A stretch of DNA of 64,000 nt from an uncultured Gammaproteobacteria bacterium (GTDB lineage: Bacteria > Patescibacteriota > Patescibacteriia > UBA9934 > GWF2-40-263): the NCBI GenBank assembly GCA_964399675.1, contig CAYNRK010000005.1, positions 766 to 64,765 on the forward strand. The letters are read 5' to 3'. How positions within the stretch are numbered: position 1 is the first letter of the stretch; the number at the start of each line of letters is the position of its first letter. The notes under the pieces are model-generated. The model saw only the letters and a program-made list of their open reading frames with translations, was not told where the DNA came from and made no database searches. A program made the position numbers and the translations under genes. Shown here in pieces: positions 1 to 64,000 of this stretch.

Positions 1-10
1 GGTTAGTTGA

Positions 11-694
11 AAGAGCGGTGCATTATGTATGGAAGACATATTATTTAATCAGATTGTTTCATTAGAGAATTTGTTCGGTGCCTGGCGCGAGTTCCGTTTA
101 GGGAAACGATCCAGGTAAGATGTTCAAGAGTTTGAACGGCATCTTGAGGATAGGATTTTTGAGCTTCACAACGACTTGATCAACAATCGTTACCATCACG
201 ACCCGTACCACCGTTTTCACATCTTTGATCCAAAACACAGAATTATTCATAAAGCCAGTGTTCGGGATCGTTTGGTTCATCATGCAATTTATCGAATTCT
301 TTATCCTCTTTTTGATCGATCGTTTATTTTTGACAGTTACAGTTGTCGAATTGGGAAAGGAACTCACGCAGCTGTGAATCGTCTTGAGGTTTTTGTTCGT
401 AAAGTTAGTAAGAACCATACAGGCTCATGTTGGGCTTTGAAGTTTGATATTAAGAAGTTTTTTGATTCAGTGGATCATGGGGTGTTGATGGGAATTCTCA
501 CTCATGTCATTTCGAGCTTGCCGAGAGATCTCTCCGTTCGGCCTTTAGCCTCAGTCGAGATGACACAAATAAAAAAGACCATTGATCTTTTGGAGGAGAT
601 CGTTGGCTCCTATTCAACTCAAAAATCCTTAGGGGGGGGTTGTCTTCTGAAAGAGATTTTGAAAACCGTCCACCTCAATAAGCTCCTCTTCTAA
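11..694 (+). pseudogene. Decayed DGR-type reverse transcriptase (RT remnant)
   Basis: Frame-2 translation (..IVSLENLFGAWREFRLGKRSR*DVQEFERHLEDRIFELHNDLINNRYHHDPYHRFHIFDPKHRIIHKASVRDRLVHHAIY..) parallels the N-terminal half of the intact RT at 22965..24068 (ISFENLYLAWEDFRKGK.., KASVRDRVVHQAI, GKGVHPAVNRL, KCDISKYFDSIRH). It has an in-frame TAA at 116-118, a 59-nt palindromic insertion at 506-564 that is not a multiple of 3, a G8 run at 634-641, and is truncated before RT motifs 4/5. Its 3' end overlaps the wbaP stop. Confidence 0.6.
506..564. repeat. Palindromic MITE-like insertion inside the RT pseudogene (gtcatttcgag ... gtcgagatgac)
   Basis: Outer inverted repeat gtcatttcgag / gtcgagatgac with an inner near-palindrome cgagagatctctccg. 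It interrupts RT homology between ..VLMGIL and IKKTIDLLEEI. Termini resemble the gtcattgcgag...ctcgcaatgac element at 5216..5332. Confidence 0.4.
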
Positions 695-2096
695 AAACTA
701 CCACTAGTGGCGTTTTAAGCAAAATGATGAGGTCTAGCCAAGGGCCCCAGTTTTCAATGTAATAAGTATCTAAGCGCACTTCATCATCAAAATCCAAATC
801 AGCTCTACCACTGATTTGTGCCATGCCTGTGATACCGGGTTTAATAGTATGAACTTTTTTGTGTTCGGGTTTGTAGGTTTTTACTTCTTCCGGGTAGTGG
901 GGCCGAGGTCCAACAAGTGACATTCTGCCCATAAGTACGATATAGAATTCAGGGAGTTCGTCCAGGCTAAATTTTCTAATCAACTTTCCAACTTTAGTTA
1001 CACGAGGGTCGTCTTTGAGTTTAAAAAGTGGTGAACCCTCTCGTTCGTTTCCATGTTTTTTTATAAACTCGGGATCAAAACGAAGTTTGTGGGCATCTCT
1101 GATCATTGAGCGAAACTTAAAATAATGAAACGGTTTTCCATTCTGGCCAATGCGCGTGATTTTTTTACCTTTTGGATCTTTTGAAAAAAGAACACCTCCA
1201 GGTTGTTCTAAAAAGAGTGCAATGGCAACGACCAGTTGGATTGGTGAAGTTAAGATGATAAGAACAAGCGCGCCCAAAATATCAAAGAGTCGTTTGTAAA
1301 TAGCCCCCCAGCCATCAAGCGGAGTTTTGCGTACTTCAATTACAGGTATACCTGCGTAAGTATGATTGATTGAACGTCCGGCTGCTGCTGCAAAAAGATC
1401 TGCTGAATAAAGGAACCCCAAGTGCTCAGTGTTTGTAAGTTGAATGATTTCAAGAGTTGTTTGTCGTGAAACTTCCGGATCGGCAAGTACAACTTCATCA
1501 ATTTTGTCGCTGCGTTTCATGCGGCGGATTCGATCAGCAACACTTTTATTGAATTCATTAAATTCTGAGATAACTTTAAATCCAAGCCGTTTTTTATTTT
1601 GGAATTCTTCTTTTAATGCCGAGCTGGTTGAATTATTGCCAATGATTACGATTCTGTGCACGCCGATTCCAGTTTTAAGAAGTGATCGTTGCAAGGCCCT
1701 AATAACAAGTCGTGCAACACAGACAAACAAAATTGAAAGACCCCATGCGGCAATTGCAATGAATCGGGATTCAAAAAGCGTGCGCGAGAAAAAGGTGATT
1801 GCAAAAACAAGTGCCATGGAAGATGAGCAGGCAAGTCCAATGCGCGTAAGCTCTGAAGCAATTGATTTCCTGCTTACTGTGTAAAGTCCGGAAACAGCAA
1901 ATACTAAAATCCAAATGAAAATGATTGGTGCAACTACTTTGAGATAACCTGAAAGTTGAAGATCAAAGATAACTGGTCGCATTGTTGTGAAGTATGGATG
2001 AAAGCGAGCATAAAAAGCCGCAACAGCAGCGGCAAAGAGTGCAAGTAAGTCAATTGGAACAAGTGCAAGTGTAAAGGCAAGTTCTGAACGTTTCAT
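675..2096 (-). CDS. Polyprenyl-phosphate hexose-1-phosphate transferase (WbaP/EpsB-type initiating sugar transferase)
   Basis: Multi-TM N-terminus, central Rossmann-like region, and a C-terminal bacterial sugar transferase domain (..LFSKDPKGKKITRIGQNGKPFHYFKFRSM.., DELPEFYIVLMGRMSLVGPRP, KPGITGMAQISGR). Confidence 0.85.
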   Translation of the reverse strand: MKRSELAFTLALVPIDLLALFAAAVAAFYARFHPYFTTMRPVIFDLQLSGYLKVVAPIIFIWILVFAVSGLYTVSRKSIASELTRIGLACSSSMALVFAITFFSRTLFESRFIAIAAWGLSILFVCVARLVIRALQRSLLKTGIGVHRIVIIGNNSTSSALKEEFQNKKRLGFKVISEFNEFNKSVADRIRRMKRSDKIDEVVLADPEVSRQTTLEIIQLTNTEHLGFLYSADLFAAAAGRSINHTYAGIPVIEVRKTPLDGWGAIYKRLFDILGALVLIILTSPIQLVVAIALFLEQPGGVLFSKDPKGKKITRIGQNGKPFHYFKFRSMIRDAHKLRFDPEFIKKHGNEREGSPLFKLKDDPRVTKVGKLIRKFSLDELPEFYIVLMGRMSLVGPRPHYPEEVKTYKPEHKKVHTIKPGITGMAQISGRADLDFDDEVRLDTYYIENWGPWLDLIILLKTPLVVVFRRGAY

Positions 2097-2149
2097 ACGA
2101 AATCTATATTAACAAAACATTTGTGTTTTTGCGAGGTATTAATAGATTC

Positions 2150-2262
2150 CCCTCCTTTTCAAGGAGGGGTTTCCGCCAAAGGCGGATCAGCCTCTGGCTG
2201 AAGGGGTGGTTATGATTCAGAGTTCTAACCCCCTGTAGTCCCCCTTGAAAAGGGGGACATTC
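2150..2262. other. Array of four short GC-rich hairpins
   Basis: Four hairpins: cccctcc-ttttcaa-ggagggg; ccgcc-aaa-ggcgg; cagcc-tct-ggctg; ccccc-ttgaaaa-ggggg. They lie between the terminator of 2331..3464 and the start of wbaP. Function unknown (structured leader or ncRNA?). Confidence 0.3.
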
Positions 2263-2267
2263 ATCGA

Positions 2268-2312
2268 AATAGAAACACCCCCGTGGCCAGCTGGCTGCGG
2301 GGGTGCGAGTGA
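2268..2312 (-). terminator. Rho-independent terminator of paralog gene 1
   Basis: cccccgtggccagctggctgcggggg stem-loop, followed on the minus strand by a T-rich tract (rc of aatagaaacac). Confidence 0.5.
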
Positions 2313-2330
2313 AGTGGTCGAGGAGTTCGT

Positions 2331-3464
2331 CTACTCGCCGTCTTCCTCCCTGGGAAGCCTGAGGCGCGAGATCATGAGTCGGTACTTGTGCCTGTGACGC
2401 TTGAGCGCCTTCATGTCGTCCTGGACGACATGAGCCCACATGTTGACCAGACCCACGTTTTCGATGTCGTGGGCGAACATGATCAGCCACGCGCGGTAGA
2501 TGCGCATCAGGTCTTCGTCGATCCGGGAAGCGAGTGCGCGGCGGTACATCATGCCGTGCATTTTTTGGCCTGAGGCTTGGATGAAGTCCGCATCTTCGTC
2601 GGCCTTCTCTGCGAAGTCGTCGAAGTTGAACTGTGTTGCCGTGAAGTGATGCTCGAGTCTCTTTGCAAGCTCCTGCTTTTGCGGGTCGGACAGCAGCTTG
2701 ATCGCCGTGCGAACCCATGGTCCGACCTTGAGCAGGACGGAAGGGTTTGCCACGAGTTTCTTGAGGGCTTCGGTGACCAGGTCGAACTCGTATTCTTCCG
2801 CCAGGAAGAACCCGAATGGTGTGAATCCGTCTCCCAACATCTGGTAGTTGGAGTAGTACGCGAACTGCTGGTACGAGGTCTCGAGCTCGGTGGTTGTTTC
2901 CAGGCCCTTCATGAGCAATCCCGCCAGCTCTTTGGGATCGCCCGAGAACTCGATCTTGTGATCCCGTGTTCGCCTTTCTCTTACGTGAACCGAACAGGTT
3001 ACGTAGTCGAGCTTGTCGGCCTCGCGCTTTAGCCAGTTTCCGTACGGTTCCATCGACTTATTGGACACGTCCAGGACGAACTCTGCTGCTGGAAGCAGCA
3101 GCTTCTTCTTGATCTTGGACGGAAGCTTGGGCAAGCTTGTTCCGAACGCGAATGCGCCTCTGACGGCTGCTTCCTTGGTTGCGATCAGCTCTGCCTTGCC
3201 CGCTTTGTCAGCGTCGACCTCTGCCTTGACCTTTGCGAACTCACTCGGGTTGAGCTTCTCGGCTTCCTCGAGCGTGCAGTCGACTCCCTTCTTGAGCTCG
3301 TTGGCGGGTCGTCCGAGTTCTGGCTCGGCTTCGACCTGAGCTACCGGAGCTGCTGCGGCTTCTTCGTTGTTGCTGAAGATCCACGAGCCAGTGGCCCAGA
3401 GCGCGAACGCTGCGACAGCAAGTAGCCCGACGACGATTGCGATTGCGTAACGGTTACGTAGCAC
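2331..3464 (-). CDS. Exported protein, paralog 1 of a four-member family (unknown function)
   Basis: GTG start preceded by aaggagg. Hydrophobic N-terminal anchor/signal. Conserved blocks shared with 3677..5137, 5411..6466 and 6607..7728: ELAGL, GPWVRTAIKLL, LMYRRALASRIDEDLMRIYRAWL..FAHDIE, W.HVVQDD.K.L. GC-rich. Confidence 0.65.
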   Translation of the reverse strand: MLRNRYAIAIVVGLLAVAAFALWATGSWIFSNNEEAAAAPVAQVEAEPELGRPANELKKGVDCTLEEAEKLNPSEFAKVKAEVDADKAGKAELIATKEAAVRGAFAFGTSLPKLPSKIKKKLLLPAAEFVLDVSNKSMEPYGNWLKREADKLDYVTCSVHVRERRTRDHKIEFSGDPKELAGLLMKGLETTTELETSYQQFAYYSNYQMLGDGFTPFGFFLAEEYEFDLVTEALKKLVANPSVLLKVGPWVRTAIKLLSDPQKQELAKRLEHHFTATQFNFDDFAEKADEDADFIQASGQKMHGMMYRRALASRIDEDLMRIYRAWLIMFAHDIENVGLVNMWAHVVQDDMKALKRHRHKYRLMISRLRLPREEDGE

Positions 3465-3508
3465 AACGCCTCCTTTTGTAGACGTAAGTTGGTAAGGTGC
3501 AGGGAGTG

Positions 3509-3537
3509 AAGATACCAGAAAATAAGGCTTTTGTCAA
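3509..3537 (-). promoter_or_regulatory. Sigma70-type promoter of paralog 1 (TTGACA-17-TATCTT)
   Basis: rc of 3509-3537 reads TTGACAaaagccttattttctggTATCTT. It is followed by the conserved leader ..ccttaccaacttacgtctacaaaaggagg and then GTG. Confidence 0.55.
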
Positions 3538-3546
3538 TAGTTAAAA

Positions 3547-3575
3547 ACAAAAAATTCCCAAAAATTGGGAATTTT
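3547..3575. promoter_or_regulatory. Perfect dyad aaaaattccc-aaaaatt-gggaattttt upstream of the paralog-1 promoter (candidate operator)
   Basis: 11-bp arms in perfect inverted repeat, centred about 30 bp upstream of the -35. A similar dyad cccccaaaattttgggag occurs at 8698..8730. Confidence 0.35.
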
Positions 3576-3584
3576 TTAATAGAA

Positions 3585-3652
3585 ACACCCGCCGTCGCTC
3601 TTGTAGAGCTATGGCGGGCGAGGCCCCCGTAGCCAGCTGGCCGCGGGGGTGT
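3585..3652 (-). terminator. Terminator region of paralog 2 (two GC hairpins)
   Basis: acccgccgtcgctc..gagctatggcgggcg and cccccgtagccagctggccgcggggg. T-rich on the minus strand after the first (rc of aatagaaac). Confidence 0.45.
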
Positions 3653-3676
3653 ACGTCGTTGAGCTCGACGAGTCGT

Positions 3677-5137
3677 CTACTCGCGAGGGGTGATCGAGGG
3701 AACGCAGTGGCCCTGGATGCTCAGCATCTCGAGCTTGACCTCCGGAACTGTGTTCATGAGTTTTTGGATCTCCGCGGCAAAGCCGGTTGGGAGATCGTGG
3801 AGCGTACAGCGTTTGGCCTTGACCACGACGCCTTGCTTCTGATCACCTTCGGCCTTGGCTCGGGCATCTTCCAGCTCTCCGGCTCGCTTGACCCCCTCCA
3901 GGTACGCTCGGTGGTCGGCATCGGCGTGCTCGGAAGCGCTGAGCTGTCCGTCACCGTCCTTGTCGCCCTTGAGCGGGGTATCGTGGTTCGCCCCCTTGAT
4001 CGGGAGGTCGTCGGCTTCCGGGGCTTTGTCGTGATCCGTGGCTGCCACGACTTCGCCGAGCAGCTCCTCGTAGAACTTCTTGTCCGCCCCGAGCTTTGCG
4101 AGATCATCCTGGGCGTCGTGGATCCAGAGCGCTGCCTCGTCTCCCTCGATGTCGTGTGCGAACACGGCCAGCCAGATCCGGTAGATCCGGATCATGTCTG
4201 CGTCAGCCTTGGACGCGATTGCCCGACGATAGAGCATGCTCTGCATGGGGTTGTCCTTCGCAAAGGATTCTGTGTCGTCCTCGTCCTCTTCGTCGTACTT
4301 GATCTCCTCGTCGAACGTCTCCCAGTCGAACCCGCTTGCTTGCCAGAGCTCGGTGAGTCTCCGGTTGAGCGCATTCCTCTGGGACTCGTTGAGGGTTCGA
4401 ATGGCGGTTCTGATCCAGGGGCCGCTCAAGCGCAGGGCGGTTCTGTTGGCCACGAGTTTTTTGAGGAGCTCCACGATTGGGTCGTACAACGAACCCTCTT
4501 CGCGATCGAACTTGCCGTACGGGATGAACTTGCCCTCGTGGTAGTACCTGTACTGCACGTCCACATCCGGGTTGGCGTGATCGGTTTTCGGGTTGTCCAG
4601 TCCAGACGCGATCAGGCCGGCCAGATCCTGAGGCCTACCTGAGAAGGTTACGGTCTGGGTGACCGCGTCCTTCCTCCAGCTGCTCTCCTTGACCTTGCAT
4701 GTCCAGTAGGTCCGTCCGTCTGCAGGACGGGTTACCAGCACCTGCGATCCCTCCAGCACATTCGTGCTTCTGCTGAGCACCAGGGGAACCGGCGGGAACC
4801 GGTTGTTCTTCAGGATCGGAAGGTCTTTGGGCGCACGCTTCACCTTGCCTCTCAGCAACTTGAAGCTGTCCTTGACGTCTGTTGCGAGCTCTGAGAGCTC
4901 GTCCTGTGCAGCCTGGGCTTTGCTGCGGATCTCTTGCTCTGTAGTCCGCGTTTCCTCGGGGTTGAGCCGCCGTGCAATCTCAGGGGTGCACTCAGTACTG
5001 GTGTCGAACTTGTTGTCCGGATCCGGGAGTGCCTTGGGGGTCTTGACTACCTTGGCTGCGGGTTCTGGCTTGCGATCTGCGCCGCAGGCGCAGAGCATGG
5101 CCGCAGTGGCCACTGCGAGAATGTAGGTGCGTAGCAC
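3677..5137 (-). CDS. Exported lipoprotein-like protein, paralog 2 (unknown function)
   Basis: Start trimmed to the GTG at 5137-5135 (GTG CTA CGC ACC TAC = M L R T Y), analogous to paralog 1 MLRNRY, paralog 4 MLRARV and paralog 3 MRHTY; it is preceded by aaaggag. The ORF-track start at 5194 is a TTG inside the promoter. N-terminus ..AVATAAMLCACGADRK is lipobox-like. Carries the conserved family blocks plus a long acidic C-terminal extension. Confidence 0.6.
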   Translation of the reverse strand: MLRTYILAVATAAMLCACGADRKPEPAAKVVKTPKALPDPDNKFDTSTECTPEIARRLNPEETRTTEQEIRSKAQAAQDELSELATDVKDSFKLLRGKVKRAPKDLPILKNNRFPPVPLVLSRSTNVLEGSQVLVTRPADGRTYWTCKVKESSWRKDAVTQTVTFSGRPQDLAGLIASGLDNPKTDHANPDVDVQYRYYHEGKFIPYGKFDREEGSLYDPIVELLKKLVANRTALRLSGPWIRTAIRTLNESQRNALNRRLTELWQASGFDWETFDEEIKYDEEDEDDTESFAKDNPMQSMLYRRAIASKADADMIRIYRIWLAVFAHDIEGDEAALWIHDAQDDLAKLGADKKFYEELLGEVVAATDHDKAPEADDLPIKGANHDTPLKGDKDGDGQLSASEHADADHRAYLEGVKRAGELEDARAKAEGDQKQGVVVKAKRCTLHDLPTGFAAEIQKLMNTVPEVKLEMLSIQGHCVPSITPRE

Positions 5138-5183
5138 TAGACGTCTCCTTTGTAGACGTAAGTTGGTAAGGTGCGGAGAATGA

Positions 5184-5212
5184 AGATACCACAAAATAGG
5201 CTTTTTGTCAAT
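5184..5212 (-). promoter_or_regulatory. Sigma70-type promoter of paralog 2 (TTGACA-17-TATCTT)
   Basis: rc reads TTGACAaaaagcctattttgtggTATCTT, followed by the conserved leader. Confidence 0.5.
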
Positions 5213-5215
5213 ATT

Positions 5216-5332
5216 CTTGCGTCATTGCGAGGAGGCCATCCGACGGCCGACGAAGCAACCCCGTTTTCGAGTTCGTAAACGAGATTGCTTCGCTTAATAA
5301 GCTATTCTCGCTCGCAATGACGCGAGTTGCAG
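5216..5332. repeat. Nested palindromic MITE/REP-like element (gcgtcattgcgaggagg ... ctcgcaatgacgc)
   Basis: Outer IR cgtcattgcgag / ctcgcaatgacg with an inner IR gaagcaa / ttgcttc. It is an extra ~117 bp here compared with the other three inter-paralog spacers. A partial inverted copy lies at 13585..13640. Confidence 0.45.
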
Positions 5333-5344
5333 TTTTCCAAATAG

Positions 5345-5385
5345 AAACACCCGCCGTCGCTCTTGTTGAGCTATGGCAGGTGAAG
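5345..5385 (-). terminator. Terminator of paralog 3
   Basis: acccgccgtcgctcttgttgagctatggcaggtg hairpin, preceded on plus by aaatagaaac (a T-run on the minus transcript). Confidence 0.45.
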
Positions 5386-5410
5386 TGGCTGGTTAGGCCG
5401 AGAGGGGTGT

Positions 5411-6466
5411 CTACTTGAGGCCTTGGACGAGCCGCTTGTAGAACGACTTGTCTTTCCGGAGCTTCCTGACGTCCTCTTGGACTTCGTGGATCCAGAGTCC
5501 GGCCTGGTCTGCCTCAATGTCTTGCGCAAGCGCTGCCAGCCAGATCCGGTAGATCCGGATCATGTCCTCGCCGATCTTGGAGGCCTTGGCGCGTTGGTAG
5601 AGCATTAGGCACATGGGATCCATTCTGCCGAAGTTGGCTTTTTTCACCCCCGAGTACTTGAGTCGGGTTGCATGCCAGAGCTCGAGAAGCCGTCGGTTGA
5701 GTCCGGTTCGTTGATCTTTGGTCAAGCCTTGCGCGATCTTGCGAACCCAGGGCCCGGCCTTCTTCACCGCCTTTGGGTTGGCGACGAGCTTTCGCAGCAG
5801 CATGACGATCGGGTCCTTGCCGTCGCTTCCTCTGAGGAACTTGCCGTACGGGATGAAATTCCCATTTGCGTAGAAGTGGTGTTGGCCAAAGCTGCCATCG
5901 TCTTTGTGGTTGCCAGGATGATGTGCCAGGCCCTTGACGATCATGCCGGCAAGCGTTCTGGGCAATCCATCGAATGGCACGTTGCGTGTGATCTCGCCTG
6001 ACTTGTCGAATTCTGGCACGACCTCGCAGGTGATATAGGTATAGTTGTCTGCCTTACGGGTCTTGGCAGGACAGTTGGGAGCGAGTCCTTTTTTGAAACG
6101 GACAGTGACGTTCACTGGAACCTGAGGGAACCTGCCTTTTCTGAGCAAGGGCAGATTCCTGGGAGCGTTTTTGATCCGCTCGTTGAGGTGGATCATCCCG
6201 TGATGTACGTCACTCTCGATGGCCTGGAAGTCTGTACGTGCCTTTTTTTCATGCTCGCGCAGTTGAGCTTCTGCACGATTGACCGAGTTTGGATGGAGCC
6301 TTGACCCCACCTCTACGGTGCATTGGTTGCACTCGCAATAGTCTGGAGCCGAGCCCAACAGTTTCGGTTCTTTCCCGGACGACTCGTCCGATGATGACTC
6401 ATCCGATCCGCTGCAAGCGCACAGCATGGCCGAAACGACCATTGCGAGAATGTAGGTATGACGCAT
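5411..6466 (-). CDS. Exported lipoprotein-like protein, paralog 3 (unknown function)
   Basis: ATG start. MRHTYILAMVVSAMLCACSGSDESSSDESSGKEP has a signal + Cys + Ser-rich linker. Conserved blocks: GPWVRKIAQGL, LMLYQRAKASKIGEDMIRIYRIWL, LWIHEVQEDVRKL. Confidence 0.65.
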   Translation of the reverse strand: MRHTYILAMVVSAMLCACSGSDESSSDESSGKEPKLLGSAPDYCECNQCTVEVGSRLHPNSVNRAEAQLREHEKKARTDFQAIESDVHHGMIHLNERIKNAPRNLPLLRKGRFPQVPVNVTVRFKKGLAPNCPAKTRKADNYTYITCEVVPEFDKSGEITRNVPFDGLPRTLAGMIVKGLAHHPGNHKDDGSFGQHHFYANGNFIPYGKFLRGSDGKDPIVMLLRKLVANPKAVKKAGPWVRKIAQGLTKDQRTGLNRRLLELWHATRLKYSGVKKANFGRMDPMCLMLYQRAKASKIGEDMIRIYRIWLAALAQDIEADQAGLWIHEVQEDVRKLRKDKSFYKRLVQGLK

Positions 6467-6513
6467 TGGCCGTCTCCTTGTGGTAGACGTAGGTTGATAA
6501 GGTACGGAGAGTT

Positions 6514-6542
6514 AAGATACTACAAAATCAGCTTTTTGTCAA
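6514..6542 (-). promoter_or_regulatory. Sigma70-type promoter of paralog 3 (TTGACA-17-TATCTT)
   Basis: rc reads TTGACAaaaagctgattttgtagTATCTT plus the conserved leader. Confidence 0.5.
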
Positions 6543-6549
6543 TAATAGA

Positions 6550-6585
6550 AACACCCCCGCGGTCAGCTGGTTGCGGGGGTATGTG
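6550..6585 (-). terminator. Terminator of paralog 4
   Basis: cccccgcggtcagctggttgcggggg hairpin; minus transcript continues tgtttctattatt. Confidence 0.5.
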
Positions 6586-6606
6586 TGTTGAGCCAAGAAG
6601 TCCTGT

Positions 6607-7728
6607 CTATTCCTCTTCCACTTTCTTGGGAAGGTTGAGGCGCGAGATGAGCAGCCTATACTTGTGTTTGTCCCTCTCGAGCTTCTTGAGATCCTCGCGG
6701 ACAACGTGCGCCCACTTGGCAACCTGGGCCTCTGCTCCTGCGTCGTGCGCGAACGTGATCAGCCAGGCTCTGTAGATCCTCATGAGATCTTCGCCAATGC
6801 GGGAAGCGAGCGCGCGACGGTACATGAGGCCGTGCATTTCGTTTCCGTCACTTTGTGTGAAGTCCTTATCGGCGTTGACCTGCTTGGCGAACTCGTCAAA
6901 GTCAAAGACGGTTGCCTTCCACAACTCCTCGAATCGCCCTGACAACACTCGTTTTTGCCCTTCGGGCAAAAGCTTGATCACCTTACGAACCCACGGTCCA
7001 GCATGTAGCAAGAAGAAGGGAGACACTACGAGCTCTTTGAGTTTTTCAGTGATTGGATCATGAATTGACCCATTAGGCTCGAAAGTTACCAAAGGGATGA
7101 ATCCGAATCCTTCTTCTGCGTCATAGTTGGAGTAGTACGTGTATTGTTCGTTGGTGTCTTCGAATCCAAAATCTTCGATTTTGTATAGTACCAGCCCTGC
7201 GAGTTCACGCGGGTTTCCAGAGAATTGCCCCATGTTTTCGTGGGTCATGTATTCGGTGTGATTGGTTATGCAGGTCGTATATGCGAGACCATCGGATTCG
7301 CGTTCCATTTCGAATTCGTAGGTTTCGAGATAGTTTTCTGGAACACTGAGCCAGAAGACGGGTTTTGCAAGCTGCACCTTTTTCTTTAGCTTGAATGGAG
7401 TTTTTGGAAGACTCCTTCCAAGCTCAAAGGCGCTTTTCAACGATGCTTTTACCCCTTCGATTTTTTTGGGATTTGCAGCCTCAGCATCTTCGAACTCTTT
7501 TTTGGATGATGCAGAGTGCTCTGGATCAAGCTTCCCAGCCATCACCTCAGTGCACTCCTCACCTTCCTTGAGTTCATTGCTTGGTCTGGGAAGCGGTTGA
7601 GGTTCAATGTCTGTTTGCGCGACTGGTTTTGGTGCTTCTGCGTTCGGGCTGAAACGCCAGAGCAGAAGAACTGCTGCGGCCAAGATCAAGGCCGCTCCGA
7701 CTACTGCAGCTACTCTTGCACGTAGCAT
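6607..7728 (-). CDS. Exported protein, paralog 4 (unknown function)
   Basis: ATG start. N-terminal hydrophobic anchor. Conserved blocks shared with paralog 1 along the whole length (PSNELKEGEECTE.., RELAGL, GPWVRKVIKLL, LMYRRALASRIGEDLMRIYRAWLITFAHD, WAHVVREDLKKL). Confidence 0.65.
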   Translation of the reverse strand: MLRARVAAVVGAALILAAAVLLLWRFSPNAEAPKPVAQTDIEPQPLPRPSNELKEGEECTEVMAGKLDPEHSASSKKEFEDAEAANPKKIEGVKASLKSAFELGRSLPKTPFKLKKKVQLAKPVFWLSVPENYLETYEFEMERESDGLAYTTCITNHTEYMTHENMGQFSGNPRELAGLVLYKIEDFGFEDTNEQYTYYSNYDAEEGFGFIPLVTFEPNGSIHDPITEKLKELVVSPFFLLHAGPWVRKVIKLLPEGQKRVLSGRFEELWKATVFDFDEFAKQVNADKDFTQSDGNEMHGLMYRRALASRIGEDLMRIYRAWLITFAHDAGAEAQVAKWAHVVREDLKKLERDKHKYRLLISRLNLPKKVEEE

Positions 7729-7768
7729 CGGTACTCTCCTTGATCGTATTGGTAAGGTGCGGAGAGTT

Positions 7769-7797
7769 AAGATATTACAAAATTAGCTTTTTGTCAA
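7769..7797 (-). promoter_or_regulatory. Sigma70-type promoter of paralog 4 (TTGACA-17-TATCTT)
   Basis: rc reads TTGACAaaaagctaattttgtaaTATCTT plus the conserved leader. Confidence 0.5.
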
Positions 7798-7804
7798 TAC
7801 GAAA

Positions 7805-7840
7805 CACCCGAGGAGTTTTTCGGGTGTGAGTCTGGTGTTG
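7805..7840 (-). terminator. Terminator of membrane-protein gene 7861..8670
   Basis: cacccgaggagtttttcgggtg hairpin; minus transcript followed by tttcgtatt. Confidence 0.4.
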
Positions 7841-7860
7841 AGTTGCCCTTTTGGGCGAGC

Positions 7861-8670
7861 CTATGGGTTCGGGCGGAGCCGGATCAGTTCGTTCAGATTC
7901 TGGTCCCAGGTGTGCATCAGCTTGAGCTGCACGATTACGCCACGATGCCCTTCGGAGAATCGCACTTGAAGGGGTGAATCAGCCAGGAGGTGTAGGTCGA
8001 GCGTTTCGAGAAGGTCGATCAGTCGACCACGCATCTTGCGCATGCCTTTGAGCCATTCCGCGTGGTCGTTGAGGTATGACTCAGGGTGAGTCACGTTTTC
8101 TTCGAGCCAGATGACCTCTTTGGCCCAGCGGGCTCTGAGGGTTCGCAGGCCTTTGAACCACGCGCACCTGAAGTCTGGGCTGATGTCGATGAACCTGCGC
8201 ATGAGGTGTCGGTTTTTTTCCGACAACCAGAACGCCAGGTAGTACCCAGCGAACACGGCCGCAAACATCACGAGCAAGATGTGTGCCGGAAAGGCACGTT
8301 CATTCACGAAGCTTGTGAAGCTGATGCCATCGGGCCGTGGACTGCTCAGGATTGCTGCGGTTGTGCCAAAGGCCATGATGAATGTGATGATGCACACCAC
8401 CATGTAGTCTGGCGGTACGTGCGCGATGAGGACAATGACGCCTATCATGTGCAGCAGCGCCAGGACGCGTTGCAGCAAGATGATTCGTTGGGTCCTTTGT
8501 TGTAGCGAACGAGCATGTGCTGGTTGCAGCGAAAGCAGATTGAACAGGTACAGAACACGTGACGTCAGAACATCATCGTTGATCCGCCTGATGTCGAGAG
8601 CGTTAGTAGCGGTGGTTGTCAATTCATTTCCCCTGGAGTGGTTCCTGCCAACGACAAAAGCTATCATCAT
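7861..8670 (-). CDS. Hypothetical integral membrane protein
   Basis: 269-aa ORF in the same orientation and GC-rich block as the paralogs, with several predicted TM helices (VIVLIAHV.., VVCIITFIMAFGTTAAIL, ILLVMFAAVFAGYYLAFWL). No recognisable motifs. Confidence 0.45.
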   Translation of the reverse strand: MMIAFVVGRNHSRGNELTTTATNALDIRRINDDVLTSRVLYLFNLLSLQPAHARSLQQRTQRIILLQRVLALLHMIGVIVLIAHVPPDYMVVCIITFIMAFGTTAAILSSPRPDGISFTSFVNERAFPAHILLVMFAAVFAGYYLAFWLSEKNRHLMRRFIDISPDFRCAWFKGLRTLRARWAKEVIWLEENVTHPESYLNDHAEWLKGMRKMRGRLIDLLETLDLHLLADSPLQVRFSEGHRGVIVQLKLMHTWDQNLNELIRLRPNP

Positions 8671-8697
8671 CCCAGCCTTTTGTCAATTATAGAAAAC

Positions 8698-8730
8698 AAA
8701 AGACCCCCAAAATTTTGGGAGTCTTTTGGT
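8698..8730. promoter_or_regulatory. Dyad cccccaaaattttgggag near the promoter of 7861..8670
   Basis: Near-palindrome aagaccccc-aaaatttt-gggagtctt next to cttttgtcaat (rc attgacaaaag, -35-like). Same CCCAAAA-TTTGGG core as 3547..3575. Confidence 0.3.
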
Positions 8731-9228
8731 GTCTCAGGATATGTCTGTAAGCCGAATTTTGTCTTCCCTTGGTTTTCACCAAGAGGAGGTGGAAATCTAT
8801 CTAGCCTGACCATTGCTGGCCAGATCATGCGAGCTACCAAATTTGCTCTTACACCGGAAAGGGTTTGCCACGTCTCCATGTCACCATGGGACGAAACATG
8901 TAGCAGATGAAATAAATCTCAACCACACCATGTCACTTTTCACGTTTCATTCAGCCGAAGCTGAACTAGTATCGTCTCTGCGGCACTTTCCCTAGGCTTA
9001 AGTTCAGATGCCAAGGAGTGAATAAATCCAACTCCTCGATTTCTGATTTGTATACCCGGTCGCCGTTAGCGACTTTCCTTTTTTTGTAAGGTTGCCCTAT
9101 ACAAAGGTGTTCGGACTTTCCTCGTATCCACAAAGGACACGTATCCACCCGACATTCCTGGGACGCGGAGATAGTACCAAAGATAGGACAAAAAGTCAAG
9201 GTTGTTTACTTTAATTAAGTTAAAACGA

Positions 9229-9262
9229 AAACCCGCCGTTGCTCCTTCGGAGCTATGGCGGG
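9229..9262 (-). terminator. Terminator of 9316..10335
   Basis: cccgccgttgctccttcggagctatggcggg hairpin; minus transcript followed by ttttcgtttt. Confidence 0.45.
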
Positions 9263-9315
9263 CAGGCGCGCTCTTGGCGCGTTGAGTGGGGTCGTGTTTT
9301 TTGAAACTGTCTTTG

Positions 9316-10335
9316 TCAGGCAGCTTCTTCCAGTTGGCTGTAGTCTTGCGTGGCGTTGAAGGCTTCGATCCTTCGGACGATCTCTCCATCACCTTCTCGG
9401 ATGAAGCTTCCGCCTTTGCAAGCCAGGCCCTCGTCGTCCAGACCAACGAAGATAGTGATGCCGCGTCCTTCGCCGTACTGTACTGCCTTGACCACGTTGA
9501 CTAGACGCGGCGGAGTGAACGAACCGTCCTTGAGTGCTGTTTCAAGCGGAGTGCCGCTAGCAGCAAACGTTGGGTTCAGGTGCATGGAGATGACTGCGCC
9601 AGGAATGCGATCCTGAATTCGGCTCAGGTAGTCGATTGCAGCCTGGATGTCAGCGACAGCTTCCTCTTCTGTCATGCCAGGCACTGGCTTGAACATGAAG
9701 TAGCACTTGGTATGGAAACCGTGCTTGGCAAGTCTTGCAACCAGCCTTTCGAACTGGTTGAGCGGAAGTCCTTTGAGAAAGACCCGCTCTCTGATTTGAT
9801 TGTCAAAGGCCTCGAATCCGACTGCGACTTCGAACGTGGTTGGGGTCTGCCCCTCGTCCACTGCCCGCCTGACGAATTCGAGCTCAGCGTCGTCCACGTA
9901 CTCTGCACGCGACTCAAACGAGAGAACCGCCATGTTGGGCAAGTGCTTGTTGCACATTGCAATGAAGTAGACGAGCGCAGCTGAGGAAAAGGTCTTCTGG
10001 TCAAGGACTGAGCCTTGGTTGCTGACGATTACCTTTCTGATCTTTTGGGCTCGAGTCTTGATCTCGTGGTGGTTGAACAGGTATTTGACCTGCTCCATGA
10101 TGTCCTCGAAACCGATGTGGTTTCGTGATGCTGTTGACGGCAGGTTGCAGCTAATGCATCTTTGCCATCTGCACGCTTGGGTGTGGAAGATCACGAACAG
10201 GACCAGGCCCTCGTGCGAGTTCTGGAAGAAGAACCTTACCGGACGAGTTGGGTCATGGTTGTCGTCAAACTCGTGAGTCTTGCCAACTGCCTTGTGGCCG
10301 CGTTCGATCCTTTGGCGTGTAGTTTCGTGTGGCAT
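9316..10335 (-). CDS. Putative radical-SAM-like enzyme (noncanonical CX4CX2C cluster)
   Basis: 339-aa GC-rich ORF. N-terminal HTQACRWQRCISCNL (Cys-x4-Cys-x2-Cys) followed by Gly-rich/TIM-barrel-like segments. Family assignment is uncertain; possibly a TIGR01210/RaSEA-like archaeosine-type radical SAM enzyme. Confidence 0.35.
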   Translation of the reverse strand: MPHETTRQRIERGHKAVGKTHEFDDNHDPTRPVRFFFQNSHEGLVLFVIFHTQACRWQRCISCNLPSTASRNHIGFEDIMEQVKYLFNHHEIKTRAQKIRKVIVSNQGSVLDQKTFSSAALVYFIAMCNKHLPNMAVLSFESRAEYVDDAELEFVRRAVDEGQTPTTFEVAVGFEAFDNQIRERVFLKGLPLNQFERLVARLAKHGFHTKCYFMFKPVPGMTEEEAVADIQAAIDYLSRIQDRIPGAVISMHLNPTFAASGTPLETALKDGSFTPPRLVNVVKAVQYGEGRGITIFVGLDDEGLACKGGSFIREGDGEIVRRIEAFNATQDYSQLEEAA

Positions 10336-10417
10336 TTCAAGCTCCCATGTTCAAAGAGCGTTCGGACGATTCCGAAGGTCGACTTTAGGGAAATTATCAA
10401 TTTTTGTCAATGCAAAT

Positions 10418-10447
10418 CAAAAACAGAGGATAACCTCTGTTTTTTTG
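10418..10447. terminator. Bidirectional rho-independent terminator (trpS 3' end)
   Basis: aaaaacagagg-ataa-cctctgttttttt with A-run and T-run on either side, 2 nt from the trpS stop. Confidence 0.6.
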
Positions 10448-10448
10448 T

Positions 10449-11432
10449 TTAAAGTTGAACTCCGATTTTTTTTCTAACTTCTACCATCTTTTTGCTTGCC
10501 ATCTTTTCCGCTTTTTTCGCTCCATCTGCTAAGACCTTTTTGAGCTTGTCTTCATCCTTTAGATAATCATTGATTTTTTCTTGGAGCGGAGTGAGGAATT
10601 CTGTTATGCGGGCTGCAAGGTCTTTTTTAAAGTCACCGTAACCTTTTCCATTAAATTTTTTCTCAATCGTTTTTATATCTTCATTTGTCACAAGTGCGTA
10701 GATTGTCAGAAGATTTGCCAAACCTTTTCTTGATTCATCGTAGACAATGGTTGATTCAGAATCAGTTACAGCACTTGCAATTTTTTTTGCAACGGTTTTT
10801 TCATCATCCATGAGGGAGATAAAGTTTTTCTCACTTGGTGCCGACTTTGACATTTTGTGATCTGGATCATCAAGCCCCAGAATGCGCGCGCCTTGTTTTC
10901 TGATTTGTGGTTTTGGAACAACAAAAGTTTCACCAAATCGATTATTGAATTTTTCTGCCAGATCTCTTGTGAGTTCAATATGTTGTTTTTGATCATCGCC
11001 AATTGGGACAATTTCAGTGTCATACAAAAGAATGTCCGCTGCCATTAAGACCGGATAATCGAATAGGCCAACGAAGTTATTTAATAGTTTCAACTTCTTA
11101 TCTTTATATTGTGTCATCCGTTCGAGTTCGCCCATTGTCGTTATGCAATTTAGTACCCATGCAAGTTCAGTGTGTTCTTGAACTGCTGACTGTTGAAATA
11201 GAATTGTTTTTTCAGGATCAACCCCGGCAGCTAAATAAGCTGCTGTTCCAAAAAGAATATTTTTGCGAAGATCTTTTGGATCTTGTGGAACAGTAATTGC
11301 GTGGTAATCAACAACAAATAAAAAATTTTCGTTTCCAGAATTCTGAAACTCAACAAATGGTTCCATGGCTCCGAAATAGTTTCCAATATGGAGCATTCCG
11401 GAAGGTTGTAGTGCGGTTAGTACTCTTGCCAT
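10449..11432 (-). CDS. trpS: Tryptophan--tRNA ligase
   Basis: Class I aaRS with the GNYFG HIGH-like region (LHIGNYFGA) and KMSKS (HKMSKSAP). Typical TrpRS length of 327 aa. Confidence 0.9.
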   Translation of the reverse strand: MARVLTALQPSGMLHIGNYFGAMEPFVEFQNSGNENFLFVVDYHAITVPQDPKDLRKNILFGTAAYLAAGVDPEKTILFQQSAVQEHTELAWVLNCITTMGELERMTQYKDKKLKLLNNFVGLFDYPVLMAADILLYDTEIVPIGDDQKQHIELTRDLAEKFNNRFGETFVVPKPQIRKQGARILGLDDPDHKMSKSAPSEKNFISLMDDEKTVAKKIASAVTDSESTIVYDESRKGLANLLTIYALVTNEDIKTIEKKFNGKGYGDFKKDLAARITEFLTPLQEKINDYLKDEDKLKKVLADGAKKAEKMASKKMVEVRKKIGVQL

Positions 11433-11461
11433 ATGTCCATTATCCTAACAGTTCTTTTTTA

Positions 11462-11490
11462 AAAAGAAAACACCCCTTGCGGGGCATTTT
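11462..11490. terminator. Terminator between rnj and trpS
   Basis: caccccttgcggggca hairpin flanked by T/A runs (aaaaagaaaa ... ttttcttaa). Confidence 0.5.
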
Positions 11491-11491
11491 C

Positions 11492-13354
11492 TTAAACTTC
11501 TATAATCACTGGCAAGATCATTGGTCTGCGTTCTGTTTTCTTAAACAAGAATTTTCCAATCTTATCTCTTATTTGATTACGAATGTGTTTTGGATCTGAA
11601 ACAGATTTTGGATCATTGTCTATAAGAATTTTTCTTACTTCTTTGCGAGTTGCATCAATGAGATCTTTGTGTTCTTTCATAAAGATGAATCCGCGACTGA
11701 TAATATCCGGACTGCCAACAAGTTTTCCAGATCGTTTTTGAATCTGTACGATCACCATGACCATGCCGTCTTCTGCAAGCATTTGTCTGTCACGCAGCAC
11801 TACCTGACTAACATCTCCAACACCAAGTCCATCAACAAACACATAATGAGTCGGCACTTTGTCTTTTTTCAGCACCCCATGTTTTTTTGTGAACTCCATG
11901 ATTTGTCCATTATCAACAACGAACACATGATCTTCATCCCATCCCATTGAGTATGCCACTTGGGCATTCTCTCGAAGCAAGAAATGGTTTCCTGCAATTG
12001 GGACATAGTATTGAGGTTTAAACAACGCAAGCATGAGCTTGATGTCTTCTTGTTTTGCGTGTCCACCTGCGTGCACATCCATCATGCGGTAATTAATCAC
12101 CTTGGCTTCTTTTCGATAGAGTGTGTCCATGAGTCGTTGAACAGTTGCTTCGTTTCCTGGAATGACCGAGCTGGAAAAGATCACGGTATCGGTCTTTCTA
12201 ATTTTAACAGAGCGATGTTCATTGTTTGCAATGCGGTTAAGCGCTGCTCGTTTTTCTCCTTGAGCACCTGTGCAAATAAGAACGACTTTATTTTCAGGAT
12301 AGCTGTCCATTTGTTCAGGAGTAATTAGAGTTGATTGAGCGCATTTGATGTAGCCTAATTGTTTGGAGATTTCCACGTTTGTTTTCATGGAGTATCCATC
12401 GATTGCTACTTTTTTACCAAGTCGTTCTGAAGCCTCAATAATTTGTTTTACACGAGACAAAAGCGATGCAAATGTTCCAATGATCACGCGCCCTTTTGCA
12501 TTTTCAATAATTGCTTTAAGTTCTTCTCCAATGACTTTTTCAGACACTTGCTGTCCGGGACTGTTTGCATTGGTTGAATCTCCCATTAAGCACAGAACAC
12601 CTTTTTTTCCAATTTCAGCAATGTGCTGAAAGTCTGCATGTTCTGTACCAGATGGGTGGAAGTCAAACTTCCAATCACCAGTGTGACAAACAGTTCCAGC
12701 AGGTGTGTCAACCACGATTCCAAAAGAGTCTGGGATACTGTGGTTGATGTGAAAGAAGGAAACAGTGAAGCTTCCAAGCTTTAGCACGTCACTTGTTTTT
12801 GTTGGTTTGATGTTTAACTTTTGTGTATGGAAGTCCTCTTGGCGGCGTTTAATAATTGCGGCCGAGAGTGGTAGCGCAAAGATCGGTGGGTTTCCAATAT
12901 TTGGAATTGTGTGCGGGATTGCGCCAATGTGGTCATAGTGACCGTGGGTAATGATGACACCTTTTACGTTCTTCTCTTTTCCTTTGAGGTATGACATGTT
13001 TGGAATTATATAGTCAACTCCGGGCATGTCTTCCTCTGGGAACTGAAGTCCCATGTCAATCATTATGATGTCGTTTTTGTATTCAAGAAGGGTACAGTTA
13101 CGACCAACTTCTTCGCAGCCACCAAGTACCATGACGCGAAGCTTGTCACCTGTGGGCCCCTTGAATGTTTTAGTTTGCACCTGCCCTTGTTTTGTTGCAG
13201 GAGCTTTGGTTGTTTTACTTTGAGCAGAACCAGGCTTTGCGCGAAATACACGGCCTTTGAATTTCGAAGGGCCGCGTGTTCCTCGAGAGCTTGGTTTCTT
13301 ACCCGAGCGACTGCCTGATCGGCTGTGTCGCGCAGGTTTCTTTTTTTGAACCAT
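11492..13354 (-). CDS. rnj: Ribonuclease J
   Basis: Metallo-beta-lactamase motif ITHGHYDHIGA, beta-CASP region and C-terminal domain. ~75-aa Lys/Arg/Ser-rich N-terminal extension. Confidence 0.9.
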   Translation of the reverse strand: MVQKKKPARHSRSGSRSGKKPSSRGTRGPSKFKGRVFRAKPGSAQSKTTKAPATKQGQVQTKTFKGPTGDKLRVMVLGGCEEVGRNCTLLEYKNDIIMIDMGLQFPEEDMPGVDYIIPNMSYLKGKEKNVKGVIITHGHYDHIGAIPHTIPNIGNPPIFALPLSAAIIKRRQEDFHTQKLNIKPTKTSDVLKLGSFTVSFFHINHSIPDSFGIVVDTPAGTVCHTGDWKFDFHPSGTEHADFQHIAEIGKKGVLCLMGDSTNANSPGQQVSEKVIGEELKAIIENAKGRVIIGTFASLLSRVKQIIEASERLGKKVAIDGYSMKTNVEISKQLGYIKCAQSTLITPEQMDSYPENKVVLICTGAQGEKRAALNRIANNEHRSVKIRKTDTVIFSSSVIPGNEATVQRLMDTLYRKEAKVINYRMMDVHAGGHAKQEDIKLMLALFKPQYYVPIAGNHFLLRENAQVAYSMGWDEDHVFVVDNGQIMEFTKKHGVLKKDKVPTHYVFVDGLGVGDVSQVVLRDRQMLAEDGMVMVIVQIQKRSGKLVGSPDIISRGFIFMKEHKDLIDATRKEVRKILIDNDPKSVSDPKHIRNQIRDKIGKFLFKKTERRPMILPVIIEV

Positions 13355-13584
13355 ATTTTTTAGTAATCAATAAAATAGAAATATAGTAGAAATATAGTAG
13401 AAATAAAATTGAAATAAGTTGTTTGTAAACAATCTATTTCTATTTGTTTCAATTTATTTCTGTATATTTCTCTTTCCAATTTTTTCCTTCAATTGTTAAA
13501 GAACATACTCTCTCCTTACATGTACGTGATCTTTTTGCAATGCACATTTGTGCGCTGAATAAAAAACCATCTACTTTTTACGGA

Positions 13585-13640
13585 GATTGCCGCGTCGGCC
13601 CGTCTGACGGGCCTCCTCGCAATGACGCAGTGTGTTTTTA
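13585..13640. repeat. Partial inverted copy of the gcgtcattgcgaggagg element
   Basis: The rc cactgcgtcattgcgaggaggcccgtcagacgggccgacgcggcaatctccg matches the left half of 5216..5332. Confidence 0.35.
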
Positions 13641-13706
13641 TTATACGTTTTTTCCTAACAATAGGAAAGAATACTATCATGAATTGTTTATTTTGTCAAA
13701 GATTCG

Positions 13707-13793
13707 TGGTGGGCGAGGAGGGACTCGAACCCTCACGAGGAAACCTCACTACGCCCTGAACGTAGCGCGTCTACCAGTTCCGCCACTCGCCCA
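13707..13793 (-). tRNA. tRNA-Leu (anticodon CAG), CCA encoded
   Basis: The rc folds as GGGCGAG / D-arm GCGG..AACTGGTAGA / anticodon stem CTACG-TTCAGGG-CGTAG (anticodon CAG) / long variable arm GAGGTTTCCTC / T-arm GAGGG-TTCGAGT-CCCTC / CTCGCCC-A-CCA. Confidence 0.85.
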
Positions 13794-13797
13794 ACAT

Positions 13798-15420
13798 TTA
13801 TTTCAAAGCCTTCTTTGTCTTGATATACCAATTTTCAATTCCTGCGAACCTGTCAGAAGCAACGCCAATTTTTTGAAGATCAATATTTTGAATTCTGTCT
13901 GTAACTGCATATCCATATGTTGATTCATATAAATGAACGTATGGGATATCAGTTGCCAGTTGTTCTTTAAAGAGATTTATATTTTCATTTCGTGTTTCTT
14001 CATCTGTTGCTGTTCGGGCTTTTTCTAACCACGAGTCCACCTTGTCGTTTTTATATCCGGCAAGATTAAGTCCGGGCTTTTTTGTTTGAGACGAGTGCCA
14101 GAAGAAATAATAATCCGGATCTGGAGTAAGCAGTATTGCAGTCAGGAGAATCTCAAAATTTCGCGGTTCAAGCACGTTTGTGAAAAAGAGTTCTTTTGGA
14201 ACAAGGTTAATCTCAATATTAAAGTTTAAAGGCTCAAGTTTATTCTTAATGCTTTCGGCCTGGAGTCGAAGTTCTTCGCTGTCAACTGTTGTGAGTGTTA
14301 TTGTTTCTTTCTCTTCGCCCAGGCTGAAGCCTGGGGCTACCTCATCTAGAATTTTTTCAATATCTTGTCTAACGCTTTTCTTTTTTAATGGCTCGCTTAA
14401 TTTTTGATTGAAAAGCAGCACTACATTTCTTGGTTGCGTTGGTTCATAGAGGTTAACAGAACGCAGGTTTCTTACTTGATCCAAAGATTCAAAAGGCACA
14501 TACGCAACACCTTCAACATGCTTTTCTTCAAGTGCGTTAATGGCAGTTTGTGAATCAGGGTAGAATTTAAATGTCAGACGTTCAAGGAACGCTGGGTTAT
14601 CATAGTAGTCCTCGTTTCGTTCCAGTGTGTATGATCGGATTGAACCTTTTTTGTCTTTTGTAAATTCTGCGAATTTGTATGGGCCACTTCCGATTGGTTG
14701 AATGTTGTAGGTAGCAAGCGGTGCGTTTTGCGGCAGAATTTCTGCCCATAGACTTGCAGGCAAAATACCAACAGTGAGTTGATCCTTGAAATGATAAAAA
14801 GGTTCTTCAAGAATGAATGAGATTGTTTTGTCATCAACTTGCAAGACACTGACATTTGCAAAAGAACTGGCAAGCGGGCTTCTGTAAGAAGTGTTTTGAA
14901 TTACACTTATAGTAAACAAAACATCTCTGGCTCTGACTTCCTCGCCATTATGGAATCGAGCGTTGTCTTTGATTTTTATTGTGTAAGTTTTTCCGTCCTC
15001 GCTTACTTCAAACGACTCAGCAAGATCAAGAATAAGTCCTTTGTCCTGATCCCATTTAAGAAGTCCTGAATAGATTAGTGATGCAAGATCAGCATCTACA
15101 TCGCTTGTGCGACCGTAGATAGGATTTATGAGTTGTGGTTCACCAATGAGTGCTTCTGTGTATTCACCTCCAACAGCTGGAATTACAACACGGTTCATAA
15201 CAACATATCCAATGATTAACATCAGAACTGACAACACTATCACGCCAAACGCGAATTTGATTACAGTTGATTCAGAGCCATTGAGAATATTGGGAAGTTG
15301 TTTCCATTGCGCCCAGCTTGGCATTGATTTTGTTTTGGACACGGAAAAAACCTGAGCTAATGTCAGGTTTTTGGTTTCATCAGTTGGTTTTCGTTTAAAA
15401 AAACGGATGAGGAATTTCAT
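13798..15420 (-). CDS. ABC transporter substrate-binding protein, family 5 (oligopeptide/nickel type)
   Basis: 540 aa with an N-terminal TM anchor, then an SBP_bac_5-like sequence (..YSGLLKWDQDKGLILDLAESFEVSEDGKTYTIKIKDNARFHNGEEV..). Confidence 0.7.
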   Translation of the reverse strand: MKFLIRFFKRKPTDETKNLTLAQVFSVSKTKSMPSWAQWKQLPNILNGSESTVIKFAFGVIVLSVLMLIIGYVVMNRVVIPAVGGEYTEALIGEPQLINPIYGRTSDVDADLASLIYSGLLKWDQDKGLILDLAESFEVSEDGKTYTIKIKDNARFHNGEEVRARDVLFTISVIQNTSYRSPLASSFANVSVLQVDDKTISFILEEPFYHFKDQLTVGILPASLWAEILPQNAPLATYNIQPIGSGPYKFAEFTKDKKGSIRSYTLERNEDYYDNPAFLERLTFKFYPDSQTAINALEEKHVEGVAYVPFESLDQVRNLRSVNLYEPTQPRNVVLLFNQKLSEPLKKKSVRQDIEKILDEVAPGFSLGEEKETITLTTVDSEELRLQAESIKNKLEPLNFNIEINLVPKELFFTNVLEPRNFEILLTAILLTPDPDYYFFWHSSQTKKPGLNLAGYKNDKVDSWLEKARTATDEETRNENINLFKEQLATDIPYVHLYESTYGYAVTDRIQNIDLQKIGVASDRFAGIENWYIKTKKALK

Positions 15421-15437
15421 TCGATCGCAGAATGCGA

Positions 15438-15659
15438 TTATAACAGTGCGTTTGCAAGAGCGATGCCGAAAAACAGAATCGCTATCACAATTGTGAGCTG
15501 ATGAATTTTTTTCTCAGCTCCACGTTTTGTGCGGTACACATTACCTCCTCCTCCAAAGGCAGCACCAAGTCCTGTGCCGCTTGCCTGTATCATAATGGCA
15601 ACAATAAGGAGCACTGCAAGGACTATTTGAGAAATATCGAGAATGAGTTCAAGATTCAT
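15438..15659 (-). CDS. secG: Preprotein translocase subunit SecG
   Basis: MNLELILDISQIVLAVLLIVAIMIQASGTGLGAAFGGGGNVYRTKRGAEKKIHQLTIVIAILFFGIALANALL shows the typical SecG two-TM architecture with the Gly-rich loop. Start trimmed to the internal ATG (the ORF track begins 16 codons upstream). Confidence 0.7.
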   Translation of the reverse strand: MNLELILDISQIVLAVLLIVAIMIQASGTGLGAAFGGGGNVYRTKRGAEKKIHQLTIVIAILFFGIALANALL

Positions 15660-15902
15660 AGGTGTTTTTAACGCAGGAACTCTAACAAAGCGTTGGCTTT
15701 TCGTCAATGCTTTAACTTTTTTGGTGTAGCAAAGCGTTTCATTCCTTTTCCACTCATGCGCATTTTAGTTTTCTTTTTCTTTTCCCTGCGCTCTGCACGT
15801 TTTTTTTCTTTTGCTTCTGCGTTGTTCATAGGTCTTATAGGTCAAATAGGACCTATTTGATTTCTGATAAGGGTTTCATTTATATGATATACTTTTTACT
15901 AT

Positions 15903-16643
15903 ATGAACGCCACGCCAGATGTGGTTGAGAATCAAAAAAGAAGTTGGATTGCAACGATCATAACTCTCGTTGTGCTTTTGGGTCTTGGTGCGTTTGCATG
16001 GAAAGTTGTTCGTTATGCTGATCTAATTAGTTCAGGTGAAATAAATACACTTGTTCAAGAACTTGATGGAACATATTCAGCCAGTGTTGTCCTTTCAACT
16101 ACCCCTATCCCAGACGGTGAGTTTGATGTATTAAGCACGGATGATCCTACATTGGGTGTTTCAAATGCGCCTGTTACTATTGTTGAGTTTGCAGATTTTG
16201 GCTGTCCTTATTCTCGTAGGTCAAGTTTGGTGATGAGAGAACTTGCAATGGAATATCCAACTTACATTAATTACACCTATCGTGACTTTCCGCTTGTTGA
16301 GCTTTATCCTTTTGCAAACAAGGCTGCTGAAGCAGGTCAGTGTGCGCATGATCAAGGAAAGTTTTGGGAGTATCATGACAAGTTGTATCAGAACCAAAAC
16401 AGACTTGATGAACAAGCGCTTTTTGATTTTGCATCGTCACTTAATATGAACACTCGTTTATTTAAGTCATGTCTTGAATCAGGAAAATACACAGAGGAGG
16501 TTCAAAAAGATTATGAAGATGGTGTTGAGGCTGGTGTCCGTGGCACACCAACATTTTTTATTAATGGCAATAGAGTTTCTGGGAGCATTCCAAAGGATGT
16601 GTTAGATCAAATCATCCAAAGTATTGTAAAGAATAGTTTATGA
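15903..16643 (+). CDS. DsbA-family thioredoxin-fold protein with a CPYS (CXXS) active-site motif, membrane-anchored
   Basis: N-terminal TM. VTIVEFADFGCPYSRRS sits at the position of the DsbA CPHC motif, but the second Cys is Ser. C-terminal GTPTFFINGNRVSG is a typical DsbA cis-Pro region. Its stop overlaps the start of 16640..18091 (ATGA). Confidence 0.7.
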   Translation: MNATPDVVENQKRSWIATIITLVVLLGLGAFAWKVVRYADLISSGEINTLVQELDGTYSASVVLSTTPIPDGEFDVLSTDDPTLGVSNAPVTIVEFADFGCPYSRRSSLVMRELAMEYPTYINYTYRDFPLVELYPFANKAAEAGQCAHDQGKFWEYHDKLYQNQNRLDEQALFDFASSLNMNTRLFKSCLESGKYTEEVQKDYEDGVEAGVRGTPTFFINGNRVSGSIPKDVLDQIIQSIVKNSL

Positions 16644-18091
16644 CAAGATCGTTTTCAAAAAGTATAAGACTTGCAATGATCGCAATGACGATCATGCTTG
16701 GTTTTTCATTTGCCTCACCAGCAAACGCACAAGCAACTCCTCCAGAGCCTTGCACTTGTTTTTGTAAAACAAAAGAAGATGGTGCAGTAGCAGAAAAAAC
16801 CAAAATGATTCCATCTGTATGTAGTTCTGCTTGCAATGATAAGAAAACAGGGAAAATTGGAGTCGCAGTGTGTGCTTACAGTTTTTCTGAATACCCAAGT
16901 CGCAGATTGAGTTGTTTTACAGAAGATGAATGTATTGGAAAAAATTATAAAGGTCTTTGGGATGCAAAATATAAACCACCAGAATGTCCGAAAAGCATGC
17001 GTTATTGTTATCCAGATCCTGCCAAGGGGAAGAAGACAAAACTTAATGTAGCGATCGGAGATTTGGAAATCACAGCTGACATTGGTGAGTATATGAGCCA
17101 GATGTATCGATTTTTATTAGGTGCAGGAATTGCCATTGCCATTGTTCTTACAATGGTAGGTGGCCTTCAATATGTTTTAGCTGCCGGTTCCGGACAAGTT
17201 ACAAGTGCAAAAAAACGTATTACAAATTCAATTACAGGACTTGTATTGTTGGTGTTTGCTTACACAATTCTCTACACTATTAATCCAAATCTTGTAACAC
17301 TTAAGGTTCCAAGTTTTCCAATTATTAAAACTGTGATATTGGCGGCAGAGAATTCTTGTGAGCAAATGATAAAAGATGGATTTGTTATTGAGCGTGAAGA
17401 CAACGGACAGAAACTTAGAGCATCATTTAAAGGCGTTGTTAAATGTGGGGTCATGGGCAAGGTTATTTCAGATGCAGCAGGTCAACAGGTTTCAGAAGGT
17501 GCGACTTGTCAGTTTGTTGGCTGTCCAAAAGATAAAAAATGTCTTGGTATTGGTAAAAATGCGATTTGTGGAGCCTGCACTGACGTATATCCTGATGCAG
17601 TAGAAAAAACCGGTGTTAAACCAAGTGAGTCGGTCTGTCAAGGATTAAAAAAGGACAATGTTGTCAAAGCGGGTGTAACAACAGAATGGAATTATTGTTG
17701 GCATTCACGAGATTTGGATTTACTTTTTGATAATTTTGATAAAGCCGGATATGCTGTTGGGGCTGGTACGGGCCCCCTTGGTGTTGCACTTGCTGCAAAA
17801 GTTGCAACAAACGATCTTCAATATGGAATTTGTTCTGAATTAAAAATAGATTGTTCGGAAATTACCAATTGTAAAAAATATGAAGACCTTAAAGTTAAGA
17901 CGTATCAATTAACAGAGGATTTGGATGATGTGCGAAGTAGCGACTGGGGTGCTGGAAATGTTAACTTAACCACGATTTGTGAATCTGATCCATGTGGGGT
18001 TGGAAAAGCGAAACCAGGAAAGGCAGCAGATCCGTGTCAGGTTGGTCTAGATGCTGAAGCAAATGATTGCGATCATGCATCAAATTGGTAG
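16640..18091 (+). CDS. Cysteine-rich secreted/membrane protein with a TrbC/VirB2-like double-TM pilin core
   Basis: Signal peptide (..SFASPANAQA), about 34 Cys in the extracellular regions, and a central pilin-like segment GEYMSQMYRFLLGAGIAIAIVLTMVGGLQYVLAAGSGQVTSAKKRITNSITGLVLLVFAYTILYTINPNL. Confidence 0.5.
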   Translation: MTRSFSKSIRLAMIAMTIMLGFSFASPANAQATPPEPCTCFCKTKEDGAVAEKTKMIPSVCSSACNDKKTGKIGVAVCAYSFSEYPSRRLSCFTEDECIGKNYKGLWDAKYKPPECPKSMRYCYPDPAKGKKTKLNVAIGDLEITADIGEYMSQMYRFLLGAGIAIAIVLTMVGGLQYVLAAGSGQVTSAKKRITNSITGLVLLVFAYTILYTINPNLVTLKVPSFPIIKTVILAAENSCEQMIKDGFVIEREDNGQKLRASFKGVVKCGVMGKVISDAAGQQVSEGATCQFVGCPKDKKCLGIGKNAICGACTDVYPDAVEKTGVKPSESVCQGLKKDNVVKAGVTTEWNYCWHSRDLDLLFDNFDKAGYAVGAGTGPLGVALAAKVATNDLQYGICSELKIDCSEITNCKKYEDLKVKTYQLTEDLDDVRSSDWGAGNVNLTTICESDPCGVGKAKPGKAADPCQVGLDAEANDCDHASNW

Positions 18092-18104
18092 ATCAGTTTT
18101 AATT

Positions 18105-18148
18105 ACAAAAAAACAGGCAAGAGGTGAGTCTCTTGCCTGTTTTTATTT
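18105..18148 (+). terminator. Rho-independent terminator
   Basis: acaggcaagag-gtga-gtctcttgcctgt followed by ttttatttt. Confidence 0.6.
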
Positions 18149-18185
18149 TATGTGATAGAGTGCCGGCCAGTGTTTATTTTAGAAA

Positions 18186-18300
18186 ATAGTTAATGGTTGA
18201 CAGAAAATGGTAATGGAAAATTGAAAATAGAAATTAGATTAACCAATTTCCAATAACCAATTTCCATTACTACTTTCCATTAACCAACAACCAATTTCCA
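18186..18300. promoter_or_regulatory. uvrA upstream region with repeated CCAATTTCCA motifs and a TTGACA box
   Basis: ttgacagaaaatggtaatggaaaattg ... accaatttccaataaccaatttccattactactttccattaaccaacaaccaatttccagc. There are at least three direct copies of ccaatttcca plus an inverted tggaaaattg. Candidate operator sites (SOS-type regulation is inference). Confidence 0.3.
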
Positions 18301-18308
18301 GCACTTCT

Positions 18309-21149
18309 ATGTCCGACTATATTTCCGTACGCGGAGCTCGCGTTCACAATTTGAAAAACATTGACGTCAACATTCCGAAGAACAAGTTGGTGGTAGTTAC
18401 CGGGCTTTCCGGTTCTGGAAAATCTTCGATTGCTTTTGACACTGTGTATGCTGAAGGGCAGCGTAGATACATGGAGTCGCTTTCCAGTTACGCACGTCAA
18501 TTTCTTGAGCTCCAAGACAAACCAGATGTAGATGAAATTTTAGGTCTTTCTCCAACCATTGCCATTGATCAAAAAAGCTCTTCGCACAATCCACGTTCAA
18601 CCGTTGGAACTGTGACTGAGATTTATGATTTTTTGCGCGTGTTGTTTGCGCGCGCCGGTCGTCCGCATTGTCCAAAATGTGGCACACTTGTTAAAGAACA
18701 AACTCTTGATCAGATTGTAGACAAGGTCGCTGATATGATCGGCAATGATCCTATCAATTTATTTGCACCGGTTGTGCAACAGCTTAAAGGCGAGCACAAG
18801 CACGTGCTCAAAGCAGCAACAAACACTGGCTTCACAAGAGTTCGTTTTGATGGATTTTTAATGGATATTGATGAAGCGGTTTCAATGCGCAAGGACAAAA
18901 AGAAACCTCATGATGTTGATGTTCTTATCTTTACTTTTGATCCGGAGATTGAGTATTCAAAAGACCATATAAAGCAACTTGCAAAAAAAGCTCTTGATTA
19001 TGGGAATGGTTTCATTACGCTTGTTAATGATGAAAACGGTGATGAAGTTACACTTTCTCAAAGTTTCATGTGTGGAACCTGCTCGCTTAATCTGCCAAAA
19101 CCAGAGCCTAGACTTTTTTCATTTAACTCTCCGTTTGGAGCATGCAAAGAATGTACCGGTCTTGGAGAAAAATTAGTGCTTGAACCAGAGCTTGTAATTC
19201 CAAACAAGCGCCTCACGTTTGCAGAGGGTGCGGTGCGGCCCTGGACAAGAATTGCCGGGAATCAGACAAGCTACATTCGCATGCTTGAGATGGTTGGCAA
19301 GAAACATCGTGTTTCAATGAACACACCAATAGAAAAAATTACAAAAAAGAAATTAGATCTTGTTTTATTCGGCACAGGCGAAGATGAATATAAATTTGAT
19401 GGCATCACTGTTACGTTCCCTGGAATTTTGGCACAACTTTCTCAGAAGTATCGCGAGACTGATTCTGAATATGTTCGATCAGAACTTGAAGGATACATGC
19501 GTAGAATGATATGTCCGTCATGTGAAGGAAAAAGACTTAGCCCTGAAGTTCTTGCTGTAACAATTGGCGACAAATCAATTGCTGATGTTGTAAACATGCC
19601 AATCGAAGATGTTGTTGCATTATTTTCAGATCTTACTAAAAACGGAAGAAGTAAAGACGAGCTCACAGAAGAGGAGCAAATGGTTGTTGATCGTGTTTCA
19701 AAAGAAGTGCAAGCACGTTTGTCTCAATTAACTGATGTTGGGCTTGGGTATTTGACCCTTAATCGTTCTGCAATGACATTGTCCGGCGGAGAAGCTCAAC
19801 GTGTTCGGCTTGCCACACAACTTGGATCACAACTTTCCGGTGTGATTTATATTTTAGACGAGCCATCAATTGGTCTTCATCCACGCGACAACGATCGATT
19901 GATTTCAACCATTCAAAAATTAAAAGCTTTTGGAAATTCAGTAATTGTTGTTGAGCATGATGCTGCAATGATTGAAGCCGCTGATTATGTTTTTGATGTT
20001 GGGCCTGGTGCTGGTGAATACGGCGGTGAAGTTGTTGCAGAGGGTACGGCAGCTCAGATTAAAAAGAAACCAGATTCGCTTACGGGTCAGTACATGTCAG
20101 GAAAGAAATCAATTCCACTTCCAAAAAAGTATCGAAAGGGAAATGGAAAGAATTTGGTTATTCAAGGCGCAACTGCTTTTAATCTAAAAAACATTGAAGC
20201 AGAGATTCCGCTTGGAAAGCTTGTGTGTGTGACAGGTGTTTCAGGTTCTGGAAAATCAACACTCATTCTTGATATTTTAGGCAAGGCACTTTCCAGAAAG
20301 TTTTATCGAGCAAAAGTTTATCCAGGTGATCACAAAGCAATTAAAGGAATCGAACACATTGATAAAGTTGTGGCTGTTGATCAGTCTCCGATTGGACGAA
20401 CACCTCGATCTAATCCTGCAACATACACCGGTGTGTTCACAGCGATTCGTGATCTTTATACAAACGTTCCGGAAGCCAAGATGCGCAACTTTGACGCAGG
20501 GAAGTTTAGTTTTAATGTAAAAGGTGGTGGGCGCTGTGAGCCGTGTTCCGGAGATGGTATGCGTCGTATTGAAATGCAATTTTTGCCGGATGTTTATATT
20601 GAATGTTCAGAGTGCAGGGGAACTCGTTACAACACAGAAGTTTTGGAAATCCATTACAAACAAAAAAACATAGCGGATGTTCTTTCTATGACAGTTGAGG
20701 AAGCACGGCGCTTTTTTGCTGATCAGTCTGCTATTTTTGACAAGCTTAATATTTTGCATGAAGTGGGACTTGGCTACATTAAGCTTGGTCAACCTGCTAC
20801 CACGCTTTCAGGTGGAGAGGCACAGCGCGTAAAGCTTGCAACAGAACTTTCACGCCGCGCAACCGGGCGTACTCTTTATGTTTTGGATGAACCAACAACA
20901 GGACTTCACTTTGAAGATATTAAGCGGCTGCTTGGCGTTTTGCATCAGCTTGTTGATAAGGGAAATACTGTTGTAATCATTGAGCACAATATGGACGTGA
21001 TAAAAGGCGCGGATTGGATTATTGATATGGGTCCAGAGGGCGGTATTAAGGGTGGGGAAATAGTGGCGATTGGCACACCAAAGGAAATTGTTAAAGTAAA
21101 AGAAAGTTTGACCGGAAAGTATTTAAAAAATTCTCTGAAATCAAAGTAA
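18309..21149 (+). CDS. uvrA: Excinuclease ABC subunit A
   Basis: 946 aa. Two ABC ATPase modules (GLSGSGKSS and GVSGSGKST Walker A; LSGGEAQR signatures) and zinc-finger Cys clusters ([24 protein letters not shown]). Confidence 0.95.
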
Positions 21150-21180
21150 TTTAGCTAAAATTAGTAAAGTTTCCATGAAA

Positions 21181-21206
21181 GCCTGTTGACAAAACAGGCT
21201 TTTTGG
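21181..21206 (+). terminator. uvrA terminator hairpin (contains a TTGACA box)
   Basis: gcctgttgacaaaacaggc followed by tttttgg. The 22-nt core ttgacaaaacaggctttttggt recurs at 24101..24122. Confidence 0.5.
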
Positions 21207-21327
21207 TTTACTTTAGGTCAGTTCATCGGGAGTTAATCTCTTGAAAACCCGCGCACGGCGGTTCCGTGTATTAGCTGGTGTCTAGGCGTTACAAGCGTTA
21301 CATGGGCATCAGACAAGGAGAGTCACA

Positions 21328-22107
21328 ATGAGTGACAAAAGAGTCGTCTCTAACAGAGACGAACTGGCGCTTCGGCGTCAGTGGGATGAGGTTCTTCAGC
21401 AGGTTTTGCGTGACTCTGGCATGTTTGCGCAATTGCGCTACTGCGTGCAGCAAGTTGGCGAGGGTCACAACATTGTCGATCCTGCGCAACTTGGCCAGGC
21501 AAAGCAAAAGCACAACCGCGCTCAGGAACGCCAGCAGGCCATGGAGACGTTCTACCGCGATCTCGGGTTCGACGAGCTCGAGATCCCTGTGCCCACAATG
21601 GACGGCAAGCCAATCTCCAACCGCGAGTTCGGTCGAAGAGCAAAGGCCAACCAAGCGCTTTTTTACCGTCCGGCCACTTCGGACGTCTCCTACGAGGCGT
21701 TCATGCAGGCCGTGGGTCAGGACGAGCACTGGACGGTCGCGGACGAGGACGAGCGTGCAAAGATCGCCTGGGAGCCCACTGAGGAAGGCTACTGGTTCTG
21801 GGCTGAGGTCCAGGACAGCTGCCCACGTACGGGCACGTGTTGGAACGACCTCACTGCCGAGCACACCCTTCTCTGCATTGAGGAGTACGTGATCGTTTGG
21901 CATGCCATGCGCGTGCTCGAGGACACGCTCATCGATCGTTCTACGTGGTCTTGGCTGCGAACACGCTACCAGACCGATTCCGGCTCCGGTGCCCTCTACG
22001 TCTTCGAGTACGATGGCGGGGTGGACGTCTACAGGAGCAGGCCTGAGCACTTGTCGATCGACTACGACTACGTTGGCGGTCGTGTCTCGGAAGTGGTCAA
22101 CCTCTGA
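21328..22107 (+). CDS. DGR target (variable) protein with C-terminal variable repeat
   Basis: 259-aa GC-rich ORF. The last ~42 codons (..DSGSGALYVFEYDGGVDVYRSRPEHLSIDYDYVGGRVSEVVNL) are a diversified copy of the TR at 22470..22595. The VR ends 5 nt before the stop, as is usual for DGR targets. A CLec/FGE-like fold is inference. Confidence 0.8.
   Translation: MSDKRVVSNRDELALRRQWDEVLQQVLRDSGMFAQLRYCVQQVGEGHNIVDPAQLGQAKQKHNRAQERQQAMETFYRDLGFDELEIPVPTMDGKPISNREFGRRAKANQALFYRPATSDVSYEAFMQAVGQDEHWTVADEDERAKIAWEPTEEGYWFWAEVQDSCPRTGTCWNDLTAEHTLLCIEEYVIVWHAMRVLEDTLIDRSTWSWLRTRYQTDSGSGALYVFEYDGGVDVYRSRPEHLSIDYDYVGGRVSEVVNL
21977..22102 (+). repeat. DGR variable repeat (VR)
   Basis: 126 nt aligned to the TR with 15 mismatches. 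14 of them are at TR adenines (VR has T, TT, G, G, G, T, G, C, T, TT, G ...); one is at a TR thymine. Confidence 0.85.
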
Positions 22108-22469
22108 GTCTTGTGACTTGAGAGCCTGGGTCTCCTGTTCACCTGTCTCTTGTTCCCCAACGTCGAGCTGCGCTCGACGTTGGGGGATTTTCAATTAAGC
22201 TCAATTTTTGAGATAATCATCTTGATGAAGGTTCGTAGATTCAAGTTTTCTGAATTTGGATTACCAACATCCTCTGGTTATTGATGAGAGTCTATGCTTA
22301 ATAAGCAAAGAGAGGTCAATAACTAGCAGAAATAAAGTTGACCACTTCGTGCTGTTTTTAGTGTGGATAGCCATAACTGGCTTGCCACTGCAGTCTCCTC
22401 CGAAGCTCGGAGTACAGAAGGTGACCTGCGGGTTTCCTTTGGTGATTACGGATGGGAACAGCACAATGC

Positions 22470-22595
22470 AATCCGGCTCCGGTGCCCTCAACGTCAACGA
22501 GTACAATGGCAGGGTGAACGTCAACAGGAACAGGCCTGAGAACTTGTCGATCGACTACGACAACGAAGGCGGTCGTGTCTCGGTAGTAGTCAACC
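22470..22595 (+). repeat. DGR template repeat (TR)
   Basis: Non-mutated, A-rich cognate of the VR; in frame it is full of AAC/AAT codons (..ALNVNEYNGRVNVNRNRPENLSIDYDNEGGRVSVVVN). 363 nt downstream of the target stop, upstream of avd/RT. Confidence 0.85.
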
Positions 22596-22601
22596 AAACA
22601 G

Positions 22602-22626
22602 AAAACGTCCCTTTGTGGGACGTTTT
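22602..22626. other. Perfect 10-bp stem-loop immediately 3' of the TR
   Basis: aaaacgtccc-tttgt-gggacgtttt. It could be the structured RNA element flanking the TR (used for priming in characterised DGRs) and/or the terminator of the convergent avd gene. Confidence 0.45.
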
Positions 22627-22628
22627 CG

Positions 22629-23042
22629 CTATGGGTCAAGGCCGAGTTTTTTTCTTGTATTCTTTCGCCAACTTCCTAGCATCTTTCCAATTTTTTGCAA
22701 ACGTTCTTGTCGATATGTGTATCCTTGAAGCTTATAAATACCAAGGTCATGGATAAGTCTAATGAAAATTTTCATCAAGTCCAATTTTCTTTGGGTTTTA
22801 TCAAGCAAGATTATTCTTTCTGGTAATGAAAGATTATTTGCTTCCCACACAGATTCGATGATATAGAGTGTGTTGTTTTTCAGTTTTTCACCAATGGCAT
22901 ATCGTTCTGTTTTAGGATATCGACTCACATCCATGTGTAATAGTTTGTACCATTCATAGAGTTTATGTATCAATCCGAACTCTTCACCAACAAATCCTGT
23001 GAGCCATTTATCAAGTCCCGTGAGGGGGGGCTTAATTGTCAT
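22629..23042 (-). CDS. avd: Accessory variability determinant (Avd)-like four-helix-bundle protein
   Basis: 137-aa basic protein with the Avd / 23S-rRNA-IVS-protein family signature ..RYPKTERYAIGEKLKNNTLYIIESVWEAN.. (PK-E-R-Y-x-[IL]-x-x-[KQ]-L pattern). Sits between the TR and the RT on the opposite strand. Confidence 0.6.
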   Translation of the reverse strand: MTIKPPLTGLDKWLTGFVGEEFGLIHKLYEWYKLLHMDVSRYPKTERYAIGEKLKNNTLYIIESVWEANNLSLPERIILLDKTQRKLDLMKIFIRLIHDLGIYKLQGYTYRQERLQKIGKMLGSWRKNTRKKLGLDP

Positions 23043-24068
23043 AGTTTATTTGATAATTGCATATCGTTTGAAAATTTATATCTTGCTTGGGAAGATTTTC
23101 GGAAAGGTAAGATGTTTAAAGCAGATATTCTTGCGTTTTCCATGCATCTTGAAGATGAATTATTTTGTCTTCATCAAGAGCTTTCGACAGGCACATATCA
23201 ACATGGAACTTACAAACAGTTTTATGTTCATGACCCAAAGCGACGATTAATTAGCAAAGCAAGCGTGCGGGATCGGGTGGTTCATCAGGCGATTGTAGAT
23301 ACGATCGGTCATCATTTTGAGAAGAGCTTTATTCATGATACTTATTCTTCTTTGGTTGGAAAAGGTGTTCATCCGGCTGTGAATCGTCTTGATAAATTTT
23401 TAAGGCAAGCCTCAAGTAATGGTCAACATATCGTCTATGCACTCAAATGTGACATTAGTAAGTACTTTGACTCGATCAGACACGACATCCTTCTCTCATT
23501 TATAAGAGATCGTATCGAAGATGAAAAGATGCATGCTCTTATTGAAATCATCGTTCATAGTTTTTCGTCAGACAAACAAAAAATACGTGGGTTACCTCTT
23601 GGAAATACTACAAGTCAATTGTTTGCCAATGTTTATCTTGATCGATTTGATCATTGGATAAAGGAACGCTTGCGCGTGCGGTGGCACGTTAGATTCTGTG
23701 ACGACTTTGTTATTTTACATGAAGACAAAGAATTACTTAACCGACTGTTAGAACCAATTCAACAATATCTTACTCGAGAATTGGATTTACAACTACATCC
23801 AAACAAAATTGTTATCAGAAAATATTCGCAGGGGATTGATTTTTTAGGTCAGATTTTGCGACCTTATTGTCGGACAATGCGCAAGAAAACAAAGAAACGA
23901 GCTATTAGAAATACACATACACGGGTTTTGGAGTACAAAAAGGGTGAAATTACAGACGGGGAATTTCGGTCATCGATTCAGTCGTATGTTGGGTTACTCA
24001 AACACGTTTCAGAGAGAAAGCTATACTATTTAATCAAGGAAATTTGTTTAGTTTTAGTTAAAAAATAG
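22965..24068 (+). CDS. DGR reverse transcriptase
   Basis: RT motifs: ISKASVRDRVVHQAI (motif 1), ALKCDISKYFDSIRH (motif 2), GLPLGNTTSQLF (the [ILV]GxxxSQ motif-4 signature that distinguishes DGR RTs from the group II QGxxxSP), RFCDDFVIL (catalytic DD), GIDFLGQ. The true start may be the GTG at 23021; the 5' end overlaps the divergent avd start. Confidence 0.9.
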   Translation: MYQSELFTNKSCEPFIKSREGGLNCHSLFDNCISFENLYLAWEDFRKGKMFKADILAFSMHLEDELFCLHQELSTGTYQHGTYKQFYVHDPKRRLISKASVRDRVVHQAIVDTIGHHFEKSFIHDTYSSLVGKGVHPAVNRLDKFLRQASSNGQHIVYALKCDISKYFDSIRHDILLSFIRDRIEDEKMHALIEIIVHSFSSDKQKIRGLPLGNTTSQLFANVYLDRFDHWIKERLRVRWHVRFCDDFVILHEDKELLNRLLEPIQQYLTRELDLQLHPNKIVIRKYSQGIDFLGQILRPYCRTMRKKTKKRAIRNTHTRVLEYKKGEITDGEFRSSIQSYVGLLKHVSERKLYYLIKEICLVLVKK

Positions 24069-24100
24069 ATGTTTTACTGCCTGCAAGTTCGATTCTTGCA

Positions 24101-24122
24101 TTGACAAAACAGGCTTTTTGGT
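24101..24122 (+). repeat. Second copy of the 22-nt ttgacaaaacaggctttttggt (direct repeat flanking the DGR; promoter-like TTGACA-17-TATATT)
   Basis: Identical 22-mer to 21186..21207. Here it is followed by gtatattg, giving TTGACA-17nt-TATATT upstream of 24222..25934. Confidence 0.5.
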
Positions 24123-24221
24123 GTATATTGTTGCGTTATCTACTATTGAAAAAAATGGATAGATATGTATAGATAAGCAGGAACAAGCTTTATCAACTCA
24201 CATCCATCATCAATAAAAATT

Positions 24222-25934
24222 ATGCTTAAGAAATCAATTACTATTCTCGCGGTCCTTGCGATCGCTGTGAGCCCACTCCTTCCATCAGCCCAGGCGGACG
24301 ATGGTTCTTGGCATTCTGTGATTGCAGAGTCAAGTTGGGATTACGATTTTTATCGGGTTCAACAGGTTGCTTTTGATAAGAATGTCAGTGACCTGCACGA
24401 GCTTGGAGATGCTGTGTTTGTAACACAAACGTCTGAGTTGTGTGAGTACGAAGATTTGTGTAACCAAGTGGACGTAACAGTTTTCAAAGACGGTTCGTCT
24501 CGAACAATCAGTGGTGTAGACAATCGTATTACTTCACCGTTTTGGCACTTAGCTCAAGATGATCACTTTGTTTATTTTATCCCATCAGAAGGCGAGGATA
24601 AGTGGCTAACAGTTTTTGAATACGATTCGGTTCTTGGAACAATAAACGAACTTACAGAACTCGAGCGTGAAGAAAAGGAACTCAAGTTCATGACTCTTGC
24701 TACAGACAGTAATCGAGTTTATACATCGATTATTCGTGAAGAGCCTGAGTCACATGAAGTAGAAACGATGCTTTCTGTTAATGACTTTGAAAATGGTTTT
24801 GAGCGAGATGATTTCACTTCAACTCTAACTGCTCCATGGCAGGAGATTGTTGATGTGCGTGAAAACGTTGCGCTTGTGAAGTTTCAGTTTGAAGGTGGGT
24901 TTAAGCAACTTTGGTTGGTTGATCAAACCAATCGTCAGATGGATTCAATTCCGAAAACCTGGACAGAACCCCATGCTGATCTTATTGCCCCACACTTTCG
25001 TTCAGATGGAACAGTGAGTTACTTCCAAAACTTTCGACGATATACATATGATCCATCAGTAGAGAATGCACAGCCAATTGAACACGGCGGCGCATACCTA
25101 AACTGGTTGGAAGATCCTGCTGATGTAATTCAGGTTAGCGGTGATCGGGTTGCTTGGGTTGACGACACCAACATGCTTTATGTAAGTGATGTAAATGGTG
25201 TGAGTAAATTCGGAATTGCTCTTAACGGTTTGTTTGCTCTTGGAAATGATAATATCTATTTTCAGAGTGTAGACGGCTATATGGGATACAGTTTTTCTAC
25301 AGGTACATGGGTTAAACGAGCTTTCCACGTAACAGATACTTATGAGGATATTGTTGTCGGTATTGATGAAAATCAAAATATTTGGTACGAAAACACCACA
25401 AGTGGATACATGCTCAATATGGGGTATGGATCTGAGCCACTTCTTTCTGACCGCGAACATGCGTATTGGAAAGGTGTGGATGGAAAGGTGTATCAGGTAA
25501 GTTTCTCAGGTCTTCTTGATGTGCAGATGCCAGAGGTTCAAGCCTATAGTTCTTATAACAGCGACAAGATTTATCTTATTTCAGAAAATAAGATTTCACA
25601 TGTTCCAAACCCTGATGTTTATTTCAGCTACTTTGACTCATATTCACAGGTAAAGAATGTGACAAGTGCAACTTTGGATGTGTATAAGGATTTGTATCAA
25701 GATGCCGGTCAGGCCGGGTTTGCAGTAGGAACACGAATCAAAGCAAAAAACAATTCCCGTGTTTACGTTGTTGGAACAGATGGAAAACTTCACTGGATTA
25801 TTTCTGAAACCGTTGCTGATTCAATTTATGGATCAGATTGGAATCAGGGAATCATGGAAGTGAATCCTGAGTATCTGTGGCGATACGCACACGGAACAAA
25901 TATTGCATCCGGAAAAGCAATGAAAACAATTTAA
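24222..25934 (+). CDS. Hypothetical secreted protein
   Basis: 570 aa with a signal peptide (MLKKSITILAVLAIAVSPLLPSAQA). No recognisable catalytic motif; aromatic/Gly-rich segments may be beta-propeller-like. Confidence 0.5.
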   Translation: MLKKSITILAVLAIAVSPLLPSAQADDGSWHSVIAESSWDYDFYRVQQVAFDKNVSDLHELGDAVFVTQTSELCEYEDLCNQVDVTVFKDGSSRTISGVDNRITSPFWHLAQDDHFVYFIPSEGEDKWLTVFEYDSVLGTINELTELEREEKELKFMTLATDSNRVYTSIIREEPESHEVETMLSVNDFENGFERDDFTSTLTAPWQEIVDVRENVALVKFQFEGGFKQLWLVDQTNRQMDSIPKTWTEPHADLIAPHFRSDGTVSYFQNFRRYTYDPSVENAQPIEHGGAYLNWLEDPADVIQVSGDRVAWVDDTNMLYVSDVNGVSKFGIALNGLFALGNDNIYFQSVDGYMGYSFSTGTWVKRAFHVTDTYEDIVVGIDENQNIWYENTTSGYMLNMGYGSEPLLSDREHAYWKGVDGKVYQVSFSGLLDVQMPEVQAYSSYNSDKIYLISENKISHVPNPDVYFSYFDSYSQVKNVTSATLDVYKDLYQDAGQAGFAVGTRIKAKNNSRVYVVGTDGKLHWIISETVADSIYGSDWNQGIMEVNPEYLWRYAHGTNIASGKAMKTI

Positions 25935-25988
25935 ACGATCTTAAAAGATCAAAATCAAAACATGCGACGGTCGTCGCATGTTTTGATT

Positions 25989-26495
25989 TTAGGCTTGTGT
26001 CTCTTTAAGTTTTCTCTTAAAGCGGCGTTTAACATTTTTGAGAAAGCCTAGCTTTGCACGTCTAACCTTTGCTGATTTCACAAGTTCAATCTTTGCAACA
26101 ACAGGGGAGTTGATTGGAAAGATTTTTTCTACAGCGTATCCACCGGTTGAGATTTTTCTAATGGTGAGTGTTCGTGAAATACCCGCACCTTTGATTCCAA
26201 GGATGATCCCTTCAAATATTTGAACACGCTCCCGTTCTGTGCCTTTGGCTGAAATGTCTTTAATCCGTTCATGTAACTTTACGGTTTGTCCCGGTTTGAG
26301 CTCATCAAAGTTTACAAGCTTTGATTTGTAGGCAGGCTCAGTTTTTTTGTCTGTGTCATCTCGACCGGAGTCCGACCCTTGGTCGGACGGAGCGGAGAGA
26401 TCTCGAGATCCCTCGGCTTCGCCAGCTTCGCTGGCTTCGCTCGGGATGACATGGTGAGTATTTTTTTCAATTGTGTTTTGGTCTTCTTCAGTCAT
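25989..26495 (-). CDS. rplS: 50S ribosomal protein bL19 with an acidic/Ser-rich N-terminal extension
   Basis: C-terminal 115 aa match bL19 (..GQTVKLHERIKD..RVQIFEGIILGIKGAGISRTLTIRKISTGGYAVEKIFPINSPVVAKIELVKSAKVRRAKLGFLKN). ~50-aa N-terminal extension that includes the palindrome gtccgacccttggtcggac. Confidence 0.8.
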   Translation of the reverse strand: MTEEDQNTIEKNTHHVIPSEASEAGEAEGSRDLSAPSDQGSDSGRDDTDKKTEPAYKSKLVNFDELKPGQTVKLHERIKDISAKGTERERVQIFEGIILGIKGAGISRTLTIRKISTGGYAVEKIFPINSPVVAKIELVKSAKVRRAKLGFLKNVKRRFKRKLKETQA

Positions 26496-26507
26496 AGTAG
26501 CGAGAGC

Positions 26508-27047
26508 TTATATGTTTTTGAGAATTTCGTCAACCACCTGGTCCGGAGTCAAATTTGTTGTGTCGATCACAAGATCATAGTTAGATTTCTCTAAATATTC
26601 AATATTATAGTATTTTTTGTACCTTTTATTATCAGAGTCTAATCGATTTTTTATTCTTTCTTTTGCTTGTTGTTGGGATTCAAATGGATCCTCATCTGAT
26701 CTGGTTCCTTGTTTTGCATCATTAAAAATTCGTTTACTAGCCTCATCAAGACTAACGTCTAAAAAGACCTTGAGTGAGTTTGGAACAAAATGCCAAGATG
26801 TCCTGCCGTCTAAAATAATATTATCTTCTGTTTTACCAAGCTCTGCTTGGTAAGCATCAACTTCTTTGTCAGTGAAGTCTTCGGTCTCGCCAAGTTTATT
26901 TAGCTCATCAATTGTCATTCCACGTTCTTCAGCCATTTTTCCACGCAAATCACCAATTGAATACCATGGCATGGCAAGTTTGTCTGAGAGCATTTTTGCA
27001 ATTGTAGATTTTCCAGATCCTGGAAGCCCGGTTAAAGTAATGATCAT
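26508..27047 (-). CDS. P-loop nucleoside-monophosphate kinase, cytidylate-kinase-like (archaeal-type CMK family)
   Basis: 179 aa. Walker A at the N-terminus (MIITLTGLPGSGKSTIAKMLS). Small NMP-kinase architecture. Confidence 0.5.
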   Translation of the reverse strand: MIITLTGLPGSGKSTIAKMLSDKLAMPWYSIGDLRGKMAEERGMTIDELNKLGETEDFTDKEVDAYQAELGKTEDNIILDGRTSWHFVPNSLKVFLDVSLDEASKRIFNDAKQGTRSDEDPFESQQQAKERIKNRLDSDNKRYKKYYNIEYLEKSNYDLVIDTTNLTPDQVVDEILKNI

Positions 27048-27048
27048 A

Positions 27049-28353
27049 TTAGTTTTGAATCACTTTCAAGAATGTTTTTAATAAAATTTTGAAATCTAAA
27101 AACCAATTTCGATATTTGACATAGTATAAATCATATTCCAATTTTCGTCTGGTGTCCTCGATTGAGCGGCCATAGGGATAATTAATTTGCGCCCATCCTG
27201 TAACGCCGGGTCTTACAATATGTCGCAAAGAGTAGAAGGGGACAATGCGATTAAATTCGTTGACAAACTCAGGTTGTTCTGGCCGAGGTCCGATTAGAGA
27301 CATGTTGCCTTTGAGTACATTGAATAGTTGGGGGAGTTCATCTAAATGTGTGTATCGAAGCAAAGATCCAATCCTGGTTATTCTTTGGTCGTTTGTTTGA
27401 GCCCAAACTTGCTGTGTTTGTTTTGGAGCATGCGTCATTGTTCGAAACTTGCAAATCGTAAATGGTTTTCCGTTTTTTCCAACTCGTATTTGGCGATAGA
27501 GAACAGGACCAGAGGAAAATAGTTTAATTGCGATTGAGATGAGCACAATAAGCCATGAGAGCAGAATTAACAGTATTAGACTTACCAGAAGATCGGATGC
27601 TCGTTTAAACATTTCGAATTCTCGTTTGTGGGCTTCTGTGAAGTGTTTGAGGATCCACGAGGTGTCTGTTATGGAAAGAGGGATTTTTGATCTAAGCTCT
27701 TCCCAAAAGGATGTATCATCAATAACTCTTATGCCATGGAGCACATGCTTGTAAAGTTCTTTTCGAAATGGGTGATAACTATTTTTTCCAACCACAAGTA
27801 TGTCAATTGTTGTGTTGAGTTTAAATTCATTGTCTTGGGAAAGTTGTACAACATCTTCAACGTGATATAGAGCAAGAGAACTGGATGATAGTTTATTCAC
27901 CATTGACATTGAATCAGAGTCAATGTTTACAAACAAGACTCTTTTTCGGAATCGTTGGTCAGTAAAGACTTTTCCAATAATACTTCTCCAGATGAGGAAC
28001 AGTGCTGAGTAAATTACAATGTAGATGAACAAATTTGTTTTTGGACTGATTTTTACAATTGGTGCGATTACATAAAAGAAAAAAGTTGCAAGCAGAGTAT
28101 TAACAACCATGGCTTGTAAAAATTTTTGGAAAAAGATTCCACTTATTCGAAAATGGTATCTAGCATAAAGATCAAAGATATAAAAGGAGGCGATCCAGAA
28201 AAGATGAAGAATTGTAAAAGGCAAAACATGACGATCCCAATCCAGTTGCACAAATTCAAAACCACCTCGTACATACAATGTGATGCCAAGGGCCAGATAC
28301 ATGAGAACAAAGTCCCCTGTAAGAAATATCCAACTTCGGAGTTTAAGAGTCAT
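27049..28353 (-). CDS. Polyprenyl-phosphate sugar-1-phosphate transferase (second WbaP/EpsB-type initiating transferase)
   Basis: Multi-TM N-terminus plus a C-terminal bacterial sugar-transferase domain (..VLYRQIRVGKNGKPFTICKFRTM.., DELPQLFNVLKGNMSLIGPRPE, RPGVTGWAQIN). Confidence 0.8.
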   Translation of the reverse strand: MTLKLRSWIFLTGDFVLMYLALGITLYVRGGFEFVQLDWDRHVLPFTILHLFWIASFYIFDLYARYHFRISGIFFQKFLQAMVVNTLLATFFFYVIAPIVKISPKTNLFIYIVIYSALFLIWRSIIGKVFTDQRFRKRVLFVNIDSDSMSMVNKLSSSSLALYHVEDVVQLSQDNEFKLNTTIDILVVGKNSYHPFRKELYKHVLHGIRVIDDTSFWEELRSKIPLSITDTSWILKHFTEAHKREFEMFKRASDLLVSLILLILLSWLIVLISIAIKLFSSGPVLYRQIRVGKNGKPFTICKFRTMTHAPKQTQQVWAQTNDQRITRIGSLLRYTHLDELPQLFNVLKGNMSLIGPRPEQPEFVNEFNRIVPFYSLRHIVRPGVTGWAQINYPYGRSIEDTRRKLEYDLYYVKYRNWFLDFKILLKTFLKVIQN

Positions 28354-29464
28354 GAGTTTTATGGAACAGAATTGATTCGTAGACCTTCATTGTCTTATCA
28401 CACATTATTTGAACAGAGAAATCTTGCTCAGCAATTTTTTTCCCAGCTTCTCCCATTTGTTCCCGTAACTCTCTGTTTTGGATAAGAGTGCTTAGAGCGT
28501 TTACGAGTTTGTCTAAGTTTCCCTTGGGGATTAGGATGCCTGCTTTGTTTTGAAGAGCCTCACGCACACCTCCGATATCTGAAGCAATGACTGGAATGCC
28601 AAAAGACATTGCTTCAAGGATTGTATAAGGGAATCCTTCCCAGTTTGAGATAAGCACAAACAGATCAGCTTGTTTATCCAATAATTCTAAAACCTTTTTT
28701 CGAGGTGTTGATCCGGTGAGTGTTACTTTGTTTTGGATTGAATTTTTTTTGACAAAGTCATAAAGCTTTCCTTCTTGAGGCCCAGTGCCAATAATGGTTA
28801 AGCGTGCACGCTGTTGTAACTCTTTTGGTAATTGAAGGTAGGCACGGATGAGTTTGATTGGTTCTTTTGGCAGAGCAATTCTTCCGACAAAAAAAATGTC
28901 CAGAATATCTTTTGATTGTTTTTTAGGTATCAAGGTCGGAATATCGATCCCATTGTAAACGACAGTCAACTTGTTACTTGGTGCGATTTTTAATCTTTGT
29001 GCAAGTTGTAAATCATTTTGCGAAACGCAAATTATTTTTTCACAAAACAATCCAGCTAGTTTTTCAAGTGGTTTTATGAAAAGTCTTCTGTAAAAAGGTG
29101 CTCCTTGAGTAAACGCCCAACCGTGTGCTGTAAAAACTGTTGGAATTCGATTACGTAAAGTAAATCTTCCAAGAAGACCTGCGATTGTGCTGTGACAGGC
29201 TACTAAGTCAGGCTGGAATTCTTTTACAGCTTTTAGAAATTCACTTGATGATCGAAGAAGTCGAAAAGGATTTGCTGTGTTGCCCAAGAATGCGTTGGGA
29301 TAAAATTTAACATTGTTTTTTTTCGCCTGTTGTTCCAACCATCCTCCTGGAGCACTCATGATTGTGACTTCATGACCGCGTGAAGTTAAATACGTTGCAA
29401 GCTGTGCAACGTGCGTTTGGGCTCCACCCTGTTCCGATTTTGTTATGAAGTAGAGGACTTTCAT
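28343..29464 (-). CDS. Glycosyltransferase family 4
   Basis: GT-B fold; EX7E-like C-terminal motif (ISNWEGFPYTILEAMSFGIPVIASDIGGVRE). Confidence 0.8.
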   Translation of the reverse strand: MKVLYFITKSEQGGAQTHVAQLATYLTSRGHEVTIMSAPGGWLEQQAKKNNVKFYPNAFLGNTANPFRLLRSSSEFLKAVKEFQPDLVACHSTIAGLLGRFTLRNRIPTVFTAHGWAFTQGAPFYRRLFIKPLEKLAGLFCEKIICVSQNDLQLAQRLKIAPSNKLTVVYNGIDIPTLIPKKQSKDILDIFFVGRIALPKEPIKLIRAYLQLPKELQQRARLTIIGTGPQEGKLYDFVKKNSIQNKVTLTGSTPRKKVLELLDKQADLFVLISNWEGFPYTILEAMSFGIPVIASDIGGVREALQNKAGILIPKGNLDKLVNALSTLIQNRELREQMGEAGKKIAEQDFSVQIMCDKTMKVYESILFHKTHDS

Positions 29465-30282
29465 GTGGCTTTATGAGCGTACATTTTTTGTTTGAAAATA
29501 TGAACTCGAATGAATCGGACAATAGGCAAGGGAAGTATTGTGGCAAGAAAAGGCTTGAGAAAAAAGATCAAGTTCCAAACTGGATATTGTTGACGTTTCA
29601 ACGCGGCTTGTCGAGCCTTCAACGCAAAACGAATCTGCTCACGTTCTGTTTTGAATGAGATCATGTTTTTGGTAAAACGTTTCTGCATCAGGATTTCGGG
29701 AAGGTTTGCAAGCTCAGTTATCTTTGCCGCACGCAACCACAAGTCATAATCTTGCGCTTTGTAGTAGTTCTTGTCATAACCACTGACTTGATCAAGGACA
29801 CTTTTTCGCATAATCACTGAGCTGTGTAGGAACGGATTGAATCGAATAAGAATCCGTTTTATTTTTTTGTTGGTGAGTGGTGGATGCTTTTCTCCAATAA
29901 CAGCCCCAGATTCGTCAATGAATTCATAAGCACACCCAACGATTCCAACTTCAGGGTGCGTTTCAATATACTCGATCTGGCGCTCAAATCTTTTTGGCAC
30001 GGCAATGTCATCAGCATCCATACGAGCAATAAACTTGCCTTGAGCTTGGCTGATCGCCTTGTTAAGCGATTTGGTTAATCCCAGATTGGTTTGGTTGGTT
30101 ATAATTTTAATTCGTTCATCTTGATGAGCCAGTGTTCTCAAGATTTCTGGCGTTCGATCCGTTGAGCCATCGTCAATAATAATAAATTCAAAATCACCAT
30201 ATGTTTGAGAGAGAATGCTTTGAATTGCTTGTTTCAAAAACCGTTCTCCATTGTAGACTGACATTATGACTGATAAGTGCAT
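29461..30282 (-). CDS. Glycosyltransferase family 2
   Basis: LSVIMSVYNGERFLKQAIQSILSQTYGDFEFIIIDDGSTD (GT-A N-terminal signature with the DXD region). Confidence 0.8.
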   Translation of the reverse strand: MHLSVIMSVYNGERFLKQAIQSILSQTYGDFEFIIIDDGSTDRTPEILRTLAHQDERIKIITNQTNLGLTKSLNKAISQAQGKFIARMDADDIAVPKRFERQIEYIETHPEVGIVGCAYEFIDESGAVIGEKHPPLTNKKIKRILIRFNPFLHSSVIMRKSVLDQVSGYDKNYYKAQDYDLWLRAAKITELANLPEILMQKRFTKNMISFKTEREQIRFALKARQAALKRQQYPVWNLIFFLKPFLATILPLPIVRFIRVHIFKQKMYAHKAT

Positions 30283-30321
30283 AGAATCGTCAAATCTGAT
30301 AAACTTTTTTCATTGTAAACT

Positions 30322-31578
30322 ATGAGAATTTCAACATTAAAACAGAATATTTACAAGTTCTTGCGATGGTCAGAGAAATATACAAAAACAGACATGGTTT
30401 ATTTGGCTCAAGGAAGTTTTTGGATGCTGATAAAAAAAATTACGCTTTCCTTCATTGGGCTCATAATGGTTGTTGCTTTTGCAAATTTGTTGCCACAGGA
30501 AACCTATGGGACCTATAAGTTTGTGTTGTCGATTACCGCCATTTTGGCTATTAGCACACTTTCTGGAATGAACCCATCTCTTATTCGATCTGTTGCAAAA
30601 GGATATGAAGGTTCATTGATTCCAGTTTTTTATGCTCGACTTAAATGGGGGGCCATAGGGAGCGTCGGGGGCTTGGGTCTTGCATTATATTATTATGTTC
30701 AAGGCCATACAACGCTCACGATTGTTTTTATACTTTTTGCACTCTTTCTTCCTTTTAAAAATGCTTTTTCGATTTATAAAGCATATTGGCAAGGAAAAAA
30801 ACAATTCGATACGTTTGCAAAATTTATTGTACTACACGAATTATTGGTAATGATACCAATACTGCTAACTCTTTTATTCACAGATAACATTGTCACAATT
30901 TTTGTTGTCTATTTGTTGTCTTGGGTGATTCCTGCAGCAGGGTTCTTTTTCTTCACCATTCGAAGAGTAAAGAATACGCAGCGTGATTCTGAGACAATTA
31001 CATACGGAAAATTTTTGAGCCTCATTGGGATTCTTTCAACGATTGCCAACCATTCGGCAAATATTCTTATTTGGCATTTTGCCGGTGCAATTCCAGTGGC
31101 GCTTTACAACTTTGCTGTCAGACCCCCGCAGGAGATAAAACGGATCTTTACAGAAACATTTCCAATATCGTTTCCGAAATTTAGCGAACGTTCCAAAAAG
31201 GAAATTAAGCAAACATTATTGAAGAAAGTTGCAAAGCTGTACATTGTGCTTATACCAGCAACAATTATCTATATCCTTCTTGCACCGATGATCTATAACA
31301 TCTTTTTTCCAAAATACACAGAAGTTATTTTTTATTCCCAACTTTTTGCAGTTACCATATTATTAATCCCTTCATCACTTTTTGGGATTCTCTATCAGGC
31401 TCAAGCATCAAAAAAGGAAATGCTGATTTCAGGAACCTTAATGCCGATCATTGTGATTAGTTCCCTACTGATTTTTGTTCCTAAGTACGGGATTCTTGGT
31501 GCTATTATTGCATCAGTGATTACACATGTGCTAGGTTTGGCTCTTCAGATTTTTTTATTTAGACGAATGAAAGTATGA
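30322..31578 (+). CDS. Polysaccharide/oligosaccharide flippase (Wzx/MOP superfamily)
   Basis: 418-aa polytopic membrane protein (~12 predicted TM segments), located among the GT genes. Confidence 0.65.
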   Translation: MRISTLKQNIYKFLRWSEKYTKTDMVYLAQGSFWMLIKKITLSFIGLIMVVAFANLLPQETYGTYKFVLSITAILAISTLSGMNPSLIRSVAKGYEGSLIPVFYARLKWGAIGSVGGLGLALYYYVQGHTTLTIVFILFALFLPFKNAFSIYKAYWQGKKQFDTFAKFIVLHELLVMIPILLTLLFTDNIVTIFVVYLLSWVIPAAGFFFFTIRRVKNTQRDSETITYGKFLSLIGILSTIANHSANILIWHFAGAIPVALYNFAVRPPQEIKRIFTETFPISFPKFSERSKKEIKQTLLKKVAKLYIVLIPATIIYILLAPMIYNIFFPKYTEVIFYSQLFAVTILLIPSSLFGILYQAQASKKEMLISGTLMPIIVISSLLIFVPKYGILGAIIASVITHVLGLALQIFLFRRMKV

Positions 31579-32672
31579 AAAAGATATCATTATCATTTTT
31601 TGCTACAAAAGAAATAGATGTTTCTCAAACAGGCAATCTTCATTCAGGTTTTTCAAATCCTCCAGATCGTCTTGTCTACGGATTTGAACACGACGATGAA
31701 TTTACGTTAACGGTTTCTGCAAAACGAAACAGCTTGCTTCAGCTTTTATGGAAGCCATTTGAAAAATTTTTGATTTATCGAACAGGTGTTGGTTTTAGAC
31801 TTGATCAGGTAATCATTAACTTAAAGCAGATTCGTTCACAAGACATTGTTTTGGCTCAAACGGATTCTTGCGGACTACCGATTGTGCTTTTGAAAAAACT
31901 CAATCTTATAAAATGCAAAGTTGGATTTCTCTCTGCCGGTCTTATTAATAATTTGGAGCTCCAACAAAACACCTTTCTTTTTCGATTTTATAAATGGTTT
32001 CTTAAAGAAGCGGATTTTATTGTATGCTGGTCTTTGCTTGAAGAAAAGATGTACAAAGAGCTAATTGGAGTTAATGCAAAATTTGTTCTTTTGGAAACAG
32101 ATCTTGATTTTTATCAACCTAATTTCGAAATAGAGCTAGAAGATTATGTCTTGTGTGTTGGAAGAGATGTTGGGAGAGATTTTCAATCATTGTTTCAGGT
32201 GCTTGAAGAATTAAACATACCAGCAAAAGTCATAACACAACCGAATCGTATAAAAGGTCTGGAGGTGCCAAAAAATGTTGAATTATATTTAGAAAAAGTA
32301 AGTTATCCTACGTTATTAGATTGGTATAAAAAGGCGCGGCTTGTTGTAATAAATCTCCAAGAGATAAATCGTTTTACTGGGCAGCGGGCTCTTTTGGAAG
32401 CTTTGGCCATGGGCAAAGGGGTTGTTGCTGCAAAAACCAAAGCGCTCACAGAGACTTATGTACTTGAAGACGGAAACCATCTTGTTTATTATGAGCCAGG
32501 CAATAAAGAAGATTTAAAAGAGAAAATAAGTGTCTTGTATAGGGATGAAGAAAAAATAAAAAGGTTGAAAAGAAACGCCCGTCAGTTTGTTGAATCATTA
32601 CCAAAAGATTCTTTTTTTAGAGGAGTTAAAAAAATATTGTTAGATGCTGTTACTTATGTGGAGACTAAATAG
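31575..32672 (+). CDS. Glycosyltransferase (GT-B, family 4-like)
   Basis: C-terminal ..RALLEALAMGKGVVAAKTKALTETYVLEDG.. resembles the GT4 nucleotide-sugar binding motif. Confidence 0.5.
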   Translation: MKKISLSFFATKEIDVSQTGNLHSGFSNPPDRLVYGFEHDDEFTLTVSAKRNSLLQLLWKPFEKFLIYRTGVGFRLDQVIINLKQIRSQDIVLAQTDSCGLPIVLLKKLNLIKCKVGFLSAGLINNLELQQNTFLFRFYKWFLKEADFIVCWSLLEEKMYKELIGVNAKFVLLETDLDFYQPNFEIELEDYVLCVGRDVGRDFQSLFQVLEELNIPAKVITQPNRIKGLEVPKNVELYLEKVSYPTLLDWYKKARLVVINLQEINRFTGQRALLEALAMGKGVVAAKTKALTETYVLEDGNHLVYYEPGNKEDLKEKISVLYRDEEKIKRLKRNARQFVESLPKDSFFRGVKKILLDAVTYVETK

Positions 32673-33369
32673 CAAATACCTTAAATTTAAAAAGTATGCC
32701 ACGTATGCGCGTGAACCTTTCTTTGAGATCGCAAAAAAATATTCAGAAGGGAAGAAACGTATCATGGACATGGGGCCAGGTGATGGAAAATTTGCTGACT
32801 ATCTTGGGCGTGAAGATATTTATTTGATAGAAGGGAATCCGCGATCTTGTGATCGGTTGAAATTAATATATCCAAATGTTATAAACGCTCGTCTTCCGGA
32901 GCAATTGTCATTTGAAGACGGAACATTTGATTTTATTCATTGTAGTCACATTATTGAACACCTTTCTAATTCGGAAGCACATACGTTGTTTAAAGAGATA
33001 AATCGATTGTTAAGTGTTGGTGGTGTTTTGGTGATTTCTGCCCCCACGCTTTATGATGGCTTTTACAATGATTTATCGCATGTGAAGCCTTACAATCCAG
33101 CTGTTTTTCTTAAATACTTTGTGCGTGGTAATGAGTGCAGTGCGACTCGTAGCATAATTAGCTGTAACTACGAAAAAGTTGAGTTGGTTTGGAGATTTAC
33201 ATTTACACAGATGAAAGTACCTATTTGGGCAAACGGAGAGACAAAAACGTTCTTTAACAAAGTGCTATATGCTCTTCATTTACTCATAAAAAAAATTGGA
33301 TTTGGTCAATATCAACGCAGCGGTTTTACGTTAGTATTGAGGAAAAGAGAACGATCAAATGTTGAATAG
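32644..33369 (+). CDS. Class I SAM-dependent methyltransferase
   Basis: Motif I (IMDMGPGDGKFADYLG), then DFIHCSHIIEHL and the post-I region (Methyltransf_11-like). Confidence 0.7.
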   Translation: MLLLMWRLNSKYLKFKKYATYAREPFFEIAKKYSEGKKRIMDMGPGDGKFADYLGREDIYLIEGNPRSCDRLKLIYPNVINARLPEQLSFEDGTFDFIHCSHIIEHLSNSEAHTLFKEINRLLSVGGVLVISAPTLYDGFYNDLSHVKPYNPAVFLKYFVRGNECSATRSIISCNYEKVELVWRFTFTQMKVPIWANGETKTFFNKVLYALHLLIKKIGFGQYQRSGFTLVLRKRERSNVE

Positions 33370-34181
33370 TATGGGTTTTGTGTTTTCACTCGCCAAAGAT
33401 AGAGTGGGACTTTGGCGCAAATGCTATCTTGAAACATTTCAACAACCTGAAAATTAAAATCTCGATCTGCACCGCGACCGCGGTCTGATGGCCGGATTCG
33501 TAATTCTCGTGGCCGGAAAGAAATAGTATCAAAAATTTTCCGTTTTACCAGTGTGGGACCAGCTGCGCATGGGTATGGATCCCAGTTGCGAAAAAATAGT
33601 TTTAATCTTCTTTTAATTGGGAAGGGAATATATTGGTGTGTTGTTTTAAAAAGAGAAAATCCAACCCCTTTTGTTTTTTTTGCCAAATCCAATATTTTTT
33701 TAGTCTTTATAATTGCGCCTGGATTATTTTTTAAATAGCGATTGATATCAATTGATTTTTCAATAAGTTTTTCATCAAATTTTTGCCAATCAATACAGAC
33801 GTGAGATGAGTTGTATTTTTGTGCTAATTGATACTGAGCCTCAATTCGATTCCGCAATGATGCATCGTCAGCATCCTGAAACGTAATCCATTCGCCTTGT
33901 GTCTTATTGATTCCATGATTACGCGCCATCCATCCGGCATTTATGTTTACTCCTTTTCTGTTGCATCGATGTGGGTCATCAAAGGGAAGGGAATAGTATT
34001 TCACATTCTGATTTTTTTGTGAGATTTTTTTTACCACCTTCTGAGTATGGTCAGTACTATTATCATCAACCACAATGATTTCGAGATTCGGATACGTCTG
34101 TTGCAAAATAGAATCAATCGCCACTTTGATTGTCTCTGCCGAATTATATGTGGGTATGATTACGGAGATCAAAGGATCCAT
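33312..34181 (-). CDS. Glycosyltransferase family 2
   Basis: ISVIIPTYNSAETIKVAIDSILQQTYPNLEIIVVDDNSTDHT. Confidence 0.8.
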   Translation of the reverse strand: MDPLISVIIPTYNSAETIKVAIDSILQQTYPNLEIIVVDDNSTDHTQKVVKKISQKNQNVKYYSLPFDDPHRCNRKGVNINAGWMARNHGINKTQGEWITFQDADDASLRNRIEAQYQLAQKYNSSHVCIDWQKFDEKLIEKSIDINRYLKNNPGAIIKTKKILDLAKKTKGVGFSLFKTTHQYIPFPIKRRLKLFFRNWDPYPCAAGPTLVKRKIFDTISFRPRELRIRPSDRGRGADRDFNFQVVEMFQDSICAKVPLYLWRVKTQNPYYSTFDRSLFLNTNVKPLR

Positions 34182-34183
34182 AC

Positions 34184-35122
34184 TTAACTGAAATCATTCC
34201 TATTTTCCAAAAACCATGTATAGAGTTTTTTTACCCCTTCCTCCAGAGAAGTTTTTGGTTTCCATCCCAAGCTTTGTAATTTACTAACATCCATAAGTTT
34301 ACGAGGAGTTCCATCAGGTTTTGATAAGTCGTGTTCGATTTCTCCTTCATAGCCTACAACCTTGCAGATAAGCAGCAACAAATCTTTAATCGCAATATCT
34401 TCTCCCATTCCAACATTATACAGTCCATGATTAACATCTGATTCCATCAGAAAAACGCATGCGTCACCAACGTCATCAACATACAAAAATTCTCTTAGTG
34501 GTTTTCCTGTTCCCCACATTACGATTTCTGGTTCATTGTTTTCCTTTGCCTGAACGACTTTGCGAAGTAGTGCCGGCATAACATGTGAGGTTTTAGGATC
34601 AAAATTATCATTCTCACCATAGAGATTACATGGCATGACCGCAACGTATGAGAATCCGTATTGGTCGTGATAGGCCTCGCACATTTTAATGGCTGCGATT
34701 TTTGCTGTTGCATAGCCAAAATTTGTTGGTTCCAAATGGCCTGTCATCAAACTCTCTTCTTTGATTGGTTGGTCAGCAAATTTTGGATAAATACAGGAAC
34801 TTCCAAGAAAGCAGAATTTTTTAACACCAGTGAGGTGCGCAGCATGGATTGTATTAAGTTCGATCGCCATGTTGTTGTAAAAAAATTCACCTTGAGCTTC
34901 TTTGTTGGCCAAAATTCCACCAACCTTTGCGGCTGCTAAAAACACATAGTCTGGTTTGTTCTTTTCAAAAAAATCAGTGGTTGCTTGTTGATTTCGTAAA
35001 TCTAATTCCGAGCTTGTTTGTAAAAGTAAATTTTCATAACCATGTTTTTTTAACTCTCTTACAATTGCAGATCCGACCATTCCTTTATGGCCAGCCACAT
35101 AAATTTTTGATTCCTTTTCCAT
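34184..35122 (-). CDS. fcl: GDP-L-fucose synthase (GDP-4-keto-6-deoxy-D-mannose 3,5-epimerase/4-reductase)
   Basis: SDR fold (IYVAGHKGMVGSAI), the conserved fucose-synthase blocks (YPKFADQPIKEE.., GYATAKIAAIKMCEAY.., MPCNLYGENDNFD) and typical length of 312 aa. Confidence 0.9.
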   Translation of the reverse strand: MEKESKIYVAGHKGMVGSAIVRELKKHGYENLLLQTSSELDLRNQQATTDFFEKNKPDYVFLAAAKVGGILANKEAQGEFFYNNMAIELNTIHAAHLTGVKKFCFLGSSCIYPKFADQPIKEESLMTGHLEPTNFGYATAKIAAIKMCEAYHDQYGFSYVAVMPCNLYGENDNFDPKTSHVMPALLRKVVQAKENNEPEIVMWGTGKPLREFLYVDDVGDACVFLMESDVNHGLYNVGMGEDIAIKDLLLLICKVVGYEGEIEHDLSKPDGTPRKLMDVSKLQSLGWKPKTSLEEGVKKLYTWFLENRNDFS

Positions 35123-35194
35123 AACTTAATATAAAGACATGACTTAGATTGAATTATAATAGCAAAATTTGTGATATACACAACAATTATAATA

Positions 35195-35222
35195 CGAAAA
35201 GACCCCGAGGGTTTCAAGGGGT
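35195..35222 (-). terminator. Terminator of the NUDIX gene
   Basis: aagacccc-gagggtttcaa-ggggtctt; minus transcript followed by ttttcgtatta. Confidence 0.5.
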
Positions 35223-35223
35223 C

Positions 35224-35973
35224 TTAGATCAGTTGCAATCGTCCCAGTTGCTTTAGAGCCAGCAAGGTCACGACATGTGAAGAGGCCTCAAGGACGAGTC
35301 CTTGAGTAATGAGCTTCCACCACTCTGAAAGTGGAACAAGTATACATGCAAGGTGTTCGGTCCCATCAAGCGAAGACGGCTGTGGACGGATGGGCTCTTT
35401 TATGATTCCCAGGAACGGGAAAACGAGCTGATTGGTTTGGCGAGAGCTGACTGCAATGCCATGGTCTGACAATGGTGTCAGGCTTTCCAAAGCCAGTCCG
35501 GTTTCTTCTTCGAACTCGCGCTTGGCGCATCGTTCCATTGGACAAGGGTGTGTTTGATCTTTCTTGTTTGGAACCCCGGCCGGTGGAGAAAGCGAAAGGA
35601 CTTCAGCTCCATGCTTCCACTCACCAATGATGGGGACAAGCTCCTCACCGTCTTCGTGTTGGTTGGGCACCAGAGCAAAGACAGTTCCCCAATCTCGTCC
35701 CATGCTTCGAAATCCAGTGAACAGCCTTCCGTTGGGCTGTTCAAAGAACGCTGCCTGCGCTTGAGGAGCAAAACGTGCCAGCTCCTCACGTTGGGGATCA
35801 CTCAGATCGCTTTCTGCGTACGTTACCAAGTCCTGCGGAGGTCTGAGTTGGCGCCAGGCTTGAATACCTAGTTGTTCCAGCTCTGCAAAGACCGTGTCTG
35901 ATGTTACGATTGGAAGACCGTATTGTGTTTCCACGTTTCCTCTTTTACAGCATGAATATGCGGAGACATCCAA
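35224..35973 (-). CDS. NUDIX-family hydrolase (possibly GDP-sugar hydrolase, Gmm/NudD-like by context)
   Basis: NUDIX-box-like ..ERCAKREFEEETGL. GC-rich ORF, unlike its neighbours. Its adjacency to fcl mirrors the gmd-fcl-gmm arrangement of colanic-acid loci; that link is inference. Confidence 0.5.
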   Translation of the reverse strand: MDVSAYSCCKRGNVETQYGLPIVTSDTVFAELEQLGIQAWRQLRPPQDLVTYAESDLSDPQREELARFAPQAQAAFFEQPNGRLFTGFRSMGRDWGTVFALVPNQHEDGEELVPIIGEWKHGAEVLSLSPPAGVPNKKDQTHPCPMERCAKREFEEETGLALESLTPLSDHGIAVSSRQTNQLVFPFLGIIKEPIRPQPSSLDGTEHLACILVPLSEWWKLITQGLVLEASSHVVTLLALKQLGRLQLI

Positions 35974-36001
35974 ATATAGCAGGCTTTCTAAGCCATGTCA
36001 A

Positions 36002-36733
36002 TCAGCTCCTAGTAGTATGTTTTTTAAAAAATCCCTGACGTCCAGGTAACTCTATTTTCCAATTAAAAAAATATTGACCAGCCAGATCCTTGCGAACATA
36101 GAAAACATTTCCTATATGCAGAACAGGAAAGTATCCAGCTGAATCCATAATGTTGATTTGTTTTTGTAGATTTTTGTCAGACGAGGAGTCTATTTCGGCA
36201 ATAACAAAAAAGGGACAGAAACGATTCCAATCAATGGCGCTTAATATTTCATTATCACTACCGTCGGTATCAATAGAAAAAAAACCAATCTCTTTTGGGG
36301 TGTTGAATTTTGTGAGTACTTCGTTTACTTCTGTTATTGTTGTCTTTTGATTTTGGAAATGTCCGTGCCAATTAATAGTCCCTTCTTGTGTTGTTTTTTC
36401 TCCAACAGCCATTTTTGATAAAGCGATCCCGCTATGGTCTTTATACAGCTCTTCAAGTTTTGCAAAAGTTGGTTCATTAGGTTCTATTAATAGGCCGTTG
36501 AATTGATATTTTTCAATAAGCAAACGGCTGTTACTAAATTCAATACCATCGCTTGCTCCTATATCGATGATAAAGCGTGGGATCAGAGGAACTTTATTTA
36601 AAATAAATTCAATAACACCATCCTCTCCATTTTGGGAATATATATTAGATCGAAAAATCGGAAAGGCTAAATGTCGATTCTCTATACCAAAACAGGACAG
36701 GATTATTTTGATGGTTTTTTTAAATTTAAACAT
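36002..36733 (-). CDS. FkbM-family methyltransferase
   Basis: ..RFIIDIGASDGIEFSNSRLLIEKYQFNGLLIEPNEPTF.. matches the typical FkbM core. Confidence 0.6.
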   Translation of the reverse strand: MFKFKKTIKIILSCFGIENRHLAFPIFRSNIYSQNGEDGVIEFILNKVPLIPRFIIDIGASDGIEFSNSRLLIEKYQFNGLLIEPNEPTFAKLEELYKDHSGIALSKMAVGEKTTQEGTINWHGHFQNQKTTITEVNEVLTKFNTPKEIGFFSIDTDGSDNEILSAIDWNRFCPFFVIAEIDSSSDKNLQKQINIMDSAGYFPVLHIGNVFYVRKDLAGQYFFNWKIELPGRQGFFKKHTTRS

Positions 36734-36737
36734 ATAT

Positions 36738-37754
36738 TTATCGGAACGGGTTATGTCGTTTTAGTATCCAACTATCTTCAGATGAAGAATATTCAAAAAT
36801 CTTGTAACAGTATTTCGACAGAATAGGAACATGACAAAAAATTTTATTTGGAATATTTGTGAACGCAAAACGGAATAATCGACATAATCTATAGAGATAC
36901 GCCAGAGTTTTTTCTTTTAATGGAACAGCTTGCTTCAATTCCTTGAGATAAATTTCGCTTGGTTCAAGAAAAGCCATGATGTCTTTTACTGTCTTGCTTT
37001 GTTCTCCTTTGCGAAAGGCTCCAATTGGTGTTGCTGCATGGTAGTGTTCCGTGTGTTGAAAAAACCGTGTCCAGAGCTCTGTGTCAAACGCCCATTTTTG
37101 ATCCTCAATTAATTTTCCACCCGATTTGTTCCACAACGATCTTCGGAAAAATGTCGATTCTTGTTGGATTATTTTCCAGTTACCAACAAGGAAGTCATAG
37201 AGATGTTTGAGGCGCAACTTAGAGTTTATGATTTCGGAGCGTTTATTAATGGTTGTTGCCATGCCGGTCATCCATTCGACTTCAGGATGTTCTGTAAAAA
37301 TTTTCGCAATAACAAAAAGACTGTTTGGCAAAAGAACATCGTCACTATTGAGCCACATCAGGATCTCTCCAGTTGTTTTTTCAAATCCTTTGTTAAGTGT
37401 AATGACAGGGGTGTCTCGATATCCAGTTAATCGTTCTGCGCACGATAGTTGATCGATGTATTGACTGATGATTTCCCAGCTATTGTCGGTGCTGCCATCA
37501 TCATAAACAATATATTCAAGGTTCGGATATTTTTGAGACAAGATAGACTCTATTGTCTCAGCGATGAAATTTCCATGATTGTAACAAGTGGTTACAATTG
37601 AAATTTTGGGGAATTTTATGGCATCCATAAATATTATGTGCACCAGAATATTTAGAAGATTGTGTATATAAACGGAGCTATTGCTGAGCTTTCTGCAAAT
37701 ACGATAACAATTCCGATCATAACAAGCAAAACAATTATTGGGCCAATCCACCAT
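36738..37754 (-). CDS. Glycosyltransferase family 2
   Basis: ISIVTTCYNHGNFIAETIESILSQKYPNLEYIVYDDGSTDNS. Confidence 0.75.
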   Translation of the reverse strand: MVDWPNNCFACYDRNCYRICRKLSNSSVYIHNLLNILVHIIFMDAIKFPKISIVTTCYNHGNFIAETIESILSQKYPNLEYIVYDDGSTDNSWEIISQYIDQLSCAERLTGYRDTPVITLNKGFEKTTGEILMWLNSDDVLLPNSLFVIAKIFTEHPEVEWMTGMATTINKRSEIINSKLRLKHLYDFLVGNWKIIQQESTFFRRSLWNKSGGKLIEDQKWAFDTELWTRFFQHTEHYHAATPIGAFRKGEQSKTVKDIMAFLEPSEIYLKELKQAVPLKEKTLAYLYRLCRLFRFAFTNIPNKIFCHVPILSKYCYKIFEYSSSEDSWILKRHNPFR

Positions 37755-37852
37755 TTTTTATGTTCTTTCATTAATATCCAAATTTCTGCAAAGATTGAAA
37801 GCTTGCTTTTTTTTATTTTGTGCCAAAAGTTTTTCATATGCATTGTTTTCAA
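37652..37852 (-). CDS. Small hydrophobic membrane protein (hypothetical)
   Basis: 66 aa with one TM segment (WWIGPIIVLLVMIGIVIVF). Overlaps the GT2 5' end, so the call is uncertain. Confidence 0.25.
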   Translation of the reverse strand: MKTMHMKNFWHKIKKSKLSIFAEIWILMKEHKKWWIGPIIVLLVMIGIVIVFAESSAIAPFIYTIF

Positions 37853-39061
37853 TTATTTATACAAAATACCACGCTCTATTAAATTATTTGCAACGTGCTT
37901 GGCAATCACATTGTTAAAATAAGGAGTGTAGTGAACCGCATCAACATACAAGTTACCTTCTTCTGCTTCTTGAAGACTCGATAGATCTAAAAAGTTTTTT
38001 TGTAATGCCTCATGTTTTTCATCAACCAGCTTTTGCATCAGTTCATACCCTTTGCTTGCCCGACTTCCCATTCCATAAGGATAAAACAAATGTTTTTTTC
38101 TTTCGTACTTATAGGTTGGGGTTGGCTGCCAAATAAATAATGTCTTGAATCCAAAGTTCATTGCAATCGATTCAATGATTTTTTTGTTAATTAGATAACG
38201 CTGAATCGTTAACTTTAAATTTTCATCAGAAAGCTCATTGTCTTCAGAAGCATCAGCATCTTTCGTTTCTTTATTGGAAATTTTTCGCATAACAGACGCT
38301 ACGGCTCTGTTTACTGGTAAGCGCGTGAAGATATCTTTTATCTCTTTTAAAATGATTTTTTCATGTCTTAAGCTTCCCTGGGTTTTAAACATCTCTGTAA
38401 GTTTTTGAGTTTTTTTGGTTTGAGTGGAAATTTTAGTTGGAGCATAGTCATAAGAAAGGTCATTAATTCCATCAATAAAAATTACAACATCCGGATTAAA
38501 TCCTTTCTCTAAGAGGATTTCTAAGAAAATCCTTTCCTGGGTGCTATAAAAGGAACCAACACCAAAATTGTAAATTGCAATATCTTCCATTTTGTCACGC
38601 AGTTGTTCTTGAAGCTGTGATGCAATGGTCTGGTGATCTGCAACTCCTGCTCCATAGGTTGTTGATCCGCCAAAAATGAAAACATTAATATTTTTTTCAC
38701 TTGGTGGCCATGAAGCTTGTTTTTTTATGTACCGAAATCCTTCCTTACTAATATTCACGTATTTACCACTATAACTAGTGTGCATGACTTGTGTGTATGG
38801 GTGATATTCTAATTTTGGATACCAATTTTCCTTGAGAAGTTCGCGAATCTCTTCGTCAGGGAGCTTGGGATAAGCAAGCCTCGCTTTATCAATACCATAA
38901 GATAATGCTCCTGGATTTTCTTTGTACTCCTCATCAGCTACGAAGTATAATAAACCAAGAATCAAATTTAATATAAGAAATATAATAGAACCAATAATAA
39001 GAATCAAAACAGAATCATAAAACAACCGCCTTCCTTTTTTTTCTTTTATTCCGTTCTTCAT
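37853..39061 (-). CDS. Membrane-anchored SGNH/GDSL-like hydrolase (candidate polysaccharide esterase/acyltransferase partner)
   Basis: N-terminal TM. GDS-like block FIFGGSTTYGAG and a DGINDL block in the typical SGNH order. Confidence 0.45.
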   Translation of the reverse strand: MKNGIKEKKGRRLFYDSVLILIIGSIIFLILNLILGLLYFVADEEYKENPGALSYGIDKARLAYPKLPDEEIRELLKENWYPKLEYHPYTQVMHTSYSGKYVNISKEGFRYIKKQASWPPSEKNINVFIFGGSTTYGAGVADHQTIASQLQEQLRDKMEDIAIYNFGVGSFYSTQERIFLEILLEKGFNPDVVIFIDGINDLSYDYAPTKISTQTKKTQKLTEMFKTQGSLRHEKIILKEIKDIFTRLPVNRAVASVMRKISNKETKDADASEDNELSDENLKLTIQRYLINKKIIESIAMNFGFKTLFIWQPTPTYKYERKKHLFYPYGMGSRASKGYELMQKLVDEKHEALQKNFLDLSSLQEAEEGNLYVDAVHYTPYFNNVIAKHVANNLIERGILYK

Positions 39062-39121
39062 AATGCTATAAAACCTTCAGGTGGGTACACTGAGTGTATA
39101 ACTCACTAACCCATTAAGGTT

Positions 39122-40165
39122 ATGTTAAATACTAAAGAGTATGTTGGTGTGGATCTGCACAAGAGGTTCTTTGTTGCACACTTCACCAACGAGAAAGGTC
39201 AACAGTCTCAGACAAAGAAGTATGAGACCAATCGTGATGAGATTGAGGTGTTCATGGACGACCTTCACCCGCAGGCTTCTATTGCAGTGGAACCGGTAAG
39301 CCAGTGGTCCTGGTTCTGTGACACACTTGAGCGTGAGGGGTTTGACACCCATCTTGCTCATCCTATGCAAGTAAAGGCCATAGCCAATGCTCGCATTAAG
39401 ACAGACAAGATCGACGCCAAAGTCCTGGCAGATCTGTTACGGTGCAATATGCTTCCTGAAGCATATCAGTCTCCACTACACGTTCGTGAGTGGAAAGAAC
39501 TCACAAGACATCGTGTGTCTTTTGTACGTCAGAGAACACAGAACATGAATAGAATTCATGCAATTCTGTTCAAGAACGCTCTTCACTATGAAGGAAGACT
39601 TTGGGGAAAGACGGGAAGGAAATGGCTCAAGGATCAGGATCTTTCAAACCATCACAAGATGTTGGTTGGCGAACACTTGCAAACCATAGATGAGCTCAAT
39701 GCACAGATAGACAGGATTGCAACAATCATTCAGACAACCGTGGAGAACCACGAGGGAGCAAAGCTCCTTACCACCATTCCAGGCATTAGCTATATCTGGG
39801 CTCTCACCATTATGGCAGAGATTGGAGACATTGCTCGTTTCAAGAAGGCCAAGAAGCTCATGAGCTATGCCGGGCTTGTGCCTTCAACATATTCATCAGG
39901 AGGAAACACCAGGCATGGCAGGATCACCAAGAGAGGATCTAATTGGCTTCGTCTTGCCATGATTGAAGTAACGCATGTACAAGGAAGACTCAGAAAGAGT
40001 CATGGCCTTAGGTGGTACTACAACAAGATGAAGACAAGAAAAGATACAAAGACAGCAGCCGTTGCGACTGCCAGAAAACTTCTGGCAGTCGTCTGGACCG
40101 TCCTTACGGAGAATCGTCCATATGAGGACCGTCCACGATCTGGGAATAGTGAAGTGCGCACCTAA
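39122..40165 (+). CDS. IS110-family transposase (DEDD RuvC-like N-domain + Transposase_20 C-domain)
   Basis: N-terminal YVGVDLHKRFF (DEDD_Tnp_IS110-like). C-terminal ..LLTTIPGISYIWALTIMAEIGDIARFKKAKKLMSYAGLVPSTYSSGGNTRHGRITKRGSNWLRLAMIE.. is the canonical IS110 family C-domain. Confidence 0.9.
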   Translation: MLNTKEYVGVDLHKRFFVAHFTNEKGQQSQTKKYETNRDEIEVFMDDLHPQASIAVEPVSQWSWFCDTLEREGFDTHLAHPMQVKAIANARIKTDKIDAKVLADLLRCNMLPEAYQSPLHVREWKELTRHRVSFVRQRTQNMNRIHAILFKNALHYEGRLWGKTGRKWLKDQDLSNHHKMLVGEHLQTIDELNAQIDRIATIIQTTVENHEGAKLLTTIPGISYIWALTIMAEIGDIARFKKAKKLMSYAGLVPSTYSSGGNTRHGRITKRGSNWLRLAMIEVTHVQGRLRKSHGLRWYYNKMKTRKDTKTAAVATARKLLAVVWTVLTENRPYEDRPRSGNSEVRT

Positions 40166-40353
40166 TAATATTCACCCGCTCTGCGCGTTAGGTGCTTTTC
40201 ATAATTGTGCGGTTTCACTCACCCCACCAGCATTCTGTGGTATGACAGTCTCTTTAAAAGACAGTCTGACTTTAAGAGTCACCACGTATCGGTAACTGGC
40301 AGATCGCCCTTCTTTTAGAAGGACGATGCTGACCCAAGAATCTTTAACGACCT
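40166..40353 (+). ncRNA. Candidate IS110-family bridge RNA locus (3' non-coding end of the IS)
   Basis: Inference only. IS110/IS1111 elements encode a structured guide (bridge) RNA in their larger non-coding end. This ~190-nt region is rich in local dyads (gtctctttaaaagacagtc, gactttaagagtc). Confidence 0.25.
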
Positions 40354-41546
40354 CTGGCCGTCGCAACGGCTGCTGTCTTTATAATATCTTGAAATGAACT
40401 CATCTGAGTTTTAGAACATTCATATGCTCTAAGACTCAATGAAATCAGTTCGTACTTATCCACTGGACAGGTTTTATCGGTATTATTTGAGGATGAAGAA
40501 ATTTTAAGATCCAATAGATTTGTAAGTTGTTCCCAAGTATTTTTTTTATTGAATCGTTTTGTGTCCATTATTGCTTGTGGCCGTATCTTATTCAATTCAT
40601 TCTCAGGAGCATTGATTGCCTTATCAATTTGAGATAAAAGGGAATTTTGGTTTCTGTCCTTAGCTAAAAAGCAGTTATCTTCATTCATCCATTCTAGTCC
40701 TCCTCCCATAGCAAAACCAATGACCACGCATCCCAACCAAGCGGCTTCCACTGGCGGCATTGGAAATCCAAGCAAATGTCCTTTAGGAACAATCCAGTCA
40801 TTTTTGTTTTTTAGTATCTCACGGAAATCAGATGAGATCATATACTTTATTCCTTTTTTGATTTGATGTTTCAATTTTGGTTTTTCAATACCATCGTCAG
40901 TGCTGATAAAATATTTGTGACAAAGAAGCTCTTCAAAAAAATCGCGCTCATGAAATGGTTGGGTTAAAATGGTAATTCTTTCTCGACTGGAAAAATGTTT
41001 TTGTATTAGGGGGATATATTTTTGACCTCGTCTTGCCAGAATTAATATTCCATCTCGATCCAACTCGGCTCTTTCCTGAAACTCTTTCATTGTTGGCGAA
41101 TCAAAAAAAGGATGAACAATAGACATTTTGAGATTATGGTTTTTCTGAAAATAATCCCCACACGCTTTGCTTACATTCCAATGTTGAGTGTAAGGATTTC
41201 CTTGGCAAAACACACTATCCCCAATAGTTAGTCCGCCTTTTGGAACAGACGCACCATGCTGCCAGAAGACTCGTGTTTGATTCCTTTTTTGAGATGCAAT
41301 ATTAACCAACCTTTTGTCTGCCCAAAAATCTATCGTAATATCTTCTTTTTTTAGTTGAGAAGAATATTCTTCAATATTGATTGTTTTTGCAGGTTGATCA
41401 AGAAATGTTGCTTTTTGAGAATTATCTGCACAAACAACAAAACTTTCAAAACCATGTTCTTCAAAGAGCACGGCAACTTGATTCATCACTTTGACACCAC
41501 CACTTGGCTTGTTTGAAGGGCCGGTGATAAAGATTTGCATATTCAA
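40344..41546 (-). CDS. Glycosyltransferase-like protein whose 3' end is replaced by IS-derived sequence
   Basis: 400 aa. GT-B-like C-terminal region (..[19 protein letters not shown]..). The last residues ..[13 protein letters not shown] are encoded by the inverted-repeat copy of transposase codons ([12 protein letters not shown]), so the IS inserted into this gene's 3' end. Confidence 0.5.
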
Positions 41547-42553
41547 AGCACAACTCCGTTCATTTGATCTTCCAAAAGTTTTTTATCCTCATCTACCATT
41601 ATTTTTACTAAATCATGAAATTTCATTTTCGCCTCCCAGTTTAATTCGTTTTTTGCTTTTGTAGTATCGCCTATGAGCACATGTGCTTCAGTGGGACGAA
41701 AGTAACGTTGGTCAATTTCTACATAGTTATTCCAGTCACCTAATCCGGCACAACGAAACGCTTCCTCAACAAATTCTTTTACAGAGTGAGTTTCTCCTGT
41801 TGCTATTACGTAGTCATCAGGTTTGTCTTGTTGCAACATTAACCACATGGCTTCGACATATTCTTTTGCATAACCCCAATCCCGCTTGGCATCAAGGTTT
41901 CCTAAGTAAAGTTTTTTATCCAACCCCGCTTGAATCCTTGCTATACCACGAGTGATTTTTCTTGTTACAAAGGTCTCTCCTCTGCGCGGAGATTCATGAT
42001 TAAACAAAATACCATTACATGCAAACATGTCGTAAGCATTTCGATAATTTCGTGTTGTATGATAGGCAAACACTTTTGCGCAAGCATATGGGCTTTGGGG
42101 ATTAAAACGAGTTTCTTCATTATAAGGTGGGGCAGAAATTGGATTCCCAAACATTTCACTGGAACTTGCCTGATAGAATTTCATTTTTGGATTTACAACT
42201 CGAATGGCATCGAGCACTCTTAATGTTCCAAGTCCGGTAACATCACTGGTGTACTCTGGGATATCAAAGCTAACACGTACATGACTTTGAGCCCCAAGGT
42301 GATAAATTTCATCAGGTTGAATTTTAGTCAAAAGAGCAAGAAGGGTGCCCATATCTGAGAGGTCTCCATAATGCAGATGAAGTCGTCGTTCGCTTTCATG
42401 TGGGTCTTGATAAATATGGTCAATTCGAGGGGTGTTCAATGTGCTTGAACGGCGAATTAGCCCATGTACTTCGTATCCTTTTTTTAATAAAAATTCAGCA
42501 AGGTATGAACCGTCTTGTCCTGTAATGCCCGTGATAAAAGCTTTTTTGTCCAT
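41543..42553 (-). CDS. gmd: GDP-mannose 4,6-dehydratase
   Basis: [27 protein letters not shown].., the catalytic YxxxK region and other Gmd-specific blocks ([25 protein letters not shown]). Confidence 0.92.
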
Positions 42554-42632
42554 AGAGATTAAATATCAATACTAATCTTGATTATTCGCATGAGTTCAAT
42601 CCTATACGTACTTGAACAAAAAATCAACAAAT

Positions 42633-43712
42633 TTAAGCAACAAATTCCTGGAATCCGAGTTGGTCTTTGATTTCCAAAATTTGTGCAAGTAAAGAGAGTC
42701 CCCACAAAAACAGAGTTGTTCCATGAATGTCGGGTTCGGCAAGTCCTTTAGTGATTGTTGCACCATAATAATGATCATTTGATCGTTTTTCAAAAAAAGA
42801 AAAACCACCGTGTTCAGGCCAATAGAATTTTCGATAGGAGGACAAGAGCTTAGTTGCAAAGTCTTTTATCTCCTTGTTTCGATATTGATATTCTGTTGCT
42901 TCATTTGCATATTTTAAAACATAGATAACATTGAAATTGTCACAGGCGTGTTTATTGTTTTTTGTCTTAAGCGCCAGGTCAATGAGTTTTTCTGCGTAAC
43001 TGAATCTCATTTTGTTTACAGCGCGCAAGCCTGTTAGAATTTTCATGGCTCCGTTTATCTTTTGTTGTAATGAGGGATCGTTTTTGTACCATGCACCTGT
43101 TTTAGGATTTTGAATCGATGATATCCAATTGATTGCATAATCTATAAGGTGATTTTTATTTGAAAGATCGCTGTTTGCAAGAAAAAATAATAAATGTGAA
43201 AAATGACTTCCAGCAGCCCATGGCTTGGTCCAATTCAAGACAGAGAGGTAAGTGCGTATTTCTTCTGTTGACTTTGGAAATTGTTTTGGATAGATGTCTG
43301 GTTTTTCATCTAATAGTTTTAGTGCGGATACTGCTTGACGGGTTTCTGCTCGTATTGTTTGTTGATGAAAAAAGTTATTAAAATCATTATGCTTGATTGC
43401 TGATAACTTCTCGCGCCAAAAAGCTTTTTGTTTTACAAGAGGATCGAAGATAGTTCCATCAGACTTTTGAAAACTCTTGATAAGGTTTGCCATGTCTTTG
43501 CGATCTTGTTTTGGTAATTTGTTTAATAGATTAAGTGTATAGAAACTCTTCACAGCAAAGACTGTATTACCCAATCCCCAGTGAGTATTTTCATCATACA
43601 GATCACCTGAAAGCGAGTAATGAAAAAAACCAGGACGTTTTTTTCCTTTAAGACGCTTGAGAAAGAGTAGAGCCTCTTTTTTTAAATTTAATAACCAATC
43701 GATGTCATTCAT
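42633..43712 (-). CDS. Hypothetical protein (possibly alpha/alpha-toroid fold)
   Basis: 359 aa with a repeated aromatic/Gly pattern (HWGLGNTVFAVKSF, KPWAAGSHFSHLLFFL, KTGAWYKNDPS). Function unknown. Confidence 0.35.
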   Translation of the reverse strand: MNDIDWLLNLKKEALLFLKRLKGKKRPGFFHYSLSGDLYDENTHWGLGNTVFAVKSFYTLNLLNKLPKQDRKDMANLIKSFQKSDGTIFDPLVKQKAFWREKLSAIKHNDFNNFFHQQTIRAETRQAVSALKLLDEKPDIYPKQFPKSTEEIRTYLSVLNWTKPWAAGSHFSHLLFFLANSDLSNKNHLIDYAINWISSIQNPKTGAWYKNDPSLQQKINGAMKILTGLRAVNKMRFSYAEKLIDLALKTKNNKHACDNFNVIYVLKYANEATEYQYRNKEIKDFATKLLSSYRKFYWPEHGGFSFFEKRSNDHYYGATITKGLAEPDIHGTTLFLWGLSLLAQILEIKDQLGFQEFVA

Positions 43713-44758
43713 GAAGACTTGTTAAATTTTGATGCGAAGCGATAATAGCGTAATAGTAGATCCATTTTCGTTATGTCGGTTTTTGCATAAGCCCCTTTTT
43801 TCTTCTTTATTGAATGAAAAAGAAGAGAGTATTGATTACACATTTTATTGTTTGTATTTGGATAGTTTTCCATTTTTTCTGCAATAAAATCAAATCGATC
43901 AACGAGTTTTTTTAAATTTGGGATAATGTCATTTTTGTTATTAAACATTACGCCATACCCATCACAATATTCTGGCAGTGCACCACTGTTTCTATAAAGA
44001 AGCGGAAGACCACATAAAGCTCCCTCAATGTGATGCATGCCGGCTGGTTCATTCAAGGACGCTGTTATATATACATCACACGACTGAAGCATCTTTGCAA
44101 GGTCTTTTCCTGATCTGGGGGGATGGATTTGGATACGCTTTACCTCTATATTTTTGGGTGCGTTCCCTATGTAATGAAATTCAAATCTATCACCCAAATT
44201 TGTTTCGTTCAACATACGATCAATATACAAATAAACATCCCATCCTTTTTTCCAATTTCCACTCCAATGATGTGTTACAAGTCGTATTTTTCTGTCTTTC
44301 GGCAGCTGCCTTTTTTGATAAGTAAAGATATTTGGGTCTGCACCATTTTTAATAACTGATTGACTTTCTGTAAAGGTGTGCTGAGCTTGAAGCAGACGAG
44401 CAAGCCAGGACGAAATAAATACAGTATGATCAGCAACCGTATTTGCCAGGGCGAGTTGTTTGTTTGTTGTTTTGGTTCCTTTCCGTTCATCGCACTCATT
44501 GGTGCGATGAACCACAATAACATTTGGATTGACATTCCGAATATATTTCATAATTTCAACAGGGCCAAAGGAAACAGATTTGAGTGATGTTCGCGGATCG
44601 GTCATAAGAACGATGTCCAGATTTGGTTCGTTTAAATCAAAAAAAATCTCATCACCTTTGCTTTGGAGATACGAGGAAAGCGATTTACCAAATTGGTTTC
44701 CTCCACCAAAGGATCCGTCTTGCAAATGCATGCCAAAGGCGATTTTCATACACAGCAT
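43709..44758 (-). CDS. Glycosyltransferase family 4
   Basis: ..ITASLNEPAGMHHIEGALCGLPLLYRNSGALPEYC.. (GT4 EX7E-type motif). Confidence 0.7.
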   Translation of the reverse strand: MLCMKIAFGMHLQDGSFGGGNQFGKSLSSYLQSKGDEIFFDLNEPNLDIVLMTDPRTSLKSVSFGPVEIMKYIRNVNPNVIVVHRTNECDERKGTKTTNKQLALANTVADHTVFISSWLARLLQAQHTFTESQSVIKNGADPNIFTYQKRQLPKDRKIRLVTHHWSGNWKKGWDVYLYIDRMLNETNLGDRFEFHYIGNAPKNIEVKRIQIHPPRSGKDLAKMLQSCDVYITASLNEPAGMHHIEGALCGLPLLYRNSGALPEYCDGYGVMFNNKNDIIPNLKKLVDRFDFIAEKMENYPNTNNKMCNQYSLLFHSIKKKKGAYAKTDITKMDLLLRYYRFASKFNKSS

Positions 44759-44761
44759 TTT

Positions 44762-46471
44762 TTAAGCCACTCTTGAATTTTTTGAAACCATATAATTTTC
44801 CATAAACAAATAATCTATATCTGTGTTTAAAAAGCACTTTATTGCATCAGTTGGAGTACATACAATTGGCTCACCGCGCACATTAAATGATGTATTAATA
44901 ACAACCGGGCAGTTTGTGAAGTTTTCAAATCGTTGTATTAGGTCGTAATATTTTTTATTCTCATCACGATTTACTGTTTGCAGTCGTGCAGAATTATTAA
45001 CATGTGTGACTGCAGGAATATCAGGTCTTTTTACAGGTGCGGTTATTAGCATAAATGGATTTGGGCATGAACCATCAAAATATTCATGACTACGATCTTC
45101 AAGAACTGATGGAGCAAATGGGCGAAAACTTTCACGAAATTTCACTTTTAAATTAACACGCTGCCAATTTTTTTTGTCTCTTGGATCAGCCAGGATCGAA
45201 CGATTACCTAAAGCACGTGGTCCATATTCCATTCTTCCTTGAAACCACCCAATCACATGATTTTTAGCAAGGAGTAAAGCAGCAATCTCAATAATTTCAT
45301 CTTGACTTTTTTTCAGAAATGGAATCTGCATTTTTTTGAGAGAACGTTCAATCTCTTCATTTGAAAATGATGGTCCTAGAAACGCATTTTTCATTTCATT
45401 CTCTTTTGGATTTTTTAAAATTGCATGCCATAAATATAATGCAGCCCCCAAGGCCCCACCCGCATCTCCTGCTGCAGGTTGAATGAAAACATTTTTAAAT
45501 TGTGAGTTTTTTAAAATTTTTTCATTTGCAACACAGTTAAGCGCCACCCCTCCTGCAAGACACAGATTGTCACTGGGATGAATACGATAAGCGTGTTTGA
45601 TAATATTTAATACTGCTTCTTCTAACACGCATTGCATACTCGCAGCAATGTCTTTCTCTTTTTGTGTAAGAGGTGATTCTGGCTTTCTGGGTTTTCCATC
45701 AAAAAGTTTATCAAAGTTTGCATTTGTCATTGTTTGTCCGTAAGTATATGCAAAATATTTTTGATTGAGAGAATAACTTCCATCATCGTGTAGTTGGATC
45801 AGTTTTTTCACTTTGTCATAATATTTTTCTGGATTTCCATAAGGTGCCAGTCCCATTGCTTTGTACTCTCCACCGTTTACCTTAAATCCAAGGTAATATG
45901 TAAGCGCAGAATAAAACAGTCCCAACGAATCAGGAAAATTTATACATTTTGAAATTGACAAATCTGAACCATGTCCATAGCCGATCGTGGTTGTCTCCCA
46001 TTCGCCCACACCGTCAATTGTCACAACAGTGGCTTCATTAAACGGAGAAACATAAAAAGCACTGGCTGCATGTGAAGTATGGTGTTTTGAAAATAATATT
46101 GGTCCGTTGTAATTGAGTCTTTTTTGAATTATCTGTTTAATCCATAATTTCGATTTTAACCAAACAGGCATTGCTTTAAGAAACGAAAGAAAACTTTTTG
46201 GCCATGAGGTTATGAAAGTTTCAAGGATTCTTTCAAACTTTAAAAGAGGTTTGTCGTAAAAAATGACGTAATCCAGATCATCTATTTTGATTTGAGCTTC
46301 ATGCAAACAATAATCTATTGCATTTTTTGGAAACGAATCATCATGTTTTTTTCTTGTAAAACGTTCCTCTTGAGCTGCTGCAACAACCTCTCCGTTTTTT
46401 AAAAGAGTAGCAGCGGAATCATGATAAAAACATGAAATGCCTAAAATGTATTTTGCTTTTTTATAATCCAT
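44762..46471 (-). CDS. Carbamoyltransferase (NodU/CmcH family)
   Basis: N-terminal YILGISCFYHDSAATLLKNGEVVAAAQEERFTRKKHD (Kae1/YgjD-like carbamoyltransferase N-domain). 569 aa with a C-terminal carbamoyltransferase domain. Confidence 0.85.
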   Translation of the reverse strand: MDYKKAKYILGISCFYHDSAATLLKNGEVVAAAQEERFTRKKHDDSFPKNAIDYCLHEAQIKIDDLDYVIFYDKPLLKFERILETFITSWPKSFLSFLKAMPVWLKSKLWIKQIIQKRLNYNGPILFSKHHTSHAASAFYVSPFNEATVVTIDGVGEWETTTIGYGHGSDLSISKCINFPDSLGLFYSALTYYLGFKVNGGEYKAMGLAPYGNPEKYYDKVKKLIQLHDDGSYSLNQKYFAYTYGQTMTNANFDKLFDGKPRKPESPLTQKEKDIAASMQCVLEEAVLNIIKHAYRIHPSDNLCLAGGVALNCVANEKILKNSQFKNVFIQPAAGDAGGALGAALYLWHAILKNPKENEMKNAFLGPSFSNEEIERSLKKMQIPFLKKSQDEIIEIAALLLAKNHVIGWFQGRMEYGPRALGNRSILADPRDKKNWQRVNLKVKFRESFRPFAPSVLEDRSHEYFDGSCPNPFMLITAPVKRPDIPAVTHVNNSARLQTVNRDENKKYYDLIQRFENFTNCPVVINTSFNVRGEPIVCTPTDAIKCFLNTDIDYLFMENYMVSKNSRVA

Positions 46472-46477
46472 ATTTAT

Positions 46478-46711
46478 TTAAGATTGATGAGATACTCTTT
46501 CCATACTAGGTGGTTCATGTGATACTTTTCCCCAAGTGCTTTGTTTTGATTTTTTATTGATACAATGAATTCCTTTACGTATAATTGCGACAAAGCCTAG
46601 AATAAAAAAATAGAAAATACTTAACAAGATTTTTGTATTAACTCTGCCTAATAAGTTAGCAAATTTCATCCAGGTGAATTTGATCAGAGAGAAAGTATTT
46701 TTTAAAGACAT
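46478..46711 (-). CDS. Small membrane protein (hypothetical)
   Basis: 77 aa with one TM segment (ILLSIFYFFILGFVAII), next to the carbamoyltransferase gene. Similarity to SxtJ-type small partners is speculative. Confidence 0.25.
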   Translation of the reverse strand: MSLKNTFSLIKFTWMKFANLLGRVNTKILLSIFYFFILGFVAIIRKGIHCINKKSKQSTWGKVSHEPPSMERVSHQS

Positions 46712-46722
46712 AATTACAGTTT

Positions 46723-47721
46723 ATGGTACAGAATGAAATAACGTTTATTTGCCCAGTATGCAATATGATTTTGGAGTTGTCTAGTGATAGTATTCAATGC
46801 TCTAATTGCAGATTACTTTTTAAGTTTCAAGATAATATCCCGCTGTTATTTTGGTCAAATGAATGGAACGATTCAAGGCAAGATATTACAAATACAATGA
46901 AGTCTTTTTATGAAGAAAATCCTTTTCCAAATTATGAAGAGTTTGATTCCAAATGGAGCTTGAAAGTGAAAGCAAGAAAAGGGGTTTTTGCTCGATTGCT
47001 TGATGACCAGATTCCTCATAATGCAAAAGTGCTCGAAGTTGGATGTGGTACCGGGCAATTGAGTAATTTTTTAGCAACAAAGTGGGGAAGAACCGTTTAT
47101 GCCACAGACATGTGTTTGAACTCTTTAAAATTAGGTCAGGAGTTCAAAGAAAAAAATCAGATTGATCAAGCAACTTTTTTACAAATGAATTTATTTAGAC
47201 CAGTATTTAAACCAGAAAGTTTTGATGTTGTGATTTGTAATGGTGTTCTACACCATACAAGTGATCCGTTTTTGGGTTTTCAGTCAATTGCGAATTTAGT
47301 AAAAAAGGATGGATATATTATTATTGGTCTTTATAACAAATTTGGAAGATTGATTACTGATATCAGACGAGCTATTTTTAATGTTTTTGACAACCGTTTT
47401 ACGTTTCTTGATAGTCGTCTGAGGGATCATGATGTTAGCAACACAAGAAAGCATATTTGGTTTATGGATCAATATAAAAATCCACATGAATCAAAACATA
47501 CAATTGGAGAAGTACAAGATTGGTTTGAGCAATCCGGGTTTGAATTTATAAATTGTTTACCAAAACTTACAATAACAGATTCATTTTTTTCTGATAAAAA
47601 ATTATTTAAAAAAAGACCAAAGGGGTCATTGACGGACCGTTTTTTGGTTCAATTGGAAACGGTGTTTCGAGGTGGAAGGGAAGGCGGTTTTTTTATAATG
47701 ATCGGTCGAAAGAAATTCTAG
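46723..47721 (+). CDS. SAM-dependent methyltransferase with an N-terminal zinc-ribbon
   Basis: CPVCN..(12)..CSNC ribbon, then motif I VLEVGCGTGQLSNFLA and a DVVICNGVLHH post-I region. Confidence 0.7.
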   Translation: MVQNEITFICPVCNMILELSSDSIQCSNCRLLFKFQDNIPLLFWSNEWNDSRQDITNTMKSFYEENPFPNYEEFDSKWSLKVKARKGVFARLLDDQIPHNAKVLEVGCGTGQLSNFLATKWGRTVYATDMCLNSLKLGQEFKEKNQIDQATFLQMNLFRPVFKPESFDVVICNGVLHHTSDPFLGFQSIANLVKKDGYIIIGLYNKFGRLITDIRRAIFNVFDNRFTFLDSRLRDHDVSNTRKHIWFMDQYKNPHESKHTIGEVQDWFEQSGFEFINCLPKLTITDSFFSDKKLFKKRPKGSLTDRFLVQLETVFRGGREGGFFIMIGRKKF

Positions 47722-48790
47722 TAGGTGAAACTACAGAATAAATTTTTTCATTATACGTAAATGCGATTTGATTCCAATCGTATTTTTTTACTTTAACAAG
47801 AGCTGTGTTTGCCAGTTGTTTTTTAAGAGCGTCATCTGTGAGTAAACGATTTGCTTGTTGTGAAATACCGGCCAGATTTTCTATTTCAACGAGTAGGGCG
47901 GTTTTATTATGTTCAGCAATATCCGGCACCATACCTACTTGTGTTGAAACAACTGGCACGCCGCTTGCCCAAGCCTCAAGGATTGATTTTGGCCCACCTT
48001 CAATTCGTGAGGTAATAAGGTAGAGATCAAGAGCATTATACATTTTCGGTAGTTCTTCTACTGTTTTTACATAAACGTGTTTATAGTCAATGCCATTTTG
48101 TTCAAGCCCACGTTTAACATATCCTCTGGCCGGTCCGGTTAACAGCACAAAGGGATTTAAGTGTTTAAGACGCGCGATTGTTTCAACAAGGACATCCGGG
48201 CCTTTGATCAATTTAGGTTTAAGTCCTTCATCCCAACCCACACCGTCTTTTTGAAATGAACCAATCACAAGTCTATTTTGATTGATTCCAAGACGACTTC
48301 GAACACCCTTTTTTTCTTCATCTGTTGCAGGTGTAAATAATGTTGTATCAACACCCAGTGGGATCACTACGATTTTTTTGTCATCAACACCGGCAGCGAT
48401 TAAATCATTCTTGGTTTTTTGGCAAGACGTATGAATCAGATGTAGATCTTGCTGCGCTTGTTTGATTAGTTTTAGTCGTGGATCATTTGGAACAACATGA
48501 AACCAAGTTAGGATTGGCTTGTTCGATGAATGGGCTTTGTGCCAACGGCCGTGGCGAAAAAAAGTATTAACCGAACCAAAATGAACGATTTGATTTCGCA
48601 ATCCGATCGGGGAGTAGGAGATACGTGCGCGTAATAAGGTTTGTCTGTTTAGTGCGCATGTGATGGATTGCCCATCATTTTTAATAGACCAATCGCATGC
48701 TTCAACAACATAAGTCAGCTGATATCCCGACAGGTTTGAGAGAAGATTCCAACGTATGCTAAATAGACGTTTAATTACGTTTTTTATCAT
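47693..48790 (-). CDS. Glycosyltransferase family 4
   Basis: ..LITSRIEGGPKSILEAWASGVPVVSTQVGMVPDIAEH.. Confidence 0.75.
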   Translation of the reverse strand: MIKNVIKRLFSIRWNLLSNLSGYQLTYVVEACDWSIKNDGQSITCALNRQTLLRARISYSPIGLRNQIVHFGSVNTFFRHGRWHKAHSSNKPILTWFHVVPNDPRLKLIKQAQQDLHLIHTSCQKTKNDLIAAGVDDKKIVVIPLGVDTTLFTPATDEEKKGVRSRLGINQNRLVIGSFQKDGVGWDEGLKPKLIKGPDVLVETIARLKHLNPFVLLTGPARGYVKRGLEQNGIDYKHVYVKTVEELPKMYNALDLYLITSRIEGGPKSILEAWASGVPVVSTQVGMVPDIAEHNKTALLVEIENLAGISQQANRLLTDDALKKQLANTALVKVKKYDWNQIAFTYNEKIYSVVSPTRISFDRSL

Positions 48791-49625
48791 ATTCTTCTAT
48801 CATCTCCTTTTGAAGGTGTTCCTGTTTTGGAAATGTTCTGGCTTTTTAATAGTTCAGAGTTATATTTTTCTACTTGTTCATGGAGTGAAAGTTGTAGTCC
48901 ATTTTCTTGTGCAAGTTGTATCAACGCTTGAATATCCTTTGTCAAACACTTTCCACCATAACCTCGATATCCTTTGTGAAAGATTTGAAGATGCATAGGT
49001 TCGATCCATTTGTCTGCTGCAGCTGCTTGTTTCACTTTTTCATATTCAATGCCGAGAGACTCGCAAAGATCATACATTTGGTTTGCAAATGCAACTTTAA
49101 GTGCGTAGAACGTATTGCTGAAGTACTTTACCATTTCAGCTTCTGTTGCTGGCATGGTTGTTTCATACGGTGCTCGTGCAAGAAGTCGAAGGATCTTATT
49201 GGCAAATTGTTTTGATTCGGTTTTTTTGTGTAACCAATAATTTGCCTGCAGGGAAACAGTGTGTCATTTTCTGCTGACGATTCAGTTAAAAATTCGGGAT
49301 TAAAAAAAAGTGTATGTTGCGAATATTTTTTTTGTAACATTTCTGTTGTCCCAGGAAGAACAGTAGATTTTATTACGACATTTTTTTCTCCTTTCAGATT
49401 ACCAATACTCTCTTCTACAAATGATAGATCAAATCCTCGCGTTTCATTATAGGGAGTTGGAACACAAATAAATACAATGTGTGCTTTATTGACCTCCTCG
49501 ATCGATCCAAGGTTTTTTCCTTTGTCAAACAAAAATAATTGGAGATTTTGTTGCTGTTCAAAATATCGTTGCAACGCACCTCCTACCATTCCGACTCCCA
49601 CAATACCAATTTGTCTTGTTTCCAT
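48787..49625 (-). pseudogene. ugd: UDP-glucose/GDP-mannose 6-dehydrogenase-family gene split by a frameshift in an A7 homopolymer
   Basis: N-part (49625..49128): IGIVGVGMVGGA Rossmann fold, NPEFLTE, ..RQIIGYTKK. C-part (from 49155 down to 48787): TEAEMVKYFSNTFYALKVAFANQMYDL.., GYGGKCLTKD. Homology continues in the second frame upstream of its ATG (..HKKTESKQFANKILRLLARAPYETT). The two frames meet at the ttttttt run at 49221..49227 (A7 on the coding strand); one extra A would give a continuous ~280-aa ORF. Confidence 0.6.
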
Positions 49626-49634
49626 AAAAAGAAT

Positions 49635-50765
49635 TTATTGAATATAAAGGGAAAGTTCTTGTCTCAGCACAGATTCAAGGCCAAAGCTTTCTTCAATCGT
49701 TTTTCGAGCCTCAATTGTTATTTGGTTTTTTAAATCAGGATTTGCCAGAACTTCTTTTATTGCTGGGCTAATCGATTCAACATTTGTTTCACAAAGATAT
49801 CCATTTTGTTTATGAATAATAATTTCTCGTACTCCCACCACATCTGTACCAATCACTGGAAGTCCACATGCCATGGCCTCAAGCAAAACCTTTGGATTGC
49901 CCTCAAATAATGATGGCAAAATAAATAGTTCGCTCTTGTTTAATTCAATAGGTAATTGTTCATTTGGAACATTCCCTAGAAATTCCACGTTGACTTGTAG
50001 ATTTTTTACAAGGGTTTTTAATTCTCGTTCTTTTTCTCCTGAACCGATAAGGACAAGTCGAATTTCGGTTTTCTCCAGCGCCTTAATCAGATTGAGAAGG
50101 TTTTTGTCATCAGCGAATTTTGCAATACAACAAATTCGTCCTTTTTCTTTTTGAACCTCGGGCATGTATTTAAAAAGTTTTGTATCAATGTAGTTGGGAA
50201 TGACGAGTATCTTACTTTCGGATACAGCAAATTCTTTTGTAATGAATTGTTTGGCTTCTTTTGAACTAATTATAATTTTATCTGCCATTGAATAGACTAT
50301 TTTTTCAACAATCCATATGATTATTCTTTGCCAAACAGGTTTATTGCGTAGCTTTGAAAACAGAAACCATTCAAAACCGGCGCGTGCAATAAGAGATTTC
50401 TTGTACAACAACTTTGCAATTACCGCAGCCAAACCTCCTTTTATTTGGTTCGTTTTATAAATGTCGACTCTTTTTAATGTTTCTCTTTCAACAAATGGCA
50501 AAAGTAGCATGTAAAGAGAATCAGGTGCATTAATTTTTTTAGGAACAATTTCAATATTTTCAGGAAGTCGATTTTTATATTCCAGATCTTCTTTATTTCC
50601 ATAAGTAAAGAAATAAATTTTGTTGAAGTGCTTAGCGAGTTCTTTGTACAGTTTTAATTCGCGAGATAAGTTTCCCACCTCATCCCATATTTTTAAAGAA
50701 ATCCCGCAGGTAAAAAATAATGCGAGATTTTTTTTCTTTAAATTTTGAGTTTCAGAAAGGTTCAC
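49635..50765 (-). CDS. Glycosyltransferase family 4
   Basis: ..LFILPSLFEGNPKVLLEAMACGLPVIGTDVVGVREII.. Confidence 0.8.
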   Translation of the reverse strand: MNLSETQNLKKKNLALFFTCGISLKIWDEVGNLSRELKLYKELAKHFNKIYFFTYGNKEDLEYKNRLPENIEIVPKKINAPDSLYMLLLPFVERETLKRVDIYKTNQIKGGLAAVIAKLLYKKSLIARAGFEWFLFSKLRNKPVWQRIIIWIVEKIVYSMADKIIISSKEAKQFITKEFAVSESKILVIPNYIDTKLFKYMPEVQKEKGRICCIAKFADDKNLLNLIKALEKTEIRLVLIGSGEKERELKTLVKNLQVNVEFLGNVPNEQLPIELNKSELFILPSLFEGNPKVLLEAMACGLPVIGTDVVGVREIIIHKQNGYLCETNVESISPAIKEVLANPDLKNQITIEARKTIEESFGLESVLRQELSLYIQ

Positions 50766-51781
50766 AAATGACGCAAGGTTAATGTGCGATCCTCAAATCG
50801 TACATTGTCATTATTTGTTTCATTATGAAAGTTAACGTACCAATCAAGAAATCGTTTCATACCATCCTCTAATCTTACTTTGGGTTGCCAGTCTAATAAT
50901 TCCTTTGCTTTGTTAATATCTGCGTAAGTTCGTCTCATATCACCCGGTTGCATGGGAAGATAATTTTTCACAGCTTCTTTGCCCAAATTTTGTTCAATCA
51001 ACCCAATAAATTTTCCAAGCGAATCTGGGTTTCCTTGTCCTAAATTAATAATTTCCCAGGAGTTGTTTTTTTGAATTGCTTGAACAACTCCATCTACAAT
51101 ATCATCAATGTATGTGAAGTCGCGTTCCATATCACCTTGCCCATAAACATCAATTGGCTCTCCATTCAATATGCTTTTTGTGAATTTAAAATATGCCATG
51201 TCAGGACGTCCCCATGGACCGTACACAGTAAAGTATCGCAAGCAGGTGATTGGAGTGTTGTAAAGCCGGTGGTAAGCATGTGCAATGAGTTCACCTGATT
51301 TTTTTGTAGCTGCATAAAGCGAGACGGGCTTGTCGGTCATTTGTTCTTCTTTCAGTGGGAACTGTTGGGTATCACCATAAACAGATGAACTTGATGCAAG
51401 CACCATTCCTTTAATTTTAAACATTCGAGCAAGCTCGAGTAAATTTAAAGTGCCATTGAAATTTGTGCGTGCATATTTAAAAGGTACGGTTCCGGCGTAG
51501 CGCACTCCAGCTTGTGCGGCTTGGTGGCACACATAATCAATTTTGTGTTTTTTGAAAATCTGTTCAAGGGCAGTGTAATTTTCAATATCAGCTCGATACA
51601 ATGTAAAAGGCACATCCTTTAAGAATTCTCTAATCCTAGCTTCTTTGAGCTTTGGATCATAGTAGGGATTGAAATTATCAATTACAATAATCTCATGACC
51701 CATTTCAGCCAGTTTTTTTACCAAATGAGAGCCAATAAACCCAGCCCCGCCAGTGACTAGAATGGTGTGTTTTGATAACAT
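50762..51781 (-). CDS. NAD-dependent nucleotide-sugar epimerase (UDP-glucuronate 4-epimerase / GalE-like SDR)
   Basis: ILVTGGAGFIGSHLVKKL, a YAATKKSGE (YxxxK) block, and ~340 aa extended SDR. Confidence 0.8.
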   Translation of the reverse strand: MLSKHTILVTGGAGFIGSHLVKKLAEMGHEIIVIDNFNPYYDPKLKEARIREFLKDVPFTLYRADIENYTALEQIFKKHKIDYVCHQAAQAGVRYAGTVPFKYARTNFNGTLNLLELARMFKIKGMVLASSSSVYGDTQQFPLKEEQMTDKPVSLYAATKKSGELIAHAYHRLYNTPITCLRYFTVYGPWGRPDMAYFKFTKSILNGEPIDVYGQGDMERDFTYIDDIVDGVVQAIQKNNSWEIINLGQGNPDSLGKFIGLIEQNLGKEAVKNYLPMQPGDMRRTYADINKAKELLDWQPKVRLEDGMKRFLDWYVNFHNETNNDNVRFEDRTLTLRHL

Positions 51782-51840
51782 AACCTTGGTATTATAGCAG
51801 AATGATCTTATGCAAAAAGCCAGAATGAGTAAAGAGCCTG

Positions 51841-53907
51841 TTGTGTTTTATTTTAATTATGACTAACAGAATGAGCACAGTGAAAAAGGCTGATGTTTTA
51901 CTACAACTTGTGAAGTTTGGTATTTACGGGCTTTTTGTTGTCCCCATGCTAAATTGGCATTCGCTCATGTTTTCTTTTGAAACAACTAAGGGCTTGCTAA
52001 TCATTGTTATTGCCGAGATTGTTTTTGTTCTTTATTTGTGGCTAATCTCTGTTGCGCCTCAATATCGTCCTTCTTTTGGTTTAATAGAAAAAACGTTATT
52101 CTTTTTTATTGCAATTTTTTCTCTCGCATCGTTTTTTGGAATAGATCCTTTATTCAGTTTTTGGGGAGATGTTGATCGAATGACAGGTGGGTTTATCTGG
52201 CTTCACCTTATTGCGATTTTTGTTGTGTTAGTTGGTGTTTTTAGGTCTGAAAGAGAATGGTTACATTTATTTTCATTTTCAATCGGCATTGCACTTTTTA
52301 TTGTTTTTTTACATTTTTTAACAAAGCTGGGATTTGATTTGATTCCGGATCATCGTGCTGGGTCAACGTTTGGTAATTCATCATATTTTGCAGTCTACCT
52401 TTTGTTTCATGTCTTTTTTTCATTTTTTGTTGCGCTTCATGCAAAAACAAAACAAATGAAAATTTATGGTCTATTATCATTTTTATTTCTAATCGTTGCG
52501 CTTTTTTTTGTGCCCGCCAATGCAGTGAGATATGCTGTTTTTGGAGGATTGATACTTTGCTTTGCGCTTATTCTAATTAGTCATGGCAAAGCAAAATTGC
52601 AAATCTGGTCTGGGTGGATCCTTCTTGGTATTTTGTCTTTGTTTTCGTTTATCATAATATTTACAGCCTTTCAGCCCGGTAGTAAGTCGCATGAACATTT
52701 TGTAGAAATATCTTCTGAAGCAAGATTTGTTGTGTGGAATATTGCCTGGGAAGGAATCAAGGAACGCCCGTTTTTTGGTTGGGGGCCTGAGAATTTTAAG
52801 TATGTTTTTTTGAAATATTATGATCCTTGCTTTGGATCAAAAAGATGCGGTCCTGAGATGTCTTTTGACCGTGCTCACAATAAGATACTTGATTCTTTGA
52901 TTGAGTATGGTTTTATTGGATCAGTTTTTTATTTAATGATTTTTGTAGCGGCAATTTTTGAGCTTTGGAAAAGAAAAAACAGAAAAAGACTTGGATTTAT
53001 ACCTGCGATTTTTACCTCGCTCGTGATCGCATACTTTATACAGAATTTAACCATTCTTGATGTATCTACAAGCTTGCTATTTTTTATTATAGTATTATCT
53101 TTCGTTTCTGTTTCCATTAACAAGCAGTTTTTTCAAGACAAGCGCCCAGTACTTTCTGATCCTATGAAAAAGAAGAACATAGCGTTACCTCTGATTGCTT
53201 CTTTGCTTTTTCCAATCAGCCTTTTTTATTTTTTTGTTCAGCCTGCACGAGCGTCTGTGGCTGCGCTAAAGATCGATGGCAGAATGACACATGCCAGACG
53301 AATTGAATTATTCCAAATCGCAGCAGATGCCTCCCCATTTGGTTTAAGAACAAGACGAGGTTATATTTGTTTTCAAACTATTAAGTGGATTTGGGCCAAT
53401 GGGTCGGAATTGATTGTTTCAAATCGTCCTTTGATCGAGGATGAGATAAAGCGTACAGAAGAATATTTATTAGATACTTTAGAGAGAACACCAAACTATC
53501 TAAGAGGTTACATTGAGTTGGGGGCTCTTTATCAGCTAAGCGGGCGTTTTGTAAATCCAGAAGACTTTCAAAAAGCTGAAAATATTTTACTAAAAGCCGC
53601 ACAGTTAAATCCCAATCATCCAAATCCATTTTGGGCACTAGCGTCACTTTATGTTGAACAGGGAAGATACAAAGAGGCGTTAACACTCACACAGGAGGTT
53701 ATTGCCAGAGATCCAATGGTTATTGAAGCGCAAATAAATGATTTGGTTGTATCAAAATTTTTGGATGATCAGGATCAACTGGAAGAAAAAGCTCAGCGTA
53801 TCTCAAAGATTTTTCCTCAATATGCACATGTAGTTGATAATGTTATGAAAGCGGATATACAAGAACAGTTTCATGTGCTTCTTTATGAAATTTATGGAGG
53901 TTTTTAA
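51841..53907 (+). CDS. O-antigen ligase/polymerase-like (Wzy_C) membrane protein with C-terminal TPR repeats
   Basis: ~10 TM helices; Wzy_C-like core (..GSTFGNSSYFAVYLLF.., WNIAWEGIKERPFFGWGPENFKYVF, FDRAHNKILDSLIEYGFIG); C-terminal TPR-like helices. Paralog of 53935..55980. Confidence 0.65.
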   Translation: MCFILIMTNRMSTVKKADVLLQLVKFGIYGLFVVPMLNWHSLMFSFETTKGLLIIVIAEIVFVLYLWLISVAPQYRPSFGLIEKTLFFFIAIFSLASFFGIDPLFSFWGDVDRMTGGFIWLHLIAIFVVLVGVFRSEREWLHLFSFSIGIALFIVFLHFLTKLGFDLIPDHRAGSTFGNSSYFAVYLLFHVFFSFFVALHAKTKQMKIYGLLSFLFLIVALFFVPANAVRYAVFGGLILCFALILISHGKAKLQIWSGWILLGILSLFSFIIIFTAFQPGSKSHEHFVEISSEARFVVWNIAWEGIKERPFFGWGPENFKYVFLKYYDPCFGSKRCGPEMSFDRAHNKILDSLIEYGFIGSVFYLMIFVAAIFELWKRKNRKRLGFIPAIFTSLVIAYFIQNLTILDVSTSLLFFIIVLSFVSVSINKQFFQDKRPVLSDPMKKKNIALPLIASLLFPISLFYFFVQPARASVAALKIDGRMTHARRIELFQIAADASPFGLRTRRGYICFQTIKWIWANGSELIVSNRPLIEDEIKRTEEYLLDTLERTPNYLRGYIELGALYQLSGRFVNPEDFQKAENILLKAAQLNPNHPNPFWALASLYVEQGRYKEALTLTQEVIARDPMVIEAQINDLVVSKFLDDQDQLEEKAQRISKIFPQYAHVVDNVMKADIQEQFHVLLYEIYGGF

Positions 53908-53934
53908 TTATTTAGATTAATGTAGGCAATAGTT

Positions 53935-55980
53935 ATGCAAAAAGCCGAAATAAGTAAAGATCCTTCAATGCTTGGATACATAAAGGTTGGAATTTGTCTG
54001 CTCATGTTTACTCCGCTGGTTCATGGCAAGGTTTTTTATTTTCCATATTCAAGCACAAAAACCTTCTTTTTTCTTGCTGTGATTGAAGTGATTTTTCTTT
54101 GTTACGCCTGGCTCATTTTTTTTCATCCACAGTATCGTCCACGGTTTAGTTTAATGGGGAAGTCCTTGTTTCTATTTGTCGGGATACTTTTGTTGGCATC
54201 AATTTTCGGCAATGATCCTGTCTATAGTTTTTGGGGAGGTGCCATGCGGTCTCTGAGCATAATTGTTTGGATTCATTTAGCCGGTCTGTATATCGTGCTT
54301 GTTTCCGTGTTTCGTACAATAAAAGATTGGCAAAATTTATTGCTGGTGTCTGTTTGTGTTGGTGTTGTTGTATCACTGATCTATCTATTGTCGCTTGCTG
54401 GTTTTGATTTATTTGTTAAACCAAAATCTGGATCTACACTTGGCAATTCATCTTTTTTAGGTGCGTATCTTTTGTTTCAAATCAGCTTTGCTTTTCTTTT
54501 GGCTTTTATCAAAACAAATTCATGGAAACGCACGTTCGGAATTTGCAGTTTTATTTTTCTTGTTTTTACTCTTTTGCAAACCCATGCAAATGCAGCGATT
54601 TTTTCTTTATATGGAGCCGTTGTTCTTTTTCTCGCACTCTTTTTGATTACTCGTAAAAAAAGCATGTTTCAGAAGAACGCAGGCAAGTTGTTGCTTGTTG
54701 GATTAGGTGTTGCTTTTTTTTCCTTTCTTGTTCTTACGTTTGTTCCTGAAAGTTTTGTGCGCGAATTCATTATTGATAAATCAAGCGGTACACGTTTTGT
54801 TTTGTGGGATATTGCCTGGAAAGGCATTAAGGAACGGCCGCTATTAGGCTGGGGTCTTGAAAATTACCAAAATCTTTTTGCGAAATTTTACAATCCTTGT
54901 TTGGGATCACAGGCATGCGGATTTGAAATTTGGTTTGATCGAGCACACAATAAAATTCTTGATGTTCTTGTTGAAACCGGGGTAATTGGATTAATTGCCT
55001 ATATGAGTATTTTCGTTTCCGCCCTTTTGACGATTTGGAGATCTTATAAAAAACAAATGATTAACGGGATTGTGGTTTCGTTGATTCTTGCAATCTTGGC
55101 TGCCTATTTTGTCATGAACTTAACAGTTTTTGACACCCTATTAAGTTATGTTTTCTGGTTGGTACTTCTAGCATTTATTGAAGTTACAACAAGATCAAAT
55201 ATTGACCAAGAGTTAAATCACACAAAGCGCAAGGTAATTATTCCTGCGCTCGTGCCAGTTATTGCCACTCTTGTCATGCCTGTTACATTTTTCTTTTTTG
55301 TCATTCAACCTGTTCGTGCAAACATTGCAACAAGAAATGTTGTTATTAGCATGACAATGAATGAGCGTTTTTCAGATTATGAAAAAGCTTTGGGAATTTC
55401 TATGATGGGTATTGATAAGCGGAGATCTTTTTTAGCAGCACAGACAACAGCGCTAATTTGGGATACAGATCTCAAGATACTACAAGACAACAAAGAATTA
55501 TTTCAAAAAGAATTATGGTTAGCGCAAAATGGTTTAATACAGACAATAGAACGCCGCCCAAATTATTTGCGGGCATATTTAGATCTTGGATTTCTATATC
55601 AAACAGAAGCGCGATTTTATAATCCTGTGATGTATAAAGATGCAGAAGAAATTACTATTCGGGCATTGGAGTTAAATCCAAACAGTCCTCTTCCTTATTG
55701 GGCGCTTGTTTCGATTTATATTGATCAAGATCAAATTAAGAAAGCGCTGCCATTTGTTGAGAAAGCTGTGGCTTTAGATTCGCAGGTGCCTGACTCTCAT
55801 CTGCGACGTCTTGTTGCTATGAAATTTACCGAAGATAAAAATTTAATCCAACAGGCAATAGATGAATCACTTCAAACCCATCCCACACTTGAAGAAAAAA
55901 TACAGACTCTCATTTCAGCTGATCTTGATCAGTACAGGGATATTTTATTGTTCAGATTTTATTACGATGCGCGGTTATAG
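53935..55980 (+). CDS. O-antigen ligase/polymerase-like (Wzy_C) membrane protein with C-terminal TPR repeats (tandem paralog)
   Basis: Same blocks as 51841..53907 (GSTLGNSSFLGAYLLF, WDIAWKGIKERPLLGWGLENYQNLF, FDRAHNKILDVLVETGVIG). Confidence 0.65.
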   Translation: MQKAEISKDPSMLGYIKVGICLLMFTPLVHGKVFYFPYSSTKTFFFLAVIEVIFLCYAWLIFFHPQYRPRFSLMGKSLFLFVGILLLASIFGNDPVYSFWGGAMRSLSIIVWIHLAGLYIVLVSVFRTIKDWQNLLLVSVCVGVVVSLIYLLSLAGFDLFVKPKSGSTLGNSSFLGAYLLFQISFAFLLAFIKTNSWKRTFGICSFIFLVFTLLQTHANAAIFSLYGAVVLFLALFLITRKKSMFQKNAGKLLLVGLGVAFFSFLVLTFVPESFVREFIIDKSSGTRFVLWDIAWKGIKERPLLGWGLENYQNLFAKFYNPCLGSQACGFEIWFDRAHNKILDVLVETGVIGLIAYMSIFVSALLTIWRSYKKQMINGIVVSLILAILAAYFVMNLTVFDTLLSYVFWLVLLAFIEVTTRSNIDQELNHTKRKVIIPALVPVIATLVMPVTFFFFVIQPVRANIATRNVVISMTMNERFSDYEKALGISMMGIDKRRSFLAAQTTALIWDTDLKILQDNKELFQKELWLAQNGLIQTIERRPNYLRAYLDLGFLYQTEARFYNPVMYKDAEEITIRALELNPNSPLPYWALVSIYIDQDQIKKALPFVEKAVALDSQVPDSHLRRLVAMKFTEDKNLIQQAIDESLQTHPTLEEKIQTLISADLDQYRDILLFRFYYDARL

Positions 55981-55985
55981 TTAAG

Positions 55986-56906
55986 CTACCGTTCGTTATT
56001 CAACACCTCTTTTAGTTCATGAGGAAGATCAACTTCAAAGCTGCGTTGTTTTTTGTTTGAGAGTTTAATGGTTAGTTTTCGCGCGTGTAAGAAAATTCTA
56101 TCAAGTTTAATGGGTTTAATATTTTTCATCCGTTTTTTTTTATAAAGTTTATCGCCAACTATTGGATGATCAAGTGCTTGAAAGTGCACGCGGATTTGAT
56201 GTGTGCGACCAGTTAGGATTTTAACGCGCACATAGGTTGTTTTTTTGAGTCGTTCAATAACATCGTATTGCGTGATGGCATCTTTTCCTTCTTGCGATTC
56301 AGGGCGTGCAACCATGCGACCACGTGCTCTTGATCTTGCAATGCGTAATTTTATTTCATCAAAATCTTTTGGCAGTTCACCATAGACCAGTGCTAAGTAT
56401 TCTTTTTCAACAGTTCGTGTTTGAAATTGATGTTTGAGATTTTCAAACATCTCTTGTGTTTTTGCAACCACCATTACACCGGAAACATCCTTATCCAATC
56501 TGTGCACAATACCGGGTCGGGTTGGATCATCGCCTACGTCTGCAATTTCAGGAAAGATTTCCAAAAGACCATCAACCAAAGTGTGCTCAGTGTCTTGATC
56601 ATTTACTTGATGGACAATAAGTCTGGCTGGTTTGTTAATTACAAACACATCATCGTCTTGATAGATTACATCAAGAAGTGGGGTACGGCCTTTTTTTGTT
56701 GCTGGTGTTTCTTGTTCGACTTCTGGGTAAAATAAAACATCTCCAGTTTGCACAGGTGATTTGGGTTTGCAAGGTTTGTTATTAAGCAAGATGCTTTGTC
56801 TTTTAATGAGCTTTTGGATTTGTGATCGCGAGAGCTCCATGTGATCTGTTAGAATATGGTCAACACGTTTTCCATTTTGATCTTCTGTAATAGTTATTGT
56901 TGGCAT
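55986..56906 (-). CDS. rluD: RluA-family 23S rRNA pseudouridine synthase (RluD-like, S4 domain)
   Basis: N-terminal S4 domain (RVDHILTDHMELSRSQIQKLIK), the catalytic HRLDKDVSGVMVVAKT block and GRTHQIRVHF. Confidence 0.85.
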   Translation of the reverse strand: MPTITITEDQNGKRVDHILTDHMELSRSQIQKLIKRQSILLNNKPCKPKSPVQTGDVLFYPEVEQETPATKKGRTPLLDVIYQDDDVFVINKPARLIVHQVNDQDTEHTLVDGLLEIFPEIADVGDDPTRPGIVHRLDKDVSGVMVVAKTQEMFENLKHQFQTRTVEKEYLALVYGELPKDFDEIKLRIARSRARGRMVARPESQEGKDAITQYDVIERLKKTTYVRVKILTGRTHQIRVHFQALDHPIVGDKLYKKKRMKNIKPIKLDRIFLHARKLTIKLSNKKQRSFEVDLPHELKEVLNNER

Positions 56907-57153
56907 AAGATTAGCTCAAAGCAATCGCGCGGAAAAAGAGTCCAAAAAAGACAATTAAAATAATGGCAGCAATAAGAAGCCCGGTCATTCCAACGATTCC
57001 TTCTTTATCTTGTGTTTTAATGGCGCGACGTAAGAAAATTATCGCAATAATCAATACAATGACACCAAGGAGAAAATAGGACATATTTGGTATTTGTTAT
57101 CATTATATCAGGTTGACAAGAAGTGGTGATATAATAGAGTGACTTGGTTACAC

Positions 57154-57229
57154 GGGGGCGTAGCTCAGCGGTTAGAGCGCCAAGCTTATACCTTGGTGGT
57201 CGATGGTTCGAATCCATCCGCCCCCACCA
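57154..57229 (+). tRNA. tRNA-Ile (anticodon TAT/UAU), CCA encoded
   Basis: GGGGGCG-TA-GCTC-AGCGGTTA-GAGC-G-CCAAG-CTTATAC-CTTGG-TGGTC-GATGG-TTCGAAT-CCATC-CGCCCCC-A-CCA. Anticodon-loop positions 34-36 are TAT. Confidence 0.75.
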
Positions 57230-57240
57230 TATATAAACAT

Positions 57241-57687
57241 ATGTTATACAATCTATCATCTTTTGTAATATTTCTCTCGATTTTGTGGTTTTTTGTGTAT
57301 TGGATTTTGGGAGGTGTGTTGTTTGCACTTTTGACCATTTTACGGCTTGGTCGAGTGAAAAAGGTGAGATTTAGCTGTTTGTTTACGATATTGTCAGCAG
57401 CTTGTGGATTTGGAGCAGCTTATTATGGGATGCAATATGCACAAGAATCAGTGAGTATTTGCGTTTCAGAGGCGGTTAATAGGGCACAGACAGTAGCTGC
57501 GGTGTTTGGTTGTGGCTTTTCTGGAGTATTTGGAGCATTCTTGATTGGAGCCGCCATTCTCACTTTTGGTGGGTTTGTGATTTTGGCAATTTCAAAGAGT
57601 AAGGCAAAGCCATGGATTGTATTGGAAGAGGCTGGAGAAGTCGGAGAGGTCGGAGAAGTCCGAGAGGGAAAGAGTAAGTTTTTTTAA
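57241..57687 (+). CDS. Small hypothetical membrane protein between two tRNA genes
   Basis: Start trimmed to MLYNLSSFVIFLSILWFFVYWILGG... ~148 aa with several TM helices and a C-terminal EAGEVGEVGEVREG repeat. The ORF-track version overlaps tRNA-Ile. Confidence 0.3.
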   Translation: MLYNLSSFVIFLSILWFFVYWILGGVLFALLTILRLGRVKKVRFSCLFTILSAACGFGAAYYGMQYAQESVSICVSEAVNRAQTVAAVFGCGFSGVFGAFLIGAAILTFGGFVILAISKSKAKPWIVLEEAGEVGEVGEVREGKSKFF

Positions 57688-57764
57688 GGGCGTATAGCTC
57701 AGTTGGTTAGAGCGTCGCATTGACATTGCGGAGGTCAGAGGTTCGAATCCTCTTACGCCCACCA
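57688..57764 (+). tRNA. tRNA-Val (anticodon GAC), CCA encoded
   Basis: GGGCGTA-TA-GCTC-AGTTGGTTA-GAGC-G-TCGCA-TTGACAT-TGCGA-GGTCAG-AGG-TTCGAAT-CCT-CTTACGCCC-A-CCA. Confidence 0.85.
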
Positions 57765-57765
57765 T

Positions 57766-57868
57766 CCCTCGTCGCTCGACAATGTCGAGCTATGAGGGAT
57801 GCCCCCAACGTAGCTCTTTGAGCGAAGTGGGGCAAAAAATACCGACCTAAGCGTCGGTATTTTTTTTA
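57766..57868. terminator. Two stem-loops after the tRNA cluster; the distal one is a bidirectional terminator
   Basis: ccctc-gtc-gctcgaca-a-tgtcgagc-tat-gaggg (57766..57798), and aaaaaat-accgac-ctaagc-gtcggtat-tttttttt (57836..57868). The cca stop codon (57847-49) sits inside the second. Confidence 0.6.
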
Positions 57869-59184
57869 AGCCATGCAAGTGCTGATGCGCGATTCATTAT
57901 GTCTCCGTCTAATTGTTTGTCGCGTGCTTTGTCCAAAATGATTCTCACCTTTGGTCCGGCTTTGGTTCCGGCTGATAACACATCATCGCCAGAGAGTAGG
58001 GGAGGGATAGGATCGCCTTCTTCTATGTTCCAACGTTTTTGAATTTCGTGTTTTCTTTTTTGGGCAGCGTTTGTTATGTGTTTTTGTCCGGTGAGATCTA
58101 GTGCTGATAAGAGCAAATTTCCATTCCCATTGAAAAACCATTTTTCAAATCGTGATGCTTTCATTGTTTTTACATTCTCAATTAACAAGCCACTGTTTAA
58201 TCTTTCAATAATTTTTTTGATTTGCCCTATCTCAATTCTTCTTGAAGACGACTTTGAAAGTGTTGACAGGCCGGTTAGTTTTACGGTTTTTTCAAAGTCT
58301 TTTTGTGTCAAATCTTTTAATAGCAGGATTATAAATAATGACACACGATGATTTTTTATATTTCCCAGCATTTTTGTATTTCTCGGGCTTGTGCGGAGAT
58401 TAGTAAAAAGAAGATCTAGTATTTTTGTTTCCTGAAGGAGTTCAAAAGTTTTCTGCGGATTTGCATAGATCATTTTGGCAAGTTCTGCGCCAACAATTTC
58501 TCGTGGCACAATAAACTGAAGTTTGTTGTTTACACGACGCTTCTTGTTTATGCTCGCAATATTTTTTTTAATTGCCAAAAATGTTTTCTTTTCTATTTCA
58601 AAATTTAACTCGCATGCAAATCGAAGTGCCCGCAACATCCGTGAGTAATCTTCTTTAAAACGATCGGATGGATTTCCAACCGCTCTGATTAATTTCTTTT
58701 TTAAATCTCTTGTTCCTTTGAACGGGTCGATCAGTTCATTGGTTTTTATATTGAATGCCATTGCATTGATAGTAAAATCTCGACGGGACAAATCATCAGT
58801 AATAGAAAGGGTTGCATCTGTCATAACATTAAAATCTTTATAACCACCGGACTGTTTTTTCTTTGTAGCTTCCTTTCTGGGAAGTGCAATGTCAATGAAA
58901 GGTGTTGATATATTTTTTGGCATGAATTTGTATACACCAAAGTTTTTTCCAACCAGTTGAACCTTGCCGTTTTTTGCAAGAAAATTCTCAATTGACTTTT
59001 TATTCAAGTTGCGTATGACAAAATCAAAATCCAATTCTTTATTTTTTCTTTTAAGCAAAAGGTCACGTACGGCACCGCCAACAAGATAGAGTTCTGCTTT
59101 AGGAAATTCATTAAGAAACTTATCAATAAAAAAAAGAGAATTGGTTTTTTTAAACACTCTTTTAATTTCCTCCTCATGTTTCAT
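57847..59184 (-). CDS. cca: CCA-adding tRNA nucleotidyltransferase (class II, PolyA_pol family)
   Basis: N-terminal ELYLVGGAVRDLLLKRK..DFDFV, RRDFTINAMAF and the PolyA_pol head/neck. 445 aa. Confidence 0.85.
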   Translation of the reverse strand: MKHEEEIKRVFKKTNSLFFIDKFLNEFPKAELYLVGGAVRDLLLKRKNKELDFDFVIRNLNKKSIENFLAKNGKVQLVGKNFGVYKFMPKNISTPFIDIALPRKEATKKKQSGGYKDFNVMTDATLSITDDLSRRDFTINAMAFNIKTNELIDPFKGTRDLKKKLIRAVGNPSDRFKEDYSRMLRALRFACELNFEIEKKTFLAIKKNIASINKKRRVNNKLQFIVPREIVGAELAKMIYANPQKTFELLQETKILDLLFTNLRTSPRNTKMLGNIKNHRVSLFIILLLKDLTQKDFEKTVKLTGLSTLSKSSSRRIEIGQIKKIIERLNSGLLIENVKTMKASRFEKWFFNGNGNLLLSALDLTGQKHITNAAQKRKHEIQKRWNIEEGDPIPPLLSGDDVLSAGTKAGPKVRIILDKARDKQLDGDIMNRASALAWLKKNTDA

Positions 59185-59192
59185 ATTTTTTT

Positions 59193-59332
59193 ACCAACCC
59201 CGGGGGTTGGTAAATAGGTAAGTGGATAACATTTTTTGTCTACAGTAATGTGGTCAAAAATATTATTGCAGACTTATTTTTTCCAAATTTCATAAACAAT
59301 TCGTCTATTTTTTTACCAACCCCGGGGGTTGG
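59193..59332. promoter_or_regulatory. Two copies of a ~30-nt near-palindrome tttttttaccaaccccgggggttggtaaat, 116 bp apart, in a divergent intergenic region
   Basis: Copies at 59186..59219 and 59302..59335. Core taccaacccc|gggggttggta. The first abuts the cca start codon (it would cover the RBS). Candidate operator or RNA-structure element. Confidence 0.4.
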
Positions 59333-59530
59333 TAAATTGTTATGAGAATTGTGAAAAAATCTTCTTTCAAAATACCACACTTCGTCAAGTTTTTTATGGT
59401 GATTTTCTTGGGAATTTATACACAGGGTAATTGTTTGTACCCTATATGTCACCATGATATAATTTTATCGAACTTTTTTGACGCGACCACGTCAATTTAA
59501 ATTTAATTTCGATCTTAAAATTTTTTCATT

Positions 59531-61444
59531 ATGAAAAAGATCGCCGTCCTCTTCCCAACGCTTGCAATCGCCCTTTTCGGCATTGTGGGCATCGGCGTCT
59601 CCACGGTTTTTGCAGCCGGTAGCGCAACTATGAATCTCTCGCCAACGAATGTTTCCGTTGACCCTGGTGAGACATTTACGCTCAGTGTTGTAGTAAATCC
59701 AAATGGAGCATCGCTCGATACAGTGCGACTGAATATCAGATACGATTCAGACGCCATTGAGGCTTTGTCATATGACAACGGAAGCCTCTTTCCATTCCTT
59801 TCTCCAGCTAACGAGATTGATAACGACTCCGATGGAGTTGGAGAACTCAGTTATGGGGCATTCAAATTTGGATCTCCTGTAACAAGCTCTGGTGTTGTAG
59901 GAACTGTTACGTTCCGCGCACTGACTGGCGGAAGCCATACTGTAACCGTGAACAGCACATCAAAGCTGATCTCTGACGGAATTGAAAAACTTAATACAAG
60001 CAACTTGGGATCAACAAGCGTTTCTGTTAGTGGCGGAAGTGCAGATAAGACACAGCTTACAGACACACCAACAGCAGACGTCACAATTGGTGGCGAAACA
60101 GAAGAGGATGCAACTGATGAAGAAAATGCTCTTACATATTTCACCGCTCTTGCAGGCCGCACCCCATCAACGCTAGAAGATTGGGACATGCACCAGTGCA
60201 TAATTGATGACTCCTGTCTTGATGTAAATGCCCGAGACCTTAGTTATGAAAATGCTGCACTTGCTTTCTTTAACAACGTATTCGGAACTAATCCATCTTC
60301 AGCAATGGATTGGAACTCAGTGCATGCACTTGCATATACAAGTGTTGGACAAGGGATTCTGGGGCTTGAACCATTAAGTACTGAAGTAGTGGAAACACCA
60401 ACAGCAACGGAAACTCCCGCAGCAGAGGAAGAGGCTGCTGAGGAAGAAGAAGTCGTGGAAGAAGAAAAAGACTACTCAGTAATGACAGATGTAGAAAAAG
60501 AAGCAACAGCACTTAAGTACTTCGGAGCATTCTACGGACGCATGCCAAGTTCCGGTAATGATTGGGACGCATTGCACTGCATGGCTTATGGCGGATGCCA
60601 AGGTGATCCACGAGATGTAGAGGCAGAAGCAGCAGCTCTTGAAACTTATGGAGCTAAGTACGGCAAGATGCCGGAAACAACAATTGAATGGAACACACTC
60701 CACGTTCTTGCTTACACAGATTTGTTGCAAGCAGGAGAAGAAGAGGTCGGAGAGGTTGAAGAGGTCGAAGAAGTCGAAGAGGTTGTCGAAGAGGAAGTGG
60801 TTGTTGAAGAGGTAGTTGAGGAAGTTGTTGAGGAAGAAGAAAAAGACTACTCAGTAATGACAGATGTAGAAAAAGAAGCAACAGCACTTAAGTACTTCGG
60901 AGCATTCTACGGACGCATGCCAAGTTCCGGTAATGATTGGGACGCATTGCACTGCATGGCTTATGGCGGATGCCAAGGTGATCCACGAGATGTAGAGGCA
61001 GAAGCAGCAGCTCTTGAAACTTATGGAGCTAAGTACGGCAAGATGCCGGAAACAACAATTGAATGGAACACACTCCACGTTCTTGCTTACACAGATTTGT
61101 TGCAAGCAGGAGAAGAAGAGGTCGGAGAGGTTGAAGAGGTCGAAGAAGTCGAAGAGGTTGTCGAAGAGGAAGTGGTTGAAGGAGAAGTTGTTGAGGAAGA
61201 ATCAGATGAACTTACTGATGAAGATGCAATCGGTCTTTATGGACAGATTTATGGAGAGTTGCCAGGGGATGGAAATAGCGGCTGGTCTTTCGTTGACATT
61301 GCTGTGAATGGATACACAGGCGAACGAGATCTGGATGCTGAAGCAGCAGCACTTGAAACTTACACCTCAACCTTTAATAGTCTTCCTGCAAGTGATTCAG
61401 ATTGGAGAGTAATGGATGCAATCGCTTATTCAACAACTAGTTAA
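59531..61444 (+). CDS. Secreted protein with N-terminal cohesin-like domain and repeated acidic ~40-aa C-terminal modules
   Basis: Signal peptide. Cohesin-like beta-sandwich pattern (ATMNLSPTNVSVDPGETFTLSVVVNPNGASLDTVRLNIRYDSDAIEAL..GVVGTVTFRALTGGSHTVTV). Then at least 6 copies of a module E..AL.YF...YGR.P....DW..LH..AY... separated by EEV acidic linkers. Confidence 0.55.
   Translation: MKKIAVLFPTLAIALFGIVGIGVSTVFAAGSATMNLSPTNVSVDPGETFTLSVVVNPNGASLDTVRLNIRYDSDAIEALSYDNGSLFPFLSPANEIDNDSDGVGELSYGAFKFGSPVTSSGVVGTVTFRALTGGSHTVTVNSTSKLISDGIEKLNTSNLGSTSVSVSGGSADKTQLTDTPTADVTIGGETEEDATDEENALTYFTALAGRTPSTLEDWDMHQCIIDDSCLDVNARDLSYENAALAFFNNVFGTNPSSAMDWNSVHALAYTSVGQGILGLEPLSTEVVETPTATETPAAEEEAAEEEEVVEEEKDYSVMTDVEKEATALKYFGAFYGRMPSSGNDWDALHCMAYGGCQGDPRDVEAEAAALETYGAKYGKMPETTIEWNTLHVLAYTDLLQAGEEEVGEVEEVEEVEEVVEEEVVVEEVVEEVVEEEEKDYSVMTDVEKEATALKYFGAFYGRMPSSGNDWDALHCMAYGGCQGDPRDVEAEAAALETYGAKYGKMPETTIEWNTLHVLAYTDLLQAGEEEVGEVEEVEEVEEVVEEEVVEGEVVEEESDELTDEDAIGLYGQIYGELPGDGNSGWSFVDIAVNGYTGERDLDAEAAALETYTSTFNSLPASDSDWRVMDAIAYSTTS
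60461..61180 (+). repeat. Perfect 375-bp tandem duplication inside 59531..61444
   Basis: gaagaaaaagactactcagtaatgacag... recurs exactly 375 nt later (60461 vs 60836). The antisense ORFs 60476..60730 and 60851..61105 are identical 84-mers. The second copy diverges after ~340 nt. Confidence 0.85.
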
Positions 61445-61464
61445 TTTACGGAGGCACAAGCGAT

Positions 61465-62313
61465 ATGAAATACAACATTCTCATCCTAGCCCTCGCACTC
61501 GTGATGTTTCCGTTCGGAGTATTTGCAGCAAAATCAAGCACAAGCTACATATTGGATCCTGCTGACAACGTTACGACAATACACCACTCAGTAAGCTCAA
61601 CAAGTTATGCGATTGACGGCTCTCTTGACCCAATGACCGGCAGTCTCTCGTCCACTTCATATGCTATTGAATCAGGTGATGCAGCTCGATTCTTTTGCGG
61701 AGACGGATTCGTAGATTCCGGCGAAGATTGTGACAGTGACGATTTATTAAACGGCGGAACATGTGTAAGCGAAGGATTCTCAAGCGGAACACTAACTTGT
61801 TCATCAACCTGTGCATACGTCACCACTTCCTGTAACTCCGGAGGCGGCGGAGGCGGCGGAGGCGGAGGTGGAGGCGGCGGTAGTGTTACCGTGCCAAACC
61901 CGGCAACTGTTTCAAGTGAAATTACAGGTCTGGAATTCACTTACAGTTCAAGCATGCTTCTTTATGGAGGCAAAACAGTAAGTGCATCAGGTGTAAAAAT
62001 TAACACCTCAACATCCGGGGTTACATATCCGAACTCAACTTCCTGGCAGAAAACAGTTTCACTTTCTTACAGATCCAACTCATTTGACATTGTTGCATTC
62101 AGTGGTGGTGGAAGTGCGGCAACAACAACCTATGAAATTTACAGGCGATTGATTGGAGATCTTACTGAGGACAACACAGTAGACGACTATGACCTTAGTA
62201 AGTTCGTTGGACTGTGGGGAGGTTCGGACAGAGCAGGGGACTTTAATGAAGATAGTACAGTTGATGATTACGACTTCTCAATGTTAGTTGCTCGTTGGGG
62301 AACATCGGTTTAA
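61465..62313 (+). CDS. Secreted protein with Cys-rich module, poly-Gly linker and C-terminal dockerin-like repeat pair
   Basis: Signal peptide. CGDGFVDSGEDCDSDD..TCVSEG..CSSTCAYVTTSC Cys-rich repeat, then a G14 linker. C-terminal GDLTEDNTVDDYDLSKFV / GDFNEDSTVDDYDFSMLV are two calcium-binding dockerin-type segments. Confidence 0.55.
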   Translation: MKYNILILALALVMFPFGVFAAKSSTSYILDPADNVTTIHHSVSSTSYAIDGSLDPMTGSLSSTSYAIESGDAARFFCGDGFVDSGEDCDSDDLLNGGTCVSEGFSSGTLTCSSTCAYVTTSCNSGGGGGGGGGGGGGGSVTVPNPATVSSEITGLEFTYSSSMLLYGGKTVSASGVKINTSTSGVTYPNSTSWQKTVSLSYRSNSFDIVAFSGGGSAATTTYEIYRRLIGDLTEDNTVDDYDLSKFVGLWGGSDRAGDFNEDSTVDDYDFSMLVARWGTSV

Positions 62314-62334
62314 AGGGGGCAAGATGAATAAATT

Positions 62335-63522
62335 ATGAAACAATTTTTAACCGGACTGATGATCTTGAGTGTCATGGTGTTGATCGCACCAGTGGCACAA
62401 GCAGCAAGCGCAACCATGAGTCTTAGTACAGATGTACAGACAATTCAGAGGGGACAAACGTTTGATGTAGTGATCGGAGTGAATCCAAACGGCGAAGAGC
62501 TCGATACAGCAAGAGCTGTTATAACCTTTACTCCAGGAGTGCTCAGTATTGAAGATTCAGAACTAACAGGATCGTTTAATCGAACCTCGCCAGGGAATTC
62601 AGCCAACAATTCAACAGGGAAACTTTCACTAGGGGGTTTCACTCTTGAAGGGCCGATCACAAGATCAGGAGAGTATGCGCGAGCAAGTTTCAGAGCACAG
62701 CAAACAGGCACTGCAACAATCACAGTTTCACCGGACTCAAGACTTATTTCAGCAGGGGAAGAAAAGATTGACACAGCATTTGTTTCATCAGTTGAGATAA
62801 CTGTGGAAGATGCACAAGACGATCAGGAAGTAGCAAGACTGGCAGTGAGCTCAGACTCACACAAAAACCCTGCCATTTGGTATAGCAACAACACGGTTGA
62901 TCTCTCATGGGAGGTTAACCAAGCTGGAGCAACAGATTTAACAGGATTTTATGTAACATTTGACCAACAATCTGACACAGACCCAACAGTATTTGTAAGC
63001 GCTTCGACTTTAAGCCGAACATACTCGGACGTTGAAGATGGTGTGTGGTACTTCCACATCAAAGGCCAGCACGAGAATGGTAAACAAACAAAAACCGTTC
63101 ATCGTCGCGTGGCAGTTGACACAACACCACCAAACGAACTTGCAGTAACGTTTAGCTACTCTCAATTACTTGAGACAGAAACAACAGAAGCATTTTTTGG
63201 AACAACAGACGATACTTCCGGAGTTCTCTACTATGAGGCAGCGATTAATCGTGGGGCATTTGAGCCACATGTTAGTCCGCTTACTTTAGGAAACATGCCA
63301 GTGGGAACATATTTTGTTGAAGTCAAAGCAATTGATAAAGCAGGTAATGAAATTTTTGGGTCAAACACCTTACGAGTTTATCCAAAAGGAACAGAATTAA
63401 TTAGACCGGAAGAAACAGAAAAATCTGGCCTAACAAATAGAATGAAGATTTTGATAACTGTTGTGTTGGGAGCTCTCATCCTCTTTACAATAATTTATGG
63501 AATTAAAAAAAGAAAAAATTAA
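62335..63522 (+). CDS. Cell-surface protein with N-terminal cohesin-like domain, Ig/FN3-like repeats and C-terminal TM anchor
   Basis: Signal peptide. N-domain parallels that of 59531 (ATMSLSTDVQTIQRGQTFDVVIGVNPNGEELDTARAVITF..GEYARASFRAQQTGTATITV). C-terminal MKILITVVLGALILFTIIYGIKKRKN TM segment with a basic tail. Confidence 0.5.
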   Translation: MKQFLTGLMILSVMVLIAPVAQAASATMSLSTDVQTIQRGQTFDVVIGVNPNGEELDTARAVITFTPGVLSIEDSELTGSFNRTSPGNSANNSTGKLSLGGFTLEGPITRSGEYARASFRAQQTGTATITVSPDSRLISAGEEKIDTAFVSSVEITVEDAQDDQEVARLAVSSDSHKNPAIWYSNNTVDLSWEVNQAGATDLTGFYVTFDQQSDTDPTVFVSASTLSRTYSDVEDGVWYFHIKGQHENGKQTKTVHRRVAVDTTPPNELAVTFSYSQLLETETTEAFFGTTDDTSGVLYYEAAINRGAFEPHVSPLTLGNMPVGTYFVEVKAIDKAGNEIFGSNTLRVYPKGTELIRPEETEKSGLTNRMKILITVVLGALILFTIIYGIKKRKN

Positions 63523-63688
63523 TAAACAATAATAAATATCACCAAGTCTTAAAAAATTAAGGCTTGGTGATTGAGTCGTTTGAGGAATTTTTCATCAACC
63601 GACTTGATTACCAAGCCGAGTGTGAGTATGACCACTCACGCTCAGTCAAATTTTAAAAAATTAATTGCATATACAAATAAAAAAAAGT

Positions 63689-64000
63689 ATGCGCGTCGCC
63701 AAAACACTTCTAAACACTTTCGTCGGAATCTCCCTGGTGTTTTACACACTAGCCATTGGAATTCTGGCAACACCGCTTGCTGCAGAAGCTGCAACAACCG
63801 GTATCCCAGATACAATCACGTATCAGGGTCGATTAAAAAATTCAAGTGGTGCTGCCTTAACAGGTACGTACGACTTTATTTTCTATCTGTACGATGCTTC
63901 TACAGGTGGAACTTTAACAGCAACTGTCACAAAGGATGATGTAACAGTAACAAGTGGTTATTTTACAACATCACTCAGCTTTGATGACACGATTTCTGAT
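63689..64000 (+). CDS. Hypothetical secreted protein (partial; runs off the window end)
   Basis: MRVAKTLLNTFVGISLVFYTLAIGILATPLAAEAATTGIPDTITYQGRLKNSSGAALTGTYDFIFYLYDASTGG.. Signal peptide. Open in frame 2 to the end of the window. Confidence 0.4.
   Translation, partial: MRVAKTLLNTFVGISLVFYTLAIGILATPLAAEAATTGIPDTITYQGRLKNSSGAALTGTYDFIFYLYDASTGGTLTATVTKDDVTVTSGYFTTSLSFDDTISD

Follow-up and report, generated by a model that had tools for sequence, protein, structure and literature searches.

The erp genes of Borrelia burgdorferi (the 'upstream homology box' family, ospE/ospF/elp) are paralogous surface-lipoprotein genes with highly divergent external parts and with promoter, operator and leader sequences that are conserved across copies (PMC10016077). 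The family was shaped by recombination, which combined a conserved 5' part with diverse coding parts (PMC10016077). A similar arrangement was found in the present 64,000-nucleotide stretch of DNA (the window), where four paralogous genes, g1 to g4, form an array (Table 1). As in erp, the 5' module of the array is far better conserved than the coding sequence and some copies carry a lipoprotein signal peptide. However, erp genes occupy allelic positions on cp32 prophage plasmids while the array is tandem on the chromosome and has no phage genes, and erp operators are bound by BpaB, BpuR and EbfC while the array has no known regulator. Unlike erp, the 3' UTR and terminator are also conserved in the array, a membrane anchor takes the place of the lipobox in two of the four copies, and the array proteins are unrelated to Erp.

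Tandem clusters of surface-lipoprotein genes are also present in Mycoplasma (vlp, vsp and vsa), in which each gene has its own promoter and conserved 5' non-coding regions and signal peptides precede divergent mature parts. Mycoplasma clusters switch through slippage at a long homopolymer within the promoter spacer, through site-specific inversion or through gene conversion that draws on silent repeats, and the recombining adhesin genes of M. pneumoniae and M. genitalium are markedly GC-richer than the genome. The array shares the tandem arrangement, the conserved 5' regions, the divergent mature parts and the individual promoters of these clusters, and it resembles the M. pneumoniae and M. 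genitalium adhesin genes in its GC-richness. In contrast to them, the A and T runs of the array are only 4-5 nt long, its promoter spacer is fixed at 17 nt, and its mature proteins are predicted to be globular, without tandem repeats; neither an invertase nor silent copies were seen at the array. Phage 'morons' are autonomous promoter-gene-terminator units with deviant base composition. The array genes are likewise self-contained, with a sigma-70 promoter, an intrinsic terminator and a base composition unlike that of their neighbours, but they lie outside any prophage, are mutual paralogs and occupy a site that is conserved in relatives. The layout of the locus is ordinary, as it resembles known variable surface-protein gene families. 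What is new is the protein family and its persistent GC-richness.

Table 1. Positions of the array features and of the flanking landmarks in the window
Feature	Position	Strand	Description
Polyprenyl glycosylphosphotransferase (Bac_transf)	675..2096	-	Pfam E 2.9e-58; conserved downstream landmark
g1 3' module	2268..2330	-	Stop TAG+AC, ~25-nt 3' UTR, type A hairpin 2275..2303, tail UGUUUCUAUU; -24.8 kcal/mol, z -3.0; D5, I1
g1 CDS	2331..3464	-	377 aa, GTG start; N-terminal membrane anchor; last in transcription order
g1 promoter-leader	3465..3540	-	-35 TTGACA 3532..3537; -10 TATCTT 3509..3514; leader GCACCTTACCAACTTACGTCTAC; SD AAGGAGG; repeat family D2
AT-rich hairpin	3548..3578	-	Just upstream of g1 promoter; repeat family D8
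g2 3' module	3578..3676	-	TAGAC, 3' UTR, type A 3624..3652, then type B ~3586..3616, tail; -49.2 kcal/mol, z -4.7; D4, D5
g2 CDS	3677..5137	-	486 aa, GTG start; lipobox-like MLCAC|G
g2 promoter-leader	5138..5214	-	-35 5206..5211; -10 5183..5188; TG extended -10; leader as g1; SD AAGGAG
Nested-hairpin insertion	5212..5340	-	129 nt; between g3 terminator and g2 promoter; -59.9 kcal/mol, z -6.9
g3 3' module	5340..5410	-	TAGAC, 3' UTR, type B hairpin, tail; -24.4 kcal/mol, z -3.9; D4
g3 CDS	5411..6466	-	351 aa, ATG start; lipobox-like MLCAC|S, then Ser/Asp-rich linker
g3 promoter-leader	6467..6545	-	-35 6537..6542; -10 6514..6519; leader with 3 mismatches vs g1/g2
g4 3' module	6544..6606	-	TAGAC, 3' UTR, type A hairpin, tail; -20.8 kcal/mol, z -2.3; D5
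g4 CDS	6607..7728	-	373 aa, ATG start; N-terminal membrane anchor; first in transcription order
g4 promoter-leader	7729..7800	-	-35 7792..7797; -10 7769..7774; leader truncated/diverged past GCACCTTACCAA
RNase P RNA (rnpB)	8731..9160	-	146.5 bits; conserved upstream landmark; also found in L011, L012

The initial annotation had described four independent promoter-leader-CDS-terminator units, and this organization was confirmed. Its coordinates were right and all four ORFs exist, two with GTG and two with ATG starts as it had stated, but it overlooked that the genes are on the minus strand and are transcribed in the order g4, g3, g2, g1. A longer ORF with a TTG start at 5194 was rejected as spurious; its start falls within the g2 promoter. 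The proposed paralogy was borne out by protein identities of 28-48%, and the quoted motifs (ELAGL, GPWVR, MYRRALAS...RIYRAWL, FAHD and W.H) were all found. Nucleotide identity among the coding sequences was 44-58% and identity at fourfold-degenerate sites was 30-50%, where saturation at this base composition gives ~30%. Synonymous divergence among the paralogs is about at saturation. The CDS tree grouped g1 with g4 and g2 with g3 (bootstrap 1.0 and 0.995, respectively). The g2 protein has a C-terminal extension of ~125 aa with an EF-hand-like loop, DKDGDGQLSASE (aa 392-403, window 3929..3964).

All four N-termini are hydrophobic, with LCAC in g2 and g3, and a lipobox or an N-terminal membrane anchor was recognized in each protein, in agreement with the earlier description of exported or anchored products. 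Clear lipoboxes (LAGC, IFGC, FVGC, LVAC and IAGC) were present in relatives. These N-termini suggest a surface location for the array proteins. In an alignment of seven sequences (the window copies and their closest relatives), C63 and C157 were invariant, and one of the two falls in a conserved CT motif. The structure model of g1 had a pLDDT of 85 and a pTM of 0.75. No match for the four proteins was found in Pfam, NCBIfam, PHROGs, PADLOC or the PDB sequences (best PDB E 0.13), and a Foldseek search with the confident model produced no match in PDB (best E 0.42, TM ≤0.20) or BFVD (best E 0.13). Thus, no characterised domain corresponded to the family on sequence, profile or Foldseek search. 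The family comprised only 14 cluster representatives among 1.84 billion proteins. The nearest sequences, P0005-P0014, are anonymous metagenomic proteins that have in common CT.E.A..L.P, GPW, YRRW...IYR.W, a final Y and a lipobox or membrane anchor; no family member has a name or a Pfam domain.

Upstream of all four genes, TTGACA and TATCTT were found at the claimed spacing, and the 29-nt promoter pattern had four exact matches in 64 kb compared to 0 expected. The scan tool called a TG extended -10 for g1 and g2, and a strong Shine-Dalgarno (SD) site is present in each upstream module. The leader GCACCTTACCAACTTACGTCTAC is identical between g1 and g2 (23/23), matches g3 at 20 of 23 positions and occurs nowhere else on either strand of the window (three occurrences, 0 expected). 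In g4 only GCACCTTACCAA is in common and the ACGTCTAC part is absent or replaced, so that the reported near-identity of the leaders holds for g1, g2 and g3 and only partly for g4. Overall, the upstream modules were 68-84% identical among the four genes against 30-50% at fourfold sites; the non-coding flanks are far more conserved than synonymous sites, as had been proposed, and leader identity did not fall to the synonymous level.

Each gene also has its own GC hairpin terminator, and two hairpin types were recognized. Type A (CCCCCGC.GCCAGCTGGC..CGGGGG) lies 3' of g1, g2 and g4, and type B (CCCGCCATAGCTC.ACAAGAGCGACGGCGGG) lies 3' of g2 and g3, with folding energies from -20.8 to -49.2 kcal/mol and z-scores from -2.3 to -4.7. 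The tail GGGTGTTTCTATT has exactly four copies in the window, one behind each gene (0.1 expected), and the g4 tail directly abuts the g3 -35 (TGTTTCTATTATTGACA). A conserved 3' UTR, overlooked by the initial annotation, starts right at the stop codon (TAGAC). The AT-rich hairpin together with the g1 promoter is 75% identical to the rnpB terminator and the promoter of a 269-aa gene (8674..8726). The nested-hairpin insertion is a repeat or MITE-like element outside the basic junction, with a partial copy near 13590..13630.

Relatives carry one or two copies of the family at the same site, between rnpB and the sugar transferase. The gene order is TrpRS, rnpB, P0007 and sugar transferase in L012, and rnpB, P0006, P0005 and sugar transferase in L011 and L010. 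The conservation of this chromosomal site had gone unnoticed earlier. The window copies form a clade relative to P0005-P0007 (bootstrap 1.0). In L010 and L012, the gene that follows the family genes shares 64-67% identity with the window sugar transferase, and TrpRS is 72% identical between the window and relatives, while the family proteins are only 18-27% identical between the two. Similarly, P0005 and P0007, which are orthologs, share 40% identity, against 80% for the adjoining transferases. The family copies in relatives evolve far faster than their neighbour genes.

Upstream identity was high between array neighbours (g1-g2 0.80, g2-g3 0.84 and g3-g4 0.81), and the lowest value of all pairs was 0.68 for g1-g4, yet these two have the closest proteins. 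This is suggestive of upstream similarity that tracks array position and not the protein tree, in a gradient that rests on modules of ~75 nt in four copies and is statistically not strong. The longest exact run between g1 and g2 was 26 nt in the leader compared to at most 11 nt in the coding sequence, and the type A and type B terminators are mosaically distributed across the array. The duplicated rnpB terminator and adjoining promoter at g1 (hairpin and promoter) are a further sign of exchange between flanks. In addition, variant contigs from two different samples and independent assemblies (L005 and L006) carry a g3-like 3' end that runs into a g2-type 3' flank and then g1, and the breakpoint is the stop codon TAGAC, a module boundary. 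Four of the eight assemblies shown (L018-L021) terminate within g3 or g2. The initial annotation had offered two readings of the conserved flanks, selection on the leader RNA or recent promoter conversion; the adjacency, the 26-nt run and the variant breakpoint fit the second better. Given the adjacency pattern and the structural variant, flanks homogenised by recombination are a better account than a structured leader RNA. Recombination is thus the probable homogenising force, and the evidence favours its action together with selection for strong expression.

The array is best explained, with a probability of roughly 0.55, as a lineage-restricted, fast-evolving family of membrane-tethered proteins whose flanks are kept alike by constraint and recombination. 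On this view, a single copy located between rnpB and the priming sugar transferase would have given rise to four by tandem duplication, while the chromosomal site of the family stayed fixed. Each copy would be an autonomous, monocistronic unit equipped for strong expression, with a near-consensus sigma-70 promoter, a 17-nt spacer, a short leader, an AAGGAG SD and a stable GC hairpin terminator, and high expression of the array genes may be expected from these signals. The true repeat unit would be the junction between coding sequences, which consists of 3' UTR, hairpin, UGUUUCUAUU tail, promoter and leader. These junctions would be constrained as expression signals and would also recombine among themselves by unequal crossing-over or gene conversion, and the same recombination would gain, lose and re-pair coding sequences that diverge to saturation.

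A tentative alternative is a shared operator: a single transcription factor would recognise each of the four promoters and control the genes jointly, in the manner of the Borrelia erp operators. This alternative is compatible with the explanation above and could act alongside it, and purifying selection on such an operator could also keep the modules alike. The candidate site is a palindrome, ACAAAA-N6-TTTTGT, across the -35 and the spacer, which is perfect in g2, g3 and g4 and matches at 5/6 in g1. The palindrome also precedes the ortholog P0007 (ACAAAAGGCTGTTTTTGT) and is imperfect before P0006 and P0005; by hand count, the g2 and P0007 promoters are ~80% identical compared to ~20% for the proteins. 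A CCTT(T)AC(C)AA box just past the start region is common to the window genes, L010 and L012. However, the palindrome arms are A/T tracts that overlap the generic TTGACAAAA and the TTTTGTGG extended -10. TTGACAAAA and TTTTGTGG-TA also occur at rnpB and at promoters of unrelated genes, both here and in relatives and other lineages, and part of the promoter identity is generic, the promoter style of the lineage. No candidate regulator gene adjoins the array, and operator selection leaves the conserved 3' UTRs and terminators, the adjacency gradient and the mosaic variant unaccounted for.

The GC content at third codon positions (GC3) was 0.74 for g1, 0.77 for g2, 0.69 for g3 and 0.56 for g4, of which the 5' half is less GC-rich, compared to 0.24-0.38 for backbone genes. 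The GC-rich block described by the initial annotation is therefore real but not peculiar to this locus, as in several lineages GC3 is much higher in most family members than in the neighbouring genes, a point that the initial annotation missed. The GC-rich stretch reaches ~10400 and also holds rnpB and two unrelated GC-rich genes (7861..8670 and 9316..10335). The GC-rich codon usage falls outside what the model of duplication and junction recombination accounts for.

Somewhat less likely than a shared operator is an origin of the array as foreign, moron-like cassettes from a GC-richer pool (host, phage or other mobile DNA of the clade). The four paralogs, the 269-aa gene, a 339-aa gene and the DGR target would make up this set, which would have arrived next to rnpB as complete promoter-gene-terminator units, and the similar flanks would be common cassette ends and not the product of homogenisation in place. 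The family and the other GC-rich genes do share a codon usage radically different from that of the backbone (TTC 0.89 vs 0.20, ATC 0.85 vs 0.23, AAG 0.69 vs 0.24), and of the window's 11 strict consensus promoters, 8 stand before GC-rich genes. The 339-aa gene encodes a TIGR01210-type radical SAM enzyme that is absent from this site in L012, the organism-named matches to this enzyme include 53-57% identical relatives labelled Verrucomicrobia, Desulfobacteraceae and Spirochaetota, and its terminator is a relative of type B whose inner stem carries a compensatory change. Neighbourhoods of stable-RNA genes such as rnpB are also classic island insertion sites. Against this origin, three related lineages have the family at one and the same site, and the copies in the window form a monophyletic group. 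Synonymous sites are saturated while every copy stays GC-rich, which implies that the array either diverged elsewhere or has its GC-richness maintained in place. No phage, integrase or defence matches were found in the island and no relatives in viral contigs, and the promoters are in the host's own style and resemble that of rnpB.

Selection on a regulatory leader RNA, with the 5' UTR acting as an SD-sequestering structure, a thermosensor or ligand sensor, or an sRNA or protein target, is unlikely. Besides the leader identity among g1-g3, a small hairpin (ACGUCU...AGACGU) overlaps the SD in these genes, the g1 stem has a G-U in place of an A-U pair (AGACGU to AGGCGU), and every leader, in relatives as well, has CCUU/AAGG complementarity. 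However, the four leaders folded no better than shuffles (z +0.62, -0.84, -0.69 and -0.21), g4 does not have the 5' arm of the small hairpin, and the ortholog leaders differ in length (~35 to ~115 nt) and sequence. There was no credible Rfam match and no complementary or antisense copy elsewhere in the window, and an RNA leader does not explain the equal conservation of the promoter and 3' flank. This suggestion of the initial annotation found no support in these results, which weakly refute it here. Finally, it is highly improbable that the genome's diversity-generating retroelements (DGRs) use the paralogs as variable-protein targets, and this reading was refuted for the available template sequences: the window has a DGR (variable repeat, VR, 21979-22102; template repeat, TR, 22472-22595; reverse transcriptase 22965-24068) in which each TR/VR difference within the repeat sits at a TR adenine, and a bAvd gene lies just beyond the window start, but neither the window TR nor the DNA near bAvd gave a TR-like match to the island (best 11-28 nt, E at least 0.2), the conserved C-terminus is helical and no paralog was matched by any template repeat.

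For the favoured explanation, a fast-evolving tethered family with recombining junctions, some copies would be lipoproteins and others N-terminally anchored, all extracytoplasmic, with variable parts that would differ between copies. Judging from their N-termini, the proteins are most likely components of the cell surface. The conserved C-terminal helical domain is rich in Arg, Tyr and Trp (YRR...IYR.W...W) and probably binds a ligand, possibly an anionic glycan of the envelope or of a partner cell. The host, an uncultured marine bacterium from the anoxic water column of the Cariaco Basin, is by its gene content probably a member of the candidate phyla radiation (Patescibacteria). Its genome also encodes DGRs, a T4SS_pilin protein, Wzy_C proteins and a cohesin protein, a background in keeping with a bacterium of this type that remodels its surface.

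The array was best read, from the sequences of its genes and proteins, as a tandemly expanded and fast-diverging family of predicted membrane-tethered surface proteins. Each copy would form an autonomous, strongly signalled transcription unit, and recombination, together with their function as expression signals, would preserve the similarity of the junction modules between copies. The four ORFs (g1 to g4) were present at the coordinates of the initial annotation; their strand, which it had left out, was minus, and the order of transcription was g4, g3, g2 and g1. A longer g2 starting from a TTG at 5194 was ruled out since this codon falls between the -35 and -10 elements. The encoded proteins were true paralogs with 28-48% identity, and the shared sequence blocks reported for them were all found. 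Neighbour-joining analysis of the proteins grouped g1 with g4 (bootstrap 1.0) and g2 with g3 (bootstrap 0.995).

Positions of the array genes and of other features identified in the window
Feature	Position	Strand	Description
Sugar transferase gene	675..2096		downstream landmark
Hairpin cluster	2120..2275	minus	between g1 terminator and sugar transferase gene
g1	2331..3464	minus	377 aa, GTG start
AT-rich hairpin	3548..3578		insertion upstream of g1 promoter
g2	3677..5137	minus	486 aa, GTG start
129-nt nested hairpin	5212..5340	minus	insertion between g3 terminator and g2 promoter
g3	5411..6466	minus	351 aa, ATG start
g4	6607..7728	minus	373 aa, ATG start
269-aa gene	7861..8670	minus	GC-rich predicted membrane protein, no family match
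339-aa gene	9316..10335	minus	radical SAM, TIGR01210 / archaeosine-synthase-beta-like type, 721 homologs
Partial copy of 129-nt element arm	near 13590..13630	minus	upstream of RNase J gene
DGR, complete	21328..24068	plus	target, variable repeat (VR), template repeat (TR), reverse transcriptase
DGR target gene	21328..22107	plus	GC-rich, 259 aa
DGR VR	21979-22102	plus	within target gene
DGR TR	22472-22595	plus	89% identical to VR
DGR reverse transcriptase gene	22965..24068	plus	
IS110-family transposase	39122..40165	plus	GC3 moderately raised, 0.49
T4SS_pilin-domain protein, two Wzy_C proteins (O-antigen-ligase-like; one with TPR), cohesin-domain protein	16640..18091, 51841..55980, 59531..61444		
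tRNA-Ile	57154..57229	plus	anticodon UAU (tat)
Strict promoters before genes with raised GC3	3537, 5211, 6542, 7797, 8686, 10410, 21186, 36001		
Remaining strict promoters	9199, 13699, 24101		

Inspection by eye showed that all four N-termini were hydrophobic. In g2 and g3 a polar linker came after a lipobox-like ...AMLCAC, with LCA-C being atypical at position -2, while g1 and g4 had a hydrophobic anchor helix of about 20 residues instead. The lipobox-type signal common to g2 and g3 only was encoded in a 71-nt stretch with 79% identity (repeat D6). Canonical lipoboxes (LAGC, LVAC and IAGC) were seen, again by eye, in relatives of the array proteins. Residues C63 and C157 (g1 numbering) were invariant in the window copies and their closest relatives (alignment A6), a pair that would fit an extracytoplasmic protein. 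The C-terminus of g2 was extended, and the extension contained an EF-hand-like loop, DKDGDGQLSASE. An AlphaFold model of g1 built on an alignment of 14 sequences was confident (pLDDT 85, pTM 0.75) and contained an N-terminal helix, a linker, a long helix (residues 73-109), a four-stranded beta meander (residues 127-173) and a helical C-terminal domain (residues 177-366). The most conserved residues of the family were R308, R309, Y323, R324, W326, W250, W343 and Y361. No invariant or near-invariant acidic residue was found in the family alignment, which suggests that the proteins may function in binding rather than in acid-base catalysis.

The family remained unassignable, as had been annotated, and no characterised domain or fold was found in sequence-profile and structure searches. 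Scans of the g1 to g4 proteins with Pfam, NCBIfam, PHROGs and PADLOC gave no match, and nothing recurrent or significant emerged when all 14 family members were run against Pfam and NCBIfam. The best hit in a sequence profile search of the PDB had an E value of 0.13, and Foldseek against the PDB and BFVD gave no match at E ≤0.001. Word-indexed homolog searches with 4-sequence and 14-sequence profiles returned essentially the query genes alone, while an exhaustive HMMER scan of 1.84 billion cluster representatives produced 14 proteins including 10 remote relatives, all of them anonymous. Protein-guided locus searches of metagenome contigs and viral contigs showed no confirmed relatives. A scan for the leader pattern gave two matches in GTDB genomes, both by chance and in unrelated contexts, and none in JGI metagenomes.

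The three closest relatives occupied the chromosomal site of the array. The gene order was TrpRS, rnpB, P0007 (a single family member) and sugar transferase in contig L012, and rnpB, P0006, P0005 (two members) and sugar transferase in contigs L011 and L010. The site between rnpB and the sugar transferase gene is therefore ancestral, and family copy number has risen there from one through two to four. The window copies formed their own clade (bootstrap 1.0). Between the window and these relatives, identity was 64-67% for the sugar transferase and 72% for TrpRS as against 18-27% for the family proteins, and P0005 and P0007 were 40% identical where their neighbouring transferases were 80% identical. 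The family evolves much faster than its neighbouring genes.

All four genes were preceded by TTGACA, exactly 17 nt and TATCTT. The corresponding 29-nt promoter pattern occurred four times in 64 kb against 0 expected, and the spacers held A4-5 and T4 runs. The leader had been described as near-identical in all four genes. This was correct for g1 and g2, in which GCACCTTACCAACTTACGTCTAC was exact, and for g3, which had three mismatches, but not for g4, which kept only GCACCTTACCAA; no further copy was found on either strand of the window. The stop of each array gene was TAG followed by AC. The 3' UTRs beyond it were short and alike, and each led into a stable GC hairpin and then the tail GGGTGTTTCTATT, of which the window had exactly four copies (0.1 expected). 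Two types of hairpin were distinguished, type A after g1, g2 and g4 and type B after g2 and g3, with folding energies from -20.8 to -49.2 kcal/mol (z -2.3 to -4.7). Each array transcript would start about 7 nt downstream of TATCTT and end at UGUUUCUAUU. At the g4-g3 junction the terminator tail directly met the next -35 element (TGTTTCTATTATTGACA), and likewise at the junction of the 269-aa gene with g4. The element that recurs in the array is thus best taken as a junction, about 170 nt long, that runs from the 3' UTR through hairpin, tail and promoter to the leader.

Two junctions bore insertions. The AT-rich hairpin together with the g1 promoter was a copy of the rnpB terminator and its neighbouring promoter (repeat D8). 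The 129-nt nested hairpin (-59.9 kcal/mol, z -6.9) resembles a small repeat or a MITE-like or RNA element, and one of its arms (GCGTCATTGCGAGGAGGCC...) recurred elsewhere in the window. Downstream of g1, four or five GC hairpins (for example GUCCCCCUUUUCAAGGGGGAC and CCCCUCCUUGAAAAGGAGGGG) formed a cluster that folded at -62.1 kcal/mol (z -6.0); its sole match in Rfam was sub-threshold (P15, E 0.057). Similar CCCCC/GGGGG hairpins flanked family members in contigs L023 and L028. A total of 11 strict TTGACA-17-TAnnnT promoters were found in the window, eight of them before genes with raised GC3, and those at 21186 and 24101 were almost identical to one another (TTGACAAAACAGGCTTTTTGGT). TAG was the stop codon in 11 of the 12 family genes examined (window, L010, L011, L012, L023, L026, L028, L030 and L031), P0007 alone having TGA, and in 8 of 41 backbone genes of the window.

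The central observation of the initial annotation, that the leaders are better conserved than the coding sequences, held. Codon-aligned pairs of coding sequences had 44-58% nucleotide identity and 30-50% at fourfold-degenerate sites, where saturation is expected at about 30% for this base composition, while the upstream modules were 68-84% identical. Of the two explanations offered for it, conversion-type homogenisation was favoured and selection on a structured leader RNA was not supported. Upstream identity was 0.80 for g1-g2, 0.84 for g2-g3, 0.81 for g3-g4 and 0.68 for g1-g4; it tracked the position in the array and conflicted with the coding sequence tree, which pairs g1 with g4. The longest exact run between g1 and g2 was 26 nt in the leader and at most 11 nt in the coding sequences. 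In L005 and L006, assembled from two different samples, the 3' flank after the stop codon of a g3-like gene end was of the g2 type and led on to g1, a structure most simply read as an array lacking g2. The adjacency gradient, the 26-nt run and this variant point to recombination between junctions. Half of the eight assemblies shown broke within g3 or g2.

A shared operator is possible as an added constraint on the modules, and the candidate palindrome ACAAAA-N6-TTTTGT also precedes the ortholog P0007. The promoter identity among the array genes is partly generic, as TTGACAAAA and the extended -10 element TTTTGTGG-TA were also present at rnpB and other promoters in this genome and its relatives. 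For a structured leader RNA, the leader folded no better than shuffled sequences (z +0.62 to -0.84), g4 was without one arm of a small hairpin at the Shine-Dalgarno site, and orthologous leaders varied in both length and sequence. Comparison with Rfam 15 gave only sub-threshold, chance-level hits (rimP, 25.6 bits with a threshold of 47; P15, 24.5 bits with a threshold of 70), and no antisense partner of the leader was found in the window.

Known classes of mobile or variable genes were also compared. Phage morons are promoter-gene-terminator units of deviant composition inside a prophage; the array units look alike in architecture and composition, but the phage context is absent. A Mycoplasma-type switch relies on a homopolymer in the promoter spacer, or on inverted repeats with a recombinase. 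No long homopolymer was present in the spacers of exactly 17 nt, the inverted repeats found were the terminator palindromes, and no recombinase was found in the GC-rich island, the nearest transposase being that of the IS110 family. Integron gene cassettes are promoterless, end in attC and lie beside an integron integrase. Each array gene had its own promoter and 3' hairpins with U-rich tails like terminators, and no integrase was found among the proteins scanned. Finally, the array genes were rejected as variable-protein targets of the DGR with no TR-like match in 2200..7900, whereas the true target showed the pattern.

The GC-rich block differed from the AT-rich backbone as described, with GC3 of 0.56-0.77 in g1 to g4 and 0.24-0.38 in backbone genes. 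Codon usage in the array and the backbone was 0.89 and 0.20 for TTC, 0.85 and 0.23 for ATC, 0.46 and 0.10 for CTC, and 0.69 and 0.24 for AAG, respectively, and the 269-aa gene, the 339-aa gene and the DGR target shared the usage of the array. Most relatives showed the same excess: P0006 had a GC3 of 0.61 (neighbouring gene 0.41), P0007 0.52 (neighbours 0.37-0.44), P0008 0.78 (0.32-0.36), P0009 0.71 (mixed neighbours, 0.65 and 0.48) and P0010 0.89 (0.54). P0011 (0.79) and P0013 (0.77) were on contigs without another called gene, with short flanks that were AT-rich by eye and of about 43-46% GC, respectively. The exception was P0005 (0.42, neighbour 0.41). The paralogs were saturated at synonymous sites, yet every array copy had stayed GC-rich. 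Two histories would account for this: recent arrival of an array that had diverged in a GC-rich setting, or upkeep of the bias at the present site through biased gene conversion or selection. It is conceivable, though we consider it unlikely, that the GC-rich C-ending codons are a maintained family property and not a leftover of transfer, that the junctions serve as portable adaptors for recombination and expression, and that GC-biased conversion or linked selection drives the composition of coding cassettes continually exchanged and converted within and between strains. Translational selection was deemed unlikely, given that Arg, Ala and Gly codons were spread and not focused, Lys and Glu shifted to G-ending codons, and an enzyme and a membrane protein had the same bias. 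An assembly chimera behind the GC jump was rejected: the identical sequence was independently assembled from at least six samples (ENA/SPIRE, JGI and Logan), and AT-rich native-style promoters and rnpB were interleaved with the GC-rich genes.

The two additional GC-rich genes in this genome were located one on each side of rnpB. The 339-aa enzyme was 53-57% identical to proteins from distant phyla, labelled Verrucomicrobia, Desulfobacteraceae and Spirochaetota (among organism-named matches), and its gene was probably acquired horizontally because it was absent between TrpRS and rnpB in L012. Its terminator was related to type B and carried a compensatory inner-stem change. Because the promoter of the 269-aa gene (TTGACA at 8681..8686) overlaps the annotated ATG, translation probably begins at the ATG near 8626 instead. 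Like the array genes, this gene stops with TAG, has a CUCAAC motif in its 3' UTR and ends in the terminator tail GGGTGTTTCG. In the DGR, all differences between TR and VR within the repeat fell at template adenines. A bAvd gene (PF22296, DGR accessory) was identified beyond the sugar transferase gene, just past window position 1 (L003 3603..3947; L002 13426..13770). The contigs carrying this region (scaffolds of 264 kb and 23 kb, and the 4.4-kb L003) all stopped about 280 nt after the next ORF of 113 aa, which suggests a second DGR or an assembly-breaking repeat. The tRNA-Ile(UAU) is an unusual bacterial way of reading AUA. The surface-heavy gene content of the window is typical of candidate phyla radiation bacteria, and the host GC content was about 38%. 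The T4SS_pilin, Wzy_C/TPR and cohesin domains, the complete DGR, the bAvd gene of a probable second DGR, the tRNA-Ile(UAU) and this GC content suggest that the host may be such a bacterium. Judging by the sample names, the source scaffold (ENA, SUTE22-1_SAMN10231904 scaffold_13, 264 kb) probably derives from the Cariaco Basin, to which metatranscriptomics has been applied (PMC9902471).

The closest known analogues are the erp/UHB families of Borrelia (PMC10016077) and the variable lipoprotein clusters of Mycoplasma; the array would work in a similar way but belongs to neither. As in erp/UHB, paralogs have a conserved promoter and leader with diverging coding sequences. However, all erp members have a conserved lipoprotein leader peptide and first mature residues, and here only g2 and g3 share a lipobox-type signal. 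The erp genes are carried on cp32 prophage plasmids, whereas the array has a chromosomal location between rnpB and the sugar transferase gene. The erp operator is bound by a dedicated repressor and antirepressor, compared with only a candidate palindrome here, and the array proteins are unrelated to Erp/OspE/OspF, with no PHROG, Pfam or NCBIfam match. Against both analogues, the array is chromosomal and tandem, has no switch element and has conserved 3' flanks as well. The gene layout alone is unsurprising, with precedents in Borrelia erp and Mycoplasma vlp/vsp; what is new is the protein family and the GC-rich codon usage common to most of its members.

If the preferred reading of a tandemly expanded surface-protein family is true, the locus would specify a major and variable component of the surface of an uncultured anoxic-water bacterium, made up of proteins without a detectable relative in sequence or fold. 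It would also provide a defined, strong and portable set of promoter, leader and terminator for a lineage without genetic tools, a small natural system for the co-evolution of conserved flanks and diverging coding sequences (concerted evolution, cassette gain and loss), and a test case for GC-rich codon usage in AT-rich genomes, for which transfer, biased gene conversion and selection are candidates. Should the GC-rich codons prove to be maintained, the array would be a compact natural case of recombination-driven compositional divergence and surface-protein cassette shuffling in a probable candidate phyla radiation episymbiont.

Follow-up and report, generated by a model that had tools for sequence, protein, structure and literature searches.

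ORF A and ORF B, two genes within a 64-kb window (the whole stretch of DNA that was analysed), encode a DsbA-family protein with serine in place of the resolving cysteine of its active site and a cysteine-rich surface protein built around a VirB2-like hairpin. What is known of disulfide formation outside the bacterial cytoplasm comes almost wholly from dithiol DsbA enzymes that are recycled by quinone-linked DsbB or VKOR, and the conserved pairing of a CxxS DsbA with a cysteine-rich protein suggests an unusual kind of disulfide-rich folding without the usual recycling machinery. The chances are judged to be about even that the reading as a whole is right, namely that ORF A acts as a recycling-free, disulfide-shuffling chaperone and that ORF B, a core surface protein, is its main client.

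The best explanation of the gene layout is a bicistronic chromosomal operon, in which a promoter-like site, ORF A, ORF B and a terminator follow one another (Table 1). The promoter-like site lies in the divergent intergenic region common to secG; it is a consensus match only, such sites being no commoner in this region than in shuffled sequence. Its position is compatible with a short-leader operon start. The overlap of the ORF A stop codon with the ORF B start, on which the original prediction had relied, was read in the DNA as ATGA, and the same 4-nt overlap is repeated in L088, L082 and the P0098 contig, with gaps of +1 to +28 nt at most other loci. A strong terminator 3' of ORF B ends the operon. 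Since the frames overlap or nearly abut at most loci (-4 to +28 nt) and share one promoter-like site and one terminator, co-expression is indicated. The host of the two-gene locus is a groundwater ultra-small bacterium, Candidatus Uhrbacteria (Patescibacteria/CPR).

Table 1. Features of the ORF A/ORF B locus (positions within the window)
Feature	Position	Strand	Description
Promoter-like site	15864..15893	+	CTGATA, 18 nt spacer, TATACT, TG extended -10; ~10 nt 5' of ORF A start
ORF A	15903..16643	+	Membrane-anchored monothiol DsbA-family protein, 246 aa
ORF A signal-anchor TM helix	15939..16016	+	aa ~13-38; hydropathy
Active-site motif C101-P-Y-S104	16203..16214	+	TGT CCT TAT TCT; Ser at resolving-Cys position
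C147	16341..16343	+	Half of putative structural disulfide, helical insertion domain; Cys in 120/120 homologues
C190	16470..16472	+	Putative partner of C147; covariation
T215-P216 of G-T-P-T motif	16545..16550	+	Corresponds to cis-proline loop of thioredoxin-fold oxidoreductases, by alignment
ATGA overlap	16640..16643	+	ORF A stop TGA overlaps ORF B start ATG
ORF B	16640..18091	+	Cys-rich surface protein precursor with VirB2-like hairpin, 483 aa
ORF B signal peptide	16640..16729	+	aa 1-30; predicted cleavage between MTRSFSKSIRLAMIAMTIMLGFSFASPANA and QA; AF2 helix aa 6-23
ORF B N-terminal ectodomain	16730..17074	+	aa 31-145, beta-rich, 10 Cys
ORF B VirB2-like two-helix hairpin	17081..17278	+	aa 148-213; Pfam, hydropathy, AF2, alignment
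ORF B C-terminal ectodomain	17312..18088	+	aa 225-483, 16 Cys, mixed alpha/beta
Intrinsic terminator	18109..18154	+	16-bp stem (6 GC pairs), 4-nt loop, T-rich tail

The proposal that ORF A is DsbA-like was borne out by Pfam matches above the gathering score to Thioredoxin_4 (PF13462, 5.5e-26) and DSBA (PF01323, 6.7e-19), and more than 7000 homologues were found. The AF2 model (pLDDT 86) has the order beta-alpha-beta, four or five helices, beta-beta-alpha; Pfam, AF2 and Foldseek all gave a thioredoxin fold with an inserted alpha-helical domain. The top Foldseek matches were all DsbA-like oxidoreductases and included 3gyk, C. diphtheriae DsbA/TsdA, BdbD, ScsC and BcfH, with a probability of 1.00 for 3gyk, 4pwo, 3eu3 and 6eez. 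At the N-terminus, AF2 modelled a helix over aa 5-44, with pLDDT below 50 at aa 47-58; the TM helix is followed by a conserved juxtamembrane helix and then by a low-confidence linker (aa 47-79), and conservation was 0.66 in the TM segment vs 0.41 in the N-terminal tail and 0.48 in the linker. The signal-anchor helix and a covarying pair of structural cysteines point to an extracytoplasmic location of the protein.

The register of the active site, for which an alignment with known DsbAs had been called for, proved correct. In phmmer comparisons with PDB DsbAs, FADFGCPYSRRS of ORF A aligned to FFDYNCPYCRRA and FSDFECPFCARW, and S104 was placed opposite the second cysteine of CPYC/CPFC in 3gyk, 4pwo and 7unn, which is the resolving-cysteine position. 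The CxxC dithiol found in DsbA enzymes at the N-terminus of helix 1 is CPYS in ORF A, and no intact CxxC occurs elsewhere in the protein, the only other cysteines being C147 and C190. Relocation of the resolving cysteine to either of these was ruled out, because the two covary (C/C in 59/73 and A/A in 11/73 relatives) and CxxC relatives have the pair as well; the covariation suggests that they form a structural disulfide. In the alignment with solved DsbAs, the G-T-P-T motif fell on their GTP(S/A)F loop, so that the conserved cis-proline loop opposite the active site is present at the level of alignment, with T215-P216 invariant in a 32-sequence alignment (A1) and in 72/73 relatives. ORF A thereby combines the features of CxxS-type proteins, i.e., a thioredoxin fold, a retained nucleophilic cysteine and a resolving cysteine replaced by serine. 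Selenocysteine or another form of recoding was also considered and rejected; the codon is TCT, not TGA, and the best NCBIfam match, to a (seleno)lipoprotein family, scored 97 bits vs a cutoff of 190.

CxxS was found in 112 of 115 single-domain close homologues (50-71% identity), the set that is left when five tandem two-domain DsbAs are taken from 120 close homologues. The apparent CPFK, CPFG or CPFA motifs of these five arose from MAFFT mis-registration; they are truly CPFC and the gene downstream is unrelated. C101 is invariant in A1 and begins each of the active-site motifs that were tabulated from the 120 homologues, and P102, also invariant in A1, is replaced in 8/120. In a neighbour-joining (NJ) tree, the CxxS sequences formed a clade nested among CxxC sequences of Patescibacteria, and rare S-to-C versions occur within this clade. 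TCT and TGT are one base apart, and CxxS might have been a sequencing error or the mark of a decaying pseudogene, with the pilin-like call on ORF B a chance hydrophobic match. This explanation is hardly credible: error and pseudogene are ruled out by the conservation of CxxS across the clade, in many assemblies, and by a motif serine codon that varies synonymously between loci (TCT, TCA, TCG), while an identical ORF A protein was found on 8 contigs and an identical ORF B protein on 9, the AF2 models of both are of high confidence, and PF18895 (see below) scored above its gathering score in ORF B and in four orthologues. As judged from these homologues, CxxS is a trait of the clade and not an error, and the monothiol state, with the nucleophilic cysteine kept, is under purifying selection across the lineage. 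No clade of extracytoplasmic bacterial DsbAs with CxxS as its natural motif was found in a literature search.

The family of ORF B was revealed by an exhaustive HMMER search, which gave 153 full-length representatives at E<1e-30; a word-indexed search had found no more than 7 proteins, also when a profile of 67 sequences was used. By the AxA rule, the signal peptide is probably cleaved after A-N-A30. The AF2 model (pLDDT 88.7) gave no significant match when compared as a whole with the PDB by Foldseek (best E 0.09). The N-terminal ectodomain contains a conserved C-x-C-[FYW]-C strand and a C61-x3-C65 helix. The hairpin matched Pfam T4SS_pilin (PF18895) with 34.5 bits vs a gathering score of 26.6, and AF2 placed its helices at aa 148-184 and 187-214, joined by a KKR-containing loop that is predicted to be cytoplasmic; a conserved T-[IV]-N-P motif stands at the hairpin end. 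The earlier description of a TrbC/VirB2-like pilin core consequently holds for the pilin-like hairpin, which was present on profile search, but less so for TrbC itself, to which (PF04956) the match was weak (E 0.034).

The likeness to VirB2/TrbC pilins extends to a signal peptide, two hydrophobic helices and a short positive loop, and the hairpins of the orthologues also pass PF18895. It does not extend to size or to genomic setting. A mature VirB2/TrbC protein is small and essentially a hairpin, whereas in ORF B a hairpin of ~66 aa lies between ectodomains of ~115 and ~260 aa. The association of such pilins with VirB4, VirB6, VirB3 and a coupling protein was not seen either, as no T4SS Pfam match was obtained among the 48 genes of the window or in orthologue neighbourhoods up to 20 kb; a search of the window for T4SS genes, more pilin-like genes or a second DsbA likewise found none. 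In public annotations, relatives of ORF B are called 'pilin' or 'VirB2 component'. ORF B is unlikely to be a building block of a conjugative-type pilus; it is probably a core cell-surface protein, possibly one for host contact.

About 34 cysteines had been attributed to ORF B by the original prediction, but the count is 26, with 10 on the N-terminal side of the hairpin (aa 38-123) and 16 on the C-terminal side (aa 240-477). Cysteine makes up 5.4% of ORF B vs 0.98% for the window's 47 remaining genes (binomial P ~6e-12), and in 67 relatives with an identity of only ~33%, conservation reaches 90% or more at 24 of the 26 positions. The modal pattern among relatives is 10 + 16: the N-terminal domain has 10 cysteines in 69/102, the count in the C-terminal domain (mode 16) is even in 100/102, and the mature total is even in 80/102. 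Because the cysteines are conserved and typically number 10 + 16, ORF B is predicted to have ~13 intramolecular disulfides (5 + 8) and no free cysteine. These counts bear on the possibility that ORF A and ORF B are joined by a stable intermolecular disulfide, as a covalent tether or an ERp44-like retention device, in one surface complex. Thioredoxin-fold variants with CxxS or CxxA are classic mixed-disulfide traps (PMC2195995), both proteins are predicted to be anchored on the same membrane face, and their genes overlap. A tether of this kind is nevertheless very improbable, since the even cysteine numbers and the modal pattern leave no conserved unpaired cysteine and since ORF A versions with CxxC serve this partner too.

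A cysteine-rich hairpin protein was found directly 3' of the ORF A homologue in 13 of the 14 CxxS contexts examined (the window, L001-L004, L007, L008, L060, L084, the P0019 contig and L086-L088), while the CxxS locus L018 has no such partner downstream. Both the CxxS variant and the pairing are therefore conserved in homologous operons, a point that had been left to be checked. Such a neighbour was found at none of ~60 CxxC DsbA loci from other phyla. It was also observed that two CxxC (CPFC) versions of ORF A, in L012 (Magasanikbacteria) and in the P0098 contig, have the same partner, such versions being rare or ancestral; hence the pairing predates the monothiol state, the two features are not causally tied, and the monothiol state is not required for serving ORF B. 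A literature search for papers linking Patescibacteria with DsbA, disulfides or cysteine-rich pilins found none.

In every Uhrbacteria contig examined, the pair lies between SecG (upstream) and UvrA (downstream), in a deeply conserved syntenic block in the order RNase J, SBP, SecG, DsbA, B and UvrA. Adjacency within such a block could be inherited synteny instead of functional coupling, and ORF A could then be a folding or assembly factor of general use outside the cytoplasm, possibly with little dependence on redox chemistry, like TraF of the F plasmid. This is thought unlikely. It would agree with the invariant housekeeping setting, with ORF A being the only DsbA-like gene in the window and with the conservation of the TM and juxtamembrane region, a possible sign of a partner in the membrane, e.g. 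the Sec machinery. F-like T4SSs do encode a thioredoxin-fold TraF without CxxC (PMC11315126). However, the retention of C101 in 120/120 close homologues together with the nearly invariant cis-proline loop argues for thiol chemistry and not for a redox-dead scaffold, the close spacing of the frames between a single promoter-like site and a single terminator argues for co-expression, and the same pairing recurs in Magasanikbacteria.

The mechanism that is preferred here starts from a DsbA-fold ORF A whose N-terminal TM helix would tether it to the outside of the cytoplasmic membrane and which keeps C101, the CP[YF] motif start of its CxxC relatives, the T215-P216 loop and, probably, the C147-C190 disulfide. 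With serine for the resolving cysteine, ORF A should be unable to hold an intramolecular active-site disulfide, so that it would be neither a self-contained two-electron oxidant nor a substrate for canonical recycling by DsbB or VKOR. It most likely catalyses disulfide shuffling and acts as a thiol-dependent chaperone: the thiolate of C101 would attack substrate disulfides, or a mixed disulfide would be attacked, and the substrate's own thiols would resolve the intermediate, making a recycling partner unnecessary. CxxS thioredoxin-fold proteins such as yeast Eug1p are unable to carry oxidising equivalents and are suited to shuffling (PMC2195995). The main client would most likely be the co-transcribed ORF B, Sec-exported and anchored by its hairpin with both termini outside and the KKR loop inside, and displaying two ectodomains that would need the ~13 disulfides. 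The terms 'dedicated' and 'isomerase/chaperone', which had been applied to ORF A beforehand, were drawn from the linkage of the two genes and from what CxxS thioredoxin-fold proteins do chemically, and are tentative. The data show the anatomy of the locus, the register of the active site and the conservation of CxxS, of the pairing and of the cysteines, and yield a predicted topology; what ORF A catalyses, which client it serves, where the oxidising equivalents come from and what ORF B does are inferred.

If ORF A were the sole extracytoplasmic thiol oxidoreductase, a pure isomerase would leave the origin of the 13 disulfides unexplained. No VKOR, DsbB or second CxxC DsbA was found within the window, and no VKOR or DsbB was found fused to or adjoining related DsbAs; candidates beside or fused to these proved to be Lgt, DUF1622, HMA and SurA_N domains. 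ORF A might accordingly be a net oxidase with a monothiol mechanism, in which C101 is oxidised externally, becoming S-thiolated by a low-molecular-weight disulfide, persulfidated by polysulfide or sulfenylated by peroxide, and passes the oxidation to a substrate thiol as a mixed disulfide that a second substrate thiol resolves to a disulfide. Such a cycle would stand in for the quinone-dependent one of DsbB/VKOR in an organism that presumably has no respiratory chain, and would provide the ~13 disulfides needed by ORF B and the one of ORF A itself. Polysulfides reportedly drive anaerobic disulfide formation (PMC11921322), and monothiol exchange by glutaredoxins is established chemistry (PMC5885593). 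Net oxidation by ORF A is nevertheless considered rather improbable: no candidate oxidant or binding site was identified, a canonical oxidase may be encoded elsewhere in the genome, as the search covered the 64-kb window, and VKOR is present in another class of Patescibacteria, the Saccharibacteria (PMC9040727). In addition, the rare S-to-C versions within the clade suggest that the fold still works as a dithiol enzyme.

Uhrbacteria are expected to have neither quinones nor a respiratory chain. A bolder proposal, which is distinctly doubtful, would be that they replaced the DsbA-DsbB/VKOR cycle with a recycling-free, single-cysteine DsbA that uses environmental or host oxidants (low-molecular-weight disulfides, polysulfide or peroxide), mainly to build a lineage-defining, 13-disulfide host-contact surface organelle on the VirB2-like hairpin. 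If this proposal were true, disulfides outside the cytoplasm would be formed in a new way, and the T4SS pilin module would have a new architectural role. A lineage with a monothiol DsbA and a ~13-disulfide surface protein would in any case be a natural experiment on the DsbA fold as a stand-alone shuffling or monothiol enzyme, and the two proteins bear on disulfide supply in minimal, probably non-respiring organisms. ORF B, a core and fast-evolving protein with putatively disulfide-knotted ectodomains on a VirB2-like hairpin, is a candidate for a CPR cell-surface or host-contact structure, and suggests that the 'T4SS pilin' module of Patescibacteria can anchor large ectodomains away from T4SS genes. 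Both genes are small and should be expressible, which leaves these hypotheses open to direct testing.

Among known systems, MdbA of Actinomyces and Corynebacterium, DsbA/TsdA of C. diphtheriae and BdbD of B. subtilis resemble ORF A in their DsbA fold with a helical insertion, N-terminal anchor and threonine before the cis-proline, and proteins of the MdbA/BdbD type were among its best sequence and structure matches. MdbA is required for the oxidative folding of pilins in Actinobacteria. These enzymes are CxxC proteins recycled by VKOR or BdbC, whereas the ORF A clade has serine at the resolving position and no VKOR or DsbB was found nearby; moreover, the client of MdbA is a sortase pilin and the putative client of ORF A is a VirB2-like hairpin protein.

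Linkage of a thiol-oxidoreductase-fold gene to a cysteine-rich component of a surface appendage or T4SS is also known for BcfH and SrgA of Salmonella, TcpG of Vibrio and TrbB and TraF of the F plasmid. TrbB functions as a disulfide isomerase/chaperone, and CxxC is entirely absent from TraF (PMC11315126). All of these act in a diderm periplasm with a full DsbA/DsbB background and belong to accessory operons or plasmids, unlike the core chromosomal ORF A in its housekeeping block. While TrbB keeps CxxC and TraF has no active-site cysteine, ORF A keeps the nucleophilic cysteine only and has no T4SS genes nearby.

Retention of the first cysteine with replacement of the second by serine is shared by ORF A with yeast Eug1p, ERp44, CxxS isoforms of PDI and monothiol glutaredoxins. 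The mixed disulfides that CxxS thioredoxin-fold proteins form serve shuffling or retention (PMC2195995; PMC13628048). The eukaryotic proteins have the PDI or Grx sub-fold and reside in the ER or cytosol, whereas ORF A is a DsbA with a helical insertion, and homology is limited to the thioredoxin core. The comparison is one of 'works like' and not of homology, and shuffling by ORF A would be an analogy of this kind.

The closest counterparts of ORF B are the VirB2-like pilins (PF18895) of Patescibacteria, with which it shares a signal peptide and a two-helix hairpin. A study that does not mention DsbA or cysteine-rich pilins (PMC12102498) reported them from 1,948 Patescibacteria assemblies, often as arrays. 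ORF B always follows a DsbA gene. Unlike T4SS pilins, ORF B has no virB4 or other T4SS gene in the window or in neighbourhoods up to 20 kb. It further differs from the Patescibacteria pilins in being a single-copy protein of 483 aa, outside any array, that carries disulfide-rich ectodomains of ~115 and 260 aa on its hairpin.

The only cysteines of ORF A, the DsbA-family gene of the window, are C147 and C190 besides the active-site residue C101. The protein matches the Pfam families Thioredoxin_4 (5.5e-26) and DSBA (6.7e-19) and has a single N-terminal hydrophobic helix (aa 13-38). When it was compared with all PDB chains by phmmer, its segment efadfgCPYSrrs was paired with effdynCPYCrra of 3gyk and efsdfeCPFCarw of the C. 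diphtheriae protein 4pwo; 7uno, which is annotated as the C129S mutant of TsdA, has efsdfeCPFSarw at this place. These alignments place S104 exactly at the position of the resolving cysteine, in agreement with the register assumed in the original prediction. In an AF2 model built from 32 homologues (pLDDT 86), a helical insertion interrupts the thioredoxin core, and the best Foldseek matches were all DsbA-like oxidoreductases, including 3gyk, C. diphtheriae DsbA/TsdA, BdbD, ScsC, Wolbachia alpha-DsbA2 and Salmonella BcfH. A stretch equivalent to the cis-Pro loop, G-T215-P216-T, does not vary in the 32-sequence alignment and is found in 72 of 73 wider relatives. ORF A has a DsbA fold, is predicted to be extracytoplasmic, and retains both the cis-Pro loop and its nucleophilic cysteine. 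Mean identity to the consensus is 0.71 in the catalytic domain and 0.58-0.66 in the transmembrane/juxtamembrane stretch (aa 13-46), where R13, T21, F31, K34, I42 and G45 are at least 90% conserved; the segments flanking this stretch are less conserved (N-tail 0.41, linker 0.48). A simple anchor would not be expected to be so well conserved, a hint that this stretch has a specific partner in the membrane, perhaps the hairpin encoded by the downstream gene (ORF B) or the Sec machinery.

The 120 best homologues of ORF A are 50-71% identical to it, and their named members belong to Candidatus Uhrbacteria or Patescibacteria. CxxS, the monothiol form of the motif, is conserved in 112 of them (CPYS in 84, CPFS in 21, others in 7), and the remainder comprises three CxxC sequences and five with apparent CPFK, CPFG or CPFA sites. 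The latter were found to be an alignment artefact, as they are really tandem two-domain DsbAs with CPFC. The serine is encoded by TCT, TCA or TCG depending on the locus, which indicates that the amino acid is retained while the third codon position drifts. Judged from these comparisons, the missing resolving cysteine is maintained by selection in this clade. In a neighbour-joining tree whose deep nodes are not robust, the CxxS sequences group into a single clade that lies among CxxC sequences from Patescibacteria, and the three CxxC exceptions fall together in one small subclade deep within it, which points to reversion. A single ancient loss of the second cysteine followed by rare reversion is likely, with the same caution regarding the deep topology. 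C147 and C190 are invariant in all 120 homologues; among 73 more distant relatives the pair was C/C in 59, A/A in 11 and F/A in two, and canonical CxxC members normally have C/C. This covariation, together with the occurrence of the pair in CxxC members, suggests a structural disulfide of the helical domain; on the same grounds, either residue was excluded as a compensating catalytic cysteine.

The stop codon TGA of ORF A overlaps the ATG of ORF B as ATGA, just as predicted, and a promoter-like site and an intrinsic terminator surround the two genes, which would form a bicistronic unit (see table). Were ORF A a non-specific or redox-independent folding factor, its adjacency to ORF B would be mere synteny; the overlap of the reading frames and the invariance of C101 both speak against this explanation, which is considered improbable. 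For a survey of the pairing, each species was represented by one genome; this gave 80 loci with DsbA relatives, whose downstream genes were inspected, and contigs of individual homologues were added. A cysteine-rich hairpin protein lies directly downstream of the CxxS DsbA in 13 of 14 contexts (the window, L001, L002, L003, L004, L007, L008, L060, L084, the P0019 contig and L086-L088), in most of them with a gap of -4 to +28 nt, so that the proposed pairing holds in homologous operons; four re-scanned partners passed PF18895. The sole CxxS context lacking the partner is L018 (Magasanikbacteria, CPFS), where the next gene reads RpiB-like in raw translation. Such a neighbour was absent from all of the roughly 60 CxxC DsbA loci of other lineages (Myxococcota, Chloroflexota, Acidobacteriota, archaea and others). 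Two CPFC DsbAs do have a partner: the one at L012 (Magasanikbacteria) is followed by an 852-aa protein with 42 cysteines, and the one on the P0098 contig overlaps by 4 nt a gene for a 572-aa T4SS_pilin protein. Hence, the pairing predates the loss of the second cysteine and is separable from it. Every Uhrbacteria contig examined shares the block RNase J, SBP_bac_5, SecG (reverse strand), DsbA, hairpin protein, UvrA and the 570-aa unknown. No T4SS component, VKOR, DsbB, second DsbA or second pilin-like gene was found within the 64-kb window.

Coordinates of the predicted monothiol DsbA operon and of other features in the window
Feature	Position	Strand	Remarks
Promoter-like site, extended -10	15864-15893		consensus match only
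ORF A	15903-16643	+	246 aa, DsbA family
TM/juxtamembrane stretch of ORF A	15939-16040		aa 13-46
Active-site motif C101-P-Y-S104	16203-16214	+	codons TGT CCT TAT TCT
ORF B	16640-18091	+	483 aa
Intrinsic terminator	18109-18144		16-bp stem
Six consecutive ORFs	2331-10335	-	268-504 aa
Diversity-generating retroelement	21328-24068		
ORF carrying variable repeat at 3' end	21328-22107	+	259 aa
First repeat copy	21979-22102		124 nt
Second repeat copy	22472-22595		124 nt
Reverse transcriptase	22965-24068	+	Pfam RVT_1 5.4e-22
570-aa ORF	24222-25934	+	no Pfam match
Polysaccharide-biosynthesis island	about 27000-56000		~30 kb
IS110-family transposase	39122-40165		
Split dehydrogenase	48787-49625	-	two overlapping ORFs
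Its central domain	48787-49155	-	
Its N-terminal NAD domain	49128-49625	-	
Two tandem Wzy_C + TPR proteins	51841-55980		680 aa
Cohesin-domain protein	59531-61444	+	637 aa; PF00963 1.3e-9, N-terminal
Two ORFs without Pfam match	61465-63522		

ORF B has a signal peptide ending in A-N-A30 and, at aa 148-213, a hydrophobic two-helix hairpin. The TrbC/VirB2-like character claimed for it was borne out by T4SS_pilin PF18895 (34.5 bits against a gathering score of 26.6), whereas the match to TrbC/VirB2 itself (PF04956) is weak, with an E of 0.034. The protein contains 26 cysteines, 10 ahead of the hairpin and 16 behind it, rather than the 34 or so first counted; their share is 5.4%, and the figure for the remaining 47 window genes is 0.98% (P about 6e-12). 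When 1.84 billion representatives were searched exhaustively with HMMER, 153 full-length relatives had E<1e-30 and 12,145 matches had E<1e-3, most of the latter presumably via the hairpin. An alignment of 67 sequences (~33% identical to the query) has 21 cysteine columns without variation and three others with at least 90% conservation, against a mean column identity of only 18%. In 102 full-length relatives, the N-domain most often has 10 cysteines and the C-domain 16; an even number occurs in the C-domain of 100 and, after a crude signal-peptide cut, in the whole mature protein of 80. From these conserved and even counts, about 13 intramolecular disulfides and no conserved free thiol are expected. 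A permanent covalent tether between the two proteins is unlikely, since ORF B would have no spare cysteine to form it.

In the AF2 model of ORF B (pLDDT 88.7, pTM 0.69), two long helices (aa 148-184 and 187-214) lie between an N-domain rich in beta structure and a C-domain of mixed structure, and a Foldseek search against the PDB gave nothing significant (best E 0.09). A conserved C-x-C-[FYW]-C strand precedes a C-x3-C helix in this family, which at the level of pattern gives the impression of a cysteine-stabilised alpha/beta arrangement. An N-out/C-out topology is suggested by the signal peptide and, under the positive-inside rule, by the KKR loop that joins the helices. It would place both cysteine-rich domains outside the cell, and it is the topology known for VirB2-type pilins. 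ORF B agrees with VirB2-like pilins in the defining hairpin but not in size, array organisation or T4SS linkage, and it is more likely a membrane-anchored surface protein than a polymerising pilin. In Patescibacteria, VirB2-like pilins were reported from 1,948 assemblies, often arrayed and often close to virB4 (PMC12102498). T4SS_pilin-type hairpins were also observed fused to the peptidoglycan-active domains 3D (PF06725) and Amidase_2 (PF01510) in the metagenomic proteins P0126 and P0127, which match in the hairpin only, so that the hairpin seems to be a general modular anchor for different ectodomains in this phylum.

ORF A is probably co-transcribed with ORF B, a protein that would need about 13 disulfides. 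By the known chemistry of thioredoxin-fold proteins with CxxS, such a site is unable to store a disulfide and able to form and resolve mixed disulfides, and for this reason a shuffling role is preferred: with middling confidence, ORF A is proposed to shuffle disulfides without being recycled and to serve as a thiol-dependent chaperone, acting mainly on ORF B. The main weakness of this proposal is that the source of oxidising equivalents is unaccounted for, which raises the alternative that ORF A is a monothiol oxidase and receives its charge from an external oxidant. Polysulfides, which are reported to drive anaerobic disulfide formation (PMC11921322), could fit such a role; an oxidase nevertheless appears doubtful, and the shuffling catalyst is retained as the working interpretation.

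Several other features lie in the window. Judged against syntenic Uhrbacteria contigs, the retroelement was apparently inserted between uvrA and the 570-aa ORF. Its repeats are 89% identical and, at 14 of 15 mismatched positions, A in the second copy stands opposite another base in the first, identifying the second as template and the first as variable repeat. ORFs of 514-570 aa, likewise lacking a Pfam match, follow uvrA in the P0019 contig, L084, L086 and L088; the 570-aa ORF looks like a lineage-conserved protein outside Pfam families. The six-ORF run, with no Pfam match at E<=1e-5, is bounded by Bac_transf sugar transferase and Trp/Tyr-tRNA synthetase genes and may be an insertion, as the syntenic P0019 and P0077 contigs have far fewer genes there. 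The polysaccharide island sits between cmk/rplS and an RluD-like gene, which are near-adjacent in related contigs. It encodes many GT1, GT2 and GT4 glycosyltransferases, a GDP-mannose dehydratase, epimerases, a carbamoyltransferase, methyltransferases and a Wzx-like flippase, and the transposase lies within it. The UDP-glucose/GDP-mannose dehydrogenase lacks its C-terminal domain and is probably a frameshifted or decaying gene. The cohesin-domain protein, which precedes the two ORFs at the end of the table, could be part of another surface assembly.

In public annotation, ORF A-type genes appear as 'DsbA family protein' and ORF B-type genes as 'hypothetical protein', 'pilin' or 'VirB2 component', and the literature search found no paper on a naturally monothiol clade of DsbAs or on the association of such a clade with a cysteine-rich hairpin protein. 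A second, independent monothiol variant, CPYT (CxxT), was observed in a DsbA relative from a Nanobdellati/DPANN archaeon (L079:5779-6705, JACNFY010000019.1); the pair equivalent to C147/C190 is retained, and the downstream gene encodes a two-TM protein of 157 aa that has a weak DUF7343/MarR-like match and is not pilin-like. The pair of ORF A and ORF B, its function being deduced, stands out as a clear and conserved exception within oxidative protein folding that lends itself to testing, rather than as a new category. By sequence and fold, the MdbA/BdbD/TsdA-type DsbAs of monoderms are nearest to ORF A. Its closest functional analogues include pilus-linked Dsb paralogues such as BcfH, the eukaryotic CxxS PDIs, and two proteins of the F-plasmid T4SS, the isomerase TrbB, which has CxxC, and TraF, which has a thioredoxin fold but lacks CxxC (PMC11315126).

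Follow-up and report, generated by a model that had tools for sequence, protein, structure and literature searches.

What kind of element lies between uvrA and a conserved neighbour gene in this Candidatus Uhrbacteria genome (CPR), and how would its template RNA be primed and its activity controlled? We analysed a window of 64,000 nt, in which an initial annotation had described a complete diversity-generating retroelement (DGR), together with about 15 related Uhrbacteria loci (L-numbered). Every DGR item of that description was found again at its coordinates, and the type of reverse transcriptase (RT), the Avd protein, the adenine specificity of the TR-VR pair, the 3′ position of the VR and the fold of the target all agree with a DGR (Table 1). 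We therefore read the region, with a probability of about 0.85, as a chromosomal, CPR-typical DGR composed of a target gene with its VR, a TR, a reverse-strand avd and an RT. More tentatively, we propose that slippage in a poly-G tract may gate hypermutation, so that only a subpopulation (2-3 of 14 sampled lineages) would have the diversifier switched on, and that a primer or guide located upstream of the TR, permuted relative to phage BPP-1, clamps both TR ends and complements the IMH.

Table 1. Features of the DGR locus (positions in the window)
Feature	Position	Strand	Remarks
25-nt direct repeat, left copy (TTGACAAAACAGGCTTTTTGGTTTA)	21186..21210		loop and 3′ arm of uvrA terminator
Inserted DGR cassette	21211..24100	+	2,890 bp; target, leader, TR, avd, RT
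Target gene with 3′ VR	21328..22107	+	259-aa ORF; 59% GC
VR, stretch receiving TR information	21979..22090	+	A-only changes relative to TR
IMH-like VR end (GAAGTGGTCAACCTC)	22090..22104	+	differs from TR at 22091, 22095 and from 22103 on
Target terminator hairpin	22155..22185	+	perfect 14 bp, 3-nt loop; 48 nt past target stop
Predicted TR-RNA promoter-like site	22188..22217	+	TTTTCA, 18 nt, GATAAT, with TG
Structured leader, upstream of TR	22227..22471	+	about 245 nt; RNAalifold
Leader helix H1	22231-22247/22253-22268		
Leader helix H2	22274-22285/22315-22326		
Leader helix H3	22291-22297/22305-22311		
Primer/clamp element (GTTGACCACTTC)	22337..22348	+	pairs with TR 3′ flank (IMH*); perfect complement of VR IMH
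Leader helix H4	22349-22359/22454-22464		
Leader helix H5	22398-22403/22407-22412		
Leader helix H6	22417-22421/22436-22440		
TR, templating part	22472..22583	+	28 adenines; same TR sequence in L004
IMH* (GTAGTAGTCAAC), untransferred TR 3′ flank	22583..22594	+	differs from VR at 22584, 22588
Hairpin after TR	22602..22626		A run before and T run after; scored as minus-strand terminator
avd	22629..23042	-	137 aa from ATG 23042; Pfam bAvd
DGR RT	22965..24068	+	367 aa from ATG 22965; bRT homology from residue 26
G7 homopolymer in avd/RT 5′ overlap	23024..23030		Gly-Gly in RT frame, Pro-Pro in avd
25-nt direct repeat, right copy	24101..24125		part of downstream-gene promoter

Architecture of the element

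The reverse-strand avd had been called unusual, but it belongs to the published architecture B3, TR-(avd)-RT, which makes up 90% of CPR DGRs (Wu et al. 2018, NAR 46:11, PMC5758913) and is conserved in the related loci. Because the layout is that of B3, the element is a new instance of an already published architecture and not a new type. Gene order and orientation are identical to those of the CPR B3 DGRs, without any architectural difference, and as in those elements the host is a CPR bacterium and the target belongs to no recognisable sequence family (PMC5758913). The same B3 order, with A-biased TR/VR pairs, also occurs in L009, L013, L021, L022 and L023, and the mismatches fall at 18 A sites and one other in L009, at 26 and one in L013, and at 21 and two in L023. 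As a DGR, the locus enlarges the large CPR set by one, and its C-type-lectin target family is uncharacterised and, it seems, cytoplasmic. No description was found in the searchable literature of the clamp-bearing structured leader, the insertion footprint or the homopolymer within the avd/RT overlap.

Like the BPP-1 DGR (mtd-avd-TR-brt), the element combines adenine-specific TR-to-VR transfer with an Avd partner, an RT bearing the [ILV]GxxxSQ motif and an equivalent of R74, a GC-rich block followed by IMH or IMH*, a hairpin downstream of the target, and a C-type-lectin target. It differs from BPP-1 in that avd is inverted and lies between TR and RT, a terminator directly follows the TR, and the element is chromosomal rather than phage-borne.

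Adenine-specific transfer from TR to VR

Realignment of VR 21977-22102 with TR 22470-22595 (offset 493) reproduced the reported 15 mismatches, of which 14 lie at TR adenines and the other at a thymine of the TR (TR 22584 T, VR 22091 A). With 34 adenines in 126 nt, this bias has a binomial P of 1.2e-7 and a hypergeometric P of 1.3e-8; a repeat search returned the ungapped pair 21979-22102/22472-22595. Within the core at 22472-22583, all 12 differences are at adenines (12 of 28 A sites are changed and none of the 84 non-A sites). Read in the frame of the VR, the TR gives SGSGALNVNEYNGRVNVNRNRPENLSIDYDNEGGRVSVVVN and contains seven AAC codons and a single AAT, in line with the described packing of such codons, and the VR does lie at the 3′ end of the target, stopping 2 nt before the TGA at 22105-22107.

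The GC-rich block GGCGGTCGTGTCTCGG (22075-22090 within the VR) is followed by AAGTGGTCAACCTC in the VR and by TAGTAGTCAACCAA in the TR, as IMH is distinguished from IMH*. Two of the mismatches, the one at thymine (22584/22091) and the last one at adenine (22588/22095), recur in the independent VR allele of L002, and because they are common to both alleles they represent fixed differences between IMH and IMH* and not mutagenesis.

This second allele, carried by a related cassette (L002/L003), departs from the window TR at adenines only. The L002 VR and the window VR differ at 15 positions, each of them a TR-A site, and the L002/L003 VR is unchanged at the 84 non-A sites, although divergence of the gene immediately upstream amounts to 16.4% (P 3e-7). 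Since the VR of a target allele that is 16% diverged differs at A only, the window TR has on at least two occasions been transferred to a VR with errors specific to adenines. The adenine pattern had been taken as a sign of past activity, and this reading is now backed by one extra VR allele rather than by reads.

Reverse transcriptase and Avd

The RT ORF carries GLPLGNTTSQLFAN, in which LGNTTSQ, as annotated, fits the DGR RT motif [I/V/L]GxxxSQ (PMC7826257) and aligns with IGSLTSQ of bRT. Comparison with solved structures likewise places the protein with DGR RTs: its best solved relative is BPP-1 bRT (PDB 8ub7; 130 bits, E 9.2e-37), and the best group II RT, GsI-IIC, follows at E 5.3e-18. The RT matches Pfam RVT_1, its R94 and L212 align with bRT R74 and I181, respectively, and the catalytic motif RFCDDF, invariant in the clade, has FCDD where bRT has YMDD. 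That the enzyme is instead a group II intron, retron or defence RT and the repeat an ordinary duplication has a negligible chance and is refuted by the mismatch recount (P about 1e-7 for adenine specificity), the adjacent Avd with its bAvd match, the bRT match with its lead of 19 orders of magnitude in E-value, a motif that is LGNTTSQ and not QGxxxSP, and the lack of matches to intron RNA domains or any other Rfam family, the leader included, even though the best NCBIfam model is group_II_RT_mat (141.6 bits, far under the cut-off of 300).

The 137-aa ORF was correctly recognised as Avd, matching Pfam bAvd (PF22296) at 47.5 bits against a gathering score of 40; NCBIfam DivGenRetAVD (NF033474) gives 57.4 bits, under its cut-off of 80. 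Its N terminus bears a clade-specific extension, PP.[TN].[FL]D[KR]WLTGF.GEEFGL, which is conserved in seven loci and in L007 differs by 31 substitutions, mainly at third codon positions of the avd frame.

A poly-G tract in the avd/RT overlap

The previously noted overlap of the avd start with the 5′ end of RT spans 78 nt between ATG 23042 and ATG 22965, both of which are predicted start codons and uncertain. A tract of G6-G13 occupies the same place within this overlap in every relative. In the window (G7), both ATG-initiated ORFs are intact and in frame, but both ATGs are in frame only in one tract-length class, represented by 2-3 of 14 lineages. Simulated one-base changes of the tract remove both in-frame ATGs in the window and in nine other loci. 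Placed in the antisense overlap, the tract shifts both genes at once, and one such change moves both ATGs because each is the reverse complement of the other gene's conserved His codon. L007, from another sample but with an identical genomic context, carries G8 where the window has G7 and is otherwise identical outside avd, a length difference that could be an assembly error.

Poly-G/C tracts underlie phase variation at the contingency loci of Campylobacter, Neisseria and Bordetella. The arrangement here resembles these loci in that the tract lies within the 5′ coding sequence, a one-base change shifts the frame, and the assembled tract length varies from relative to relative and between two samples of one strain context. 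It differs in that two divergent genes share a single tract at their antisense overlap, which makes it, as judged from sequence, a candidate switch for both. If the switch is real, it would provide stochastic on/off control of a targeted hypermutator, for which no description was found in the searchable literature.

Alternatively, with odds that we put close to even, the tract is no switch: Avd and RT would start at other codons near or after it (GTG or TTG at Avd residue 24/25, a tract-adjacent GTG for RT), and the length differences would be neutral or assembly errors, to which short-read assemblies are prone at homopolymers. Gene callers indeed shorten Avd to 113 aa in 6 of 13 clusters (and to 114 aa in a seventh), the bAvd profile begins at residue 24-27 and bRT homology at RT residue 26, some loci of the +1 class (L007, L009, L035) have an in-frame GTG for RT, and the antisense of the His codon is always ATG or GTG. 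However, the part of Avd before residue 24 is highly conserved (W13, L14, T15, G16, E20, E21 and F22 are invariant) and can be reached only from an ATG beyond the tract, and in out-of-frame loci the frame closes 0-4 codons upstream of the tract. The RT frame is also held open through the overlap, where none of 23 avd Leu/Ser codons is TTA, CTA or TCA, as against 39 of 181 elsewhere in avd, and a long tract is kept in every lineage despite length drift.

A predicted leader structure, proposed to clamp the TR, and its complementarity to the VR

Upstream of the TR, RNAalifold predicts a leader with 53 pairs, 34 of which show compensatory (double) changes; 93.6% of cells are paired, compared with 76.7% in shuffles and 40-48% in slid controls, and the window RNA folds with z = -4.3. 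The -10 box of the predicted promoter is kept in 11 loci as TATAAT, TATACT, TACAAT or TAAAAT, about 10 nt 5′ of a conserved 5′ motif.

The 23-nt leader segment 22337-22359 is predicted to pair with both ends of the TR. Its 5′ portion, the clamp element, is present in 11 of the 11 first-examined loci with a downstream TR (15 in all after four later finds) and in none of 12 orphan target paralogues. Both MFE and centroid folds pair the element with 22589-22594. Its duplex with the TR flank of its own locus has an energy of -11.5 kcal/mol, compared with -6.3 for flanks of other loci (0 of 20,000 permutations), and the distal part alone gives -6.0 versus -2.5 (again 0 of 20,000). Compensatory changes occur in the element in L011, L013, L014 and L023, and natural covariation in about 11 lineages supports the predicted duplex between the RNA element and the TR 3′ flank.

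The same element matches the VR better than it matches the TR. VR 22090-22101 is perfectly complementary to it (12/12), and IMH* pairs at only 10 of 12 positions. Across the 11 loci compared, contiguous complementarity from the 3′ end of the element extends 8-14 nt into the VR IMH in 10, the exception being L023, which has a G-T wobble and is offset by 1 nt; into IMH* it extends only 1-6 nt. Covariation with the VR is seen in 3-4 lineages; part of the match could reflect two separately conserved sequences, because the element core complements conserved E-V-V codons. In BPP-1, an RNA primer similarly anneals to the TR 3′ end and complements IMH more extensively than IMH*, which was proposed to set directionality (Naorem et al., PMC5703328). 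The pairing preference found here is thus what those authors proposed from one phage, with the difference that the candidate primer belongs to a 245-nt leader, about 125 nt ahead of the TR, and not to a downstream spacer. By analogy, the leader segment probably does upstream what the spacer primer does in BPP-1.

A downstream-spacer priming element of the BPP-1 type is absent, the gap between the TR and the avd stop consisting of 6 nt and a terminator hairpin. This perfect 10-bp hairpin (22602-22611/22617-22626), reported to begin 6 nt past the TR, does so, but the hairpin typical of DGRs is a different one, at 22155-22185 beside the target, the counterpart of the one that follows IMH in other DGRs. 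The hairpin after the TR most plausibly acts as a terminator in both directions, for the TR RNA (plus strand) and for avd (minus strand). Both hairpins are kept in position in all related loci with differing sequences, and the loop of the one beside the target is flipped in L002 (TGC versus GCA).

In the mechanism that we propose, the predicted promoter would give rise to a roughly 400-nt RNA, from about 22227 to about 22630, comprising the leader, the TR and the terminator hairpin. The leader segment would clamp the TR at both ends, its 3′ half forming H4 with 22454-22464, 7 nt before the TR, and its 5′ half (GUUGACCACUUC) pairing with IMH*. By analogy with the BPP-1 spacer primer, RT-Avd would begin cDNA synthesis at this duplex, with a predicted priming site at about C22348/G22349 and a first copied base at about 22582, copy the TR while misincorporating opposite adenines, and halt at H4. 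The RNA-linked cDNA may then anneal to the VR sense strand, and transfer would run from TR to VR because the same RNA element pairs perfectly with IMH and imperfectly with IMH*.

An alternative account, which we consider somewhat doubtful, gives the leader element no part in target recognition and has it do no more than clamp the TR 3′ flank intramolecularly or form the priming duplex with it. The match to IMH would then be a by-product, as IMH* derives from IMH and IMH encodes the conserved E-V-V. The strongest covariation is with the non-coding TR 3′ flank, the A-to-G change in the L023 element fits the TR (GAAGC) and not the VR (GAAGT), and GAAGTGGTC is also conserved in orphan targets. A pure clamp would, however, be expected to match its own TR, and the element instead keeps ACCAC, the complement of VR GTGGT, in all loci, with AA, CC or other bases at that place in the TR. 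Compensatory changes moreover track the VR in L011 (GGTT/AACC), L013 (GTGAT/ATCAC) and L014 (14/14), and the BPP-1 experiments noted the same asymmetry (PMC5703328). The way in which DGR cDNA locates the VR and is taken up there has yet to be settled in the field, and the comparative results therefore outweigh the addition of another DGR: the RNA element that pairs with the TR 3′ flank can sit upstream of the TR, and the comparison yields the exact nucleotides to mutate.

Present activity of the element

We regard it as unlikely that the DGR was recently silenced or is rarely active, with past homing recorded in a VR that is now static in the population. The identical target protein, VR included, is found on six contigs from several samples (SUTE22-1, SCRA20-1, JGI 3300009106), and its 90% cluster in the protein collection consists of this one sequence; likewise, the VRs of L002 and L003, which come from two samples, do not differ, and the avd and RT ATGs are put out of frame by the G tract in 11-12 of 14 related lineages. 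Consensus assemblies, however, hide minority VR variants, the G7 tract of the window leaves its two ATG-initiated ORFs intact, the TR retains its AAC codons, and the RNA elements are all intact and under covariation.

The target protein

The target has no Pfam family and no sequence match in the PDB, and, as noted before, no signal peptide; a lipobox is also absent. The C-type-lectin/FGE-like fold previously suggested for its C terminus is borne out by an AlphaFold model (pLDDT 93) that matches FGE-type and C-type-lectin folds, among them the DGR targets TvpA (Treponema, PDB 2y3c) and Mtd (PDB 1yu0). On the basis of this model, we predict with high confidence that the C terminus is a C-type-lectin fold carrying the variable residues. 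Sequence similarity to TvpA and Mtd is undetectable, and the window target differs from them in its helical N-terminal domain, the missing signal peptide and lipobox, and its GC-rich gene. The whole gene is GC-rich relative to the host, an anomaly shared by its gene family.

Insertion and mobility of the cassette

The cassette, an insertion of 2.9 kb, has a 25-nt duplication at its borders. Its two copies match at 24 of 25 positions and enclose the whole cassette, and no such pair arose in 100 shuffles. The right copy and the bases that follow form the predicted promoter of the downstream gene (TTGACA, 17 nt, TATATT; 24101-24129). In related Uhrbacteria without a DGR, uvrA is followed by 139-169 nt and then a 570-aa gene; excision of 21211-24125 from the window leaves 157 nt, and the empty site of L039 has CTGTTGACAAAAC at the place of the right copy. 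This footprint and the mosaic cassettes show cassettes moving as units and swapping TRs, and a TR swap would let the VR change at non-adenine positions as well. A related cassette occupies different genomic contexts in L002, L041 and L042.

Identification of the diversity-generating retroelement

An ORF map and a pairwise recount of the repeats reproduce the initial annotation of a diversity-generating retroelement (DGR) in the window. The variable repeat (VR, 21977–22102) and template repeat (TR, 22470–22595) form an ungapped alignment (offset 493) and, as claimed, 14 of their 15 mismatches fall on TR adenines and the remaining one on a TR thymine. Given 34 adenines in the 126-nt TR, chance would place 14 or more of the 15 mismatches on adenines with a probability of 1.2e-7 (binomial) or 1.3e-8 (hypergeometric). 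The TR is indeed packed with AAC and AAT codons in the VR frame (seven and one, respectively), and the hairpin noticed behind it (22602–22626) starts 6 nt past the repeat. The target ORF is 259 residues long, and the VR ends 2 nt upstream of its TGA stop codon.

The reverse transcriptase (RT, 22965–24068) matches Pfam RVT_1. In agreement with its assignment to the DGR group, the nearest solved structure is bRT, the RT of the Bordetella phage BPP-1 DGR (8ub7, E 9e-37); the best group II intron RT reaches E 5e-18, and retron and defence RTs of solved structure score below it. The alignment with bRT begins at RT residue 26 (bRT residue 6) and pairs the LGNTTSQ motif, previously proposed as diagnostic, with IGSLTSQ of bRT, the [I/V/L]GxxxSQ signature. 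R94 and L212 of the RT align with R74 and I181 of bRT, the pair that has been shown to promote mutagenesis at adenines. The catalytic motif differs, being RFCDDF, invariant in five members of the window RT clade, where bRT has YMDD. Gene callers place the RT start at M50 (318 aa), as against an ORF of 367 aa, so that an exact-sequence search with the longer protein had no match. The 137-aa minus-strand ORF taken for Avd scores 47.5 bits with Pfam bAvd (threshold 40) and 57 bits with the NCBIfam Avd model, under its cut-off of 80. Neither the target nor Avd had a meaningful match among PDB sequences. The finding first reported is correct, and its interpretation as a DGR is supported.

The reverse-strand avd had been singled out as unusual, which is not borne out. 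A TR-(avd)-RT order in which avd is read from the reverse strand defines architecture B3 (Wu et al. 2018, PMC5758913), and the same layout is kept in five related Uhrbacteria loci (L009, L013, L021, L022 and L023) and two partial ones (L011 and L017), whose RTs and Avds are 52–57% and 62–69% identical to those of the window and which each have an A-biased TR/VR pair. The layout is therefore the known norm for this bacterial group, and the DGR is typical of those in CPR bacteria. The leader clamp, its complementarity to the VR flank, the poly-G tract and the insertion described below are new leads, resting on comparative evidence of differing strength.

Positions of sequence features in and around the cassette
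Feature	Position	Remark
25-nt direct repeat, left	21186–21210	just past the uvrA terminator stem
Terminator-like hairpin, 3′ of target	22155–22185	kept across loci
Conserved −10 box	22212–22217	within a promoter-like site
Conserved 5′ motif GAAGGTTCGTAGA	from 22227	kept across loci
Clamp element GTTGACCACTTC	22337–22348	unpaired in the leader-only consensus
G homopolymer (G7)	23024–23030	avd/RT head-to-head junction
25-nt direct repeat, right	24101–24125	33 nt past the RT stop

A second VR allele

An Avd protein identical to that of the window, which comes from ENA scaffold SUTE22-1 scaffold_13, is also encoded on the L002 scaffold and on L003, from a different sample. The L002 cassette lies between rpiB/DUF433 and ribulose-phosphate epimerase, a context unlike that of the window; its identity to the window sequence is 100% from 22574 to ~23530 and ~84–90% elsewhere. 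Against the window TR, the L002 VR (matching 21977–22102) has 17 differences, 16 at adenines and one at the same T/A site; against its own adjacent TR it has 31, of which 17 are at non-A positions. Within the TR core (22472–22583), the two VRs differ from each other at 15 positions, all TR adenines. A TR of the window's sequence has thus written both VRs, since none of the 84 non-A core sites differs from it in either one, although the target genes just upstream have diverged by 16.4% (P 3e-7). Two sites common to both VRs, T/A at 22584/22091 and A/G at 22588/22095, therefore mark the boundary between the VR-end and TR-end flanks (IMH and IMH*, respectively) rather than mutagenesis.

The exact target protein was found unchanged on six contigs from several samples. 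Scanning the JGI metagenome contigs, which evidently do not include these samples, with the VR/TR pattern, every TR adenine set to N, gave no match and hence no further VR alleles. In the L002/L003 cassette (L002, reverse complement 5350–5968), the VR fits a window-type TR with A-only differences; the 17 non-A differences from the adjacent TR are largely synonymous in the VR frame, and that TR keeps its AAC codons. L004 has the same right flank as L002/L003 with a window-type TR. The misfit between VR and TR in L002/L003 could stem from a TR swap by recombination, from templating in trans or from an assembly chimera.

A structured leader holds a clamp for the template repeat

Related loci share a conserved stretch of ~360 nt that separates the target stop from the TR and comprises, in this order, a terminator-like hairpin, the −10 box, the 5′ motif and a ~245-nt leader. 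Folding 11 leaders with RNAalifold yields a consensus of 53 pairs, 34 of them with compensatory changes. When the pairs are counted in the alignment, 93.6% of cells are paired, compared with 76.7% in column shuffles and 40–48% with slid partners, and the 34 pairs with double changes compare with 12–20 in the slid-partner controls. No Rfam family was matched at E ≤ 1 in 20000–26000, leader included. The hairpin 3′ of the target, with a perfect 14-bp stem, has the loop TGC (22169–22171) in the window and its reverse complement, GCA, in L002/L003, so that the palindrome is flipped.

Within this leader lies a short element, GTTGACCACTTC, of which the VR end GAAGTGGTCAAC (22090–22101) is the perfect complement. 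An equivalent lies 196–245 nt past the target stop in all 11 loci with a downstream TR, as well as in four loci identified subsequently; the 12 orphan target paralogues, which have neither RT nor Avd close by, lack it. Compensatory changes in the element track the VR in L011, L013 and L014, the last with complementarity at 14 of 14 positions, and its 5′ extension fits each locus's own TR 3′ flank. We compared elements with VR and TR ends by duplex energies and a permutation test in place of a noisy alignment-score matrix. The element and its own flank form duplexes with a mean of −11.5 kcal/mol, against −6.3 with the flanks of other loci, and for the variable distal part by itself the two values are −6.0 and −2.5 (each 0 of 20,000 permutations). 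The ViennaRNA MFE and centroid folds of 22227–22630 (z = −4.3) likewise pair 22337–22342 with 22589–22594.

The element directly adjoins the 5′ strand (22349–22359) of a leader helix, H4, whose partner strand (22454–22464) ends 7 nt upstream of the TR; six of its 11 pairs show double changes. Because the element pairs with the TR 3′ flank and the abutting H4 strand pairs on the TR 5′ side, one 23-nt segment holds both ends of the TR. These comparisons make a strong sequence-based case for the leader structure and its clamp, and a moderate one for complementarity of the element to the IMH. The TR is followed only by a hairpin, conserved in position but not in sequence, that adjoins the avd stop in the manner of a bidirectional terminator.

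Comparison with the BPP-1 retroelement

The priming element of BPP-1 belongs to a spacer that follows the TR, and the RNA primer pairs more extensively with the IMH than with IMH*, which has been proposed to set the direction of homing (Naorem et al., PMC5703328). The element of the window clade is likewise more complementary to the IMH: counted from its 3′ end, contiguous complementarity extends 8–14 nt to the IMH in 10 of 11 loci and 1–6 nt to IMH*, the exception, L023, having a G–T wobble and a 1-nt offset. In contrast to BPP-1, the element lies upstream of the TR. By analogy, we infer that the DGR RNA of this clade is permuted relative to that of BPP-1. Priming is predicted at about C22348/G22349, opposite G22583 of the TR; copying would begin at ~22582 and stop at H4, and the RNA-linked cDNA would be placed on the VR through pairing of the element with the IMH. 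We regard the RNA structure and its covariation as shown, and the position of priming and a part of the element in recognising the target as inferred.

A poly-G tract at the avd/RT junction

A strongly conserved extension, PP.[TN].[FL]D[KR]WLTGF.GEEFGL, precedes the bAvd-homologous part of Avd; translated in the RT frame, this DNA shows no protein conservation. The RT frame is kept open across the overlap, where none of 23 Leu/Ser codons of avd is TTA, CTA or TCA, compared with 39 of 181 in the rest of the gene. A G tract stands at the junction in every relative, of seven residues in the window and L002 and of 6–13 elsewhere (L007, L009, L011, L013, L021–L023, L034, L035, L037 and L041–L044). 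Each ATG is the reverse complement of a His codon in the other gene: the avd ATG, 7–14 nt past the tract, of a conserved one in RT, and the RT ATG, 62–70 nt ahead of the tract end, of that for the invariant His26 of Avd. Owing to this placement around the tract, there is a single tract-length class in which the two ATGs are in frame with their proteins, and it comprises only the window, L002 and L023; L007, L009, L013, L021, L022, L035, L037 and L041–L044 fall outside, and L034 is ambiguous. L007 has the window's genomic context in another sample. Over 8.8 kb it differs from the window only in a recombined avd allele, two SNPs in RT, a single-base deletion at 26107, far downstream, and a tract of G8 instead of G7.

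This pattern fits a slippage-prone switch acting on both avd and RT, and is suggestive of poly-G gating. Alternatively, avd and RT could use other start codons, in keeping with the 113-aa Avd that gene callers usually report. Transcriptional slippage is another possible explanation, and a homopolymer assembly error a third. In the literature searched, we found no DGR described with a tract of this kind.

Insertion footprint of the cassette

The cassette is flanked by two 25-nt direct repeats, identical at 24 of 25 positions; no comparable pair arose in 100 shuffles. Other Uhrbacteria, with a protein 53–55% identical to that of the 570-aa neighbour downstream of the cassette, have empty sites, in which uvrA is followed by 139–169 nt and then that gene, with no DGR. 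Deleting 21211–24125 reconstructs an empty site of 157 nt. The repeat carries the −35 box of the 570-aa neighbour, CTGTTGACAAAAC, as at the L039 empty site (L039/L040 4830–5020), and related cassettes adjoin rpiB (L002 and L041) or lie between pfkB and an aldolase gene (L042). These sequence comparisons argue strongly that the cassette is an insertion.

No integrase, transposase or recombinase is encoded within the 2.9-kb cassette, and the repeats flanking L002, L022 and L023 are weak (72–78% identity) and indistinguishable from chance. No empty site occurs among contigs with an identical 570-aa neighbour; all of these begin inside the RT, and assemblies therefore break in the cassette.

The cassettes are also mosaics. 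A 960-bp block (22574 to ~23530) is 100% identical between the window and L002/L003, which are otherwise 84–90% identical. In L007 only avd is replaced relative to the window (22694–22977), the L007 allele having 31 differences, most of them synonymous. Many contigs (L029–L033) break inside the RT, as expected for a repeated block.

The target gene family and other features

The target gene has a GC content of 59% (GC3 73%), compared with 41% for the genome, a GC3 of 32% for uvrA and 36–37% GC for RT and avd. This excess holds in homologues of every genome, orphans included (L005 6001–6783; L009–L027). GC skew and ORF strand bias conflict on the orientation of the target relative to replication.

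Many genomes contain orphan target paralogues, such as L005 (6001–6783, on the window's own scaffold ~190 kb away), L010 and L025. L010, an orphan from a separate contig of the L009 MAG, differs from the L009 TR at 19 adenines and four other positions; since its VR fits that TR, remote targets exist in this target family. Paralogue P0004 on the window's scaffold was considered as a remote target of the window TR and rejected, having 47 mismatches in 113 positions and no adenine bias. In L014, neither avd nor RT follows the leader and TR-like repeat (4542–4689), and this repeat is closer to the VR end of L019 from the same MAG, stop codon included, than to the VR of L014 itself; L014 may be a degraded or rearranged cassette.

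A second GC-rich stretch of the window, at ~3600–8700, reaches 54.5% GC and contains five ORFs of 269–505 aa without a Pfam match; it is adjoined by the RNase P RNA (8731–9160, minus strand).
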